From the NCBI GenBank assembly GCA_051294375.1, contig JBJCIZ010000282.1, positions 1 to 64,000 of the forward strand: DNA of 64,000 nucleotides, read 5' to 3'. The notes below the pieces were generated by a model. That model was not told the DNA's origin, ran no database searches, and worked only from the letters and a program-made list of their open reading frames with translations. Shown here one piece after another: positions 1-64,000 of the stretch. Position 1 is the first letter of the stretch; each line of letters opens with the position of its first letter. Source of the DNA: Paraspadella gotoi. Lineage: Eukaryota; Animalia; Chaetognatha. The position numbers were made by a program, and so were the translations under genes.

Positions 1-1113
1 ATCTAACTTTTTAATCTCTATCAGAATCCATTTTTAAAAATTTAAATTTAAAAAAAAAAATTTAAGCATTTTTTATATATTGTTAAATATTAAAATGCTT
101 CCATGTGTGAGGAAAATTAATTTAATCAAAATTTAACATCATAAGTCAAGTTGGCTTGAAAAAGACAAAAGACTTTTATTGCAGACTTTTTCATATTGTA
201 AAAAATGTAAAATTTTGGCCCGCCTTAATAAACGACTTACAAATAATATTTTCATGTTTCTTTATTACTTATTTCTTTTATAATCATTTATTTTTATAAT
301 TGTACAAAATTCTTCAATATAATTTAATAGAATTAAGTCATATCTACTCCTGTTTATAAATAGTAAAATTAATAGTTTAAGGCTTTTTTGTAATTAAACT
401 AAATAAGGACAAATGAGAGAAAATAATAAAATAAATTTTAACATTATTCGTTATTATTGCTTTAGATAACCTTTTAGATTTAATTTTTTTACCAAATAAG
501 CAAATATCTTTCATTATGTATTCATCCTGATGCATTTTTCAAGACCTTTCAGATGAACCCATTTTTATCATCTTAAGATGATTCAATCACGAGATAATCG
601 ACTTACAAGTAATATTTTCAAACATCTTTATTATTTATTTTTTTATAATAATTCTTATAATTTTACAAAATTAGTAAATATAATTTATTAGCATTAAGTC
701 TCCTCTACTCCTGCTTGTAAAAATTAAAATTAAATAGTTTAAGGATTTTTTGTAATTAAACTAAATAAGGACAAATGAGAAAAAATAATAAAATAAATTT
801 AAATATCTTTTCCATTATTCGTTATTATTGCTTTAAATAACCTTTTAGATTTAATTTTTTACCAAATATCTTTCATAATACTTTTACAAATTTGTAATGT
901 TCTGCCAGAATAAGCTTAAGCCTGATCCAAGAATGAAATGTATATAAAAATATGATCCGGATAAAAGCCACTTGAACATACAGGTGAAGAGACAGTGATT
1001 ATTGATATATGTTAATGACAGAACCGTTCAATATAAGCAGTCCCTGAGCTTCGGATCAGGCTGTAACACCATGTTACAGGCGGGTTTAGCGCCCCGTCCC
1101 TCTCAACTGCCAG

Positions 1114-1185
1114 ACGACCACCGGGCTAGAACCCCAGACCTTTGGGTTGGGAGGCGAATGACTTGCCTCCGGCACCAATGGCCGC
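1114..1185 (-). other. Degenerate tRNA-Gly-like head within a repeat (~893-1220)
   Basis: Minus strand GCGGCCA...TCGCCTCCCA...GGTTCTAGCCC...TGGTCGT, whose ends pair as a 7-bp acceptor stem; the 5' part recurs at ~55093-55152 and ~57218-57281. Confidence 0.5.
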
Positions 1186-2438
1186 TGATGAACGGTTGGT
1201 GGATTTTAGTCCACCATACAGGCATAAATACCTATTCAGTCTTTCCATAGTAATGCTATGAAGTCTTAGGTAGGATAACAGTTTCCAAAAATTATTCTTT
1301 TGCAAGTTATAAGCAAATCTCTATTTCGGGTGAGTCTTTGAGAGGTTTTTTTCACCCACATGGGTGGAAGAGAAAAATTATTTGACTTTGTTATGGTATC
1401 AGCACTTTGTCTAATTTGTTAACAAATAAAAAGAAGATTTTCATAATATGTCACTATGTATGATATAAACAAGTTTGAGCAAACAATGTCGGATCTGCCT
1501 ANNNNNNNNNNNNNNNNNNNNNNNNNCGATAATTAATATTAATTATTAATCGATTAATTAATTAATAAATAAATTTAAATGTAATAATTATTTAATTATA
1601 TCAACTATCATCATCGATGTCCTTAAAATGTGGTTAGGACAGTTATTAAATATGTTTGGTTTAACATTTTATCAAAACAAACAAATATCCTCTATTTATT
1701 TTATGTCTCTTCTCTCTCTCTCTTCTCATTCCTCTCTCTCTCTCTCTTTTCTATGCAATTGCAACGGATCTTATGCTTTTAGATTTTTTTACTTGCATCA
1801 TTTTTTCACATTATTAATTAATTAATTAATTAATTAATTAAAACATTTATTTAGTAAATTATATTAAAAGATTCAAGTAAATGTGACTTATGTTTTTTTC
1901 CATCTAAACTATTTCCACTGGCACAATTCCGTCAAAATTTATATAATTATAATATATTAATAATATTTAAAAGCTTCAGTGCAACAACCCAATGACTAAT
2001 TCAAAATTTACATTGAAATCGATTTAATAGTAAAAGGATAAAAAAATTTAAAGAGAACTAGAATTATAAAAGTGTTCAATTTTGGCCGCTTATAGATATT
2101 AGCGGACAGGTTGAAAACTAGAAGTTCTCTCAAATAAATATGGTTTAGCGCTATTCTTTTCCATACATTGAAACATTCTTTGATATTATACCATTCATTG
2201 TAGGAACCAGGTACTCTGGGAGTGAATAACAAGACTGTGCGAGAGTCTTGATTGAAGCTTGCAGGGACCTGCTATGTCATTATCTTGTAAGAGTGATGGA
2301 GGCCTAAACCCCAAAGCCTGTCCAAAGTCAGGGCGCAAGATAGCTTATTTATTAAATGAATGGATATTTTTATATTTGGTTGTTACCAATTTCATATATG
2401 AAAATGAAAATAATTTTTAAATTTTTGCTTAATCAATT

Positions 2439-5173
2439 TTAGTCGATCTGCTTATACAGATCCGACTTCTATAATCACTTTTTATACTCACTTTTTCGGT
2501 CCGTCGGTCCGCCCCGTCAATATTGTCGGCACACACTTAATCATGTCAGAACATCGAATTATGATAAATTATGCAAAAAAAATGATGTCGTCCGTCCGTC
2601 TGTCCCGTTTCCGTCCGTCCGTCCGTCGTCGTCCGTCCGTCCACCGTTAGCAAAAAACACGCAATTACTCGTGATTGGATGGATGGATTTAAATGAATAT
2701 TTTGTTGTGGTATAGGTAAGTGTGTGATTGAGCTGGATATGAAGTTTCGATGGAATCGTCCGAGTGGCAATGAGTTTAAATGGAAAAAAATCAAAAAAAT
2801 ATATTCACTATTTGAACACCAATTGCTCATGAGTAGATGGGCTGATTGACCTGGAATTTTGTATGTGGGTAGGAAAGTGTGTGATTTGAACAGGAAATCA
2901 AGTTTCGATGGAAAGTTTGAGGGAAATGATTTAAATGGAAAAAAACAAAAAAACCCTGTTTTACCTAATTGATTATGCTTCTTTTTCCTTTATATTAAAT
3001 GTATCTGCAGATGTATTATAAATGCAAATAATTAATCAGTTAATTATCAATAGTAATAAATTAATCAATAATTAATTAAATTAGTCAAATCAACCGTCCA
3101 TTCCGTCCCATCTTAGCAAAAAGCCCAATAAACTCGTGATTGGCTGGTTGGAGTTGGAAAATTTAAAATTTGTGTGTGGGTAGGAAAGTGTGTGATAAAA
3201 GCCTGGATATAAATTTCGATGGAATCGTGTGAGTGGAAATTAGTTTAAATTGAAAAAACATAAGTCGAATTTACTAAAATCTTTTTACTTATTTTAACCA
3301 ATAAATACTCCAATTAATCATAATTGGAATGGATAGATTGAGGTTGAAAATTTTGTGTGTGGGTAGGAAAACGTATGACGAAGCTGATAATAAAGTTTCA
3401 GTGGAAACGTACCAGTGGAATGATGTTCAAATGAAACAAAATATGAGTACATTTACCTGAATTTTTTATTTATTTTAACCCATGATAGATTGAGATGAAA
3501 TTTTGTGAGCCGGTGGAAAGTTGAGTTGAAGAGCTAGATATAAAGTTTTGACGGAAAATGCAAGTTGAAAAAAATTATGGCCAAGTTGAAAAATGATGCA
3601 AGTTAAAAAAATCTATAAAAGCATACGGATCGTCGCTATTGGCATAAAAAGGAGAGAGAGAAGTGAGAGAAAGAGAGAGTGAGAGAGAGAGAGAGAGAAG
3701 TAGAGGAGAGTGAAGAGAGAGAAGGAGACATAAATAAAAAAATCTTAAAAGCTCAAGATCGACGCAGAGCCCACTATCATAGCAAAATTAATGAAAAACC
3801 CGGGAAAAAAAACGAATGAATCATGCGAATAACGAATTGTTGATGTACTAGTATTGATTGAGTAATACTAATTGATTGATGTAATAGTAATTTATTTGAT
3901 GTAATAGGAATGATTATGATTCGATGTAATCAATTATTGATGCGATGATCATCATTCACTGCTGTGATGATAGTCATTCAGTGATGCGATGATTGTCATT
4001 CATGAAGCGATGATTGTCATTCATAGATGGATGATAGTCATAAAACAAACAAAATGCGTGTATGAGTGAAAGAAGAGAGAGAGAGAGAGAGAGAGAGAGG
4101 AGAAAAGAGAGAGAGAAAGAAGAAGAGAAGAGAAGAGGAGAAGAGAGAGAAAATAAATCCACGACAAATCTGCCGGAGAAATATGGGATTTTGTATGAAA
4201 AAAAGCGCGGAATAAATGGCAATATAAAAAGTTTTAGAAGGCAAAAAAAGAATCAGAATTTTTCAAAACAAACGATCACGGCAAAAGATCGGACAAGATA
4301 GGGACAGACACAACAGGATCAACAGGAGAGAGAGAGAGAAAAAGAGAGAGAGAGAAGACAGCGCTGCAGAGAAAAGAGAAGAAAAGGCGATATATATAAT
4401 TAAAAGATGAGAGAGAGAGAACTCTACAAAGCCCTTTTACTCGTTAAAGAATCTAGCAGTACTTAAGGCGCCGTACGTAGCGTGACTATTCTTACCCAAA
4501 GACCCGGGTTCGCCCTGTTCGCGGCATCGTTTTTTTAACATTAGTGACCACATTATATCTAAAAATTTTTAGTAAAAAAAATAGAAGAGAGAGAAGGAGG
4601 AGAGAGAGAGGAGAGAGAGAGAGAGAGAGAGAAAGAACTGGACAACGCTGCAGAGCCGGAACTCGTATTTTAGACCATCGAAGAAGCAGTGACGGAGAAA
4701 AAAGAGAGAGAGAGAGAAGCGACATATAATTAAAACGTTTTGTTTTGTAAATAAAACATAAAAAATACAATATGATATGAAACATGAGAATTTTAAAAGA
4801 TCTTGATGATTAGAAGCCATATATGAAATTCAACTCCCTATGATATCAACATTTCAGAAGCCATGATTGCAAAAGCGAGACCGAAAGCTTAAACCAGAAA
4901 AAAATCTTAGACAGGACAGGGCTTTGCCGCCTGCTCGATAATAGAGGAATATTGTTTGTTTGATCAAATGTAAACAAAACATTTAATAACTGTCCTGACT
5001 CCATTTATAAGACATCGATGATGACAAGCTGAATATAAATTATAATTAATCTATTAATTAATTAATCTATATTTAATTAATCTATTATTAATTATTAATC
5101 TATTAATTAATAATTAATTAATCATTAATTAATTATTATCGTAGACAGATCCGACTGGTTTGCTCAAACTTGT
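2439..5173 (+). mobile_element. Second, noisy copy of the H1+H2 composite element
   Basis: Collinear with 11886-14540 end to end, with many 1-bp indels; different flanks. Confidence 0.8.
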
Positions 5174-7346
5174 TTTTATAGATTCGTGATAGGAGCTTTA
5201 TAAAGTTAGATAAAGGCTTCTTAATACAACTTTAATTTTTTGTTGTCATTAATGAAGGAATTAAAAAAAAAAAATTTAGCCAATAATGATGATGATGAAG
5301 ATTTTTAAAGGTTTTTTTCTATTTTTTAACCATATGTTATTGTCAAAAATTGAAAAATATAGTACTAACATTCATTATAACTTTTAGAGCCGTACAAGAA
5401 ACGCTTCTTCAAAAATCAAATTTTTATAAAATTTTTTATTTGCATTGTTTATATACTTAATAAATAACTTTAAAAGCTACATGCACAACTCAATGAACAA
5501 TTCAATTATAACAAGTGTTAAATTTGGCCCGCCTTACTAATATATGATATAATTTATACAATGTTATCGGAATAATAATTTTACAATTTTAATGTATTTG
5601 TGAAGAATTTAAGTATTTTATTCAGTGAGAAAAATACAACTTTTTTATTCGCTAATTTTATCTCGGATCTGTTCTGTCTCTCCCTCTCTCTCTCTCGTCT
5701 CTCTCCTCTCTCTCTCTCTCTCTTCCCTCCCTATCTCTTTCCTCCTCTCTTTGCAACTGCAACGATCCTAGCTCATTTTTTCTGCTCTCTCTCTCCCTCT
5801 TTCTCTTGAAATTGCGAACGATCCCTTATGGCTCATTTTCTGTCTCTTCTCTCTCTCCTTCTCTTTCTCTTTTGTAATTGCGACGATGCCTTATGCTCAA
5901 TTTTTCTGCTCTCTTCTCCCTCTTCTCTCTTTTTGCAATTGCGAACGATCCCTTATGCTTTAGGATTTTTTTAACTTGGCATCATTTTTACTGCTTGGAC
6001 ATCATTTTCAACTTGCATAATTTTTTTAAATTGCATCATTTTTCCACATTATTAATTAATTAATTAATTATAACATTTATTAGTAATCAAAATTAGTAAA
6101 TCATAAATAATAAATATCAAGTAATGTGATTATGTTTTTTCATTTAAACTCATTTCACTGGCACAATTCCGTCAAAACTTTAATATCTAGCTTCTTTACA
6201 CACTTTCCTACCCGCTCACAAAATTCATCTCAATATTTATGGGTTAAATAAGTAAAAAGATTCAAGTAAATGTGACTCATATTTTTTTTTTTTCATTTAA
6301 ACTCATCTCCACTAGTACGTTTCCAACCGAACTTTATTTCAAGCATCGTTACCATTTCTTCCCCACACAAAAATTTGAACTCAATCTATCATCAATTATG
6401 ATTAATAGAGTACTTATTAGTAAAATAAGTAAAATATTTTAGTAAATGCGACTTATGTTTTTTCCACTTAAACTCCTTTCCATCCACGATCCGTCTAAAC
6501 TTTATATCCAGCTTTATCACACACTTTCCTACCCACACAAAATTCATTCCAATGCCAACCAAGCCATCACGAGTTATTGGATCTTTTTGCTAAGGTGGGA
6601 CGGATGGACGATTGATTGACTATTAATTAATTATTGATTAATTAATTGACTAATTGATTAATAACTGATTAATTATTTGATTTATTTAATACATCCTGCA
6701 TAACATTTATATAAAAGGAAAAGATTATATATTAATAAATATTTAAAAGCTTCAATGCAACAACTCAATGAACTAATTCAGTTATAACAAGTGTTAAATT
6801 TTGGCCCGCCTTACTAGATATATTGCATATAATTAAACAATGTTATCGGAATAATAATTTTATCAATTTNNNNNNNNNNNNNNNNNNNNNNNNNNNNNNN
6901 NNNNNNNNNNNNNNNNNNNNNNNNNNNNNNNNNNNNNNNNNNNNNNNNNNNNNNNNNNNNNNNNNNNNNNNNNNNNNNNNNNNNNNNNNNNNNNNNNNNN
7001 NNNNNNNNNNNNNNNNNNNNNNNNNNNNNNNNNNNNNNNNNNNNNNNNNNNNNNNNNNNNNNNNNNNNNNNNNNNNNNNNNNNNNNNNNNNNNNNNNNNN
7101 NNNNNNNNNNNNNNNNNNNNNNNNNNNNNNNNNNNNNNNNNNNNNNNNNNNNNNTCTCTCTCTCTCTCTTTGTAATTGCGACGATCCTTATGCTCATTTT
7201 TCTGCTCTCTCTCCCTCTCTCTCTTTTTGCAATTGCGACGATCCTTATGCTTTTAAATGTAACTGATTAGTGAGAAGATGTATTCATTAGGAACTAAATT
7301 TGGTTGATTAAAATCGGCCTGAAATTCTATGAGTTTTTACTATGTT

Positions 7347-8830
7347 TTTAGTCGGATCTGCTTATCAGCAGATCCCGACTCTACTAACTCACTTGTCTGT
7401 CCGTCGGTCCGCCCCCTCTCAATATTGTCGGGCACACACTATATCATGTCAGAACATCGAATTTATGATTAATTCTATGCAAAAAAACGATGTCCGTCCC
7501 GTCCGTCCGTCCCGTCCGTCCGTCCGTCCGTCCGTCCGTCACCTTACAGCAAAAACTCCAATTACTCGTGATTGAATGGCATGGATGGTATGAATATTTT
7601 GTGCTGTGGGTAGGAAAACCTGTAGGTGTAGCCAGATTTGAGGTGGATAGCGAAGTTTCGAGGAATCGTGCGAGTGAAATCGGTTTAAATGGAAAAAACA
7701 AAAAAATAATTTTTCACTATTTGAACGCCAATTTGCTCATGAGTTGATAGAGCAATTGACTTGAAATTTGTATGATGGTAGGAAAGTGTGTGATTGATCT
7801 GGATATAAAGTTTAGATGGAACGTGCGAGTGGAAATGAGTTAAATGGGAAAAAAACAAAAGTCATATTTACTTGAAGTATTTTTTAATTAAATTTACTCA
7901 TACATTATTTGATTTATTAAAAATTGAATAGATAAATCGAAATTGAATTTTGTGTGTGGTAAGGAAAGTATGTGATAAGCTGGATTAAATTTTTTGATGG
8001 GAATCGTTAGGAGTGGAAAAGAGTTCAAATTAGAAAACCAAAAGACACATTTATTTGAATTTTTTAAAGTTTCTTCTTCTATCTCTCTCTGATTGATTGA
8101 TTGATTGATTGACGCAAATTATGCCAGTTGAACAAATTCTTTAAAGTTGACCAATTAATTGCCAGTTGACCAAATTCTGCAAGTTGATCAGTTCTGCAAG
8201 TTGACCAAATTATGCCTGTGACCAAATTATGCCAGTTGAACCAAAATAAGGCCAGTTGATAAAATTATGCCAGTTGACCAAATTCATGCCGGTTGATCAA
8301 ATTATCTTAATGATAAATTTATGCTCAGTTGACCAAATTATGTCGTAGACCAAATTAGCGTCAGTTTAACCAAATTATGTCAGTTTGAACAATAATATGC
8401 AATGTTGATTAAATTATGCAAGTTGACCAAGTTAGCTTAGACCACTTAATTATCGATTGACCTGGATTTGTATGTGAGTCAGAAAAGTGTTGTGTATTTG
8501 AACAGGAAACCAAGTTGTCGATGAATCTTTGAGTGGAAATGGTTTTAAATGGGAAAAAAAAACAAAAAACCTGTTTCACTAATTGATTATGATTCTTTTT
8601 CCTTTATAATTAATGTATATGGAGGATGTAAAATAACAATAATTAATCGTTATTAATCAATTAGTCAATTAATTAATTCAAAATTTAATTAATCAGTTCC
8701 AATTCAATCCGTCCATCCGTCCCACCTTAGCAAAAGATCCATAACTCCGTGATTGGCTGGTTGGATTGGAAGAAATTTTGTGGTGTGGGTAGGAAATGTG
8801 TGTGATTTAAGCTGGATTAAAGTTTAGATT
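7347..8830 (+). mobile_element. H1 element (runs into gap) with 18-bp internal tandem repeat
   Basis: 5' hairpin at 7350, (GTCC)n, TTGACCAAATTATGCCAG repeats at ~8120-8430. Confidence 0.75.
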
Positions 8831-9717
8831 CTCTCTCTTGGNNNNNNNNNNNNNNNNNNNNNNNNNNNNNNNNNNNNNNNNNNNNNNNNNNNNNNNNNNN
8901 NNNNNNNNNNNNNNNNNNNNNNNNNNNNNNNNNNNNNNNNNNNNNNNNNNNNNNNNNNNNNNNNNNNNNNNNNNNNNNNNNNNNNNNNNNNNNNNNNNNN
9001 NNNNNNNNNNNNNNNNNNNNNNNNNNNNNNNNNNNNNNNNNNNNNNNNNNNNNNNNNNNNNNNNNNNNNNNNNNNNNNNNNNNNNNNNNNNNNNNNNNNN
9101 NNNNNNNNNNNNNNNNNNNNNNNNNNNNNNNNNNNNNNNNNNNNNNNNNNNNNNNNNNNNNNNNNNNNNNNNNNNNNNNNNNNNNNNNNNNNNNNNNNNN
9201 NNNNNNNNNNNNNNNNNNNNNNNNNNNNNNNNNNNNNNNNNNNNNNNNNNNNNNNNNNNNNNNNNNNNNNNNNNNNNNNNNNNNNNNNNNNNNNNNNNNN
9301 NNNNNNNNNNNNNNNNNNNNNNNNNNNNNNNNNNNNNNNNNNNNNNNNNNNNNNNNNNNNNNNNNNNNNNNNNNNNNNNNNNNNNNNNNNNNNNNNNNNN
9401 NNNNNNNNNNNNNNNNNNNNNNNNNNNNNNNNNNNNNNNNNNNNNNNNNNNNNNNNNNNNNNNNNNNNNNNNNNNNNNNNNNATTTAATCTCATCCGCAT
9501 TCGTCCGCCATTTTGAGAAATCGAAAAATGCTTTTCATTCAAAAATAACAAAAAAGAATTCGATATTCTTCAGAAATTACTATATGATTCTTTTCTTTGA
9601 TCGATTTTAATTTGATTAGCGCACTTTTAAAAAGATTAAAGATTTTATATTTAGCAAACTTACACCTATTACTTATAATATAAATATAAAAAATATTAAG
9701 TTAGGTTAATTTCTTTT

Positions 9718-10414
9718 TAGTTGGTCCGCCCCCTCAATATTGTCGGGCACTCACTTATATCATGTCAGAACATCGAATTATGATAAATTATGCAAAAAAA
9801 AACAATGTCCGTCCGTCCGTCCGTCCGTCCATCCGTCTGTCCCACCTTAGCAAAAAAAACAACAATTACTCGTGATTGGATGGATGGATTTGAATGAAAT
9901 TTTGTTTGTTGGTAGGGAAGTGTGTGATTAAGCTGTATATGGAATGGAATCGTCCGAGTGGAAATGAGTTTAAATGGAGAAAAAAAATTTTACTATTTGA
10001 ACACCAATTACTCATGAGTGGATTGGGCGATTGACTTGAAATTTTGTATTTGGGTAGAAAAGTGTGTGATTAAACTGGAAATCAAGTTTCGATGGAATCG
10101 TTTTTAGTGGAAATGAGTTTAAATGGAAAAAACAAAGAACCTATTTCACTAATTGATTATGTTTCTTTTTTTTTATATTAAATGTAAATGCAAGGTGTAT
10201 TATTTAATCAAATAATTAATCAGTTAATTAATCAATTAGTCAATTAATTAATCAATAATTAATTAATCAGTCAATCAATCAAGTCAATCGTTATTGGCAC
10301 TATTCTCAATGTCGTCATTGCTTTTGTCGTGGTTAATTGATAATTAATTAATTTAATTAATTAATTACTGATAATGATTGTGGGCAGATCCGACATTGTT
10401 TGCTCAAACCTGTT
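9718..10414 (+). mobile_element. Short H1 element, 5' hairpin deleted
   Basis: (GTCC)n tract, ~120-bp internal units, 3' GCAGATCCGACATTGTTTGCTCAAAC end. Confidence 0.7.
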
Positions 10415-10419
10415 TTCCC

Positions 10420-10770
10420 TATCAACGTAGAGAATGGATTATCAAGTGGCTTGTCTCTCTCGGCTTCTCCGTCGTTTCTTCTGATAGACCAATCAGAGAG
10501 CAGGTCCCTCAGGAAACCGACGGCAGAGAAACGAGAGAAGAAACTAGATTACTCTTCAACTTACCTTCAAGAAACAAACATCAAACTTCTTATGGACTAT
10601 TTGTTATATTGTTTATTGCCTGCCTTTTCTCTGCATAATCTACATAATAGTAAATATTTTGTATGTTAATTATCATCATCCCAACGTGTTCTTATGTCAA
10701 TAAAACTCCTCTTATTTCTCCCTTAATAAACTACGCCTATTTCCTTCGTTGTGGTGACAGGACTGGATTA
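10420..10770 (+). mobile_element. LTR (family D) followed by a PBS-like TGGTGACAGG
   Basis: Homologous to 22445-22744; similarity stops at ...CCTTCGTTG (10751), immediately followed by TGG. Confidence 0.65.
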
Positions 10771-11885
10771 GACTCACCACGCCTCCTAAGAAGACCACTC
10801 GACCAAAATTACGCTACCCTCCATAAAAAATTACGCTCCCCTACCAAAAAGAATTATGTCATCCTACTTAAAACTTCCGATTTGACTACTCAAAAATATA
10901 TATACTGTAGAAGACGAATTAAAAATTAAAAATAAAAATAAAAAAGATTCAACCAACAATTTTCTAAAAAGTTAAAAACGAACCACAAAAACGAGGTTAT
11001 AAGGAATAAAATCAAGACTAAAAATTAAAAAAACAAGAGCCATTTTCCGAATTCAGGAGTGCATTTAAATGTAGCCACGGTTCTTTTTATAGGAGGAAAA
11101 AGAAAATCGAAATATACCATTTCTGGAATGATAAAACCTGAAAGGTTGATATCAGGGGAAAAGCTTAGGCTAAGTCGAAAATTTTTTCCAAACTTTTGTT
11201 CTAATTTTGCAAAATATAGACTTAATTTAAACATCTATATGTCAAACGATTTAAGTAAACCGAGAGCTTTAATTTAAGACCACTCCCAACTTTCTGCGAC
11301 TTTTGGCTAAAAAGTTATTAATCAAAATATATTATTTTTTTCTTTAAAAAGTAATGAAATGGTGAGTATTATTGAGAATATAATAAGACTTTAATCTAAA
11401 TAATTGAGGATACCAACGAGTTCTATAGACAGTCTTCTTTCAATTAATTCATAAATAAAATTTTTCTTCAAGCTTAAATATAGGCATATCATCCCCCTAA
11501 AAATTTGAAAAAATATTAATTAAATTTTTAAATAATTTATCATAATGATATCGTAAACGTTTGTTTATTTATTTTTAAACAGGTTATTTAAAACGAGTCA
11601 AGAGAAAAGAGGATTTTATTATTTAAGTCTTCAGTCCTAACGCTCCTCAGATCGCGTACAGTTCGAATGTCTGGTTTTTCTCTCCTTTCACTCCTCCTTG
11701 CATGCTCACTAGGGTGGAGTGATGAAAAGATTGAGCGATGGAACAATGTTTTTTTGCTGCCTTTGTATGTGTAATAAAAAAAAATTAAGCCCTTTTTCAA
11801 AAAAAAAATTGTATAACAGTATCATTAATTAAATTTTTTTTATAGTAATATCCTTATACAAAATCATAAAATTTCAAAATCATAT

Positions 11886-13536
11886 TTTTAGTCGGATCTG
11901 CTTATCAGCAGATCCCGACTCTATAACTCACTTTTTCGGTCCGTCGGTCCGCCCCCTCAATATTGTCGGGCACACACTTATATCATGTCAGAACATCGAA
12001 TTATGATAAATTATGCAAAAAAAATGATGTGCCGTCCGCCGTACCGTCGTCGTCCGTCCGTCCGTCCGCGTCGTCCGCCCACCTTAGCAAAAAACACCAA
12101 TTACTCGTGATTGGATGGATGGATTTAAATGAAATTTTGTGTGTGGATAGGTAAGTGTGTGATTGAGCTGGATATGAAGTTTCGATGGAATCGTCCGAGT
12201 GGAAATGAGTTTAAATGGAAAAAACAAAAAAATATATTCACTATTTGAACACCAATTGCTCATGAGTGGATGGGCTGATTGACCTGGAATTTTGTATGTG
12301 GGTAGGAAAGTGTGTGATTGAACAGGAAATCAAGTTTCGATGGAATAGTTTGAGTGGAAATGAGTTTAAATGGAAAAAAACAAAAAACCTGTTTTACTAA
12401 TTGATTATGCTTCTTTTTCCTTTTATATTAAATGTATCTGCAGGATGTATTAATAATCAAATAATTAATCAGTTAATTAATCAATTAGTAAATAAATTAA
12501 TCAATAATAATTAATTAGTCAATCAATCCGTCCATCCGATCCTCTTAGCAAAAAGCTCAAATAACTCGTGATTGGCTGGTTGGATTGGAATTAAATTTTG
12601 TGTGTGGGTAGGAAAGTGTGTGATAAAGCTGGATATAAAATTTCGATGGAATCGTGTGAGTGGAAATTAGTTTAAATGGAAAAAACATAAGTCGAATTTA
12701 CTAAAATCTTTTTACTTATTTTAACCAATAAATACTCTCCAATTAATCATAATTGGATGGATAGATTGAGTTGAAATTTTGTGTGTGGGTAGGAAAACGT
12801 ATGACGAAGCTTGATATAAAGTTTCAGTGGAAACGTACCAGTGGAAATGAGTTCAAATGAACAAAATATGAGTCACATTTACTTGAATCTTTTTAATTTA
12901 TTTTAACCCATGATAGATTGAGATGAAATTTTGTGAGCCGGTAGGAAAAGTGAGTGAGAAGGCTAGATATAAAGTTTTGACGGAATGAAGTTGAAAAATT
13001 ATGCAAGTTGAAAAAATGATGCAAGTTAAAAAAATCTTAAAAGGCATAAGGATCGTCGCTATTGCATAAAAGAGAGAGAGAGAGAGAGAAAGAGAGAGTG
13101 AGAGAGAGAGAGAGAGTGAGAGAGAAAGAGAGAGAGTGAGAGAGAGAGAGAGAAGGAGACAAAAATAAAAAAATCTTAAAAGACTCAAAGATCGAGCCAG
13201 AGCCCACTATCATAGAAAATTAATGAAAAAACCCGGGAAAAAAACGAATGAATCATGCGATAACGAATTGTTGATGTACTAGTAATTGATTGAGGTAATA
13301 CTAATTGATTGATGTAATAGTAATTATTGATGTAATAGGAATTGATTAATGATTCGATGATAATCATTATTATTGATGCGATGATAGTCATTCACTGCTG
13401 TGATGATAGTCATTCAGTGATGCGATGATTGTCATTCATTGATGCGATGATTGTCATTCATTGATGCGATGATAGTCAATAAAACAAACAAATGCGTGTA
13501 TGAGTGAAAAGAGAGAGAGAGAGAGAGAGAAGAGAG

Positions 13537-13573
<37 letters not shown>

Positions 13574-13998
13574 AAGAGAATAATTCCACGAAAATCTCGA
13601 TGAAAATATGGGATTTTGTATTGAAAAAAAGCGCGGATAAATGGCAATAATAAAAAGTTTTTAGAAGGAAAAAATAATCAGAATTTTTCAAAAAACAAAC
13701 GATCACGCAAGAGATCGGACAGATAGGGACAGACACACACAGAGAGAGAGAGAGAAAAAGAGAGAGAGAGAGAGACAGCCGCTGCAGAGAAAAAGAGAAA
13801 GAGCGATATATAATAATTAAAAGAGAGAGAGAGAGAAGCTCTACAGCCCTTTACTCGTTAAAGAATCAGCAGTACTTATGGCCCCGTACGTAGCGTGATC
13901 TATTCTCTACCCAAAGGACCCGGGTTCGGGCCCTGTTCGCGGCATCGTTTTTTACATTAGTGAACCCACATTATATCTAAAAAATTTTTTGTAAAAAA

Positions 13999-14043
<45 letters not shown>

Positions 14044-14540
14044 ATCTGGACAGACGCTGCAGAGCCGGAACTCGTTTTTAGACAAATCAGAAGAAGCAGT
14101 GACGGAGAAAAAGAGAGAGAGAGAGAGCGACATATAATTAAAACGTTTTTGTTTTGTAAATAAAACATAAACAAATACGAATATTGATATGAAACATGAG
14201 AATTTTAAAGATCTTGATGATTAGAAGCCATATATGAAAATTCAACTCCCTATGATATCACATTTTCAGAAGCCATGATTGCAAAAAAGCGAGACCGAAA
14301 GCTAAACCGAATCAAAATCTAGACAGGACGGGCTTTGCCGCCCTGGCTCGATAATAGAGGATATTTGTTTGTTTTGATAAAATGTAAACAAAACATTTAA
14401 TAACTGTCCTGACTCAATTTTAAGGACATCGATGATGACAAGCTGAATATAAATTATAATTAATCTATTAATTAATTAATCTATTAATTAATTAATTAAT
14501 TATCGTAGGCAGATCCGACATTGTTTGCTCAAACTTGTTT
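11886..14540 (+). mobile_element. DINE-1/HINE-like (non-autonomous Helentron) element, family H1
   Basis: 5' hairpin AGTCGGATCTGCT-TATC-AGCAGATCCCGACT, (GTCC)n tract, 3' subterminal IR GCAGATCCGAC plus small GTTTG/CAAAC hairpin; inserted in a T-run with no TSD (empty site visible at ~60421-60440). Confidence 0.8.
13171..14354 (-). mobile_element. HINE-like family H2 element nested in H1
   Basis: Ends ATCGAGCC / GGCTCGAT are shared with copies at 48772 and 58276-60168; internal 22-bp tandem repeats and (GA)n. Confidence 0.65.
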
Positions 14541-15137
14541 TAATTTTAAGAACAGTTTTGGATTCGCCGAAAAAAACTGAAAAACTTTTGTAAAATATGT
14601 TACATGATATTTTTAGGTTAAAGCTGTAAAAAATGACCAAAACGTTTCATCATATAATAGTTTCTACTACAAAGTATAAAAAGTAGAGAATTTGAACTTT
14701 TTTTCAATTTTTGATGCTGAAGACATTGAAATTTTTAATAACATATTTTATATTTTTGATCTAACTTTTATAAAGAATCCGAATCTTTAATAAAAATTAA
14801 AAAAAATTATTTGAAAATTTATGATTTTATAAGAATATTACTATAAATATATTGTAATTAATGATACTGTTCCCCAAACAATATAAGCAAAATATTTTTT
14901 GTACTCCTTAATCATACTATCTCACGTCTAAATATCCTTGTTAGATTACTCAAATAAAATTTATGTTCCCCAGCGCTCCACTCTAATGCTCACGTCCCCT
15001 CCTCCTCGAGCAAGCCTTCTCCTCCTCCTATCTTTTCGATGCTTTTTCGCTCGCGTGCGTTGCGCGGGAGCTGTTCCTAGCGTCGATGTGACCCCCCCTT
15101 TCTAAAAAGGGCGAGGAGGGTGGAAGTCGAGCTTGAT

Positions 15138-15610
15138 TTACGCTGGAGGGGGATGCGTCGAACCGATGAAGGATCGCAGTCCGCTCGTCGCTGAATCCGC
15201 CAGCGCCTCTCCTTGTTCCTGCGCGCAGCGCGTGCAGAAGCGACAACAGAAACAGCAGCAGCAGATGCAGCAACCGAAGGTGATGGCGACTACGATGATT
15301 CCGATTGCGATCGTGGGCGCGACGTTTTGTCAGGTCGCCCAGAGAGAGGTGAAAGGGTTGGCGCCGAAAATTTTTCTGAAGAACGAGGTTGACGAGGCTG
15401 CGGTGATCTCGCCTTTTCTTTGGATGAATTCGTGGTCGAACGCCAGCGCTTCAGAGTGTTTCGTCATGAACTCGCCGACATCTTCGAACAAGTCGCTTTC
15501 GACTGAGACGTGTTCGGCGCGGTTTGGGAGGGAGACCGTCAGCGCGCTGTATTTGCTGTATTTGGCCCCTGCGGCGTCGACGTAGTGGCCGTCGATCTCG
15601 TAGAGACTCA
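15138..15610 (-). pseudogene. env: Family B env C-terminal part (TM + Cys-rich tail)
   Basis: GEITAASSTSFFRKIFG (family A: GEITAGWPSSFIRRIFG); after a frameshift, APTIAIGIIVVAITFGCCICCCCFCCRFCTRC. Confidence 0.88.
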
Positions 15611-15959
15611 TTAAGTGGGTCAAAAATTAGAAAAAGCTATATTTTAAGCTGAAAATTAACTTTTTATATATTAAATATAGTTTTTTTAATTTTTAACCAA
15701 CTTAATGAAAGAATTTTAAAAAATGATTTATATTTTCTTTTATCAACTTTTGACGAGGAATTCAAATCTGCAATCAAAATTAAGAAAAGCCTATTTTGAA
15801 ATTTTTCGATTTTATAAGGATAGTACTATATATAAATATAGCCTACTGCGAAAATTAATAAACTTAAAAATAATTTTTTTTACAAATTAATGTTCACTGA
15901 TAGTTTGTTGTTCATTATTGACTTTTAGAATTTTCGTATGTAACTTTCACTACGCCTTA

Positions 15960-16640
15960 ACACGCACTGGCGCTGTGCGATGTCGCAGCGCCCGTTTTTT
16001 GTCGTCTGGTCCCCTTGGATCTTTACTCGCGGTTTGACACGAGTTTAGCGTTTTCGCTTTCGTAGGAATGTTCATGAAATTTGAATTTTTCTCCGGTGCA
16101 GCCGCTGTCGGCGTCGTTCGTTCCGATTCTATGGGTGACGATGTTTGTCCCGATGGTGACACGTATGCGGAGTGTGCGGAACAGTCCGGTGTCGTCCGTA
16201 GTGCGAATGGGGAGTGTCTCCAGTGTGATCGTTCGACCAGCATGGAGATCGAGACATTGGCTCCTCGGAATCGAAAAATGGTCGATTACGTCGATGTTTG
16301 GGTAACTTATCGACCAGCGGCCGCAGTACCTTCCGGTCGCTACGATGGTAAGGTCGCACCCTTTGACCTTGTGTTCATAATTTTCCGGAACGTAGACTAT
16401 TTTTACTTCGCGAAAGGTTTCTTCTGCTTTTCCGGCCTTTTCGCATCTCGCTTCGTCTATCGCCAGCGCTGCGTGATCCGACGTTCTGTTGCAGTCGAAC
16501 ACTGTGACTCGCTGGTCAAGTGCGCTTGCTCCGAGGATGACCTTCCGGTCGAATGGTAAGTTGGCGTCGGCGATGTCCGGGTTTAGGCCTACGGCGATGG
16601 CGATGATGGCAACGATGGTGGTGAATTTCATTTTCGTCAT
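15960..16640 (-). pseudogene. env: Family B env N-terminal half
   Basis: Signal peptide MKFTTIVAIIAIAVG; VFDCNRTSDH...GCDLTIVATGRYCGRWSISYPNID...CLDLHAG, clearly homologous to 35189-36160. Confidence 0.9.
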
Positions 16641-17099
16641 CCTTTTTCTCTCTTCTTGAATTTAATTTTCTTTTCTTTTGTTGTTTGCAAGAATTTGACT
16701 TCTTATTTCTTATATTTTTTTGTTTTTCTTTGTTTGAGAAACCGTCAAGTAATGAGCCTGGGGCGATGGTTTGTTGGATCTCTCCGCTTTCCCGTCTGCG
16801 ATCAACTCTCGCAGAAGTAGGTTAAAGTTGAAGCGAGCTACGGTTATTTTTCACCGGTGAGGGAAGAGAGTAAGAGAGAGAGAGGGAGAGAGAGGGGGGC
16901 AGGGCGAGATAGGGATCTCTGTTCTCTAGATTCATCGAGAGTTGTTGTTGTTGTTGTGCTCTTAGGGCTTAGCGTGAGAGGATTTACTCGGTGATCCTTT
17001 TCTTTCTTTCTTTTTCTTTTCTTTTTTTTCTTTCTTTCAACACTGTTGGATTCGTGTTTTTGCTGAACGCTAAGAGCTTTGTTAAGAGGAAAAAGTTTG

Positions 17100-17592
17100 A
17101 GAGTCGCGGTTCACCGCTTTGAGGGCGGTGGTAGACGTATTGGGCGTTCCCAATGCCTACTTTTGAAATGGTTACCGTCGATTTGGATTATTTTGTGCAG
17201 TCCCGTGTAAAGCGATTTCACTTTATTTACGCTCGGCGTGGCGCCAGTTTGGATGAGATCGAGTCTGACGTAGATGAGGTCGCCGACAGAGAGTCGTTTC
17301 GGGTCGCGCAGGCGGTTGTTTCGTTTTGTATAGCGGTGGAGGCCGATTCGTGTTCGTGTGCGCGGTTTTGCCTCTTAGCGACTCATAGAGAGCTTCGTCT
17401 GGCGGTTCGATGATCCTCGGTCGATTTCCGAACTGTAGCTCGTGAGGCGACATGTCCGTTTTCCAACCGGAAATGGGCGTGGCGTTTAGCGCCCACAGGG
17501 TCGTCGTCGAGAGCCTTTCTGAGCGCCTGTCGAATGCGCCCGATGTCCCTCTGCGCGATTACTATTTTTCCTTGATACGAGGACGCGTTTCC
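17100..17592 (-). pseudogene. pol: Family B integrase, C-terminal part
   Basis: RDIGRIRQALRKALDDDP and MSPHELQFGNRPRIIEPPDEALYE; rejoins 19999 once the MULE-like insertion is removed. Confidence 0.9.
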
Positions 17593-19998
17593 AAGTATGT
17601 CATCCTTCAGAATCGCCTCCCTCGGGGGCGCTGCTAGGGGCGGCCCCGCGGGGTGGCCCCGCGGGGCGGCCTGGGGGGCAAGCAAATCCTTACTGCCTGG
17701 GGCGGCCCCCTGTAGCCTCTTTTTTTGGGTCCCAAGGGGCCACTCCAGGGGGAATCCCCCAGGGGCTAGAAAAACCTTTCCCCCGGGGGCCATCCCCGGG
17801 GGGATGAATTTGCCTGCCCCCTGAAACGGCTCTCTCTCCCTCCTATTTCTCTTTCCCTCTCCTCTCTTTCTCTCTCTCCCTCTCTCTCTCTTTCTCTATC
17901 TCTTTTCTTTTTTCATCTTTTATTTATATAAAATATAAAAATAAAAATAATATTTTTCACTTCAATTAATCAATCAATGAACCAATAGCTGCGCCAACAC
18001 CAATATGCATAATTTGGTCAACTTGCATAATTTAGTGAAATGACATAATTTGGTCAACTGATATAATTTGGTCAACTTTTAGAATTTGATAAACTTTCAT
18101 AATCTACCAACACACAAAATTTTTTCTTAATTCATCTATGAAATTTTAAATAGTAGAATAAAGAGTAGGATGGTTTTTTAATTCACTTATAAAAAATAAT
18201 TAATTAATTAATTAATTATTAATATCAGTCTTTAAGTCCATCCCACATTAGCATTAAACTCAAATTATTTGTGATTAGATATATGGATTGGAATGAAATC
18301 TTGTGTGTGGGTAGAAAAGTGTATGATTGAGCTAGATATAAAGTTTTGCTTACTCTCTCTCTCTCAAACCATCAGCCTTTCCTCAACAACGTGAGTTCAT
18401 CAGAGGCAATCTACAAACTGACAATTATTAATTACAAATCTTAAATGAAAAAAAATTATTTCATGATGTGGATCTCATTTAATGTTGATCATGAATTAAA
18501 AATCTTGATGAATAGTTTTTGGGACTCCATAATTCACTAAGTAGTAGGGTGAAGTGAAAGTTTGGAATCAAAATTTAGCAGTTATATCTTGAAAACTATC
18601 ATATTAGTGAATACTAATCTGTTGTTATTTTTCTTTTTTTATAAATATAATTGCCCAGTCAGCTTATTTTGTATATAGTACTACCCTTATATAATGTCAA
18701 AATTTCAAAATAGTTTTTTTTAATTCTGAGAACAGATTCAGGTTCCTTGTTAAAAGTTAATATAAGAAAGTATAAATCTTTTTCAAATATGATGTCATTT
18801 ATTAAGTTAAAATTATAAAAAACTATATTTTTAAGCTGGAAATTCAAAATCGGCGTCTTAAATATAGTTTTTTATATTTTTGATTAACTTAATGAAAGAA
18901 TTTTTAAAAAAGAATTGTACTTTCTTGTAATAACTTTTTGCAAAGAATCCAAATCCGATCTTAAAATTTAAAAATTTGTATTTTGAAATTTTAGCCTATT
19001 ATATACTTATTACTATATATAAATATAGCTCACTGGTGCCGACTAATGTATAAAATTAAAAAATAAATTTACCAAAATATTTTTATTAGTTTTTATGTTC
19101 ATGTTTTATATGCTAAATTTTAATTTTCCAAAATTTTATTATTTTCATATCACTCTACTAAGTAGGTCTGTCGATTACTGCCCATTATTTGTTTATTTAT
19201 GATTTATTTAATCAAATTAGAAATTTTTTTTAAAAATTATGTCTCTCTCTATCAGTCCATCAGTTTGTCCATCCAAAAAAAAGAAAAAAAAAGAGAAAAA
19301 AGGAAAGAAAAAAAAAGACAGATGACTGATTAGCTTCTTACCACTAAATATTGTGGCCATGTCATACATTGTTTGCTCAAACTTGTTTCTATATCTTTTA
19401 ATTGAAATAAAATAATTAAGTTAAAAAATACAAATATTATAATTTTTAGATAAAATATGGAATAAACGAGTTAACAATAATTTGAAAAAAATGTATATTT
19501 TTTTTAGTTACATAAAACAAGTCTTGAAAGATAGAGAGAGAGAAAAAGATAGAGAGAGAGAAAGAAAGAGAAAAAGAAAAAGAAAGAAAGAAAAAAAAAG
19601 ACAAAAAAAGAGAGAGAGAGAAAGAAAGAGAGAGAGAGAGAGAAAGTGAGAGAGAAAGAGAAAGAGAGAAAGAGAGAAAGAGAGAGTAACAGACAGGGAG
19701 AGATTCTCAGATACAATAACATTGTCAGAAAGTATATTTTTTTATCTAAACTTTGCTCTCTCCTTAACTCGCCCCAGGGGGAGCACTTTTTTGCTCCCCA
19801 AGGGGTTACCCCCAGGGGCAGACTTTTTTTGGCTCCAGGGGGCCGCCCCAGGGGGGTTCCCCCTGGGGCAAACATTTTGGGTCTATTAGGGGCGCCCCCT
19901 CAATGACCATTTTGCTGCTCCCCCTGGAATAGTCTGCCCCCTGGGGCCGCCCCTAGAACCACCCCGCGGGGCGGAGGATTTGGGAGATGACATATCTC
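17593..19998. mobile_element. Mutator-like non-autonomous element with GC-rich subterminal regions
   Basis: 9-bp TSD CGCGTTTCC (17584-92, 19999-20007); imperfect TIR around TATGTCATC; removing it restores integrase MSGKRVLVSRKNSNRAE. Confidence 0.82.
18545..19157. mobile_element. hAT-like MITE (hAT-3)
   Basis: TIRs TAGGGTGAAGTGAAA / TTTCATATCACTCTA; 8-bp TSD CTAAGTAG. Confidence 0.88.
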
Positions 19999-20915
19999 CG
20001 CGTTTCCCGCTCATATCCAGTAAGTCTAGGTTGCTTCGAATCTCTTCACCATTTAGCGAAGTCGCGCCGTCAAAGTTTATCTCGAGGTACGAACCGTGAA
20101 GGCTAAAAATTGCTTTGTCAAGCGCAGTGATAATATGGTTTGCGTCTGTGCGGCGAATTGGGATCGCCCACGTGTAGGCGGAGGCGTTGTCAGAGGCAAC
20201 CAAAACGTATTGAAAGCCGCCGCTTGGAGGTAAGTGCATAACGTCTATGCACAGCAACTCCCACGGGATTAGCGCGTGTCGGTCCTGATTCCGTCTCGCT
20301 GAATCTCATTTCATCCGTCGCTTTCCGGCAAGTTTCGCACTCGAGCACTATTTTCGAGCAAGCCGCGACTAGGCCAGGTGCTGCTACATACTGTGCAATG
20401 ATATACGCGGTTCTGTCGCGGCCGGGGTGGTCAACGCGGTCGTGGATTAGGCGGATGATTTCCTCTAAGTTGTCAGGAGGGACGATGAAACGCGAAGTCC
20501 TTGTTTCATCCCGGAACCCTATCACGCAGAGGATTCCATCGTCCAAGGTGGACAAGTCGTCAGCTACCACGAAGAGAAATGCTTGCGTCTTTGTTAACAC
20601 CTTCGCTTTGATGGACCGGAAGTGGATCTTGACGGCGTCGGTTCCATGGTGAGGATCGCCGCGACCGATTTGATGTCATCGTTGCTTTGTTGCCATTTCT
20701 TTAAGTCAGCCCTGAGCGGGAGTAAGTGCGGGTCGCGGTCAAGAGGCTGCTCCAGCTCCGCCTCGAGGTCCTGGGCGTCGAAGTCTAGGGAGGCGCCGAT
20801 GGCAGTGTTGTAGACGAGCTCCTCGTCTTCTTGCCTAGGCGGCAGCTGTTGAGGCGGCTGTGGCGAAGGCAGTTCAGCCTGGCGCCCGGGGCTGACGGGG
20901 TCGTCGTCGTCGGCG
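19999..20915 (-). pseudogene. pol: Family B integrase, N-terminal and core part
   Basis: IHDRVDHPGRDRT...ECETC (HHCC); IDVMHLPPSGG...INFDGATSLNGEE. Confidence 0.92.
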
Positions 20916-22433
20916 ACAATTTTTCCAATCGCAGCTTGTAAAAGATTTTATTTTTATTTGTATTAAAATTAAGATATAGCTTCTCATTAAAAAGTTTCTT
21001 TGAGTTCCCATTTTTATTATAGATTTAAAAAAAAAATTTTGAATTTCATCTTCAATATTATATACTGCAATATGTAAATTAGATTAAAGCATTTCTATAT
21101 ACTAATTTGGATATTATAATGAGTACTATAATCTCATTTGCATATTGCAGTAAATCATAATGAAGTGGAAATTCAAACAAAAAATACTTAAATCCAAATG
21201 TAATGAGAAAATATCAAAGCTATTTCAAGATGAGAAGCCATATCTAAATTTTTAACTTACTATGATCGCACACTTTTATAAAACTTCATCATAATTAATA
21301 ATAATTTTTATTTAAAAAAAAACGGTAAGTCCAGCCAAAACTATAAAAGCATAGTAGTTTTTATACAAAAAAGCGTGACGACGACGACGACTACAACTAC
21401 GTCACAAAGAAGCAATCCTAAAACATTATAAAGCCTGAACCGGCTTCGCCGGTCATGGCTCGATAAAAAAGAGCGTGACGCCGACGACGACGACGACGAC
21501 TACGTCACAAAGAAGCTCACCCGAAACAAAATCAAGCCTGAACCGGCTTCGCCGGTCATGGCTCGATAAAAAGAAAGAAATCAAAAGGCAGCAGCAGAAG
21601 CAGTAGGAGAAAAGAGAGAAAAAGAAAGAGCCCCTGCAGAGCCAGCTGCAGAGAAAGAAATCAAAAGGCAGCAGCAGAAGCAGCAGGAGAAAAGAGAGAA
21701 AAAGAATAAGCCCCTGCAGAGCCAGCTGCAGACTCGTTTTTTTCCCTATGATTATGAATCGGTGAATAGGGAAAAAAGAGAGGGAGAGATAAATGTAATT
21801 AAAAGAGAAAAGAGAGAGAGAGAGAAATATGAAAATAAAATAGAGAAAATTTGTTTGTTTTGATAAAACGTAAACAAAACATATTTAATAACTGTCCAGA
21901 CTCAATTTTAAGCACATCGGTGATGAGAAGCTGTATATAAATTTTCAACTTCATAAACCCAAATTTAATCATAAAAAAGGCGATCTATAATTTGGAACGC
22001 CGACGACAACGACGCCACTTATGGGCAAAAGCGTTACAATATCCTCGCAAACGCTAAGCGTTTGCGACGATAAAAACCAAGCAGATCCTGTCAGAATCAT
22101 CCCAAAACTGATGGATCTTAAAATAAAACCACCATCATTCCACCAAAACCTAACAACCAGATACAACCAGCTAAACCCATTGGCAAAACCTAGAAGGCAC
22201 ACTCCAAACAAATGGGCAGATTAAATTCCTTTCATCACAATCACTACTGGATGACAAAACAATACCTCCCATGGTGGACTTCAACTTCTCCACAGCCTTT
22301 TTATCCACACCTGAGGTGGACCTATGAGCTTGACAAGGGGCCAATATACACACATAGAAGATGGATGAATAGAGACTTGGGAAAAAAGAACACACTCGAC
22401 CAATTCTCAGATGACACGAGAAGGTCTCGCAAT

Positions 22434-22744
22434 GGGAGGGGGGGTGACAATGCAGAGAATGGATTATCAAGTGACTTGTCTCTCTTGGCTTCTCCGTCGT
22501 TTCTTCTGATTGACCAATCAGAGAGGAGGCTTCCCTCAGGAAACCAACGGCAGAGAAACGAGAGAGGGAACAAGAAACTAACATCAAACTCCTTATGGAC
22601 TATTTGTTATATTGTTTATTGCCTGCCTTTTCTCTGCATAATCTACATATTTTGTATGTTAATTATCATCATCCCAACATGTTCTTATGTCAATAAAACT
22701 CCTCTTATTTCTCCCTTAATAAACTACGCCTACCTCCTTCGTTG
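22434..22744 (+). mobile_element. PPT + LTR (family D, 3' copy)
   Basis: GGGAGGGGGGG tract followed by ~300 bp homologous to 10420-10751, containing AATAAA. Confidence 0.65.
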
Positions 22745-22989
22745 CTATGATTTGTAATGAAAATAACTTCAATACTCATTTCGTCTTGTTTCAGCAATTA
22801 ATTATAAAATTAACTGATTATAAAAATGAATTTTAAATATTTAAAAAGCAGAAATCAAAAAAGGATCGTCGCTGCCGGGGTTTTAGGTAAGAGGGAGGGG
22901 GAGAAAGAGAGAGACAAAGAGAGAGATAAAATTAGGTGGGCAGAAGGAGGAAATAGATTAAAGCAGAGCTGTGGCAAAAACTGGAAAAA

Positions 22990-23020
22990 GGCGTGGGTTC
23001 GAATCACACCACTGCCACCA
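22990..23020 (-). promoter_or_regulatory. tRNA-Leu primer-binding site of a further LTR relic (family C; LTR ~23021-23995, split by the TRIM)
   Basis: Plus strand GGCGTGGGTTCGAATCACACCACTGCCACCA matches the 3' 31 nt of eukaryotic tRNA-Leu including CCA; no 5' tRNA half is present. Confidence 0.78.
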
Positions 23021-23211
23021 CATTTCAGTAAGTAAACAGGGAATTCTGGACGAAATCGAAATGTATTTATTGGAGAGAAAATGTACATTAAAAACGGTGT
23101 CAATTTTTGGACAGATTGATTCGACATTGAAAACAAGGGGTATTTAATATTTATACAATGGAACCGGATCGGCGACTCGGGAGGATTTCGTCGCCGGATG
23201 GAAGCTCGGCT

Positions 23212-23904
23212 TGTAGTCGGGCATTGCCTAGGTTCACCCCGCCTAGAATCATTTGACACTTCAGTTGTGACCCGGTGGCTCATTGAGTAAAGCCATCAGC
23301 TCATGACCACTAGGTACCGGGTTCAATCCCAACTCGGTACCTACCCTGCGGGAAGCGTGAGGACGGCCGTAAGCCGCCTTGGGGGCATGGCAAACCCTCA
23401 AGCCTGGTTCCAAGCCCAGGGACCCGTTCCATGGCTGCTAGAGGGGGTTAGAGAAGTTACGGACAGTCATCTTCAGCCCACGTAGCGCCTTATCCACACT
23501 GGTGAGCCCATCCTGTCGAGCGTATTCCAACCTTCTGATTCCAGGCCCTTGGTCTAGCTGAAGATTGCTCCCCTCCCTCCACTGGAAGCAGTGCAGGGTG
23601 GGTTACAATCTGGGGGGCATGTAGTCGGGCATTGCCTAGGTTCACCCCGCCTAGAATCATGACACTTTCAGTTGTGACCCGGTGGCTCATTGAGTAAAGC
23701 CATCAGCTCATGACCACTAGGTACCGGGTTCAATCCCAACTCGTACCTACCCTGCGGGAAGCGTGAGGACGGCCGTAAGCCGCCTTGGGGGCATGGCAAA
23801 CCCTCAAGCCTGGTTCCAAGCCCAGGGACCCGTTCCATGGCTGCTAGAGGGGGTTAGAGAAGTTACGGACAGTCATCTTCAGCCCACGTAGCGCCTTATC
23901 CACA
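23212..23904 (+). mobile_element. TRIM (miniature LTR retroelement) with tRNA-like A/B boxes in its terminal repeats
   Basis: Direct repeats 23212-23498 and 23620-23904, each TG...CA; 121-bp core with TGGTGAGCCCA PBS and G6 PPT; 4-bp TSD GGCT. Confidence 0.9.
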
Positions 23905-25137
23905 GGCTGACCATTGGCTGTTGCCATTTGTTATTCCAGCAATGAGAGAGTTCGAATCTTCTCACGTCGTCGGTCTGATTCCGGTTTCCTCTGTGATGAG
24001 AGAGAAAAAAAAATTAAATTATACTAATACAAACGGTTTCTAAATATATTCTAACTTTAAAGGCTAAATAATTTATTAAAAAAAAAAAAAAAAGAAATAT
24101 TAGAGCTGGACAAAACTACTGTATTGATATGATATATATTGCTAATATGATCCTTTAGACGTTCCCTTTTTAGTTTTACCCCTTGAAAAAGTCTTTCTGG
24201 TGATAAAAACTGTTGGTAATTAACCATCATCAACCTGAGCTTTAATACTGGGAGTCTGGGACTTCTATCTGGAGTGATACGAAAAGACTTGATTAAACTT
24301 AGCTTAAAAATTATATATATTGAAAGAATTACAACATTTATTTGTAAACTACTTGACTTTTACAAGGTTCCATGAATTTGTTGAAACTGTGTTTATAAAT
24401 CTCTTGATCAAAGGTAGGGTATTGCACAAAATTTTTAAAAATACTGATCGAAAAATAATAGGGGAATTTCATTTCAAAAAAACAAGGCTTTTTGAAATAT
24501 TTACTGTATGGAAAATACTAAAAGAAAAATTTTATTTTTAAATATAGGTACTGTAAGGGTAAGTCTAACTAAAAACCGAAAAAGAATCTTTCAAATAAGA
24601 AAAATATTGGAATAGTACAGAAGCAATATTTATTTTTATTGTTTTGCGCAAAAACTAGGCTTTCCTCGCAAAACCTCTGGTTACAGGAGATGCAAATGGG
24701 TTTTTCTTTCAACATATTGATCATTATATTGATTCCCCAAAAATGATGCGCAAAAAATGCGCCAGCAGCAGTTCTGGCGATAGTCATTTTATATCATCTT
24801 TCCTATTGTATATTAAGGCCTATGAATCATCAATATGTATGAAACTGATATAATATATTTATTATGATCTTAAATTTATCATGCCTTTTTTCTGCCTACA
24901 ACAATTCCTCCTTTGCTAAATATACATGATACCTATAATTATTATAATGGGTAATATCTTTATTCATAGTCTTTTTTTTTAACTAAGTTCAAATATAAAC
25001 CTAAAGGACCATTGTTGATCCACAATTTCTGATACTTTTAATACAATTGGTCCACTGATTTTACGTGGTATATCTTTGTTTCTTTTTATCTATGATTTGA
25101 GTTTTATTTCGGTATTCGTTTTTTTCTTTGATTTTAA

Positions 25138-26008
25138 GGGGACCCAGTGATAAAATGATATCATAAGCTTAAGGGTCTATCATCAAAGGAATTTGAATGG
25201 TAATAGTCATTAATTTTTCTTTGCAGGAAAGTGGCAAAAAAATTCCTATCTCTTATTGTAGCGGAAAACAAAAATTTAATAATTATATAAAAAACATTTA
25301 GTTGACGCCTACCTAAATATTTATATAATCCATTATTTTTTTTTTGCATTAGAAAGTATTTTTTACTAAATTCCAATTTTTTATTTTTTACTGTACAAGG
25401 CTACAGTTTTAGGTTTAAGCCTCATTGAACAAAGGCTTTACAAGACTATATTTTTTTATTTTTATATTTACTTAAAAGCAGACAAATGAAACCTAAATTC
25501 TATTCTTACAGAAACAAAAACTGTAATAATTATTAATTAATATTCATATTTATCCCTTAAATGTATTATTAAACTATATTGATTCTTAATATAATAAGTA
25601 AAATTTAGCAAAAATAAAGAATCTTATCTCTTCTTTTATATTTATATACTTAAAGAGTTTTATTTTCATCCAATTAACAGAATCATTTGAAAAGAAAGTT
25701 TAAGTAAAATCAGTCGATACCTTAAATTTGGATTCATTCCTAGTTTTTTTTCTTATAAATTTTTGTGATAAAAGCTGAAAATCTTTTTAAATTAGATCTT
25801 ACCCTTTTTTGGAAAAAAAAATTTTAAACTTGAAAAAGATTTTCTTCTTACCGATTTTTTAAAGAAAATTAAGCTCGCTGATTTTATCGAATTTTTTAAC
25901 TACTTTCCAAATGATTAAAAAAGAAAAAATTATATGGTCAGACCAACTTAAATTAAAGGGTCAAATGTTATGTTTTCAGCTTTTTACCCCCCTGTTCACT
26001 TGGTCCCC
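25138..26008. mobile_element. Candidate MITE flanked by TTAA (Kolobok-like ends)
   Basis: TTAA|GGGGACCCAGTGA ... TCACTTGGTCCCC|TTAA (12/13 inverted match). Confidence 0.5.
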
Positions 26009-26788
26009 TTAAAGAATCAAAACCGAAAATAATCGACTTAGAATCGGAGATTGTATAAAAAATAAAGAGAAAAGAAAAGGGAGGAAAGGAAAGTGATGAG
26101 GGGATAAAGTGGCGCAGTTTTTACGTCAATTTACGCCATTCTACGCCAAAGCATCTTAACTTAATAGCTTTATTTGGAAAATGAAAAAAAGTTTTTACGC
26201 ACAAAAAATTAAATATATTATTATGGTTTTCTGTTCATTTTACGCCATTCTACGCCAAACTTTGTATAAAGAAGGCTGGAAAAATATTTAAATCAACTTA
26301 ACTGAGTAGTTTTTACTAGAAAATAAAAAAAGTCTTTACGCCACAGAATTAGATAATATTTATATCGTTTTTTTGTTCATTTCACGCCATTTTACGCCAC
26401 AATTCTTTTCCAAATTTAAATATAAATATTTACACTTATTTAATATGATATATTTTAAATTTTTTTTTTGAAAAATCATTAACGCCACATATTTAACTAG
26501 GAAATAATACGTTTTGGCGTACTTTTTACGCCACCAGCGCCAACAAACATGTAAAAAAAAAGAAATCAAATCGGAATCCAATACTACTATGTATTTTTAA
26601 TCAAAAAAAAGCGTTTTCCAAAATTTTTGGTGAATATCCTTGATAGCAGTAAGGGGCAGAAACGTTACTCCAAATTGACGTAAATCAGTTGGCGTAAATC
26701 AAATATTTAAAAGTCAAACTTGGAATTAACGATTAAAGTACACTTCGATTGGCTTAATATACGGTTTAAAAACCATCCAATAAAGAAA

Positions 26789-29700
26789 ATCAGTATTTTT
26801 AAAAATTTTGTGCATATACCCTACCAGTTTAAACAAATTCATGGAACCTTGTAAAGTCAAGTAGTTTACAAATAAATGTTGTAATTCTTTCAATATATAT
26901 AATTTTTAAGCTAAGTTTAATCAAGTCTTTTCGTATCACTCCAGATAGAAGTCCCAGACTCCCAGTATTAAAGCTCAGGTTGATGATGGTTAATTACCAA
27001 CAGTTTTTATCACCAGAAAGACTTTTTCAAGGGGTAAAACTAAAAAGGGAACGTCTAAAGGATCATATTAGCAATATATATCATATCAATACAGTAGTTT
27101 TGTCCAGCTCTTAATATTTCTTTTTTTTTTTTTTTAATAAATTATTTAGCCTTTAAAGTTAGAATATATTTAGAACCGTTTGTATTAGTATAATTTAATT
27201 TTTTTTTCTCTCTCATCACAGAGGAAACCGGAATCAGACCGACGACGTGAGAAGATTCGAACTCTCTCATTGCTGGAATAACAAATGGCAACAGCCAATG
27301 GTCAGCCTGTGGATAAGGCGCTACGTGGGCTGAAGATGACTGTCCGTAACTTCTCTAACCCCCTCCTAGCAGCCACGGAACGGGTCCCTGGGCTTGGAAC
27401 CAGGCTTGAGGGTTTGCCATGCCCCCAAGGCGGCTTACGGCCGTCCTCACGCTTCCCGCAGGGTAGGTACCGAGTTGGGATTGAACCCGGTACCTAGTGG
27501 TCATGAGCTGATGGCTTTACTCAATGAGCCACCGGGTCACAACTGAAAGTGTCATGATTCTAGCGGGGTGAACCTAGGCAATGCCCGACTACATGCCCCC
27601 CAGATTGTAACCCACCTGCACTGCTTCCAGTGAGGGAGGGGAGCAATCTTTCAGCTAGACCAAGGGCCTGGAATCAGAAGGTTGGAATACGCTCGACAGG
27701 ATGGGCTCACCAGTGTGATAAGGCGCTACGTGGGCTGAAGATGACTGTCCGTAACTTCTCTAACCCCCTCTAGCAGCCATGGAACGGGTCCCTGGGCTTG
27801 GAACCAGGCTTGAGGGTTTGCCATGCCCCCAAGGCGGCTTACGGCCGTCCTCACGCTTCCCGCAGGGTAGGTACCGAGTTGGGATTGAACCCGGTACCTA
27901 GTGGTCATGAGCTGATGGCTTTACTCAATGAGCCACCGGGTCACAACTGAAGTGTCATGATTCTAGGCGGGGTGAACCTAGGCAATGCCCGACTACAAGC
28001 CGAGCTTCCATCGCGCACGAAATCCTCCCGAGTCGCCGATCCGGTTCCATTGTATAAATATTAAATACCCTTGTTTTCAATGTCGAATCAATCTGTCCAA
28101 AAATTGACACCGTTTTTTTAATGTACATTTTCTCTCCAATAAATACATTTCGATTTCGTCCAGAATTCCCTGTTTACTTACTGAAATGTGGTGGCAGTGG
28201 TGTGATTCGAACCCACGCCTTTTTCCAGTTTTTTTTGCCACAGCTCTGCTTTAATCTATTTCCTCCTTCTGCCCACCTAATTTTATCTCTCTCTTTGTCT
28301 CTCTCTTTCTCCCCCTCCCTCTTACCTAAAACCCCGGCAGCGACGATCCTTTTTTGATTTCTGCTTTTTTAAATATTTAAAATTCATTTTTATAATCAGT
28401 TAATTTTATAATTAATTGCTGAAACAAGACGAAATGAGTATTGAAGTTATTTTCATTACAAATCATAGCAACGAAGGAGGTAGGCGTAGTTTTTATAAGG
28501 GAGAAATAAGAGGAGTTTTATTGACATAAGAACATGTTGGGATATGATAATTAACATAACAAAATATGTAGATTATGCAGAGAAAAGCAGGCAATAAACA
28601 ATATAACAAATAGTCCATAAGGAGTTTGATGTTAGTTCTTGTTCCCTCTCTCGTTTCTCTGCCGTTGGTTTCTGAGGAAGCCTCCTCTCTGATTGGTCAA
28701 TCAGAAGAAACGACGGAGAAGCCAAGAGACAAGTCACTTGATAATCCATTCTCTGCATTGTCACCCCCTCCCATTGCGAAGACCTTCTCTGTCATCTGAG
28801 AATTGGTCGAGTGTGTTCTTTTTTCCAAGTCTCTATTCATCCATCTTCTATGTGTGTTATATTGGCCCCTTGTCAAGCTCATAGGTCCACCTCAGGTGTG
28901 GATAAAAAGGCTGTGGAGAAGTTGAAGTCCACCATGGGAGTATTGTTTTGTCATCCAGTAGTGATTGTGATGAAAGGAATTTAATCTGCCCATTTGTTTG
29001 GAGTGTGCCTTCTAGGTTTTGCCAATGGTTTAGCTGGATGTATCTGGTTGTTAGGTTTTGGTGGAATGATGGTGGTTTTATTTAAGATCCATCAGTTTTG
29101 GGATGATTCTGACAGGAATCTGCTTGTTTTTTCGTCGCAAACGCTTAGCGTTTGCGAGGATATTGTAACGCTTTTGCCCATAAGTGGCGTCGTTGTCGTC
29201 CGCGTTCCAAATTATAGATCGCCTTTTTTATGATTAAATTTGGGTTTATGAAGTTGGAAAATTTATATACAGCTTCTCATCACCGATGTGCTTAAATTGA
29301 GTCTGGACAGTTATTAAATATGTTTTGTTTACGTTTTATCAAAACAAACAAATTTTCTCTATTTTATTTTCATATTTCTCTCTCTCTCTCTTTTCTCTTT
29401 TAATTACATTTATCTCTCCCTCCTTTTTTCCCTATTCACCGATTCATAATCATAGGGAAAAAACGAGTCTGCAGCTGGCTCTGCAGGGGCTTTATTCTTT
29501 TCTCTCTTTTCTCCTGCTGCTTCTGCTGCTGCCTTTTGATTTCTTTCTCTGCAGCTGGCTCTGCAGGGGCTCTTTCTTTTTCTCTTTTTCTCCTACTGCT
29601 TCTGCTGCTGCTTTTGATTCTTTCTTTTATCGAGCCATGACCGGCGAAGCCGGTTCAGGCTTGATTTTGTTTTCGGGTGTGAGCTTCTTGTGACGTAGTC

Positions 29701-32700
29701 GTCGTGTCGTCGTCGTCGGGCGTCACGCTCTTTTTTATCGAGCCATGACCGGCGAAGCCGGTTCAGGCTTTATAATGTTTTAGGATTGCTTCTTTGTGAC
29801 GTAGTTGTAGTCGTCGTCGTCGTCACGCTTTTTTGTATAAAAACTACTATGCTTTTATAGTTTTGCTGGACTTACCGTTTTTTTTTAAATAAAAATTATT
29901 ATATTATTATGATGAAGTTATAAAAGTGTGCGATCATAGTAAGTTAAAAATTTAGATATGGCTTCTTCATCTTGAAATACTTTGATATTTTCTCATTACA
30001 TTTGGATTTAAGTATTTTTGTTTGAATTTCCACTTCATTATGATTTACTGCAAATATGCAAATGAGATTATAGTACTCATTATACATATCCCAAATTAGT
30101 ATATAGAAATGCTTTAATCTAATTTACATATTGCAGTATATTAATATTGAAGATGAAATTCAAAATTTTTTTTTTAAATCTATAATAAAAATGGGGAACT
30201 CAAAGAAACTTTTTAATGAGAAGCTATATCTAATTTTAATACAAATAAAATAAAATCTTTTACAAGCTGCGATTGGAAAATTGTCGCCGACGACGACGAC
30301 CCCGTCAGCCCCGGGCGCCAGGCTGAACTGCGCTTCGCCACAGCCGCCTCAACAGCTGCCGCCTAGGCAAGAAGACGAGGAGCTCGTCTACAACACTGCC
30401 ATCGGCGCCTCCCTAGACTTCGACGCCCAGGACCTCGAGCGGAGCTGGAGCAGCCTCTGACCGCGACCCGCACTTACTCCCGCTCAGGGCTGACTTAAAG
30501 AAATGGCAACAAAGCAACGATGACATCAAATCGGTCGCGGCGATCCTCACCATGGAACCGACGCCGTCAAGATCCACTTCGCGTCCATCAAAGCGAAGTT
30601 GTTAACAAAGACGCAAGCATTTCTCTTCGTGGTAGCTGACGACTTGTCCACCTTGGACGATGGAATCCTCTGCGTGATAGGGTTCCGGATGAAACAAGGA
30701 CTTCGCGTTTCATCGTCCCTCCTGAACACTTAGAGGAAATCATCCGCCTAATCCACGACCGCCGTTGACCACCCCGGCCGCGACAGAACCGCGTATATCA
30801 TTGCACAGTATGTAGCAGCACCTGCCTAGTCGCGGCTTGCTCGAAAATAGTGCTCGAGTGCGAAACTTGCCGGAAAGCGACGGATAAATGAGATTCAGCG
30901 AGACGGAATCAGGACCGACACGCGCTAATCCCGTGGGAGTTGCTGTGCATAAGACGTTATGCACTTACCTCAAGCGGCGGCTTTCAATCGTTTGGTTGCC
31001 TCTGACAACGCCTCCGCCTACACGTGGCCGATCCAATTCGCCGCACAGACGCAAACCATATTATCACTGCCGCTTGACAAACAATTTTTAGCCTTCACGG
31101 TTCGTACCTCGAGATAAACTTTGACGGCCGGACTTCGCTAAATGGTGAAGAATTCGAAGCAACCTGACTTACTGGATATGAGCGGGAAACGGCGGATATG
31201 TCATCTCCCAAATCCTCCGCCCCGCGGGGTGGTTCTAGGGGCGGCCCAGGGGGCAGACTATTCCAGGGGGAGCAGCAAAATGGTCATTGAGGGGGCGCCC
31301 TAATAGACCCAAAATGTTTGCCCCAGGGGGAACCCCCTGGGCGGCCCCCTGGAGCCAAAAAAGTCTGCCCTGGGGTAACCCCTTGGGGAGCAAAAAAGTG
31401 CTCCCCCTGGGGCGAGTTAAGAGAGAGCAAAGTTTAGATAAAAAATATACTTTTCTGACAATGTTATTGTATCTGAGAATCTCTCCCTGTCTGTTACTCT
31501 CTCTTTTCTCTCTTTCTCTCTTTCTCTTTCTCTCTCACTTTCTCTCCTCTCTTCTCTCTTTCTTTACTCTCTCTCTCTTTTTTGTCTTTTTTTTTCTTTC
31601 TTTTTTCTTTTTCTCTTTCTTTCTCTCTCTCTATCTTTTTCTCTCTCTCTATCTTTCAAGACTTGTTTTATGTAACTAAAAAAAAAATATACATTTTTTT
31701 CAAATTATTGTTAACTCGTTTATTCCATATTTTATCTAAAAATTATAATATTTGTATTTTTTAACTTAATTATTTTATTTCAATTAAAAGATATAGAAAC
31801 AATTTGAGCAAACAATGTATGACATGGCCACAATATTTAGTGGTTAAGAAGCTAATCAGTCATCTGTCTTTTTTTTTCTTTTCCTTTTTCTCTTTTTTTC
31901 TTTTTTTTGATGGACAAACTGATGACTGATAGAGAGAGACATAATTTTTAAAAAAAATTTCTAATTTATTAAATAAATCATAAATAAACAAATAATGGGC
32001 AAGTAATCGACAGACCTACTTAGTAGAGTGATATGAAAAATAATAAAATTTTGGGGAAATTAAAATTTAGCATATAAAACATGAACATAAAACTAATTAA
32101 AAATATTTGGTAAATTTATTTTTAATTTATACATTATCGGCACCAGTGAGCTATATTTATATATAGTAATAAGTATATAATAGCTAAAATTTCAAAATAC
32201 AAATTTTTTAAATTTTAAGAATCGGATTTGGATCTTTGCAAAAAGTTATTACAAAAGAAAGTACAATCTTTTTTAAAAATTCTTTCATTAAGTTAATCAA
32301 AATATAAAAAACTATATTTAAGACGCCGATTTTGAATTTCCAGCCTTTAAAATATAGTTTTTATAATTTTAACTTAATAAATGACATCATATTTGAAAAA
32401 GATTTATACTTCTTCATATTATTTACTTTTAACAAGGAACCTGAATCTGTTCTCAGAATTTTAAAAAAACTATTTTGAAATTTTTGACATTATTATAAGG
32501 TAGTACTATATACAAATAAGCTGACTGGGCAATTATATTTATAAAAAAAAGAAAATAAACAACAGATTAGTATTCACTAATATGATAGTTTTCAAGATAT
32601 AACTGCTAAATTTTTGATTCCAAACTTTCACTTCACCCTACTACTTACGTGAATTATGGAGTCCCAAAAACTATTCAGTTCAAGATTTTAATTCATGATC

Positions 32701-33632
32701 AACATTAAATGAGATCCACATCATGAAATAATTTTTTTCATTTAAGATTGTAATTAATAATTGTCAGTTTGTAGATTGCCTCTGATGAACTCACGTTGTT
32801 GAGAAAGGCTGATGGTTTGAGAGAGAGAGAGTAAGCAAAACTTTATATCTAGCTCAATCATACACTTTTCTACCCACACACAGATTCATTCCAATCCATA
32901 TATCTAATCACAAATAATTTGAGTTTAATGCTAATGGGGATGGACTTAAAGACTGATATTAATAATTAATTAATTAATTAATTATTTTTTATAAGTGAAT
33001 TAAAAAACCATCCTACTCTTTATTCTACTATTTAAATTTCATAGATGAATAAGAAAAAATTTTGTGTGTTGGTAGATTATGAAAGTTTATCAAATTCTAA
33101 AAGTTGACCTAATTATATCAGTTGACAAATTATGTCATTTCACTAAATTATGCAAGTTGACCAAATTATGCATATTGGTGTTGGCGCAGCTATTGGTTCA
33201 TTGATTGATTAATTGAATGAAAAATATATTTTATTTTATATTTTATATAAATAAAAGATGAAAAAAGAAAAGAAGATTAGAGAAAGAGAGAGAGAGGGGA
33301 GAGAGAGAAAGAGAGGAGAGGAAGAGAGAAATAGGGAGGAGAGAGAGCCGTTCAGGGGCAGGCAAATTCATCCCCCGGGATGGCCCCCGGGGGAAAGGTT
33401 TTCTAGCCCCTGGGGGTTCCCCTGGAGTGGCCCCTTGGGACCAAAAAAAAGAGGCTACAGGGGGCCGCCCCAGGCAGTAAGGATTTGCTTGCCCCCCAGG
33501 CCGCCCCGGGGCCACCCCGCGGGCCGCCCCTAGCAGCGCCCCCGAGGAGGCGATTCTGAAGGATGACATACTTGGAAACGCGTCCTCGTATCAAGGAAAA
33601 ATAGTAATCGCGCAGAGGGACATCGGGCGCAT
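26789..33632 (-). repeat. Right arm of inverted duplication (indel-rich, ends at a 25-N gap)
   Basis: Contains mirror copies of the TRIM, LTR-D, family B integrase, MULE-like element and hAT-3. Confidence 0.95.
27308..27997 (-). mobile_element. Mirror copy of the TRIM in the inverted duplication
   Basis: Reverse complement of 23212-23904 with the same flanks (AGCC TSD). Confidence 0.9.
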
Positions 33633-33887
33633 CTCTTTCTCTTTTTTNNNNNNNNNNNNNNNNNNNNNNNNNGCCGATAGAAAAATAAAAATTTCGTCGA
33701 ATACTGCTAATCGCTATCAAAGGCAGCAAAACTTATATCCTTAGAACTTAATGCTTCTGGTTCACATTGAAGTTTACCTGCAACTTCTGATTCAAATTTT
33801 CTCCTATCTTTTACGCTAAATTGTATACAATCACCAAGAAAAATCTTCGGTAAAAGATTCAGATTGAATCTTTTTTGATTTTGATAT

Positions 33888-34247
33888 CTTTGCCGTTTTG
33901 TACTATTTTTGGCGAATAAAATATCACGATCGAAAATAGAGGCAAACAGAGTTTATTTAATTATTTACAATTTAAGCGCAGTCACAAAATCTAAGCTAGA
34001 AATTATTGTACAACCATTCGGGCCGAGGGCAGCTTCACTTCTGAAATCATAGTCTCTCCTTCCTATTCCCTCGGCCCATGAAACGTCCCCTTTGCCCTAG
34101 TCCCACTCGAAGCCCTATGATTTGCTATGACGTTTGTGCACGATCGAATGAGAGAGAGGGAGAGAGTGAGAGGGGGGAAAGGGGAGAGAGAGAGAGAGAG
34201 AGATAGGGTTGATCTGAAAGGGGAGGCGGATCCCGTATCCGCTGACG
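33888..34247 (-). repeat. 3' LTR of family A
   Basis: Direct repeat of 43909-44268, preceded on the minus strand by a G-rich tract. Confidence 0.97.
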
Positions 34248-34263
34248 CGCCCCCCCGCCGCCC
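34248..34263 (-). promoter_or_regulatory. Polypurine-tract-like G-rich plus-strand primer site
   Basis: Minus strand GGGCGGCGGGGGGGCG immediately upstream of the 3' LTR; the same motif is at 62951 in the sister copy. Confidence 0.75.
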
Positions 34264-34302
34264 ATGACGAGGAGCCAGGTCTTAGAATGGCGTCGAGTCT
34301 TC

Positions 34303-36160
34303 CTAGCGCCCCGAGGTTCGTCCGATGGCGGCGTCGACGTTTCTCCCGATCGCTTCCGCTTGGCAGCAGCCGCAGCAAACGCACAGCGCGACCACGCCTC
34401 CAATGGCGACGATGCCCATGAGGGGGGCCAGGTTCACCAACCAGTTCCAGATTTCAATTAGCGAGGAATCACCGAATATCCGCCGGATAAACGATGACGG
34501 CCATCCGGCGGTGATCTCGCCTAGGCGTTTGTTGAACCTCTGGGTTTGCCCGATGAACTTGGCATGGCGGTCCATGAATTGGTCTACCTCTTCGTAGATC
34601 GAGAACTTGCTGGTCACGTGGTGCTGGGCGTCCGGAAGCGTGGTTCTGAGCGTCTGGTACTTCTCGAACGGGTTTCCGTCGTTGTCTACGAATTTGTTTC
34701 CTTGTTGGTAAACCGGGGGAGGCGAGCAAGGCGTTTCGAAAGAAGAGTCGATCACGTGATGATATATGGCGTGGCGATACGCCTTGCGTCCCCCGAACAT
34801 TATGGGCAGATCCTGGAAACATTCCTGGTTTCCCGTCGAAGAGCGAGCGTTTGTCGGCATCTCGCGGTGACCAACAATTCTCCACGGAGGACGGCGATTT
34901 TGCCGCGGTCGACAAAAGCGGTGGCCGCTGGCGAGCGATGTGCTTCGATCGCCGCTGTCCTCGCCTCGCAAGCTCGTGTCACGCAGAGCTTGTGCCGTAC
35001 GGCCTTGGTGAGAGAGTCAATGTTTTTCTGGTTGTCTTGCGCGAGCTTCGATGCAGTCTCATGGAGCGCCTCCATCACCGAGGTGTCTCGCTTCAGGCCT
35101 TGGATCCGGCCCTCCGTATAGAAGAAATGTGGTGAGGACGTTTCGTCCACCACCAATCCGCAACTGGAGATTCTCGTCTTCTTTCCGGTTAATCTGAGAG
35201 TGAAGGCGGCGTCACTGGTGCCGCCACACATGACATCACCTCTATAACCCTGGCGGTATCCGGATACCTAGCCTCCGAACAACTCGTCCAACATTCTCCA
35301 AATCGATCCGCTCCCTTCAGCAGATCCCCGCACAGGGTTGGAGCTCCATTTGCGTTGTGGCATCGGTTGATCGCCTTCCGGATGTCGGCTTCGGAGACCG
35401 CCCTTATGATTCCATCCTGGGACCGATACATCCCTCCGGTATATCCGACCACGGCACGGCATCGGGCATCGTCCCACACGACGATTCCGCCTGGATAATT
35501 ACACTGTTGCTTTGCTATATCGCAAGATCCCGCCTTTGAATCTACTCTGTCCGCCACCCTGACCTTTCTTTTGTACAGGGTGAGATTCGAGGCCAGCTTG
35601 GCGTTTTCGGAGGTATACAACCGCCCATGGAACTTCAGCGACTCGCCTGTGCAGCTGCCGTCCGTGTCCATTGTTCCTACTTGATGAGATATCAAATTGG
35701 TTCCTTCCTTTCCTTTGATTTGTATGGGTTGAAGGACGCCGGCTTTGTCGCTCATGAGTATCGGGATCTTGCTCAGCGTGATTCTTTTTCCGGCGTGCAG
35801 ATCTAAACATTCCTGCCTCTCTAGGCTGAAGTGGTAGATGGCATCTATGTTCGGGTATTGGATGCTCCACCTACCGCAGAGGCGTCCGGTGGCGATGATG
35901 ACGAGGTCACATCCATACCCGTCGTGTTCCATGGTGTCTGGGTGGAATATCAGGTGAGCCGTGCGCAATTCCTCTTTGACTTTGTTTGCCTTTTCGCATT
36001 CTCTTTCATCTAATGCAATAGCCGTGTGGTCGGATGTGGTGTTGCAGTCGTAGACCTCTATCCTTTGTTTGAGTATTCCATGCCCGTTTTCTCCGACGAG
36101 CATGGTTCCGGCGGTTACCGTGGCTACCGTGAGGATCAACACGATCGTTTCGGTCTGCAT
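34303..36160 (-). pseudogene. env: Envelope-like glycoprotein (~620 aa reconstructed, 2 frameshifts), chuvirus/class III fusion-like
   Basis: Signal peptide MQTETIVLILTVATVTA; VYDC...C...GCDLVIIATGRLCGRWS...ECLDLHAG...GTMDTDGSCTG; C-terminal TM segment LMGIVAIGGVVAL followed by CVCCGCC; lies between pol and the 3' LTR. Confidence 0.88.
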
Positions 36161-36832
36161 TCTGTTTGGGTTTAATACTGCTTCTTTTATTTTTTAGCCT
36201 TTGTTTGATCTTTATAAGGTCTTTTGTTTCCTTTTCTTTATCCTTTAGTTTTCCTCTTTACACTTACTTGGGTTTGCTCGTGTTTCCTTTTTCTTCTTTA
36301 AAAACAAAAGATCGTTTCGTTTTTTTTCTATTTTTTTTCTCTCGAGTCTTACTTGTTTTGTCGAAAATAGTTTCGAGTGGTTTTGAGCGCTCTACGCTCT
36401 GTTCGCTCCTTTCTCAGGCGCTCGTGACTCGTCGTTCGTTCTATCGTCGTCTCGAGCGTCTGGTCTGCCCCCTTCCTCCTCCGGGCGATCGTAGCGCGAT
36501 CGGCCGGCTTTTTCCCGGTGAGTTGGGTTGAGGAAGAAGTAGGGCTCTCTGTCTGTTCTGGCCTATTTCGCTTTGGATTTATCTTTCTTTCCTTTCTTTT
36601 TGCTTTGTTACTTTGTTTAGCTATATTTCTTTTTGATTTTTACCTTGAAGTTGTCTTCGTACTATGTTCTTTTCTTTTGGATTTATGAGTTAGTCATAAC
36701 ACCTTGCTCTTTCTTTCGGTCTCTCATTACTCTCTTCAATCACTTTTGGAATGTGTTATCGTTTACAAAATATTTACAAATTTACATAGGACCTTTTCAT
36801 TTTCTTGAACTTATGTCCTGAAATCTCTGAGT

Positions 36833-37782
36833 CACCGCCTTTCAATTTGAGGCGGCGTCTGTGATAGAGTGAGCGTTTGCCGTTGACGTTTTACTACGTA
36901 ATGGTTGCCTCTTGCTTCGATCACCTTGTGCGGTCCTGTGTACATCGTTTTCACCTTTGTTTTGTGTTGGTGCGGCGCCTGTTCTTAATAAATCGTGCCT
37001 TACGTAGACGTCGTCGCCTGGTTTGACTTTCTTTGGATTTCTGAACCGGTTTCCTCTTTTTTGCTTGCCTATGTTTGAGGAATCTTTGTTCGACAATTTG
37101 TTTCTGAGCTTCTTGCTGGTTGTCCGCTCTTCTTTGTGCGTAATCCGCTAGGCATTCGTACAACTCTTCGTCCGGCGCTTCTATCAGTCTTGCCTGTTTC
37201 CGAACTGGAGTTCGTGAGGTGACATGTTTGTTTTCCAGCCTGTTATGGGCGTCACGTTTAAGGTAAGCATTAAGTAAGGCAGTGCCTTGATCCATTTGTT
37301 TGGATCATCGTTTAGGGATTTCCTCAACGCTTGCCTGATCCGGCCGATGTCTCTTTCGGCCCGGTTACTATTCTTTCTTGAAACTAGGATTCGTCCTCCG
37401 CTCATTTCCTCACCATTCAGCGACGTGGCGCCATCGAAGTTTATTTCTAGATAGTTTCCGTATAGCAGGAATATGTTTGCGTCGAGGGCCTTGATTACGT
37501 GTTGTGCGTCAGCGCGCCTTAGTGGAATCGCCCAGGTGTAGGCAGAGGCGTTGTCCGAGGCCACTAGGACGTGATTGCAACCCCCACTGGGAGGTAAGTG
37601 CATGACGTCGATGCTTAGTGATTCCCAGGGGACTCGCGCTGCCGTTGGTCTCGATTCAGTTTCGTTGAATTGCATCGTCGGTGGCGCGCCTACAGCGGTC
37701 GCACTCGAGTACCATTTCTCCGCATGAGTTTACCATATTTGGGGCCGCTATGTATTGTGCTGCCAGGTAAGCTGAACGGTCT
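36833..37782 (-). pseudogene. pol: Integrase (HHCC, DDE core, GPY/F-like tail), frameshifted
   Basis: PWESLSIDVMHLP, INFDGATS, NSNRAERDIG, SPHELQFG; ECDRC zinc-finger cysteines near 37700; YTGPHKV near 36930. Confidence 0.93.
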
Positions 37783-38664
37783 CTACCTGGGTGGCCAAGC
37801 TTTTCGTGTATTTTCCTCACTACCTCCTTCAGGTTCTGCTACAGAATAATATATCTCGTTGAGCGACTTGTGGCGGTGAATCCGATAACGCAAAGGATTC
37901 CATCTTTGGTTCTCTAAGTCATCTACATTTCGGAGGAGGAATGCTTGTGTAGGCGTAAGTGATTTCCTCTTCCCCGCTTCGAGGTGTGTTCTGAGGCCTC
38001 TTGCGCCATGGTTTTTGTATATTTCTCTGGCGTCTTTGATCTCGCTGCATTCGTTTTGCCAGATCTTTATCTCTGCTCTCATCGGCATCAGTGAGGAGTC
38101 ACGCTTGATGTTGTTTAGTAAATCCTCTTCGAGGTCGATTTCGTCCACCTCAACCGAAGCTTCGATGGCCGAATCTGTGGTTATCTCCGTATTTTGATTC
38201 GCTTCAGCTTCCCTACCTTTGTGAGTGGGTCTTGGCTCCTGGAATGTAGGCTCGGGTGAGTTTCGGCTTTCACCTATTTTGTTTGTTTCCGGTCTGGTTT
38301 CGGATCCGGCTGGTTGTTCGTGTTCGGTTCTGTCGGGCGAATTGGGTGGGCCCGCTATCCTCTCTGGTGGCTGGTCGTCTTGGGATGGGGGTCCCGCTCC
38401 TCTTTGCTCGTATGGTTCTGGTGCGTTGCTCTTTTGTCCTCTTTGGCTTTGGCCATCGGGGCCTGCTTCTGTTATTTCGGAATTTGGCGGTGCCGCCTCA
38501 TCTCTGTCCACCTCGGTTGGCGTTTCCAATGGCGGCCCCGGCGTTCTTCTCCGATTCTGATTTACAGGCCCCGTGTGGAGGTTGTGGTTTATTCTTATGG
38601 TGTTGGTGGGAAGCATTGATGACGGTCTCATTATCGGTGCCGGTGCGATTCTGGCTCTGGGCAC
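37783..38664 (-). CDS. pol: Low-complexity Pro/Glu/Gln linker and pre-integrase region of pol
   Basis: About 170 aa of disordered-looking sequence, then IKIWQ...LTPTQAFLLRNVDDL, homologous to family B LKKWQ...LTKTQAFLFVVADDL. Confidence 0.75.
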   Translation of the reverse strand: MPRARIAPAPIMRPSSMLPTNTIRINHNLHTGPVNQNRRRTPGPPLETPTEVDRDEAAPPNSEITEAGPDGQSQRGQKSNAPEPYEQRGAGPPSQDDQPPERIAGPPNSPDRTEHEQPAGSETRPETNKIGESRNSPEPTFQEPRPTHKGREAEANQNTEITTDSAIEASVEVDEIDLEEDLLNNIKRDSSLMPMRAEIKIWQNECSEIKDAREIYKNHGARGLRTHLEAGKRKSLTPTQAFLLRNVDDLENQRWNPLRYRIHRHKSLNEIYYSVAEPEGGSEENTRKAWPPR

Positions 38665-39190
38665 TCGTCTGCGGTAGGCTCTTTCCTCTTCGATCCTGTG
38701 TTCCAGCCCATGTTTAATATTTCGTCATTAGTGCACGGTCCGTCTACCAGCTGTCTAATGGCTCTGATCCTTCTTTCGGTGTCGCTGATCAATGATGCTT
38801 GGCCTGTGGCTGTTCTGAAGATTCTTATTTCTCTTTCTTTTCCTCCGCCATATACCTTTTCGTATTTACAGCCGGCTTGTGAGGTGCTGTCATCGTCTAA
38901 TATTTTTATGCAAATCCCTGTCATTTCCGCTAGTGCTTCTAGTTCAGGGTGGCCCAGTGACCAGTCTTTCGATGAAATCGTTCTGATGAATGTGCAGGCG
39001 TCTTTTGTTTTCGGCGTGCCATATAGTTTTCTTATGTTCGCCCTCTGGCGAGTAAAATGGTTCTTCATAAACTCGAAGAATTTTGTTCGAAAACTTTTCT
39101 CATCAATGTTTAGTGCATCGGCTATAATTCCGAGTATTGGGGCTCCGCCTACTCCAGGTGGCCTGGCCACGACCTGCCTGACAAGGGTTC
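38631..39190 (-). CDS. OTU-like (putative pseudo-deubiquitinase) domain inserted in pol
   Basis: PPGVGGAPILGIIADAL...FRTKFFEFMKNH...DWSLGHPELEALAEMTGICIKIL...IRIFRTATGQASLI follows OTU motif spacing; catalytic Cys and His appear substituted. Recognised by eye only. Confidence 0.6.
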
Positions 39191-40447
39191 TTCAGTGAAT
39201 CCTGGTTCGTAACTGCCGTTGATGTCGGACCCTGCGGCTAGGAAAGGCGTGTCGAGCGGTGTGATTTGGTTTTGGTCTGTAAACTGTAAATCTAAGAAGT
39301 CTGCTGGATTGTCGCCACTTTTTACCAGGATAATTTCAGAGGGGTGACATTCCTGTCGTATCTCCGTTATCCAGTGTAGTACGTTTGTCGGGAGCAGCTG
39401 CTGTTTGTCGTGTTGCTGGTCCATTACTCTTTTGAAGTACTGTGAGTCTGTTACTAGGCTAACCTTTCTTCCACAGATGTAACCTTTGAATTTTCTCACC
39501 ATCATATTAAAAGCGAGCGTTTCTAGGATGTTGATATGTTTTATTCTATATTCTTCAGGAAATGATTTCGAGTGGAAGCTGAGGGGGTACTCGGTTCCGT
39601 TTGTGGTTGCAGTGATTAGGCCCCCCATAGCGCTTGTACTTGCATCGGCGTATATTTTGTATTCGCCATTTTTGATTTTTGCATCATTTAGGAAATTTAG
39701 TCCTGGCGTTGATTTAATTTCCTCCACTAGTGTTTCTAGAGCCTTCCTGTGTTCGTTCTTGAACTCAAAGTCTTTCCTGTCAACTAGGGTTAGTGCATGG
39801 AGTGGTTGTGCCAGATACGAAAACCGGTGCGTGAAGCACCTGTAGTAGTTTAGCGATGCTAGCAGCGCGCGCAGTTCCTTCTGCGTCTTAATTTCTTTCA
39901 GTCTCAGTTCGACTTGTTCTAACTTCTCTTTTTGTGGTTTTAGCTTATCTTTCGAGATGCTGAAGCCAAGGATCTTGATGTCGTCCTTCCTTAGGAGGAC
40001 GCTTTTCGTCCACTTGAGGACCACATTTTCTTTTCTGCAAATCTCGAGGAATTCTCTGTCTGCCATCTCCTCAGGTGACTTCGCTGTAAGGATCAGGTCG
40101 TCTACGTAGATGAGGAAGCTTTTGACGTCTCTTCCTAATTCTGCGAAGATCTCATCGAGTATTGCCTGTAGCACGTTTATGCTGTTTACTCCCCCCATCG
40201 AGAGTTTGTTCATTTTCCAGTTGTGACCCGCGCCTGCGAAGGTGGTTACAGGCTTGCATCTGTCCGTTAATTTTACTTGATGGAAGCAGGCAAGAATATC
40301 TACTGAGCATTGGAGCTCGTGAGGTTTATATTGCTCTAGGATGGATGCAATTGTTTGTGGCTCAGTGGCAAAGGTTGATATGTTTTTATTTACCGCTGAG
40401 AGGTCGCATATAAGGCGCCATTGCTTGGCGAATGTTTCATCGTCCAT
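39149..40447 (-). CDS. pol: Reverse transcriptase + RNase H (Ty3/Gypsy type)
   Basis: WRLICDLSAVNK, SVDILACFHQV, LSMGGVNS, IYVDDL; RNase H motifs IYADAS, PLSFHSK, INILETLA, LVTDSQ, NPADFL. Confidence 0.97.
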   Translation of the reverse strand: MDDETFAKQWRLICDLSAVNKNISTFATEPQTIASILEQYKPHELQCSVDILACFHQVKLTDRCKPVTTFAGAGHNWKMNKLSMGGVNSINVLQAILDEIFAELGRDVKSFLIYVDDLILTAKSPEEMADREFLEICRKENVVLKWTKSVLLRKDDIKILGFSISKDKLKPQKEKLEQVELRLKEIKTQKELRALLASLNYYRCFTHRFSYLAQPLHALTLVDRKDFEFKNEHRKALETLVEEIKSTPGLNFLNDAKIKNGEYKIYADASTSAMGGLITATTNGTEYPLSFHSKSFPEEYRIKHINILETLAFNMMVRKFKGYICGRKVSLVTDSQYFKRVMDQQHDKQQLLPTNVLHWITEIRQECHPSEIILVKSGDNPADFLDLQFTDQNQITPLDTPFLAAGSDINGSYEPGFTEEPLSGRSWPGHLE

Positions 40448-40576
40448 TTCGTTTTGTCCTTCTTTGATGTGGTTTGGCTTCTTTATAAGGAAGGCATTCG
40501 AGTAAGCTTCGCCTGTCGTTCTGGAGACGCCTGCTTGTTCGTATACCTCCAGGTATCTCTTTATCTCTTTATCTCT

Positions 40577-42286
40577 TTATCTCTTTACTGGACCTTGGTT
40601 CATGAATCTCGGCTTGGTTAGGTTGTTTGTCGTGAAGCCTAGGTCGACCTTGTAATTTAGGAAACCTTCTTTACAATCGTTTATCGATTCGCCGAATACA
40701 TCCCTGTATTCCCAGAACCACGTTAGCACCTCCTCCGGCTTTCTCGCTGAGGGATGGTCTATTTCTTGGAACGGCTTTAGGAAGGCCTCGCGACCTCTGT
40801 CGTCATGTTTTTGTCTCCTGCTTCTAGCTTTATCTGCCTGTTCGATCTCCTCCTTTGAGGGTACATGCCTTATAATCGTTGTCGGAGGGATTTCCGTTCC
40901 ACATGCTTTTCGCAGTCGGGGTTCTGTTCCCGTGAAGTCGGCGTCCACAGGTCTGCCCGCGCAGTGCGGTTTTAAGCCCAACTCTCTGGCTGCGTTCTCT
41001 GCGATGATTATCCTGGCTGATCCCCAAGTGCCAGGTTTTCCGGGGAGATCTACTCCTTCTTTTAGGTCGTTCCCCGTCACGGTTACTGCTGTTTTTCCAT
41101 CTGTTGATTCCATTAGCCACTTCGAATTGGCTAGAGATTTCCAGTACGTGCGGGCTGCTCTGACCTTGGCGCCCGCGATGCCATTTGTTTCGGCATACAG
41201 GGGGATTTCTGTTTTGTCGTCTACATATTGTCTGGCCAGCCATCTGGCGGCCCTGAGGGCGCTCTGCTTTTTTTTGAAAAGGTGGGTGACTGGTTTGCCA
41301 TTCATATGAGCTACCTGGGTGTCATCCTTGTCGTTCGGAGTCACTACCCACATTTCGTTGCTGGGCCCGGGGTCGGTTGTCGCGGTGCCTAGGATGACGT
41401 CCCTGTCTTCTGCATCGGGTGAGATGAAGAATACTGTGTCCAGGATCCAGTTCTGGAACATCACTCTCAAGTTTAGCCTTTCTCTTATAGTAATCGGTCC
41501 GTTTCCTGTTGTTACTCTTAGTGGGGTTCCGCTATATATCTTATTCATCAGCGACCATTCGTATACGAATTTTCTTGGTATCATGTTTATGGAGGCGCCA
41601 GTGTCGTGTAGGCAACTGGCCGGGGCTCCATTTATTACTGCTGGGATGTAATTGTTTCCCGCGTGCCTGAAGCCTTTACCCGTATCGTCCCTCGGTTTTG
41701 GACCATTTGTTTTACCTGTTGGACGAGGCGCCTCTGGCGGCGAGTCGGGTAAGCGCGGGGGCATTTGTTCATCCCTTCTAGATTTCTCCTTTGTGACGGG
41801 CAGCGTGAGCGTTTTGGGTTCGTGGCATAGGCGTTCGATCCTCCTGATCGTCTCCTGATGCAGGGACTCGCCCTGGTTTGTTCCAACGATTGTGTAAGTC
41901 GGGTTGTAAATCATTCTTCTTGACCTTATTCCACTGAATTCCACGAAAGTTCTGAGTCTTGCTTTGGCTTTGTTTTGCCTTGGTCTAACTGCCTCGTCCT
42001 GCGGAGGTGTTGGCGGCGGAGGCGGCGTTTCCTTCGGCCTGCCGTTTTCACGGTTCGCCGCCTTCTTGCAGAGTTTTTCGCATGCTTTTAAGCGTTTTAC
42101 ATGTGCGAATTTGTCCTTCATGGAGAAACTTTTCCATGGGACCTCAGATTCCTTAACTATGGCCGTGGCTAACAGGTGTCTGTCTCGAACCCCTAGTGGG
42201 GCGAATAACTTGTAGTCTAGCTGCTGCGTCTTTGCCCCTGAATTTGATCGCTGTCTTGGCGCAGTCGGCGAATTTTGCCAGGGCAT
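40577..42286 (-). CDS. pol: Gag C-terminus / retropepsin aspartic protease / start of RT region (frameshifted at both ends)
   Basis: YIPAVINGAPASCLHDTGASINMIP (DTG active site) and downstream DVILG motif; EYRDVF pre-RT motif. Confidence 0.92.
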   Translation of the reverse strand: MPWQNSPTAPRQRSNSGAKTQQLDYKLFAPLGVRDRHLLATAIVKESEVPWKSFSMKDKFAHVKRLKACEKLCKKAANRENGRPKETPPPPPTPPQDEAVRPRQNKAKARLRTFVEFSGIRSRRMIYNPTYTIVGTNQGESLHQETIRRIERLCHEPKTLTLPVTKEKSRRDEQMPPRLPDSPPEAPRPTGKTNGPKPRDDTGKGFRHAGNNYIPAVINGAPASCLHDTGASINMIPRKFVYEWSLMNKIYSGTPLRVTTGNGPITIRERLNLRVMFQNWILDTVFFISPDAEDRDVILGTATTDPGPSNEMWVVTPNDKDDTQVAHMNGKPVTHLFKKKQSALRAARWLARQYVDDKTEIPLYAETNGIAGAKVRAARTYWKSLANSKWLMESTDGKTAVTVTGNDLKEGVDLPGKPGTWGSARIIIAENAARELGLKPHCAGRPVDADFTGTEPRLRKACGTEIPPTTIIRHVPSKEEIEQADKARSRRQKHDDRGREAFLKPFQEIDHPSARKPEEVLTWFWEYRDVFGESINDCKEGFLNYKVDLGFTTNNLTKPRFMNQGPVKR

Positions 42287-43745
42287 CAGACGGTTGCCAT
42301 TTCTTTGCGGCGTTTTTGATTCTGTCAGCGGCGTCGTTTGCTAGCATTGCCGCTTTGGCCCTTTCCGGGGGATTTCCTTTTTCTGACTTTGGGCATGGTA
42401 ATAATAAGTAATTGTAATTTTCGAAAGCTTTATTGGTGCTTTGGACATCATCTAATTTGTCAGTTACAATTGCGTCTCTGCGCCTAAATTCAAATTTATC
42501 CCGTCGGAAATTTCTGTCCGTGCGGGCTTGCCTGCCTTGCCAGCGTTTGTCGTTCCCCCCATCGCGCCTGTCGCGCCACTCGGGGCGTCTCGTGTCTCTA
42601 GGCTGGCGTCCTCTCCATCTTCCGTCGTCCTTCTTGGTTTTGACGGCCCTTTGGATCGCCGACATGCTTTTGGTGAGCTTCTCCATGAGTTCACGCGTGT
42701 TGTTTGCTTCTTGCATCATTGCGCCTTGGTAGAGGGCGTTCGCGCTTTCGGCAGGGTTTTTGTCGCTCAGACCCTTCTATAGGAGCGAGTCCGTGAGGAT
42801 TTGACGATCGTTGTCCTTCACGGAATTTATGAAGCGACGAGCAGTGCCCTCCGATTTATATCCATACGTTTCCAGCCATCCTCGTAGGATCCACTCTATT
42901 TCTTTCCCTAATTCCCGGCGGTTTCCCGTGTCGATAAGTTTCCTGAATTTGAGGACTTCCCTCGATATACCCGGGGCGTACGGGTCCAATGCTTTAGTCA
43001 GCAGACGGGCTACGTGGCGTGAGACTGCGTCTCTCTCCTCCGGTGCGACGCAGTCGAACTTTTTGTAGATTGAATTGACGAGCGGGAGTCCGTATTCGGA
43101 GTGTTCCTTTGGGTCCATTTTCACCACTATCTTCTCGGCTATCTCCGCAGTCGTGACTGACGATTCCTTGCACATCGATTCGAGGCCTTTCCATAGGCTG
43201 CCGCCTATGGGGTCGACATACCAATTCGCCTCTTCGTCGCGGGCGAGGACGGCCTGTAGTTGCTCGTTTACTCGTCTCTCGTCGAAGTCGCAGTTCTTAA
43301 GGTTCCTGTAGATGCCGCGCAGGAATTCCATTGGCTTCTCTCCTTCGCGTCGCCTATCCATTTTTACTGGTGCGCGTGAGAGCGGGTTGGCCGAAATTGA
43401 GCGCGGAGCCGGTTGTCTGGCGTTTCCTCCGTTGGATGCGCTTCTTCGGCGGTCCTCGGGAGAGTAGGCGTCCGGACCCTCCTCTCTCGGCGTTGTGGCC
43501 AGTTCCTCCACTGCTTGTGCCAGGTCGGCCATCTTTCGGGCGAGGGCCCTGGTTTCGGCGGCTGCTTGGCGGGATTCGGTCCTGCCGTCGTAATAGACGA
43601 CCATTCCGGTTCATCTATCCAAGTAGGCTCCTACCATGCCCTGCATGGCGTCTGATGGTTTCTCTCCGGCCGGTGCAGTGGGTTGCAGCGGCGGTATCGA
43701 TTCTTTGCTTGCCCCCTTCTCACCTATGCCAAGTAGTTTTGCCAT
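42153..43745 (-). pseudogene. gag: Gag-like ORF1, interrupted by in-frame TGA (43611-13) and TAG (42777-79)
   Basis: First ORF after the PBS; ORFs 42777-43604 and 42153-42719 are in the same frame; Arg-rich basic block (RWRGRQPRDTRRPEWRDRR), no CCHC knuckle. Called mainly by position. Confidence 0.75.
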
Positions 43746-43886
43746 GTCTAAGATGGAGCGAGACTTGGTTTTTGGCTCAATCTTGTCAGGTGAGAGGGCC
43801 CAAATGGTTTGCGCTTGTTTTAGGTTTGCGTTGGTCGAGCGTCTCTTCGGTTCCTTTTTGCATGGTTTGTTTTATTTCTTTAATTC

Positions 43887-43908
43887 TCGAATCTCGTCGG
43901 TGACACCA
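43887..43908 (-). promoter_or_regulatory. Primer-binding site of family A (primer tRNA not assigned)
   Basis: Minus strand TGGTGTCACCGACGAGATTCGA follows the LTR directly; its complement reads like a tRNA 3' end (TCGAATC...ACCA). Confidence 0.85.
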
Positions 43909-44268
43909 CTTTGCCGTTTTGTACTATTTTTGGCGAATAAAATATCATGATCGAAAATAGAGGCAAACAGAGTTTATTTAATTATTTACAATTTAAGCGC
44001 AGTCACAAAATCTAAGCTAGAAATTATTGTACAACCATTCGGGCCGAGGGCAGCTTCACTTCTGAAATCATAGTCTCTCCTTCCTATTCCCTCGGCCCAT
44101 GAAACGTCCCCTTTGCCCTAGTCCCACTCGAAGCCCTATGATTTGCTATGACGTTTGTGCACGATCGAATGAGAGAGAGGGAGAGAGTGAGAGGGGGGAA
44201 AGGGGAGAGAGAGAGAGAGAGAGATAGGGTTGATCTGAAAGGGGAGGCGGATCCCGTATCCGCTGACG
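43909..44268 (-). repeat. 5' LTR of family A
   Basis: Matches 33888-34247 except one C/T (33927 vs 43948); contains a (CT)n tract and AATAAA on the minus strand; directly abuts the PBS. Confidence 0.97.
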
Positions 44269-45405
44269 ATATGGTTCATAAAAATTCAAATTTTACATAG
44301 TAAAAGTCAGTTATCAAATTTAAAATGATACACATAAAACGTCAATGACTTTTCTAACTAATAAAATAAATCATTCTAAAATTCTAAATACATACAGAAA
44401 TGGGAGCGATTTTATTAATGCCATCCTTTCTGAGTCAAGGGGTAAATGGAAAACATGATTATGATCAAGTATTATTCAATATTCATATTATGAACAAATT
44501 TGTTTAATTATGGTTCATGATACATTTAATACAGTCCATTAATAAAAAAAAGTATGAAAAAAAAGTAATCGTTTTAATAGGATCAATAGTAAAGTCCTGT
44601 ACCAAAGTAAAAATTCTACTTCTTCAGAAATTTACCCTCTAAGAAAAATAGTTATTATATAATAGAATATTTATTTTATATCCTAGCTAGAATTGGTGTA
44701 AAACTAAAGTCAAGTATTTTTCTATTAGTATAAACAAATCTTATAATGCGATTTTATTCGAATACAACGAGATTGATTCAGTGCAATCATCATTAACAAA
44801 CAAACAAACAAACAATATAACCGGATTGCTCTTGGTTTCGATTATATTACAAGTTTTTTGTATCAATCCAGATTGAAGTCCCTGTACAATGTACATTGTA
44901 CAATGTACACACATTGTACACTTTGTACACACATTGTACAGTGAACATAATACATAGTGCCGCCACACAACCCGCAGGTTTAATGTTATACGTCGTCTAC
45001 TTTATGAGCCGATGCAGAGGCAATGATGAGAATTCATCGGTCCCAGAAGGTATAATCATCAGAGCTAACGAAGGTGATAAATATTGATTGATTGATCCAG
45101 TAACTGAGAAATAGTGACAAAGAACATTAGAAAAAGAGAGATATTGAAGAATTAATAATATAAGTTAAACGCTAGAGCGTTGAAAAATAACAAAATATAA
45201 CAAATCAAGTAAGGTACATAGTAGAGTGATGTGAAAATGATAAAATTTTAGAAAATTAAAATTTAGCATATAAAACATGAAAATAAAAACTAATACAAAT
45301 ACTTTGGTAAATTTATTTTTAAATTTTATACATTAGTGGCCAAGAGTGAACGATATTTATATATAGTAATAAGTATATTATAAGCTAAAATTTCAAAATA
45401 CAAAT

Positions 45406-46130
45406 TTTTAGTCGGATCTGCTTTCAGCAGATCCCGACTCTAACTCACTTTGTCGGTCGTCGGTCCGCCCCCTCAATATTGTCGGGCACACACTATATCA
45501 TGTCAGAACATCGAATTATGATAAATTATGCAAAAAAAACGATGTCCGTCCGTCCGTCCGTCCTCCGTCTGTCCGTCCGTCCGTCCCACCTTAGCAAAAA
45601 ACTCCAATTACTCGTGATTGGATGGATGGATTGGTATGAAATTTTGTGTGTGGGTAGGAAAACAGTGTGATTGAGATGGATATGAAGTCTCGAGGGAATC
45701 GTGCGAGTGGAAATTGGTTTAAATGGAAAAAAAAAAATATATTTCACTATTTTAACGCCAATTGCTCATGAGTGGATAGGGCAATTGAATTGAAATTTTT
45801 TATGATGGTAGGGAAGTGTGAGATTGAGCTGGATATAAAGTTTCGATGGAATCGTGCGAGTGGAAATGAGTTAAAATGGAAAAAACAAAAGTCATATTAC
45901 TTGAAGTATTTTTACTTAAATTTACTCATAATTATTATGTTTATTAAAAATTGGATAGATAAATCGAAAATGAATTTTGTGTGTGGGTAGGAAAGTATGT
46001 GATAAAGCTGGATATAAATTTTTTGATAGAATCGTAGGAGTGGAAAAGAGTTCAAATTAGAAAACCAAAAGACACATTTATTTGAATTTTTTAAAGTTTC
46101 TCTTCTCTATCTCTCTCTGATTGATTGATG

Positions 46131-46172
<42 letters not shown>

Positions 46173-46595
46173 CCAAATTATGCCAATTGAAAAAAATATG
46201 CCAGTTGACCAAATTCTTAAAGTTCACCAAATTATGCCAGTTGACCAAATTTGTGCAGTTGATCAAGTTCTGCAAGTTGACCAAATTATGCCTGTTGACC
46301 AATTATGCCTGTTGACCAATCATGCCAGTTGACCAAATTATGCCAGTTGACCAAATTATGCCAGTTGACCAAATTATGCTAGTTGACCAAATTAGGCAAG
46401 TGATAAATTTGGCCAGTTGACCAAATTATGCCGGTTGACCAAATTATCTTAATTGATCAAATTATGTCAGTTGACAAATTATGTCAGTTGACCAATTATG
46501 TCAGTTGACCAAATTATGTCAGTTGAACTAAATTACGTCAGTTGACCAAATTATGTCAGTTGACCAAATTATGTCAGTTGACCAAATTATGTCAT
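45406..46595 (+). mobile_element. 3'-truncated H1 element nested in hAT-3
   Basis: 5' hairpin, (GTCC)n, (GATT)n, ending in an 18-bp tandem array. Confidence 0.78.
46168..46595 (+). repeat. 18-bp minisatellite (TTGACCAAATTATGYCAG)n, roughly 23 units
   Basis: Direct head-to-tail repeats without spacers; shorter arrays near 8120, 18005, 33100 and 48430. Confidence 0.92.
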
Positions 46596-47867
46596 ATGGA
46601 ATTGCGGGCTGAAACGATCGGGCGTAATGGTATATATAATTATAATTTTTTATAATTTTAACCTACTTAATGACATAATTTTTGAAAAAGATTTATATTT
46701 TCTTTTATCAACTTTAAACAAGGAATCTGAATCTGTTTTCAGAATTTAAAAAAAAATATTTTGAAATTTTGACATTATATAAGAGAAGTACTATATACAA
46801 AATAATCTGACTGGGCTACTATATTTATAAAAAAAGAAAAATAATTACAGATTAGTATTTACTAATATGATAGTTTACAAGATATATTTGCTAAATTTTG
46901 ATTCCAAACTTTCACTTCGCCCTAGTACATAGCTATTTTAGTGTAAAGTAGTCTGTAGAATTCGATGGTGATGACCATTTATTTGTATAATTTTATCTTT
47001 CTTGTCGAAAATGACGGTTTTTAATGTATATAAAATTGTTATAAAATAGCAAAACTATTATAAGTTATGATAAATCAAATTATGAAAATTTTATAAAATT
47101 TATATGAGCTTTTGAAATATAAAAATAAAGACTTATAAAAATATTTTGGTAAGTTTATTTCTAAATTTTATGTTTTATTAAAAGTTCGTTAACTATATTT
47201 ATTAATAATTATGAGTAAAAATTAGGTTAAAGTTAAAAAAGAATAATTTCAAAATTTTTTTATGGATTTGCATAATATAATAATAATATAATTTTTATAT
47301 CAAAATTATGTCATTAAGTTGGTCAAAATTCAGAAAAACTATAATTTTAAGCTAAAAATTAAAAAATTAAACAAAAATAATAGTTTTTCATATTTTTAAC
47401 CTACTTAATGAAAGATTTTTTTTAAATGGATTATACTTTCTTATATCAACTTTTGAAAGGAATTCAAATCCGGTTTTAAAATTTTTATTTTTTTACTTTA
47501 GCTTATTTTTTATAATTATTTATTAATAAATATAGCTAACAAACTATTAATAAAATATAAAATTTGTAAATAAACTTACCAAAATATTTATATGGGTCTT
47601 TATTTTTATATTATGTAAGTTAGAGATGGCGTTTATAAAATCTTAATAATTTGAGTTTCTTATACTCTACAATGTTTGCGCCATTTTAATAGCACCTTAT
47701 GTGCTGCAAAAATCCCCATTTCCGACAAAGAAGATGAGACTATACAAAAAAATGGTTATCATCATCGAATTCTACAGACTTTATTACACTAAAATAGCTA
47801 TGTACCTCACTTGATTTGTTATATTTCGTTATTTTTCAACGCCCTATTAAACGCTTATGAAATTGGT

Positions 47868-48722
47868 TTTTAGTCGGTTCTGCTTATCAGCAGATTCCGA
47901 CTCAATAATCCACTTTGTCGGTACGTCGGTCCCACCCTTAAATCTTGTCGGTAAATCATTATTATCATATCAGAACATCGAGTTATGATGAATTAAAAAA
48001 ATAATGTCCGTCCGTCTGTCCGTCCCCCTTAGCATTAAACTCCAATTACACGTGATTGGATGGATGTATTAAAATGAAATTTGTGTGTGGGTAGGAAAGT
48101 GTGTGATTGAGCTGGATATAAATTTTCAATAGAATTGTGCGAGTGGAAATGAGTTTAAATGGAAAAAACAAAAGTCATATTTACTTAAAGTATTTTTACT
48201 TAAATTTACTCATAAATATTATTTTTATTAATAATTGGATAAATAAATTAAATCGAAATTTTTTTGTGTGGGTAGGAAAGTATGTAATTAAGCTTGAAAT
48301 AATTTTTGATGGAATCGTAGGAGTGGAAAAGAGTTTAAATTAGAAAACCAAAAGACACATTTATTTTAATTTTTAAAAATTTTTCTATCTCTCTCTGATT
48401 GATTGGTTGATTGATATATGGATTCATTGACTGACCAAATTATGCCAGTTGATAAAATTATCCTAGTTAACCAATTTATGCTGGTTAACCAAATTATGCC
48501 AGTTGAGCAAATTATACCAGTTAACCAAATTATGTCAGTTGACCAAATTATGTCAGTTGACCAATTTAAGCAAGTTTGTTGATTTGTTATGTTACAATTT
48601 GCTATGATCTGTTAAGATCACAAATTGAAAGTCAGAAAAAAATGTGTGTGATTGATCATTGGATTAGCTTATTACCGCTAAATTAATGTAAGCAGATCCG
48701 ACATTGTTTGTTCAAACTTGTT
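47868..48722 (+). mobile_element. Complete short H1 element
   Basis: 5' AGTCGGTTCTGCTTATCAGCAGATTCCGACT hairpin and 3' GCAGATCCGACATTGTTTGTTCAAACTTG end. Confidence 0.78.
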
Positions 48723-48769
48723 AATTTTGTTTTAATCTCGACTTGTGTGAAATTTAGGATTGGCTTTTC

Positions 48770-49360
48770 TTTTTATCGAGCCTACCGGCGAAGCCGGTTC
48801 AGGCTCGATATTGATTCGGGTCAGCTTCTTTGTGACGTCGTCGTCGTCGTCGGCGTCACGTTTTTTTGTATAAAAACTACTACCCTTGTATAGTTTTGGC
48901 TGGACTTACCGTTTTTTTTTAAATAAAATTATTATTAATTACGATGAAGTTTTATAAAGTGGTGCGATCATAGTATGTTAAAAATTTAGATATGGCTTCT
49001 CATCTTAAAATAGCTCTGATATTTTCTTATTACATTTGGATTTAAGTATTTTTTTGTTTGAATTTCCATTTTATTATGATTTACTGCAATATGCAAATGA
49101 GATTATAGTACTCATTATAGTATCCAAATTAGTATATAAAAATGCTTTAATCTAATTTACATATTGCAGTATATAGTATTGAAGATGAAATTCAAAAAAA
49201 TTTTTTTTAATCTATAATAAAAATGGGAACTCAAAGGAACTTTTTTAATGAGAAGCTATATCTTAATTTTAATACAAATAAAAATAAAATCGTTAACAAC
49301 CTATGATTGGAAAAATTGTAAAAATTTCCAATTGTAAACCATTGTAACATTTTTTTACTT
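48770..49360 (+). mobile_element. H2 element 5' part
   Basis: ATCGAGCC-ACCGGCGAAGCCGGT-GGCTCGAT hairpin, (GTC)n, body shared with 20918-21570 (minus strand), 29630-30283 and 58276-58800. Confidence 0.72.
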
Positions 49361-49854
49361 TCTTTTATTTCTTAAATTATATATATATATATATTTTTGG
49401 GAGAAGTTGAATGTGACACTGTTAAAATTGATGATGAAAGCAAGTAGATAACGAGAGATGAGCTTAGGCTTAATGGGACAAGGGGCTAGGGTGAGGTTAA
49501 GAAATAAATTAGGATTTACTTTAAGATCTGTTATATTTAAGATGAGAGCAGAGAGGATTAGATATGTTGAGTCGGCAGTGAAAGACTGTGGAAAATATTT
49601 GTATTCATTTGAGAAAGGATTTAGAACAAGAATATTGGTGGCCAAATTAAGTGGCAGATTGGGAAGTTTTAAAAAAAGAATCTTATTGGGTAATGTACTG
49701 GGTACATTAAATGAGGATGGGACTATAGAGTGGGTAACTTAATTAAACGGGTTAAAATTGTTATTGGAACTTATTTAACCAATGAGGGCATTTCGTATTG
49801 GGTTTTGAGGGACACATATTTATATTTTTATTAAAATGTTGAGTATTTGTTAGC

Positions 49855-50220
49855 ATCTTATTTTGTTTTTAGCGTAAAAAATAAAAAATTAAACTTACAT
49901 TATATATTTTTTGTGTATCTGTACTTTTACACTTACGTGATATAGTTTTTTTTTGTTTCTGTTAGCGTCTCATGTCTTTTTGTGTATCTGTTAGCGTCTC
50001 ATTTCGTTTTTAGCGTCTCTTTGTCTGTTTTAATTAATATCTTACACTTACGTGATATAGTGTTTTTTATTTCTTTATTTTTTATTTTGTTTTTAGCGTC
50101 TCTTTGTCTGTTTTAATTAGTATCTTACACTTACGTGATATAGTGTTTTTTATTTCTGTTAGCGTCTCATGTTGTTTTGTGTATCTGTTAGCGTCTATTC
50201 TGTTTTAATTAGTATCTTTT
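49855..50220 (+). repeat. AT-rich tandem repeat (TTACACTTACGTGATATAG / TTAGCGTCTC units)
   Basis: 3 copies of the first motif and about 7 of the second. Confidence 0.75.
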
Positions 50221-51224
50221 TCTGTTGATCTGCGTACTTATATATTTGATATTTCTATTCATAGTAATGTGGTCCCTCTGCCCTTTACTTAAACACTNNN
50301 NNNNNNNNNNNNNNNNNNNNNNNNNNNNNNNNNNNNNNNNNNNNNNNNNNNNNNNNNNNNNNNNNNNNNNNNNNNNNNNNNNNNNNNNNNNNNNNNNAGT
50401 CATCGAAGCCCAGGAGACCGGGACCGAGTTGTGTGGAAGAGATGGGCTGTTGGGAAGGGGTAGAGAAATCATAAGAAGTCCTCAACAGCCTGGTTTCCGC
50501 CTCTACGGGACCCCTCCATCTGCTCCGAGGCCTGTTTTTGTCGTATAATTTTCTCCGCGGGGCCTCGGTCGGAATCTCTATTAGCGCGGCGTGCAGGGGC
50601 ATGCGGGCCAGTTTTTTCCTCAAGCAATAGCGCTACAGTTTTTTAGTCATGCGCTGCCTGCTAAAGGTCCTCTCCTTCCGTAAGTTGATAAGCGTTCGTC
50701 ATTCTGGAACCCGTGCGTTGTCAAAAGTGTTCACGAAGTCACGTGCATAGGTTGCGTTGCAACCATTTTGCATTCATTTTTCTGGTGATCTCGGGTATAG
50801 CAGGTCTCTTTCCAAGGCTGAATTTTTACCCAGTTTTTCAGTGTTCGTGTGATACTCATGTTATTCTTTCCCGCGGGTTCTGGGGTAATTTTTTTACATT
50901 CGAGGCAAAAGTAAAATGTCGCCATAGTTTAGCAAAAACATAGATCGATCCCCTTGCTGCGAGATCGCTCAAGCCGTACCGTGAACTTATGTGTCAATTA
51001 CTTGCCTGGCTCATTCGCTTCTCAGAGTCACGTATAGAGAAACGAATTTTTATAAGGTTACCCGCGTGAAACCTTGGGGCTGCTTTTTGACCGGTCCGTT
51101 TTTCCACTTCCCGTACGATCGAGACACGACCACCCGGGCCATTTGACTTTCGTTCTAATTCGCGCTCCTTTACCGGGGCTTTCCATCGTTCGCGGGTAGT
51201 TTGTTATCTATTTCGTCATGGATT

Positions 51225-51860
51225 CTCCGCGATCGCCCTGACGGTAGTCATGTGGAGCAACGGTTCGTATACCCGTGCATGCACACTTTTTTTTTAAAAT
51301 ATTTTTTTTCTCCGGGATCTCGCCCTGACGGAGTCACGGCGATTTCTCGGACTTATCGTTGCGCTAGTATATTTTACAAAAGATTGTTGCGATGGCGCGG
51401 GGACTCTGCGAAAAACCTTAGCGAGGGAGCTAAGGAACGCAGCTTCGCCGAGTCGCCTAGATTTTCCCCTTTGAGAAGCGGCCCGGCCCTGACGGAGGTC
51501 ACGGCGAAGTCACGGTTCGATACCCGTGCATGCACCACTTTTTTCTTAAATATTAATTTTTTTTTTTTACTCCCGGATCGCCCTGACGGAGTCCGGCGAT
51601 TCTCCGGACTTATCTGCGCTGTGATTTATATACGACATAATGGAGACGGGCGGGTAGAGAAAGGCGTGGGCCCGCGATCTTCTCTTTACCTAGCGACATC
51701 CCCGTTACCCGTAATACACGAAATGGCGAACGAACCCGTCTGGTTCCGACGTTCACCGTTTCATGAATTTCCCCCAGCGATCGCCCCTGACGAGTCACGG
51801 GCGTATCACGGGATTCGAAATCCCACGCATGCACCACCTTTTTTATATTTTTTTAACACC
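51225..51860 (+). repeat. GC-rich ~270-290-bp tandem repeat with CGCCCTGACGGAGTCACGGCG hairpin motif
   Basis: Motif recurs about 5 times; GCATGCAC followed by a T-run recurs 3 times. Confidence 0.7.
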
Positions 51861-52559
51861 GGTCTCCGTCTCGCTTGCCTCCAGTCAACCGGCGGGATAT
51901 CTCAAATTGCCGGACGTACGCCGGGGGACTTCCGCCGAAAATCCTCTAATCGCGTATCGTGACCGTTGCCCGGGCGGCCAGCGCTGCCTCGACATGCGCG
52001 GGAATCTCAAATCTTTGCGGTCGACGATTCGCGCGTGGACCGCGAAAGACATTCATGGTTACCAAAAGACCGTGCCACGTCGTTTTGCCCAGCGCTTGCA
52101 CATACCGCCGACACGCTATCCTGGACGGAGGAGCCGTTGCACGGTCAGGACCTCAAATAGCCCGTCTCCCGGTGCCTGGGCGATCAATGGTCGACGCAGA
52201 CAACTGATGAGCTCTCCAGTCCCAAGCCACGGCTCGGGCGGGCCCGATACCCGCTGCCTGCCTCTACAATAGGAGAATCGATTCACTACGAGGTTCAACC
52301 CAATAGGAATACGGTTAAAGAGGCTCTCTTATAAGGCGTAGGGAGACACTCAAATTATCCAGAAAATGTAGACCCATCCCAATATACTTAGAATCTCTTT
52401 AGGGAAAAATAAAAATTTTGCCGGAGCCAAATCAATTAAAGGACGTTTAACATAGGATCCTATTGCGTTGGAACCTCGTACAGGCCGTATTTTAGGCGTG
52501 CACAACGGGCAGGCCAACAAAGAAAGTTTACTACGAAATCAAAAATAGTAACATTTGTA

Positions 52560-54120
52560 CTTACGGGTTAGGGTTGAGCAGTTTACACACGTAATTAAAT
52601 AATACTAATATTTGAAACTTACGGGGTTAGGGTTTAGCAGTTTACGTGATATATTAAATGAAAATAAATACAGATGTATGACGATTCTGGCTAGTGTTAG
52701 GGTTGAAGAGTTACAAAAATATAAAATAAGGAGTTTATGAGGTTTTTCGAGTTAGGGTTTTAGGGGTTAGGGAGTTTACAAAGCGCGTTTTTTAGCTAAG
52801 GGGTCTTAGGTGTTGACAGAGTTTTACAATGAGATTAAAATATTTGGACATATTGAATTTTTGTAGTTAGGGTTAGGGTTTGGGAGTTTACAAACGCGTT
52901 TTTTAGCTAGGGTTAGGGTTGAAGAGTTTACCAAACATAAAAACGTGAAGGACGTATTGAGTTTTTTTTGAGTTTAGGGTTCAGGCAGTCTGAGAGTTAC
53001 AAATGCAATTTTGTTAGCTTGAGCGTTATGTGATGTCTTGGTTTAGGGTTAGGGTTAGGGTATTGAATATCGTTATCAAAGCACTTGGCGTTAGGGTTAG
53101 AGAGTTTATACAAATTTGTGTTTTAGGCGTTAGGGTTTTGAGTAGTTTTTAGGTAGATATGTTTGGCATTTTGAGTTAGGGTTAGGGCTTGAGTAGTGTA
53201 GGTTAGGGTTAAAGCAATTAATGTCGCATTTCGCATGCTGACCTACATTCTAGCGTTCTAGTTATGGCGATTTCCGCCTAAACTAAACTCAGATTTAGTT
53301 CAGGGTTGAGTTGGTTTAGGGTTAGGTGAGTAGGTAGTCAGTTAGAGGTTTAGGCGTTGAGTAGTTTAGGTTAGGTGAGTGGTTAGGTTAGGGTTAGTTA
53401 AGTTTAAGTTTATCTCGTTTAGGCTATATTTAATGTCCAATTTTAGGGATAGGGGTAGGGAGGTGTTGTGTGATGCCTAGAGGCCCGCGTTAGGTAGGGT
53501 TGAGCACGGAGATTGTATCGAGAGCCTGGGCTCCGGTTTAGGGGTTAGGTTTGGAGAGAGGCCGTGGGTTATATATCGAAGGGGCATTAGGGTTAGGGTT
53601 GAGGTACGGAGGGATGTACGGAGGGCCCGGGCCTGTTGTTTAGGGTTAGGGAGAGGCATGTGAGTTGAATGAGGCTTGGTTTAGGGTTAGGTTGCGGGAG
53701 GACCCATGGTGATGCAGAGGGGGTGGGTTTGGGGTGAGACGGGAGATTGTTACGGGTAGGCTGGCCTGGCGTTAGGGGTTAGGGAAGAGGCATGGGAGTT
53801 GAACGGGAGCTATGTTTAGGGTTAGGGTTGGGGCGAGGGCGCCCGTGGTTGATGCATTCGAAGGCCCGTGGTTTTGGGGGTTGTTTTGTTAGGGTTTGAG
53901 GCACGGAGATTTACGGGAGGCTGACGGGTAGGGTTAGGTGGATGGCACAGAGTTTGAACGGCAAGGCCTTGGTTTAGCGTTGGGTGGGGAGGGGCCGTGG
54001 TTGAGACACAAAGGCTGGGGTTAGGGTTTGAGGCATGGAGATGTACGGGCCCAGGCCCGGATTAGGGTTAGGGAGAGGCACAAGCTTTGAACGGGAGTTT
54101 GGTTTTAGGGTTAGGGTTGC
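52560..54120 (+). repeat. Degenerate TTAGGG-rich (telomere-like/subtelomeric) satellite
   Basis: Dozens of TTAGGG and GTTAGGGTTAGGG motifs, all on the plus strand, separated by repeated spacers. Confidence 0.85.
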
Positions 54121-54339
54121 GAGAGGAGCCTGAAGGTGTTATGCTTCATCCCCGTTGTTAGCTGGCTTTTCTATGTAATCGTACAGTTCGCCAGTGGGAC
54201 TGGCGACATCGCCAAAGCCCTGGCGATATCGCCATGGCAAGTCGCCAACCAAACTAGCAACCAGCTATCAGATACGTTACTTACTAAACATACTCGGCGT
54301 ATCTATCCAATTTTTAATAAACATAATTATTATGAGTAA

Positions 54340-54860
54340 ATTTGTAAATATAACTGTCAAGTGTAAATATGACTTTTGTTTTTTCCTTTTATCATTTCCC
54401 ACTTGGCACGCATTTCTCATTCGAAAATTTTATATCCAGCTCAATCACACACTTTCCTACCATCACTACAACAATTTAAAGTCAATTGCCCTATTCATCA
54501 TGGAGCAATTGACGTTCAGATAGTTGAAATAGATTTTTGTTTTCCATTAAACCAGATTTCCACTCGCACGATTCCATCGAAACTTCTTATTCATCTCAAT
54601 CACACAGTTTTCCTAACCCACACACAAAATTTCATACCAATCATCCCATCCACACGAGAATGGAGTATTTTTGCTAAGGGGGGTAGGACAGACCGCGCAC
54701 GGACGGACGCGATGGACATCATTTTTTTGCATAATTTATCATAATTCAAGGTTCAGATATGGTAATAATGATTTACCGACAATATTTTGGGGTGGGACCG
54801 ACGGACCGACAAAGTGAATTATAGAATCGGAATCTGCTGATAAGCAGACCCGACTAAAAA
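54340..54860 (-). mobile_element. H1 element 5' part, minus strand
   Basis: Reverse complement of the H1 head (hairpin at 54826-54856) and GGAC repeats. Confidence 0.72.
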
Positions 54861-56416
54861 CAATGAGCAAGTAAAAAAAAAGATAAAAATAGAAAAAAAA
54901 TTGGAATAAAAAATGAAATGGAAGATGGATTAAAGATGAGAAAATAATGAAAAATTCTTAAAAAAGAGAATTAAAAATGAAAACAAGGTGAAATAAAAAT
55001 ACAAAAAGAAATTAAATATTATCTAACAAGTTTGAGCAAACAATGTTGGATCTGCCTACAATAAATCAGCTATCAGATTGACTAAAGTCTTGAATGACTT
55101 GCCTCGAGGCACCAATGCTGATGAACGGTTGGTGGATTTTAGTCCACCATACTACTATGATCACACACTTTTATAAAACTTCATTGTAATTCATAATTAT
55201 TTTTATTTAAAAAAAAATTGTAAGTCCCAGCCAAAACTATAAAAGCGTAGTTTTTATATAAAAAAGCATCCATGGTATATCCTTTCTTTTCGTTGTTGTA
55301 TAGAGATTTACAAGGAAATTTGAATTGTTACAACGATTTGATTTTATTAATAATAAAATCGTTGTAACAATTCAAATTTCCTTGTAAATATAAAAAAGCG
55401 TAACGCCGCCGACAACGACGACGACGTCACAAAAAAGCTCACCCGAAACAATATCGAGCCTGGCCCGGCTTTACCGGCAGGCTCGATAAAAATAAAAGTA
55501 AAAATGAAGTAAAATTAAATTTAAAAAAAAGTAGGAATGAAAAAAAAAGAATATATCATCGCAGGAGATCAATCTCATCAGAATCAAAAACGGATTGTAT
55601 ATATTTTTAATAAATTTTTGGAAGGAGAAGCAAGATTTCTTATTAGTAACAGTTAAAAGATATGCAGATTTAATAAAATAAAACCCAATAACCAAACTTT
55701 AAGCAAAAATGCGATAAAATTCTCAAAGACCTAGGAGTCCATAATTTGTTTTATTGTAATTAGGACATATTAAACAACCGGAATCCCCAGTACAGTAATG
55801 ATTCTCCATATACTCCATAGTATGACCCCCCCTAGTGTGGATGAACAACAACAACACTCAACCTCAAACTTGTCTTAATCTCACTCTCTCTTTCTCTCTT
55901 ACTTACTTTCTCCTTTTTACTGTTATTGTTTATAACCTTGTTAGAGAATAAATCCATTCTTGATCTAAAATCTGTTGCATCCACACGTGGTGACCCTTGT
56001 AAACAAAAAATAATATTGGTTAATCCAATGTGTTGCGCCGCTGTGACTTTACTTTCACATGTATTTCTCGTGGCTTAAATTTCAAGATTTTCCCTTCTTA
56101 TCTAGATCAATCATGCACTTTGAGCACTTGGAGTTTAAAGCTAAGGTAGGACGGACATACGGAATAATGCACGGACAGATATTTTTTTGGCCTAATTTTT
56201 CGTAATTCAATGTTCAAAGATGATTAAAGTGACTGATTAAATGGGGCGACATTGAAGTGAAAAAATAAAAAAGAAATAAAGAATGTAAAATAAAAAGAAA
56301 GAAAAATAGAAAGAAAGAAAAAAAAAGAAAAAGGAAATATAGTAAGATAGAATCATAAAAAGTTAAAAAAGTAGAGAAAAAAAGCATAAAAGAGAAAGAA
56401 AGAAATAGAGAGACGA

Positions 56417-56448
<32 letters not shown>

Positions 56449-57284
56449 AANNNNNNNNNNNNNNNNNNNNNNNNNNNNNNNNNNNNNNNNNNNNNNNNNN
56501 NNNNNNNNNNNNNNNNNNNNNNNNNNNNNNNNNNNNNNNNNNNNNNNNNNNNNNNNNNNNNNNNNNNNNNNNNNNNNNNNNNNNNNNNNNNNNNNNNNNN
56601 NNNNNNNNNNNNNNNNNNNNNNNNNNNNNNNNNNNNNNNNNNNNNNNNNNNNNNNNNNNNNNNNNNNNNNNNNNNNNNNNNNNNNNNNNNNNNNNNNNNN
56701 NNNNNNNNNNNNNNNNNNNNNNNNNNNNNNNNNNNNNNNNNNNNNNNNNNNNNNNNNNNNNNNNNNNNNNNNNNNNNNNNNNNNNNNNNNNNNNNNNNNN
56801 NNNNNNNNNNNNNNNNNNNNNNNNNNNNNNNNNNNNNNNNNNNNNNNNNNNNNNNNNNNNNNNNNNNNNNNNNNNNNNNNNNNNNNNNNNNNNNNNNNNN
56901 NNNNNNNNNNNNNNNNNNNNNNNNNNNNNNNNNNNNNNNNNNNNNNNNNNNNNNNNNNNNNNNNNNNNNNNNNNNNNNNNNNNNNNNNNNNNNNNNNNNN
57001 NNNNNNNNNNNNNNNNNNNNNNNNNNNNNNNNNNNNNNNNNNNNNNNNNNNNNNNNNNNNNNNNNNNNNNNNNNNNNNNNNNNNNNNNNNNNNNNNNNNN
57101 NNNNNNNNNNNNNNNNNNNNNNNNNNNNNNNNNNNNNNNNNNNNNNNNNNNNNNNNNNNNNNNNNNNNNNNNNNNNNNNNNNNNNNNNNNNNNNNNNNNN
57201 NNNTACAAGTGCGGAGCGAATGACTTGCCTCCGGCACCATTATGGCCGTGATGAAACAGTTGGTGGATTTAATCCACCATAGGA

Positions 57285-59878
57285 TTAAGTATTTTTTTGT
57301 TTGGAATTTCCACTTCATTATGATATACTGCAATATGCAAATGAGATTATAGTACTCATTATAATATCCAAATTAGTATATAGAAATGCTTTAATCTAAT
57401 TTACATATTGCAGTATATAATATTGAAGATGAAATTCAAAAAAAAAAATTTTATATCTATAATAAAAATGGAAAATCAAAGGACCTTTTTAATGAGAAGC
57501 TATATCTTAATTTTAATACAAACAAAAATAAAATCTTTTACAGGCTATGATTCTTTTATTTCTTTAAATTATATATATATTTTTTTCTCTTTTTCTGAAA
57601 AAAACGAGTTAAGGCTCTGCAGTGACTGTACAGCAGCCTTCCAGCAGCTGTCCAGCTTTGTCTCTCTCTGTCTCTCTCTGTGTCTCTCTGTGTCTCTCTC
57701 TCTCTCTCTCTGTACGATTTTTTGCGTGATCGTTCGCTTTTTTCCTTTTAAAAACTTTTATTATCGATATTTATTCCGCGCCTTTTTCTCAATACAAAAT
57801 GCCAAATTTACATCTGAGATTTTCGTGGATTTTTTTGAGAAAATGTAAAGAATAACTTACTTGACCTGGATTTTGTGGCCGTTGCGGGGCAATAACGCAT
57901 TTTGAAGGCAACGGAAACGTTACGGGTATAAAAAAAATCAACTTGACCGAGATCACGCCGCCGTTGCGAGGCCATCTTTCTCTCTCTCTCTCTCTCTATC
58001 TCTTTTTTTTTCTTTCTAAAAACTTTTATTATCGCCATTTATTCCGCGCTTTTTTCTCAATACATAATCCCAAATTTACATCCAAGATTTTCGTAGATTT
58101 TTTTTCTAAAAATTCTGATTATTCTTTATATAAACAAGAGTGACCTAATAATTGCATCAATCATTTTATTATCATCACATCAGTCATTTCGTTATCATCG
58201 CATCAATTATTGGTTATCATCGCATCAATATTGGTTACCATCGAAAGCTGGCTCGATCCTTATGCTTTTAAGATTTTTTATCGAGCCATGACCGGCGAAG
58301 CCGGTTCAGGCTCTATAATGTTTTAGGTTTGCTTCTTTGTGACGTCGTCGCCGTCACGCTGTTTTTATATAAAAACTACTACGCTTTTATAGGTTTGGCT
58401 GTGACTTACCGTTTTTTTTTTAAATAAAAATTATTATGAATCATGATAAAGTTTTTACAAAAGTGTGGCGATCATAGTAAGTTAAATTTAGATATGGCTT
58501 CTCATCTTGAAAATAACTTTGATATTTTCTTATTACTTTTGGATTTAAGTATTTTTTGTTTGAATTTCCACTTCATTATGATTTACTGCAATATGCAAAT
58601 GAGATTATAGTACTCATTATAATATCCAAATTCAAAAAAAAATTTTTTAAATCTATAATAAAAATGGGAACTCAAAATAACTTTTTAATGAGAAGCTATA
58701 TCTTAATTTTAATACAAATAAAATAAAATCTTTTACAAGCTGCGATTGGAAAAAATTGGAAAAATTTCCAATTGTAAACCATGTAACATTTTTAGCCTTT
58801 CTTTTATTTATTTTTTAATTATATATATTTTTTTTCAGGCGCTGCCTTTTCTGAATCGTTTAAAAACGAGTTCAGTCTCTCTCTGTCTCTCTTTGTGTGC
58901 GTCTGTCTCTCTCTGTACGATCTCTTGCGTGATCGGTTTCGTTTTTGAAAAATTCTGATTATTTTTTTCTTTCTAAAAAACATATATATTTGATCAGGCG
59001 CTGCCTTTTCTGAATCGTTTAAAAAACGAGTTCAGGCTCTCTCTCTCTCTCTCCCTCCGCCTCCCTCCCTCTTCTCTCTCTCTCTTTTTTTTTACAAAAA
59101 AAAAATTATTCACTTTTTTTACCACCGTTTTTTGAAAATTCTTATTATTTTTTTCCTTCTAAAAACTTTTATTATCGCCATTTTTTTTCTCAATACAAAA
59201 TCCAAAATTTTCATCGAGATTTTCGTGGATTCATTTTAGAAAAAAGGAAGAACAACTTATATGCAGGCAATGTCACATGTACATCAACTTGTGTGACAGG
59301 TAAGTGATACCTGCTATATATCCGGCAATTGCGCGGATTAATATAATATAAAATATAATAAAAAAAATATAACAATCTAAAATTTCATTCAAGATTAAAA
59401 CTTTTTAAGATGAGGAAATAAAATTTATTTGAATAAGTAAAAAAAATATTTGGAAGTCAAAATCTCATAGTCGTTAACTGATTATTGTCAACTATATATT
59501 TTATTAATAGATATTATAATTTTTGACTGTTATTATTGAAAATAGTTTTTGCCTTATAGCGACGAGTTTTCATTTCATACAATCAATATCAATCTCATTA
59601 TTTTAAATAATATGCAAAAAAATAAGGTTTTCAACCTCATTTTGAACTAGATGAACAAAAGACTTCAGTCTTATTTCAATTGAAAAAAAAATAGAAATTT
59701 AATTGATGCTTCATCACACTCTAATAAAACAATTTTATTTTTATCACGCCACTTTTTTCTTAATACAAAATCCCAAATTTATTTCCGAGATTTTCGTGGA
59801 TTTTTATATTTTTCCTTCTAAAAACTTGTATTATTATTTTATTTTTCTCTCTATATTTCTCTCTCAATCAACTCTCTG

Positions 59879-59923
<45 letters not shown>

Positions 59924-60168
59924 AATTAACTCATCACGTCAATGAATGACTAGCATCGCATCAATGAATGACTATCATCGCATCAATCAATGACTATCAT
60001 CGCATCAATGAATGATTATCATCGCATCAATGAATGACTATCATCGCATCCATCATTTGGTTATCATCGCATCAATCCTTCGGTTATCATCGCATCAATA
60101 TTTGGTTATCATCGCATCAATATTTGGTTATCATCAAAAGTAGGCTCGATCCATATTGCTTTTAAGAT
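57285..60168 (+). mobile_element. Two head-to-tail H2 elements (junction ~58275)
   Basis: 3' end GGCTCGATCC...GCTTTTAAGATT at ~58250-73 is followed at once by a new ATCGAGCC head; second 3' end at 60143-68; 22-bp ATCATCGCATCAAT-containing repeats at 59940-60135. Confidence 0.7.
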
Positions 60169-60240
60169 TTTTTCCTTTATGAATTAGTAGGTAAACTCTA
60201 TTGTAATCAATGTGGTAGTAGTACACTGTACAATGTACAA

Positions 60241-62294
60241 TAGGGTGGAGTGATGAAAAGACTGAGCGATGGAACAATATTTTTTTGCTGCCTTTGTATA
60301 ATATGTATATGTAATAAAAAATAATTAAGCAATTTTTCAAAAAAAAAATTGCATAACAGCATGATTAATTGAATTTTCTTTATAGTAATATCCTTTTAAA
60401 ATCATAACATTTTTAAATCATATTTTTTTAATTTTATGAACAGTTTTGGATTCGTCGGAAAAAACTGAAAAACTTTTGTAAAATATGTTACATGATATTT
60501 TTAGGTTAAAGCTTCGAAAAATGACCAAAACGTTTCATCATATAATAGTTTCTACTACAAAGTATGAAAAAGTAGAGAATTTGACCTTTTTTTTACATTT
60601 TTGACGCTGAAGACATTGCAATTTTTCATAACATATTTTATATTTTTGATTAGAGAAAGCAAAGAATTTTGAATTTTTAACACGACTTTTTTACTTCATA
60701 AAGTTTTGTATCTATTGTTTTCGTCTTTGTGTTTTATTTTAAGCACTTTCTCATGTCATTTATAATCTTTATCTCTCCATATAAAGACTTTTCTCTCTTG
60801 TCTGCATAATCACGCAATGTAGAATGTGTAGGATTACGCTTAGAGATTTGATGATATGTAGTTAGAAAGTAGAGAGTTATGAGTTGGTTATATATAAGCT
60901 TCTTTCTCGGCTCTAACAAATGTGTGTTTGTTGGATGTACTCTATTGTTATTATTAGTCGCGTTTGTCAGATGTGAAGTACAGTCGTTTTTTTCATATGT
61001 GTTTGAGGTTGTAGATTTGTTATGCTTGTTTGTTTCTTTTTGTATAACTATGATAGCTTGGTCAAGTTTGTTTAGACGAAGATGTAGAGTAGTTCAGATG
61101 AGTCTAGAGTGAGAGATACACTCTATATCACTTAACAGGGATTATCAATATATTAATATATGCATTTAATTTTTTGCAAATGTACCAACAAAGATAAAAA
61201 TCGTTCTTTTTTTGATTTTATACTATATATCTATTGCGTTGAAATCTTATCATTTAACTAGTGAATAAATAAGTAATTAGCTAGGGATAGTTAAGTGAAA
61301 TTAAAATATGAAAGAAAGTTTTTTATAGTTTTAGTTAATAATTAGGAGACTAAGAAAGTGAAATTCAAGGGAAAAAAAGAGCTCAAAATTAGTTGGCCCC
61401 TTTGTTTTGTGCAAATGAAGGACAAGGACGATGAAGACGGGTCATTGGCATGTCAGTGGCTGAGAGGAGAGTACGACCAATCTGGTAAATGCCGCATTGG
61501 AAGCGATCTCGCGGAAAGATCCCCAGGGCCACTCTTATGTCTCTTTGGCCTGATACGCCTGCCGGCTGCCCTCTTCTCGCCTGCTGACGAGGTGGGCGGT
61601 TGTCCGTTCTTGCCACTTTTGTAACAGGAGTGACGGACTCCTCTCCCTCCTCCTGAAGCCGTCGTTTTGGGCGACGCTCAGTCCAAGAGGAGGGGCTGAG
61701 TTGCTGCATTAGAGGGAGAGGCATCGTTTGCCCATTGCCTGCCGGCAAGGGTCTCCGCCTGTCTCGTTGAGTGGAGATAGGGGAGTCATTGTGCGGGCGT
61801 GGTGGCGGCGGGCCTCCACCACGCTTTTGATAAGCGAATCATAGCTTGGAGGGAGATCGAATCGTCCTCCATCACTGTTCAAAGAGGGCTCGAGGGCTTT
61901 GATGTAAATTGCCTTTCTAATACCTCTTGAGAACCAGTTCGGGTCATGGGACAGCACGAGACAGTCTGATTCCCTAAAAAGATGGCCTGTGTCTGCCGAA
62001 TGTTCAGCAATTGGGGACAAATAGTGACCTCGGGTCACGGGTAAGGGTTTTTTGTGTTGTTGGAATCGATCTGTCGAACGAAAAAGAAAGGATTATCGCA
62101 TCATATATTTTTTGATATAACTTTTTATGAAGAATCAGAATCTTTAACAAAAATTGCAAAAAAATTATTTTGAAAATTTATGATTTTATAAGGATATTAC
62201 TATAAATATATTGTAATTAATGATACTGTTCCCCAAACAATATAATCAAACGATCTCACGTCTAAATATCTTTGTTCACTCAAATAAAATTTCT
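60241..62294. mobile_element. Second hAT-1 copy, interrupted (~60650-62100) and lacking its right TIR
   Basis: Starts TAGGGTGGAGTGATGAAAAG; collinear with 11710-11885 plus 14541-14962. Confidence 0.8.
61709..62070 (-). pseudogene. Penelope-like element GIY-YIG endonuclease C-terminal fragment
   Basis: RFQQHKK...SPIAEHSADTGH...VLSHDPNWFSRGIRKAIYIKALEPSLNSDGGRFDLPPSYDSLI fits the typical PLE C-terminus. Confidence 0.85.
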
Positions 62295-62576
62295 GTCTGT
62301 CTGTCCGTCCGTCCGCCCCACCTTAGCAAAAAACTCCAATTACTCGTGATTGGATGGATGGATGGATTGAAATAAAATTTTGTGTGTGGGTAGAGAAGTG
62401 TGTGATTGAGCTAGATATGAGGTTTCGATGGAATCGTGCGAGTGGAAAAGTGTTTAAATGGAAAAAACAAAAAAAGAATTTCACATTTTGAACGCCAATT
62501 ACTCATAAGTGGACACTGGACAGGGCGATTGACTAGAAATTTTGTATGTGGGTAGGAAAGTGTTTGATTAAGCTGG

Positions 62577-63522
62577 CTTAGCAGTTTACGCTATTTTCAA
62601 TGTGTAAATTTATTACAAAGAGAATTTGAAATACGAGCAAAAGTTTATTTACTTATTTACAGTTTTAAAGCGCAATGAGATAAATGAAATTTGCTAGAAA
62701 TAATATTGCAACCATTCGGGCCGAGGGCAGCTTCATTTATGAAATCATAGTCTCTCCTTCCTTATTCCTCGGCCCATGAAACTTCCCCTTTGCCCCAGTC
62801 CCGCTCGAAGCCCTGTGATTCGCTGAGGTGGTTCATCATGATCGAATGAGAGATAGAGAGAGAGGGAGAGCGAGAGGGAGGGGGGAGAGAGAGAGAGAGA
62901 GAGATGGGGTTGATCGAAAAGGGGGGAGGCGGATCCCGTATCCGCTGACGCGCCCCCCGCCGCCCATGACGAGGGGCCAGGTCTTAGAATGGCGCCGAGT
63001 CCTTCTAGCGCCCCGAGGTCCGTCCGATGGCGGCGTCGACGTTCCTCCCGATCGCTTCCGCTTGACGCCTGATGCATCCGGTCGCGCACTGACAGCAGCC
63101 GCAGCAGACGCACAGCGCGACCACGCCTCCAATGGCGATGATGCCCATCAGGGGGGCCAGGTTCACTAACCAGTTCCAGATTTCGATTTGTGAGGAATCA
63201 CCGAAGATCCGCCGGATAAACGATGATGGCGATCCAGCGGTGATCTCACCCAGACGTTCGTTGAACCTCTGGGTTTGTCCGATCAACTTGGCATGGCGGT
63301 CCATGAATTGGCCCACCTCTTCGTAGATCGAGGATTCGCTGGTCACGTGGTGCTGGGCGTCCGGAAGCGTGGTTCGGAGCGTTTGGTATTTCTTGAATGG
63401 GTTCCCGTCATTGTCCACGAATTTGCTTCCTTGCTGATACACTGGCGGAGGCGAGCATGACTTTCGAAGGAGGAATCGATCACGTGATGATATATGGCGT
63501 GGCGATACGCTTCCCGTCCTCC
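62577..63522 (-). mobile_element. env: Diverged family A relic: env 3' end + PPT + 3' LTR (62577-62950)
   Basis: Clear nucleotide homology to 33888-34793; encodes ...EIWNWLVNLAPLMGIIAIGGVVALCVCCGCC. Confidence 0.93.
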
Positions 63523-64000
63523 TATAGCAATTAGACCGACTTGTCATTTTGTAAACAAATCGCCCCATCCCAGGATTCGATCCTGGTATCTAATCGCTGG
63601 ATCGCCAGGACTTACAGCTCGACGCTAGCCAGGCGACCGATCGTTTCTGATTCAAATCTCTGCTAAATAACTTTAACACAGAATTCAGATCTTTTGTTTT
63701 CAAATAATTCAGTCCTCACTCATCAGATGTCGCTCAACTGAATCTTTTATTATCTGTTATGAATTGTTTACTTTATTGAATCTTAACTGAATGATTTTCA
63801 GTCTTGATAATCAGATCTTGAAACTAAATCGTTATCTCTTGAATTAAATCGTTTATCAATTACTTCACTAAAAACGTTTTTATTAATTCATCTAAAAATG
63901 TATGAGTTACATTAAGTCAGAGATGAACATAAATAAAGTGAATCGAATCAATGTTTTATCTACATAATAATGTAAACAAACTAATCTACATTCGAATATG

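Follow-up and report, generated by a model that had tools for sequence, protein, structure and literature searches.

Envelope genes of the chuvirus/gB type standing beside a Gypsy-type pol have been described across animals, and the pairing has been read as ancient rather than as a fresh capture (Chary and Hayashi, eLife 2026, PMC13524379). These HSV/gB-type Ty3/gypsy elements, operationally named "errantiviruses" and belonging to the C1 cysteine type, share with the element analyzed here the order LTR-gag-pol-env-LTR, a Gypsy-type PR-RT-RH-IN series, a chuvirus-like glycoprotein with a signal stretch and a transmembrane segment (no furin site was found in the env of our element), and many copies per genome. 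They are characterized by intact gag, pol and env frames, whereas the copy described below is not intact. Between RNase H and integrase they carry mini or pseudo RNase H domains, whereas our element has a candidate OTU-like domain followed by about 310 residues; OTU is never mentioned in PMC13524379. That study tabulates 1,512 elements, none of which has the 9-mer of the primer binding site (PBS) of our element; the comparison made here is one of published descriptions.

The errantiviruses of Drosophila (gypsy, ZAM and Idefix; genus Errantivirus) share with our element the three-gene layout and a 4-bp palindromic target, and ATAT, the target found here, is one of the three listed for them. According to a 2017 review (PMC5408687), sequence-specific targeting is exclusive to this group and its derivatives. 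None of the features of the genus, namely AGT/AnT ends, F-type env and lack of the GPY/F motif, was found in our element, which instead has CG...AG ends, a gB-type env, and GPH. The mosquito BEL/Pao elements named Anakin (Dezordi 2020, PMC7642597), which carry a chuvirus glycoprotein, have an env of the same family, but the pol found here is Gypsy-type. Troyka (Kojima 2025, PMC12440569) resembles our element in the 5' CG (CGTCA is a listed variant), in LTRs of 100-400 nt, in a deep-branching RT and in an RNase H without a tether. However, Troyka ends with CG (5'-CG...CG-3'), has a 3-bp target-site duplication (TSD), no env, no GPF/Y motif and a CX2CX8-10HX4C knuckle, whereas we found a 3' end AG, a 4-bp TSD, an env, a GPY/F-like GPH and no visible knuckle. 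Finally, in Ginger1 transposons and in Helitrons with OTU (PMC2836005) an OTU-like domain is linked to a Gypsy-related integrase/transposase, as here, but these are DNA transposons with the OTU located C-terminally to the transposase, while in our LTR element the candidate domain follows RNase H and precedes the integrase.

The element and its ends

The window, i.e. the whole 64,000-nt stretch of Paraspadella gotoi DNA that was analyzed, contains a 10.4-kb element. We regard it, with a probability of roughly two in three, as a copy, defective and of recent integration, of a multicopy LTR retroelement whose pol is Gypsy-type and whose env belongs to the chuvirus family, most likely a strongly diverged branch within the HSV/gB-type env-bearing Ty3/Gypsy elements already published, and likely copied by the enzymes of a working relative. 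Its overall organization is as follows:

33888..44268, minus strand: LTR retroelement of 10.4 kb, comprising LTRs, PBS, polypurine tract (PPT), gag, PR-RT-RH-IN and, split into three pieces, a third gene
33884..33887, unstranded: left copy of the target-site duplication ATAT (flank comparison)
33888..34247, minus strand: 3' LTR, 360 nt, with AATAAA inside and sense-strand ends 5'-CG...AG-3' (LTR pair comparison)
34248..34263, minus strand: PPT-like G-rich run immediately upstream of the 3' LTR (position, composition)
43891..43908, minus strand: PBS beginning with TGG, directly after the 5' LTR (position)
43909..44268, minus strand: 5' LTR, 360 nt (LTR pair comparison)
44269..44272, unstranded: right copy of the target-site duplication ATAT (flank comparison)

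The two LTRs of 360 nt, whose near-identity the initial annotation had noticed, differ by one mismatch, a similarity far above chance expectation; the LTR-LTR distance is 0.28% (95% CI 0.007-1.5%). The designation "young" given to the element holds for its last integration and no further. Gene conversion or assembly collapse could also have made the LTRs alike. The 4-bp ATAT duplication flanks the element (chance of a 4-mer match 0.7%), and ATAT or a near match also abuts the LTR ends of other insertions of the family in contigs from sequencing runs. A 5-bp TSD was considered and ruled out, as the fifth flank position varies among the other insertions while the last base of the LTR is constant.

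Leu-type 3' ends in PMC13524379 agree in the last 7 nt. Scans of the 64-kb window with tRNA and Rfam models gave no match. The PPT/LTR junction recurs in contigs from three runs as well as in the copy at 62.9 kb. Thus LTRs, PBS and PPT enclose an internal region within the range of 3 to >15 kb, the arrangement that characterizes Metaviridae.

Domains of Pol and the envelope gene

Six regions of gag-pol were delineated:

42156..43862, minus strand: presumed gag, three segments with two in-frame stops (position only)
40580..42340, minus strand: segment with the aspartic protease at aa 232-319 (Asp_protease_2, E 1e-7)
39152..40576, minus strand: reverse transcriptase (YVDD) and Gypsy/caulimovirus-type RNase H (RVT_1, E 7e-13; RT_RNaseH_2, E 2e-12; PDB matches)
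38634..39191, minus strand: likely OTU-like domain, downstream of RNase H and upstream of the integrase (sub-threshold Pfam OTU match, E 0.013-0.017)
37786..38724, minus strand: bridge of 313 aa, rich in Pro, Glu and Gln, with no family match (Pfam search)
36835..37838, minus strand: integrase in five segments, with HHCC zinc finger, D-D-E core and C-terminal GPH (Integrase_H2C2, E 1e-8; rve, E 7e-4)

The gag segments matched no Pfam family or capsid and revealed no CCHC knuckle, and the middle one had no match in the PDB. The order PR, RT, RH, IN, followed by env, is the layout of Metaviridae. Pfam matches in Pol comprise RT_RNaseH, gag-asp protease, Integrase_H2C2 and rve; the RNase H matches PF17917/PF17919 (E about 1e-12), and according to the alignment it adjoins the connection region directly, without the retroviral tether, in which it resembles Ty3 and the chain of caulimovirus type. 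In the integrase, the core matches foamy virus integrase (E 2e-9), with PDB matches to foamy virus chains only, and the C-terminal GPH was judged by eye to be a GPY/F-like motif. The end of the bridge resembles the stretch preceding IN in a second subfamily described below.

Assignment to BEL/Pao, in the manner of Anakin, would agree with the env family and with the PR-RT-RH-IN order, but it is hardly credible: no BEL/Pao-specific Pfam family was detected at E<=1 in 11 segments, where Gypsy-type protease, RNase H and Integrase_H2C2 were found instead, and all of the 20 RT relatives retrieved (20/20) carry Gypsy-type RNase H domains. Judged by these domain matches, pol is Gypsy-type, not BEL/Pao, in agreement with the Ty3/Gypsy-like pol originally annotated.

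The presence of an OTU-like insert between RNase H and integrase is weakly supported. The segment scores 16.5 bits against the Pfam OTU cut-off of 23.3; its top ESM Atlas matches reach 0.91 and 0.90, and OTU is annotated on 19-20% of the members of the matched clusters. A PDB sequence search retrieved nothing meaningful, and the low-confidence single-sequence fold (pLDDT 41) had no PDB match by Foldseek/VIA-align, the best Z being 5.5 for a helical pair. No catalytic Cys or His was seen in 38634..39191 at what we take to be the expected OTU positions. Literature searches did not find an OTU-like domain in the Pol of any LTR element.

Downstream of the integrase we identified a spacer and the third gene:

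36161..36834, minus strand: A-rich (47% A) non-coding spacer from integrase to env (composition)
35192..36160, minus strand: env piece 1, with ATG, likely signal peptide and likely fusion-domain region (PF24664 profile 17-218, E 2e-7)
34803..35267, minus strand: env piece 2, middle of the ectodomain (PF24664 profile 255-392, E 3e-4; P0021 aa 209-356)
34306..35016, minus strand: env piece 3, end of the ectodomain, transmembrane stretch and Cys-rich tail (PF24664 profile 393-450, E 0.09)

All three pieces are collinear on PF24664 (Monjiviricetes_fusion), piece 1 with 29.9 bits against a cut-off of 27, and also on one unbroken relative, P0021, which piece 2 matches pairwise at aa 209-356 (E 2e-14) and piece 3 at aa 346-473 (E 8e-11). 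PF24664 was detected on 7/12 members of the env alignment, with the best E-value (4.5e-17) on P0021. The gene starts with its own ATG at 36160, and hydropathy reveals an N-terminal hydrophobic stretch (best 19-mer KD 2.0 at aa 5) and a C-terminal one (KD 2.5). The initial annotation had proposed such a third ORF with a chuvirus-type envelope, and the profile match supports a chuvirus/Monjiviricetes-type env. By eye, the CG and GxCxG motifs are common to this env and the published insect and planarian C1 gB-type sequences. Piece 1 has 10 relatives among 1.84 billion representatives, and the nearest env relatives are 26-37% identical. A word search for env among longer proteins yielded 0/3220 candidates, and a PDB search with the env profile found no relative. 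As regards the five-domain class III trimer fold with fusion loops that marks HSV/gB-type errantiviruses, piece 1 was modeled on the 12-row alignment; a Foldseek search of the viral library with this low-confidence model (pLDDT 35) gave 0 matches at E<=0.001.

Related copies, breaks and selection

Two further copies were found in the window:

15100..20899, minus strand: fragmented member of a second subfamily, in IN-spacer-env order and interrupted by other repeats (sequence comparison)
62642..63589, minus strand: truncated sister copy with the env 3' end, the PPT and part of the LTR (85% nt identity)

The second subfamily is 54% identical (aa) to our element in the N-part of env and 77% in the IN core. 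This bears on the independent env capture proposed in the initial annotation, here understood as a recent one with a chuvirus as donor. In its favor, PF24664 comprises fusion glycoproteins of viruses, no clear capture by Gypsy elements emerged from a 2023 survey, and with the nearest env relatives at most 37% identical no donor is excluded. Nevertheless, we consider such a capture very improbable: the IN-env layout is common to both subfamilies, which indicates that the pairing of env and pol is old within the lineage, a search of viral contigs, sensitive to close relatives only, found none, and the wider and later study (PMC13524379) sees the pairing across animals and argues for an ancient origin. 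The combination of a chuvirus-type env with a Gypsy backbone is already published, and the claim of its novelty fails.

The family is multicopy, with 1026, 710, 568 and 219 contigs from four runs of three studies, whose identity ranges from 85% to over 99% and which in each run cover 30/30 bins; searches with the locus found no relatives in metagenome contigs. Neither an unbroken family copy nor a transcript was seen, and the two further copies of the window have breaks as well.

In our element gag-pol falls into 13 stop-to-stop segments, i.e. 12 junctions (11 if one unassigned linker segment is ignored), and the gag-PR junction is possibly a programmed shift; env has two additional breaks. 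Hence the "complete" proviral structure reported initially is not borne out, nor is the count of two frameshifts given there, and this copy, with gag, pol and env all broken, does not qualify as possibly infectious. An alternative genetic code was ruled out, since in-frame stops of all three kinds occur.

It could be argued that the breaks are errors of sequencing or assembly and that the animal harbors this copy as an unbroken, active enveloped provirus. The near-identical LTRs beside 13 or more breaks and the N gaps in the assembly speak for this, as do 3 of the best-supported 52 difference rows (of about 2,130) that coincide with a break of this copy, from which it follows that not all breaks are family-wide. 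However, in-frame stops account for several of the breaks, RT and IN contain gaps that keep the frame, and in 27 of the 40 substitution rows listed the window has A/T where other copies have G/C, a pattern of C-to-T decay and not of indel error. Moreover, the LTRs should show errors at the same rate unless they were collapsed, and the neighboring copies are also broken. We therefore find this explanation quite improbable.

In favor of copying in trans, the seven best-matching runs contain 57-66% of the sequence words, which corresponds to about 1.3-1.8% difference. If all of it had arisen after insertion, 10-13 LTR-LTR differences would be expected, compared with the one seen (P<0.001). Eight of the nine listed LTR differences (8/9) fall where both LTRs of the window agree with each other. 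Missing words may partly reflect variation between individuals, or contigs that drop rare variants.

Between copies, env and IN evolved under purifying selection: dN/dS is 0.09 for the C-part of env against the copy at 63 kb (141 codons, p 3e-12) and 0.06 for IN against the copy at 20 kb (79 codons, dS near saturation).

Our preferred reading, a defective copy of a multicopy family mobilized by its relatives, suggests the following life cycle. Working members would be transcribed from the 5' LTR and primed by a host tRNA, with reverse transcription in Gag particles and subsequent integration at ATAT. Translation of Env would begin at its own ATG, and the protein would adopt the fold of a trimeric class III fusogen and allow particles to move from cell to cell; passage from soma to germ line is plausible by analogy with gypsy of Drosophila. 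The decayed RNA of the present copy would have been packaged by proteins supplied in trans and copied by them, and we propose that this is why the LTRs are near-identical while the inside is broken. For the OTU-like insert we predict a captured ubiquitin-protease fold, which appears to be inactive in this copy.

Phylogenetic position and significance

The RT scores almost equally against Ty3 (E 1e-18), the caulimovirus-type enzyme (6e-18) and foamy virus (1e-17) in the PDB. It is 20-24% identical to 16 Gypsy-type relatives, which are 25-92% identical among themselves (median 35%), and one close relative (60%) occurs among the 20 matches. In the tree, from which three of the 20 relatives (P0003, P0007 and P0017) were left out for short coverage, and which has neither an outgroup nor named reference clades, the RT branch lies 2.6 substitutions away from all 16 Gypsy-type rows, and the tree tool warns about long-branch joins. 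Membership of the element in Metaviridae is plausible, short of proof given the long RT branch and the near-equal scores; Gypsy itself has been called paraphyletic (PMC12440569).

These distances raise the possibility that the element belongs to a deep lineage of its own among enveloped LTR retroelements, beyond the Gypsy clades described so far. In a position like that proposed for Troyka and equidistant from Ty3, caulimoviruses and foamy viruses, this lineage would combine ends of its own (CG...AG), ATAT-specific integration reached independently of insect errantiviruses, a class III env and a captured OTU deubiquitinase-like domain in Pol. The isolation of the RT agrees with this, as do ends that are neither TG...CA nor AGT...AnT, the Troyka-like CGTCA, and the unlisted PBS 9-mer. 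Yet the long RT branch would fit a fast-evolving host equally well, the tree is unrooted and prone to long-branch joins, a GPY/F-like motif and Gypsy-type RNase H are present, and the 3' CG, the 3-bp TSD and the lack of env that define Troyka were not found. The 5' CG is perhaps not common to the second subfamily, the boundary of which is unsure, and long-branched clades have been noted among the elements of PMC13524379 as well. Such a deep position is thus an unlikely alternative. The distant enzymes, the unusual ends and the likely OTU-like insert suggest an undescribed branch, and on the grounds of RT distance, ends and insert an undescribed lineage is plausible.

To the known pairing of env with Gypsy this copy, itself defective, adds little, and its family matters modestly. 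The ATAT target preference accompanies ends and an env unlike those of the Drosophila errantiviruses, and the far-off RT could provide a useful branch for the question of how Gypsy, caulimoviruses and retroviruses are related. If the OTU-like insert is real, it would suggest that retroelements act upon the ubiquitin system of their hosts; in a deep enveloped lineage, a captured OTU domain would be a counterpart of the proteases with which true viruses counter ubiquitin.

Layout, ends and envelope gene

The retrovirus-like element, delimited by its LTR pair, shares the window with two further copies of its family:

33888-44268, minus strand: the element
62.6-63.6 kb (62642-63589): truncated sister copy of the element family
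15.1-20.9 kb (15100-16661, 17393-17587, 19889-20899): second subfamily, split by other repeats

The LTRs are 360 nt each and differ by a single mismatch, both ends of the element are bordered by ATAT as a target duplication, a primer-binding site (PBS) starting with TGG adjoins the 5' LTR, and a G-rich, polypurine tract-like stretch lies directly ahead of the 3' LTR. Reverse transcription would be primed by a tRNA. According to Pfam, pol comprises an aspartic protease, RT, Gypsy-type RNase H, integrase zinc finger and integrase core, in this order. These results agree with the initial annotation, which had reported near-identical LTRs and a Gypsy-like pol; a BEL/Pao pol is ruled out by the Pfam domains. 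At the presumed gag end (window 42450-42620, minus strand) an Arg/Gly/Trp-rich stretch stands in place of a CCHC knuckle, and is reminiscent of the GR boxes of foamy viruses.

The LTR edges were compared with contigs from sequencing runs of other samples (24 of 49 loose-end rows inspected). In all four runs examined, contigs match the window through the outside ATAT and then diverge: 4, 2, 3 and 1 contigs have loose ends behind position 44272, another diverges after 2 bases, and the two left-edge rows listed end in ATAT and CTAT. The ends are thereby set at 5'-CG...AG-3', and the family seems to prefer ATAT targets, to which integration may be directed. Joints in two runs correspond to the flanking repeat in a related, unoccupied form.

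The third gene starts with its own ATG after an A-rich spacer of 675 nt that follows the integrase. Three env pieces match successive parts of PF24664 (Monjiviricetes_fusion; E 2e-7, 3e-4 and 0.09, the first alone passing the cut-off), and align collinearly with P0021, an unbroken 576-aa relative that itself matches PF24664 with E 4.5e-17. At the sequence level, this double collinearity identifies env as a single gene carrying two breaks, of the chuvirus type proposed at the outset. Purifying selection has shaped its evolution: dN/dS against the sister copy is 0.09 over 141 codons (p 3e-12), and 0.33 for a middle part against the second subfamily; for the N-terminal part in the latter comparison pN is 0.33 and pS 0.80, a saturated value. 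For the integrase, dN/dS between copies is 0.06. The product may be a class III fusogen that would let particles pass between cells. Env also contains some 50 residues, rich in Cys (window 35240-35390, minus strand), that lie outside the Pfam profile and recur in P0021, and therefore look like a lineage-specific insert.

Affinities of pol and published counterparts

Among 20 RT matches, one is 60% identical (on a 1.8-kb contig) and the others 21-28%. In a tree of 17 matches (three being left out for short coverage), the element and its relative P0001 share a branch 2.6 substitutions per site long; their identity with the remaining 16 members, whose median identity among themselves is 35%, is 20-24%. 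This tree includes neither named references nor an outgroup, and long-branch joining is flagged in it, so that it informs on distance rather than on placement. Against the PDB, the RT matches Ty3, a caulimovirus-type enzyme and foamy virus with about equal scores, other retroviral RTs scoring much more weakly; foamy virus integrase is the only match of the integrase core. Judged from such comparisons, pol is very distant from all relatives retrieved. Troyka, considered because of the common CG start, is ruled out by differences in the 3' end, target duplication length, GPH motif and env. The element lies outside the genus Errantivirus and, taken operationally, works in the manner of a gB-type errantivirus; membership in Metaviridae is likely.

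The pairing of such an env with a Gypsy pol had been proposed as a possible independent capture and an undescribed lineage. An earlier survey indeed reported no clear Gypsy capture of a chuvirus-type env, but it is superseded by the study of Chary and Hayashi (eLife 2026; PMC13524379), who describe chuvirus/gB-type env beside Gypsy pol in many animals and interpret the pairing as ancient; the claim of novelty therefore falls. On visual inspection, their insect and planarian C1 rows (the cysteine type of HSV/gB-type env) contain the CG and GxCxG motifs of our env. The 9-mer of the PBS is absent from their table of 1,512 elements, many rows of which give no PBS.

A segment of 186 aa follows RNase H, and a low-complexity bridge of 313 aa separates it from the integrase. 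The segment matches the Pfam OTU domain below the cut-off (E 0.013-0.017), and its top ESM Atlas matches (0.91, 176 shared features) are clusters with OTU on 19-20% of members. Its predicted fold is too poor to compare with OTU, and the segment shows neither the catalytic Cys nor the His at the sites expected for OTU proteases. We put the odds of an OTU domain at about even or slightly better. OTU domains occur in Ginger1 and Helitron proteins (PMC2836005); none in an LTR-element Pol was indicated by the titles and abstracts found in our literature search, or by the main text of PMC13524379. P0011, a Gypsy-type Pol of 1688 aa found as an RT match, bears a UCH deubiquitinase (E 8.5e-36) between protease and RT, by virtue of which deubiquitinase-type captures in Pol appear to recur.

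Family copies and decay

The element family is multicopy. An animal host was presumed, given the type of element and its neighbouring repeats. The stretch is partly present in nine of the 11 runs listed, seven of them with more than half of its words, from three studies, and the contigs aligned from four runs (1026, 710, 568 and 219) cover all 30 bins at 85% to over 99% identity. The second subfamily keeps the integrase-spacer-env order and is partly duplicated at 26.8-33.6 kb; its LTR may start differently downstream of the purine tract. A segment of ~7 kb, bearing second-subfamily integrase pieces, forms an inverted duplicate (17534-24448 and 26789-33632, 96.5% identity). Copies of one tandem 18-bp unit (46169-46591, 8109-8434, 48432-48576, 33076-33170 and 18008-18103) lie inside a dispersed repeat that also contains GTCC/GACG microsatellites and looks like a non-autonomous transposon family. 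A fragment at 61709-62092 (minus strand), without a Pfam match at E<=0.1, resembles the part of Penelope-like elements, at one end, that holds the GIY-YIG endonuclease.

The provirus had been described as complete, with two frameshifts. The layout and the two env breaks stand, to which gag-pol adds 12 junctions between 13 stop-to-stop segments (11 if one linker segment is ignored), one of which may be a programmed gag-pol shift; RT and integrase also have in-frame gaps relative to their relatives. No functional Gag, Pol or Env can come from this copy. Three of the 52 difference rows inspected (of about 2,130) coincide with a break in the element, so that not every break is shared across the family; in 27 of 40 substitution rows inspected the window has A/T and the other sequences G/C.

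From the word shares of the runs, the window copy differs by ~1.3-1.8% from the run sequences, to which variation between individuals may contribute. If all divergence were post-insertion, 10-13 differences between the LTRs would be expected, versus the one observed (P<0.001), and both LTRs agree with each other at eight of nine listed LTR difference sites. Gene conversion or assembly collapse may have equalised the LTRs. The simplest inference is that a working relative carried out reverse transcription and integration for a copy that had decayed beforehand, in which case a dead element would have been reproduced in trans.

Follow-up and report, generated by a model that had tools for sequence, protein, structure and literature searches.

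A predicted catalytically dead OTU-like domain behind RNase H in the pol gene of an env-carrying Ty3/gypsy-type element from the chaetognath Paraspadella gotoi

What separates RNase H from integrase in a retroelement of Paraspadella gotoi, and what could it do there? The window, that is, the whole 64,000-nucleotide stretch analysed (contig JBJCIZ010000282.1, positions 1 to 64,000), had received a preliminary description in which about 350 extra residues were noted at this place and the first ~150, thought to be folded, were likened to an OTU deubiquitinase with its catalytic Cys and His replaced. The strings on which this likeness was based are all present in an ORF of 186 aa (38631-39191, minus strand), which is indeed flanked by the RT-RNase H frame (39149-40576) on one side and by the integrase core (37184-37729) on the other, and the estimate of extra residues was close, since about 360 codons separate the end of RNase H (~39299) from the helical pre-integrase part (38211). 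The reading favoured below, with a probability of about 0.5, is that an OTU-fold domain behind RNase H, predicted to be catalytically dead, is attached to the reverse transcriptase as a non-enzymatic appendage for binding or scaffolding and not as a protease.

The element and its place among retroelements

The segment is enclosed in a 10.4-kb LTR element on the minus strand (33884-44272, including the duplications), composed as follows.

33884..33887 and 44269-44272, no strand: target-site duplication ATAT (left and right copies), flanking both LTRs
33888..34247, minus strand: 3′ LTR, 360 bp, with termini CG...AG on the minus strand and a G-rich tract just internal
34303..36193, minus strand: env-like gene for a chuvirus/Monjiviricetes-type fusion glycoprotein, in three frames, broken (Pfam PF24664)
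36842..37729, minus strand: core and C-terminal part of integrase, spread over three frames and broken (Pfam rve, E 6.7e-4)
37783..38724, minus strand: Pro-rich low-complexity linker, then helical pre-integrase segment (no Pfam match)
38778..39152, minus strand: predicted pseudo-OTU domain, 125 aa, placed by predicted fold and alignment to relatives
39150..39155, minus strand: break from the RNase H frame to the pseudo-OTU frame in the window copy, placed by the relatives' frame matches and by contigs
39153..39298, minus strand: conserved linker between RNase H and pseudo-OTU, 32-45% identical to five relatives
39299..40576, minus strand: reverse transcriptase (YVDD) and RNase H (Pfam RVT_1, E 7e-13; RT_RNaseH, E 7e-12)
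40577..42340, minus strand: N-terminal pol frame with aspartyl protease (DTGA; Pfam Asp_protease_2, E 1e-7)
42153..43610, minus strand: putative gag, assigned from position, with an in-frame stop near 42777
43891..43908, minus strand: primer-binding-site-like sequence, beginning TGG and abutting the 5′ LTR
43909..44268, minus strand: 5′ LTR, 360 bp, from the LTR comparison

The LTRs, the target-site duplication, the primer-binding site, the order protease-RT-RNase H-integrase and the env gene identify an env-carrying Ty3/gypsy-type element. RNase H ends at the motif NPAD, about 39299, inside a longer open frame, and the integrase core contains candidate D, D and E motifs; the integrase region as a whole matches related fragments elsewhere in the window. 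Three env pieces match PF24664 with E values of 2e-7 (29.8 bits, cut-off 27), 3.4e-4 and 0.092, and this glycoprotein presumably corresponds to the HSV/gB env type of the errantivirus survey considered further on. Pfam gave nothing informative for the putative gag, and a scan of the whole window for tRNA and Rfam families returned zero matches. The copy is disrupted by several frame shifts and one stop, and its host is AT-rich in base composition.

The reverse transcriptase is 21-26% identical to its 13 long matches, most of which carry gypsy-type Pfam domains and two of which are named Tf2/gypsy-like. The LTR termini are non-canonical (CG...AG on the minus strand in place of TG...CA, with the ATAT duplication); given these ends and the distance of the reverse transcriptase from its nearest long matches, the lineage may be poorly sampled. 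Troyka elements share the CG start of the LTR and an LTR length of 100-400 bp, but are described with CG...CG termini, a 3-bp duplication and no env (PMC12440569), whereas the element has CG...AG termini, a 4-bp duplication and env, and membership was rejected on these three grounds. Another named element, Anakin, carries a chuvirus env (PMC7642597).

Several further features of the window were recorded. A short tandem repeat of TATCTCTT-like units occupies 40562-40592, at the break between the protease and RT frames. Related broken pieces lie at 15315-17587, 20039-20899, 30548-31155 and 62642-63531 and include env (34-86% identical), integrase and one 84% LTR, and the OTU-like part is absent from all of them. 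Two stretches (19683-24448 and 26789-31500, where the compared stretch ended) are inverted duplicates of each other, 97% identical over at least 4.8 kb. Each arm contains integrase fragments from a related element, and the arrangement may represent either a foldback structure or a feature of the assembly.

Relatives, reading frame and selection

A sequence search of 1.84 billion representatives (E 0.001 or better) with the domain returned eight matches, one of which (P0019), a WD40 protein, was dropped as false. A follow-up profile search gave 14 matches, 10 of them new, and brought the running total to 17 relatives. Every relative is a fragment, on contigs of 0.6-2.7 kb, and other genomic copies were sampled solely as short sequencing contigs. 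A full-length intact pol containing the domain was found neither in the representative search nor in the search of long proteins (0 of 845 candidates, which is weak evidence), and a scan of viral contigs for the domain gave 0 of 98. A metagenome scan yielded, from 54 candidate stretches, one locus (L001) whose frames contained no retroelement and which was dropped.

The relatives are 29-42% identical to the window copy in the domain, and the segment is thus kept in sister elements, where the preliminary description had allowed that it might prove absent or unconserved. In three relatives (P0016, P0024, P0028), the end of RNase H and the domain share one ORF, with 53-54 aa from the end of RNase H to the predicted Cys site; these three are 50-54% identical to the window copy in RNase H and 37-42% in the domain. 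On the other side, P0014 runs from the domain into the helical pre-integrase segment (38211-37915, minus strand; E 3.7e-5), with no convincing alignment over the intervening stretch. The same-ORF fusion, the fixed spacing and the continuity of P0014 indicate, at the level of sequence, that pol has the domain as a fixed component in no fewer than three subfamilies (35-45% identical).

These relatives also correct the reading frame. In five of them the match to the RNase H frame runs to 39152-39155 and continues below in the OTU-like frame, and in four of the five this second match begins at 39152-39149; the first 13 codons of the ORF (RTLVRQVVARPPG, 39191-39153) are therefore out of frame. Among these codons is the 'PPG' formerly taken for the PG of the OTU Cys loop, an assignment that has to be given up, as it lies upstream of the real break near 39152. 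It is the G-G-A-P just after the break that aligns with the D-G-N-C of OTU proteins. Contigs from three studies, one of them possibly the source of the window, cross the break without a gap relative to the window copy, while other contigs vary in length there; an assembly error was rejected, as the contigs of all three studies span the break unchanged. The two LTRs are near-identical (359 of 360 bases, one mismatch), yet breaks are numerous in gag, pol and env; together with the presence of the break near 39152 in three studies, this suggests a defective template recently copied in trans. At the other end, the view that the first ~150 residues are folded holds in that a folded domain is predicted, but its length is about 125 aa, ending near 38778 (…GQASLISDT), and the remainder of the ORF beyond that position has no aligning relatives.

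Host contigs (from 4 of 9 listed runs) were compared over 38770-39200 and contain 87 variable sites, the best-supported 40 of which were used. All but one of these 40 fall inside the domain frame; of the 39, 23 are third-position and 22 synonymous, and none, taken singly, creates a stop. The selection check proposed in the preliminary description gives a pN/pS of 0.22-0.31 depending on transition weight (p 3e-6 to 3e-4), a crude value from the best 40 of 87 sites that is below 1 and points to purifying selection on the domain in host-genome copies.

An OTU-type fold with a replaced active site

The fold of the domain was assessed by structure prediction. A template-free AlphaFold2 model built from 18 family sequences reaches a pLDDT of 82.5 and a pTM of 0.73. 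In a fold search of 48,161 representative chains, rows 1-32 are all OTU-type deubiquitinases or viral OTU-like proteases, a few of them classed as such by protein name. The best match, OTUD2, has a Z of 10.0 and an rmsd of 2.8 with 111 of 125 residues aligned, and the first match that is not a deubiquitinase has a Z of 3.4. Row 19 is FAM105A, an inactive OTU-fold protein. The top Z values lie within about 1.5 of each other across cellular and viral OTUs and single out no donor subfamily. In Foldseek, 36 of 36 listed PDB rows are OTU-type or titled deubiquitinase (best match OTUD1, E 1.2e-3, probability 1.00, TM 0.64, none reaching E 0.001), and nairovirus L proteins and giant-virus OTU proteins lead in the viral library, all above E 0.001. 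In the ESM Atlas, 17 of 30 matches fall in clusters with PF02338 (about 20% of members), the top score is 0.93 and the top match shares 182 features.

Sequence comparison gives a fainter signal. The Pfam OTU profile matches the window with E 0.017 and 0.0063 (16.1 and 17.4 bits) and matches weakly 6 of the 18 family members (best E 0.0012, 19.8 bits); the PF02338 gathering cut-off of 23.3 bits is reached by neither the window copy nor any relative. Sequence and profile searches of the PDB with the domain returned no OTU. In profile-profile comparison with 15 distinct viral OTU sequences, the domain aligned over almost its full length with nine masters, at probabilities of only 2-18%, and failed to align with the other six; for each of the two masters tested, the score exceeded that of all 40 column shuffles.

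The likeness to OTU could accordingly be incidental or vestigial, the segment being an unrelated small alpha/beta domain or a functionless, decaying passenger. The sub-threshold Pfam scores, the identity of 10-17% to the best-matching solved OTUs and the several breaks in the window copy are compatible with this, as is the poor model obtained from the single sequence (pLDDT 40.6), with which a structure search found generic helical matches and no OTU. Profile HMM, language-model features and predicted structure, which are partly independent, nevertheless agree on one family, the score against viral OTUs stands above every column shuffle, and conservation near the level of RNase H with a pN/pS well under 1 argues against neutral decay. 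Such an explanation is improbable, and the model very probably reflects a true OTU fold, as first suspected.

The predicted fold and topology resemble those of OTU deubiquitinases (PF02338; OTUD1, OTUD2/yeast Otu1, nairovirus vOTU) across the domain, with Z values of 8-10; the register of helices and strands is alike, and a Trp and a Glu near the S1 site are kept. The domain differs from them at the predicted Cys, His, aromatic and Asp positions, which hold other residues throughout the family, and in being embedded in a retroelement pol. Residues 1..125 of the model span residues 36..158 of the CCHFV OTU (3pt2), whose triad is Cys40, His151 and Asp153 (PMC6357015). With ungapped ends, the predicted equivalents are Pro5, Gln118 and Ser120, in a register that is uncertain by one or two positions because the structure ranges give end residues only and some rows are offset by one. 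Profile alignments to viral OTUs place Pro5 at the Cys in four of the four shown, and Gln118 at the His in two of the four. Active OTUs are characterised by a His-aromatic-Asp/Asn/Glu motif (PMC7396840), in place of which the window copy has Gln-Ala-Ser.

The replacements extend to every relative that covers the sites. At the predicted Cys site (39140-39138, Pro in the window copy), the relatives have Pro (9/11) or Leu (2/11), and no Cys adjoins the site on either side, one relative having a Cys two positions upstream. The predicted His site (38801-38799, Gln in the window copy) is occupied by Ser (6/8) or Gln (2/8); the aromatic position after it by Val (7/9) or Cys (2/9), against Ala in the window copy; and the predicted Asp position by Ala (8/9) or Gly (1/9), against Ser. 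None of the relatives covering the Cys (11) or His (8) site restores the residue, and the predicted catalytic loss is, as judged from these alignments, old and family-wide; a recent loss in the window copy alone was rejected. Within the host, the changes that the commonest contigs have at the Pro codon are all synonymous; no change at the Gln codon is among the best 40 of the 87 variable sites. The replacement of Cys and His proposed at the outset is supported, and neither is intact in any relative that covers its predicted site.

Other residues of the domain are strongly kept. A W-x-L-G-H-P-E motif at 38963-38943 has Trp64 in 12/12, Leu in 13/13, His68 in 13/13 and Glu70 in 11/13 relatives, and a conserved Arg adjoins the His strand. 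His68 (38951-38949) and Cys95 (38870-38868), the latter in a T-G-C-K-like turn in 11/12 relatives, are conserved away from the OTU catalytic positions and possibly form a metal site or a new dyad; a JGI subfamily has further Cys and His columns.

A rewired protease using His68 and Cys95, for instance as a second polyprotein protease, would fit their conservation, and viral OTU-like domains can process polyproteins, as in TYMV (PMC6357015), while OTU folds tolerate moved catalytic residues (PMC7396840). Since neither residue occupies an OTU catalytic position and the element already has an ordinary aspartyl protease, this alternative is highly improbable. The purifying selection across subfamilies that are 35-45% identical, despite the predicted loss of the active site, argues for a job other than ubiquitin cleavage.

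Possible roles of the domain in pol

According to the favoured reading, that of a non-enzymatic appendage of the reverse transcriptase, an ancestor element would have acquired an OTU gene of cellular or viral origin or one borne by another transposon, and catalysis would have been lost before the sampled subfamilies split. After processing of the polyprotein the domain would remain on the RT-RNase H subunit. There the helix face of the W-x-L-G-H-P-E motif may bind a partner, which could be the RT/RNase H, Gag or nucleic acid of the element itself or else a protein of the host. Such binding would probably not involve threading of the ubiquitin C-terminal tail as in active OTUs.

That the domain remains with the RT subunit is suggested by its two linkers, the one to RNase H being short and conserved and the one to integrase long and variable. 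A hydrophobic-T-R/K-S/G/Q motif, which we take to mark the RT/IN junction, occurs after RNase H in 2 of 10 ordinary gypsy pols and after the domain in 5 of 12 relatives checked; it occurs between RNase H and the domain in 0 of the 3 relatives that cover this stretch, and is absent from the window copy. Its position gives a weak hint that the domain may stay with RT. The earlier proposal of an integrase tether is weakened: a conserved linker keeps the domain 53-54 residues behind RNase H, and a long Pro-rich stretch that aligns poorly sets it far from integrase.

A dead OTU could still read ubiquitin, as the preliminary description proposed, or a ubiquitin-like protein. Its targets, ubiquitinated host proteins or chromatin, would then be bound but not cut, and the domain would serve either to divert ubiquitin-based defence as a decoy or to target the reverse-transcription or integration complex. 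The predicted OTU fold and the retention of Trp64 and Glu70 accord with this idea, for in OTUs an aromatic residue holds the GlyGly tail and a Glu coordinates Arg74, S1 sites vary widely, and BurkOTU binds without cleavage (PMC7396840). Transposons have also captured deubiquitinase folds repeatedly, as in Ginger1 and Helitrons (PMC2836005, PMC6431247), and one gypsy pol, P0004, carries a UCH domain. The aromatic residue after the His site is gone, however, and an invariant Leu is inserted between the Trp and Gly of the motif. The sole universal need of S1 binding is described as contacts beside the active site (PMC7396840), and these are remodelled here; the domain is moreover distant from integrase in the polyprotein. 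In the ubiquitin-tail Trp/Glu motif both residues are mostly kept, the Leu is present and profile alignments disagree on the register of the Trp. Given these changes canonical binding of the ubiquitin tail seems doubtful, although the conserved Trp and Glu near the tail site could equally represent a retained ubiquitin contact. When the domain was modelled in complex with a ubiquitin taken from a viral contig, with the alignment left unused, the scores were 0.01 and 0.00 against a mark of 0.34, which weighs neither way.

Cellular pseudo-OTUs provide a comparison. Drosophila CG3251 and Otu have inactive OTU folds in which only the Cys is changed, to Ser, with His and Asp kept, and CG3251 has no detectable binding to ubiquitin chains (PMC4654579). 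In the domain, on the contrary, the whole predicted triad is replaced, and its gene resides in a mobile element. The remodelled active-site contacts and this non-binding cellular pseudo-OTU therefore favour the appendage over a reader or decoy, which is possible, though well short of an even prospect.

Among mobile elements, Ginger1 transposases and Helitrons/Helentrons carry an OTU domain described as a cysteine protease (PMC2836005, PMC6431247). They resemble the present case in the fusion of OTU to a transposition protein, as here of an OTU-like domain to pol, and differ from it as DNA transposons: the element has LTRs and RT, on which grounds membership was rejected, and its domain is internal to pol and predicted to be dead. 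A close architectural parallel is with the 'errantiviruses' of a recent large structural survey, which share LTRs, PBS, gag-pol-env, the order PR-RT-RNase H-IN, a fusion-glycoprotein env and an extra bridge domain (PMC13524379). In its available text, the bridge between RNase H and integrase is assigned to pseudo-RNase H, 'mini' or a few outlier domains, whereas the first domain after RNase H is OTU-like here. Neither the main text of this survey nor its seven supplement files in text form, figures aside, contain the term 'OTU' (0 occurrences), in keeping with the earlier remark that this is not a standard Gypsy pol domain. An outlier bridge domain in its figures could be the same fold, unrecognised, and the helical segment at 38211-37915 may be the 'mini' domain of the errantivirus bridge. 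The literature searched, which was covered mostly by listings and left subscription papers largely outside, yielded no description of an LTR pol with an OTU domain; prior annotation in Repbase or Dfam, both outside the search, is possible.

The conserved pseudo-OTU in an env-carrying Ty3/gypsy pol is akin to kinds already known, namely transposon OTU domains, cellular pseudo-OTUs and accessory pol domains. Few accessory domains are listed for LTR-retroelement pol, and a pseudoenzyme derived from a deubiquitinase now joins them, in a bridge region described by the available text of the survey in RNase H-like terms only. It offers a natural example of the role of the OTU fold after catalysis is lost and a handle on why mobile elements repeatedly capture domains of the ubiquitin pathway, and the domain is small (125 aa), predicted to be well folded and expressible alone. 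That a captured deubiquitinase became a 'reader' of ubiquitin or ubiquitin-like proteins in the polymerase of an endogenous-retrovirus-like lineage is rather doubtful; if true, the reader would be the ubiquitin counterpart of the chromovirus chromodomain and would direct the replication or integration complex towards host proteins or chromatin that bear the mark, or hide these from defence based on ubiquitin.

A further observation concerns P0004, known from one member sequence on two contigs. In this otherwise ordinary gypsy pol, protease and RT are separated by a full USP/UCH deubiquitinase domain (residues 237-502; PF00443, E 8.5e-36), in which Cys- and His-box-like motifs are visible. From its sequence, it may be a chimeric gene call or a second, independent and possibly active capture of a deubiquitinase in an LTR element.
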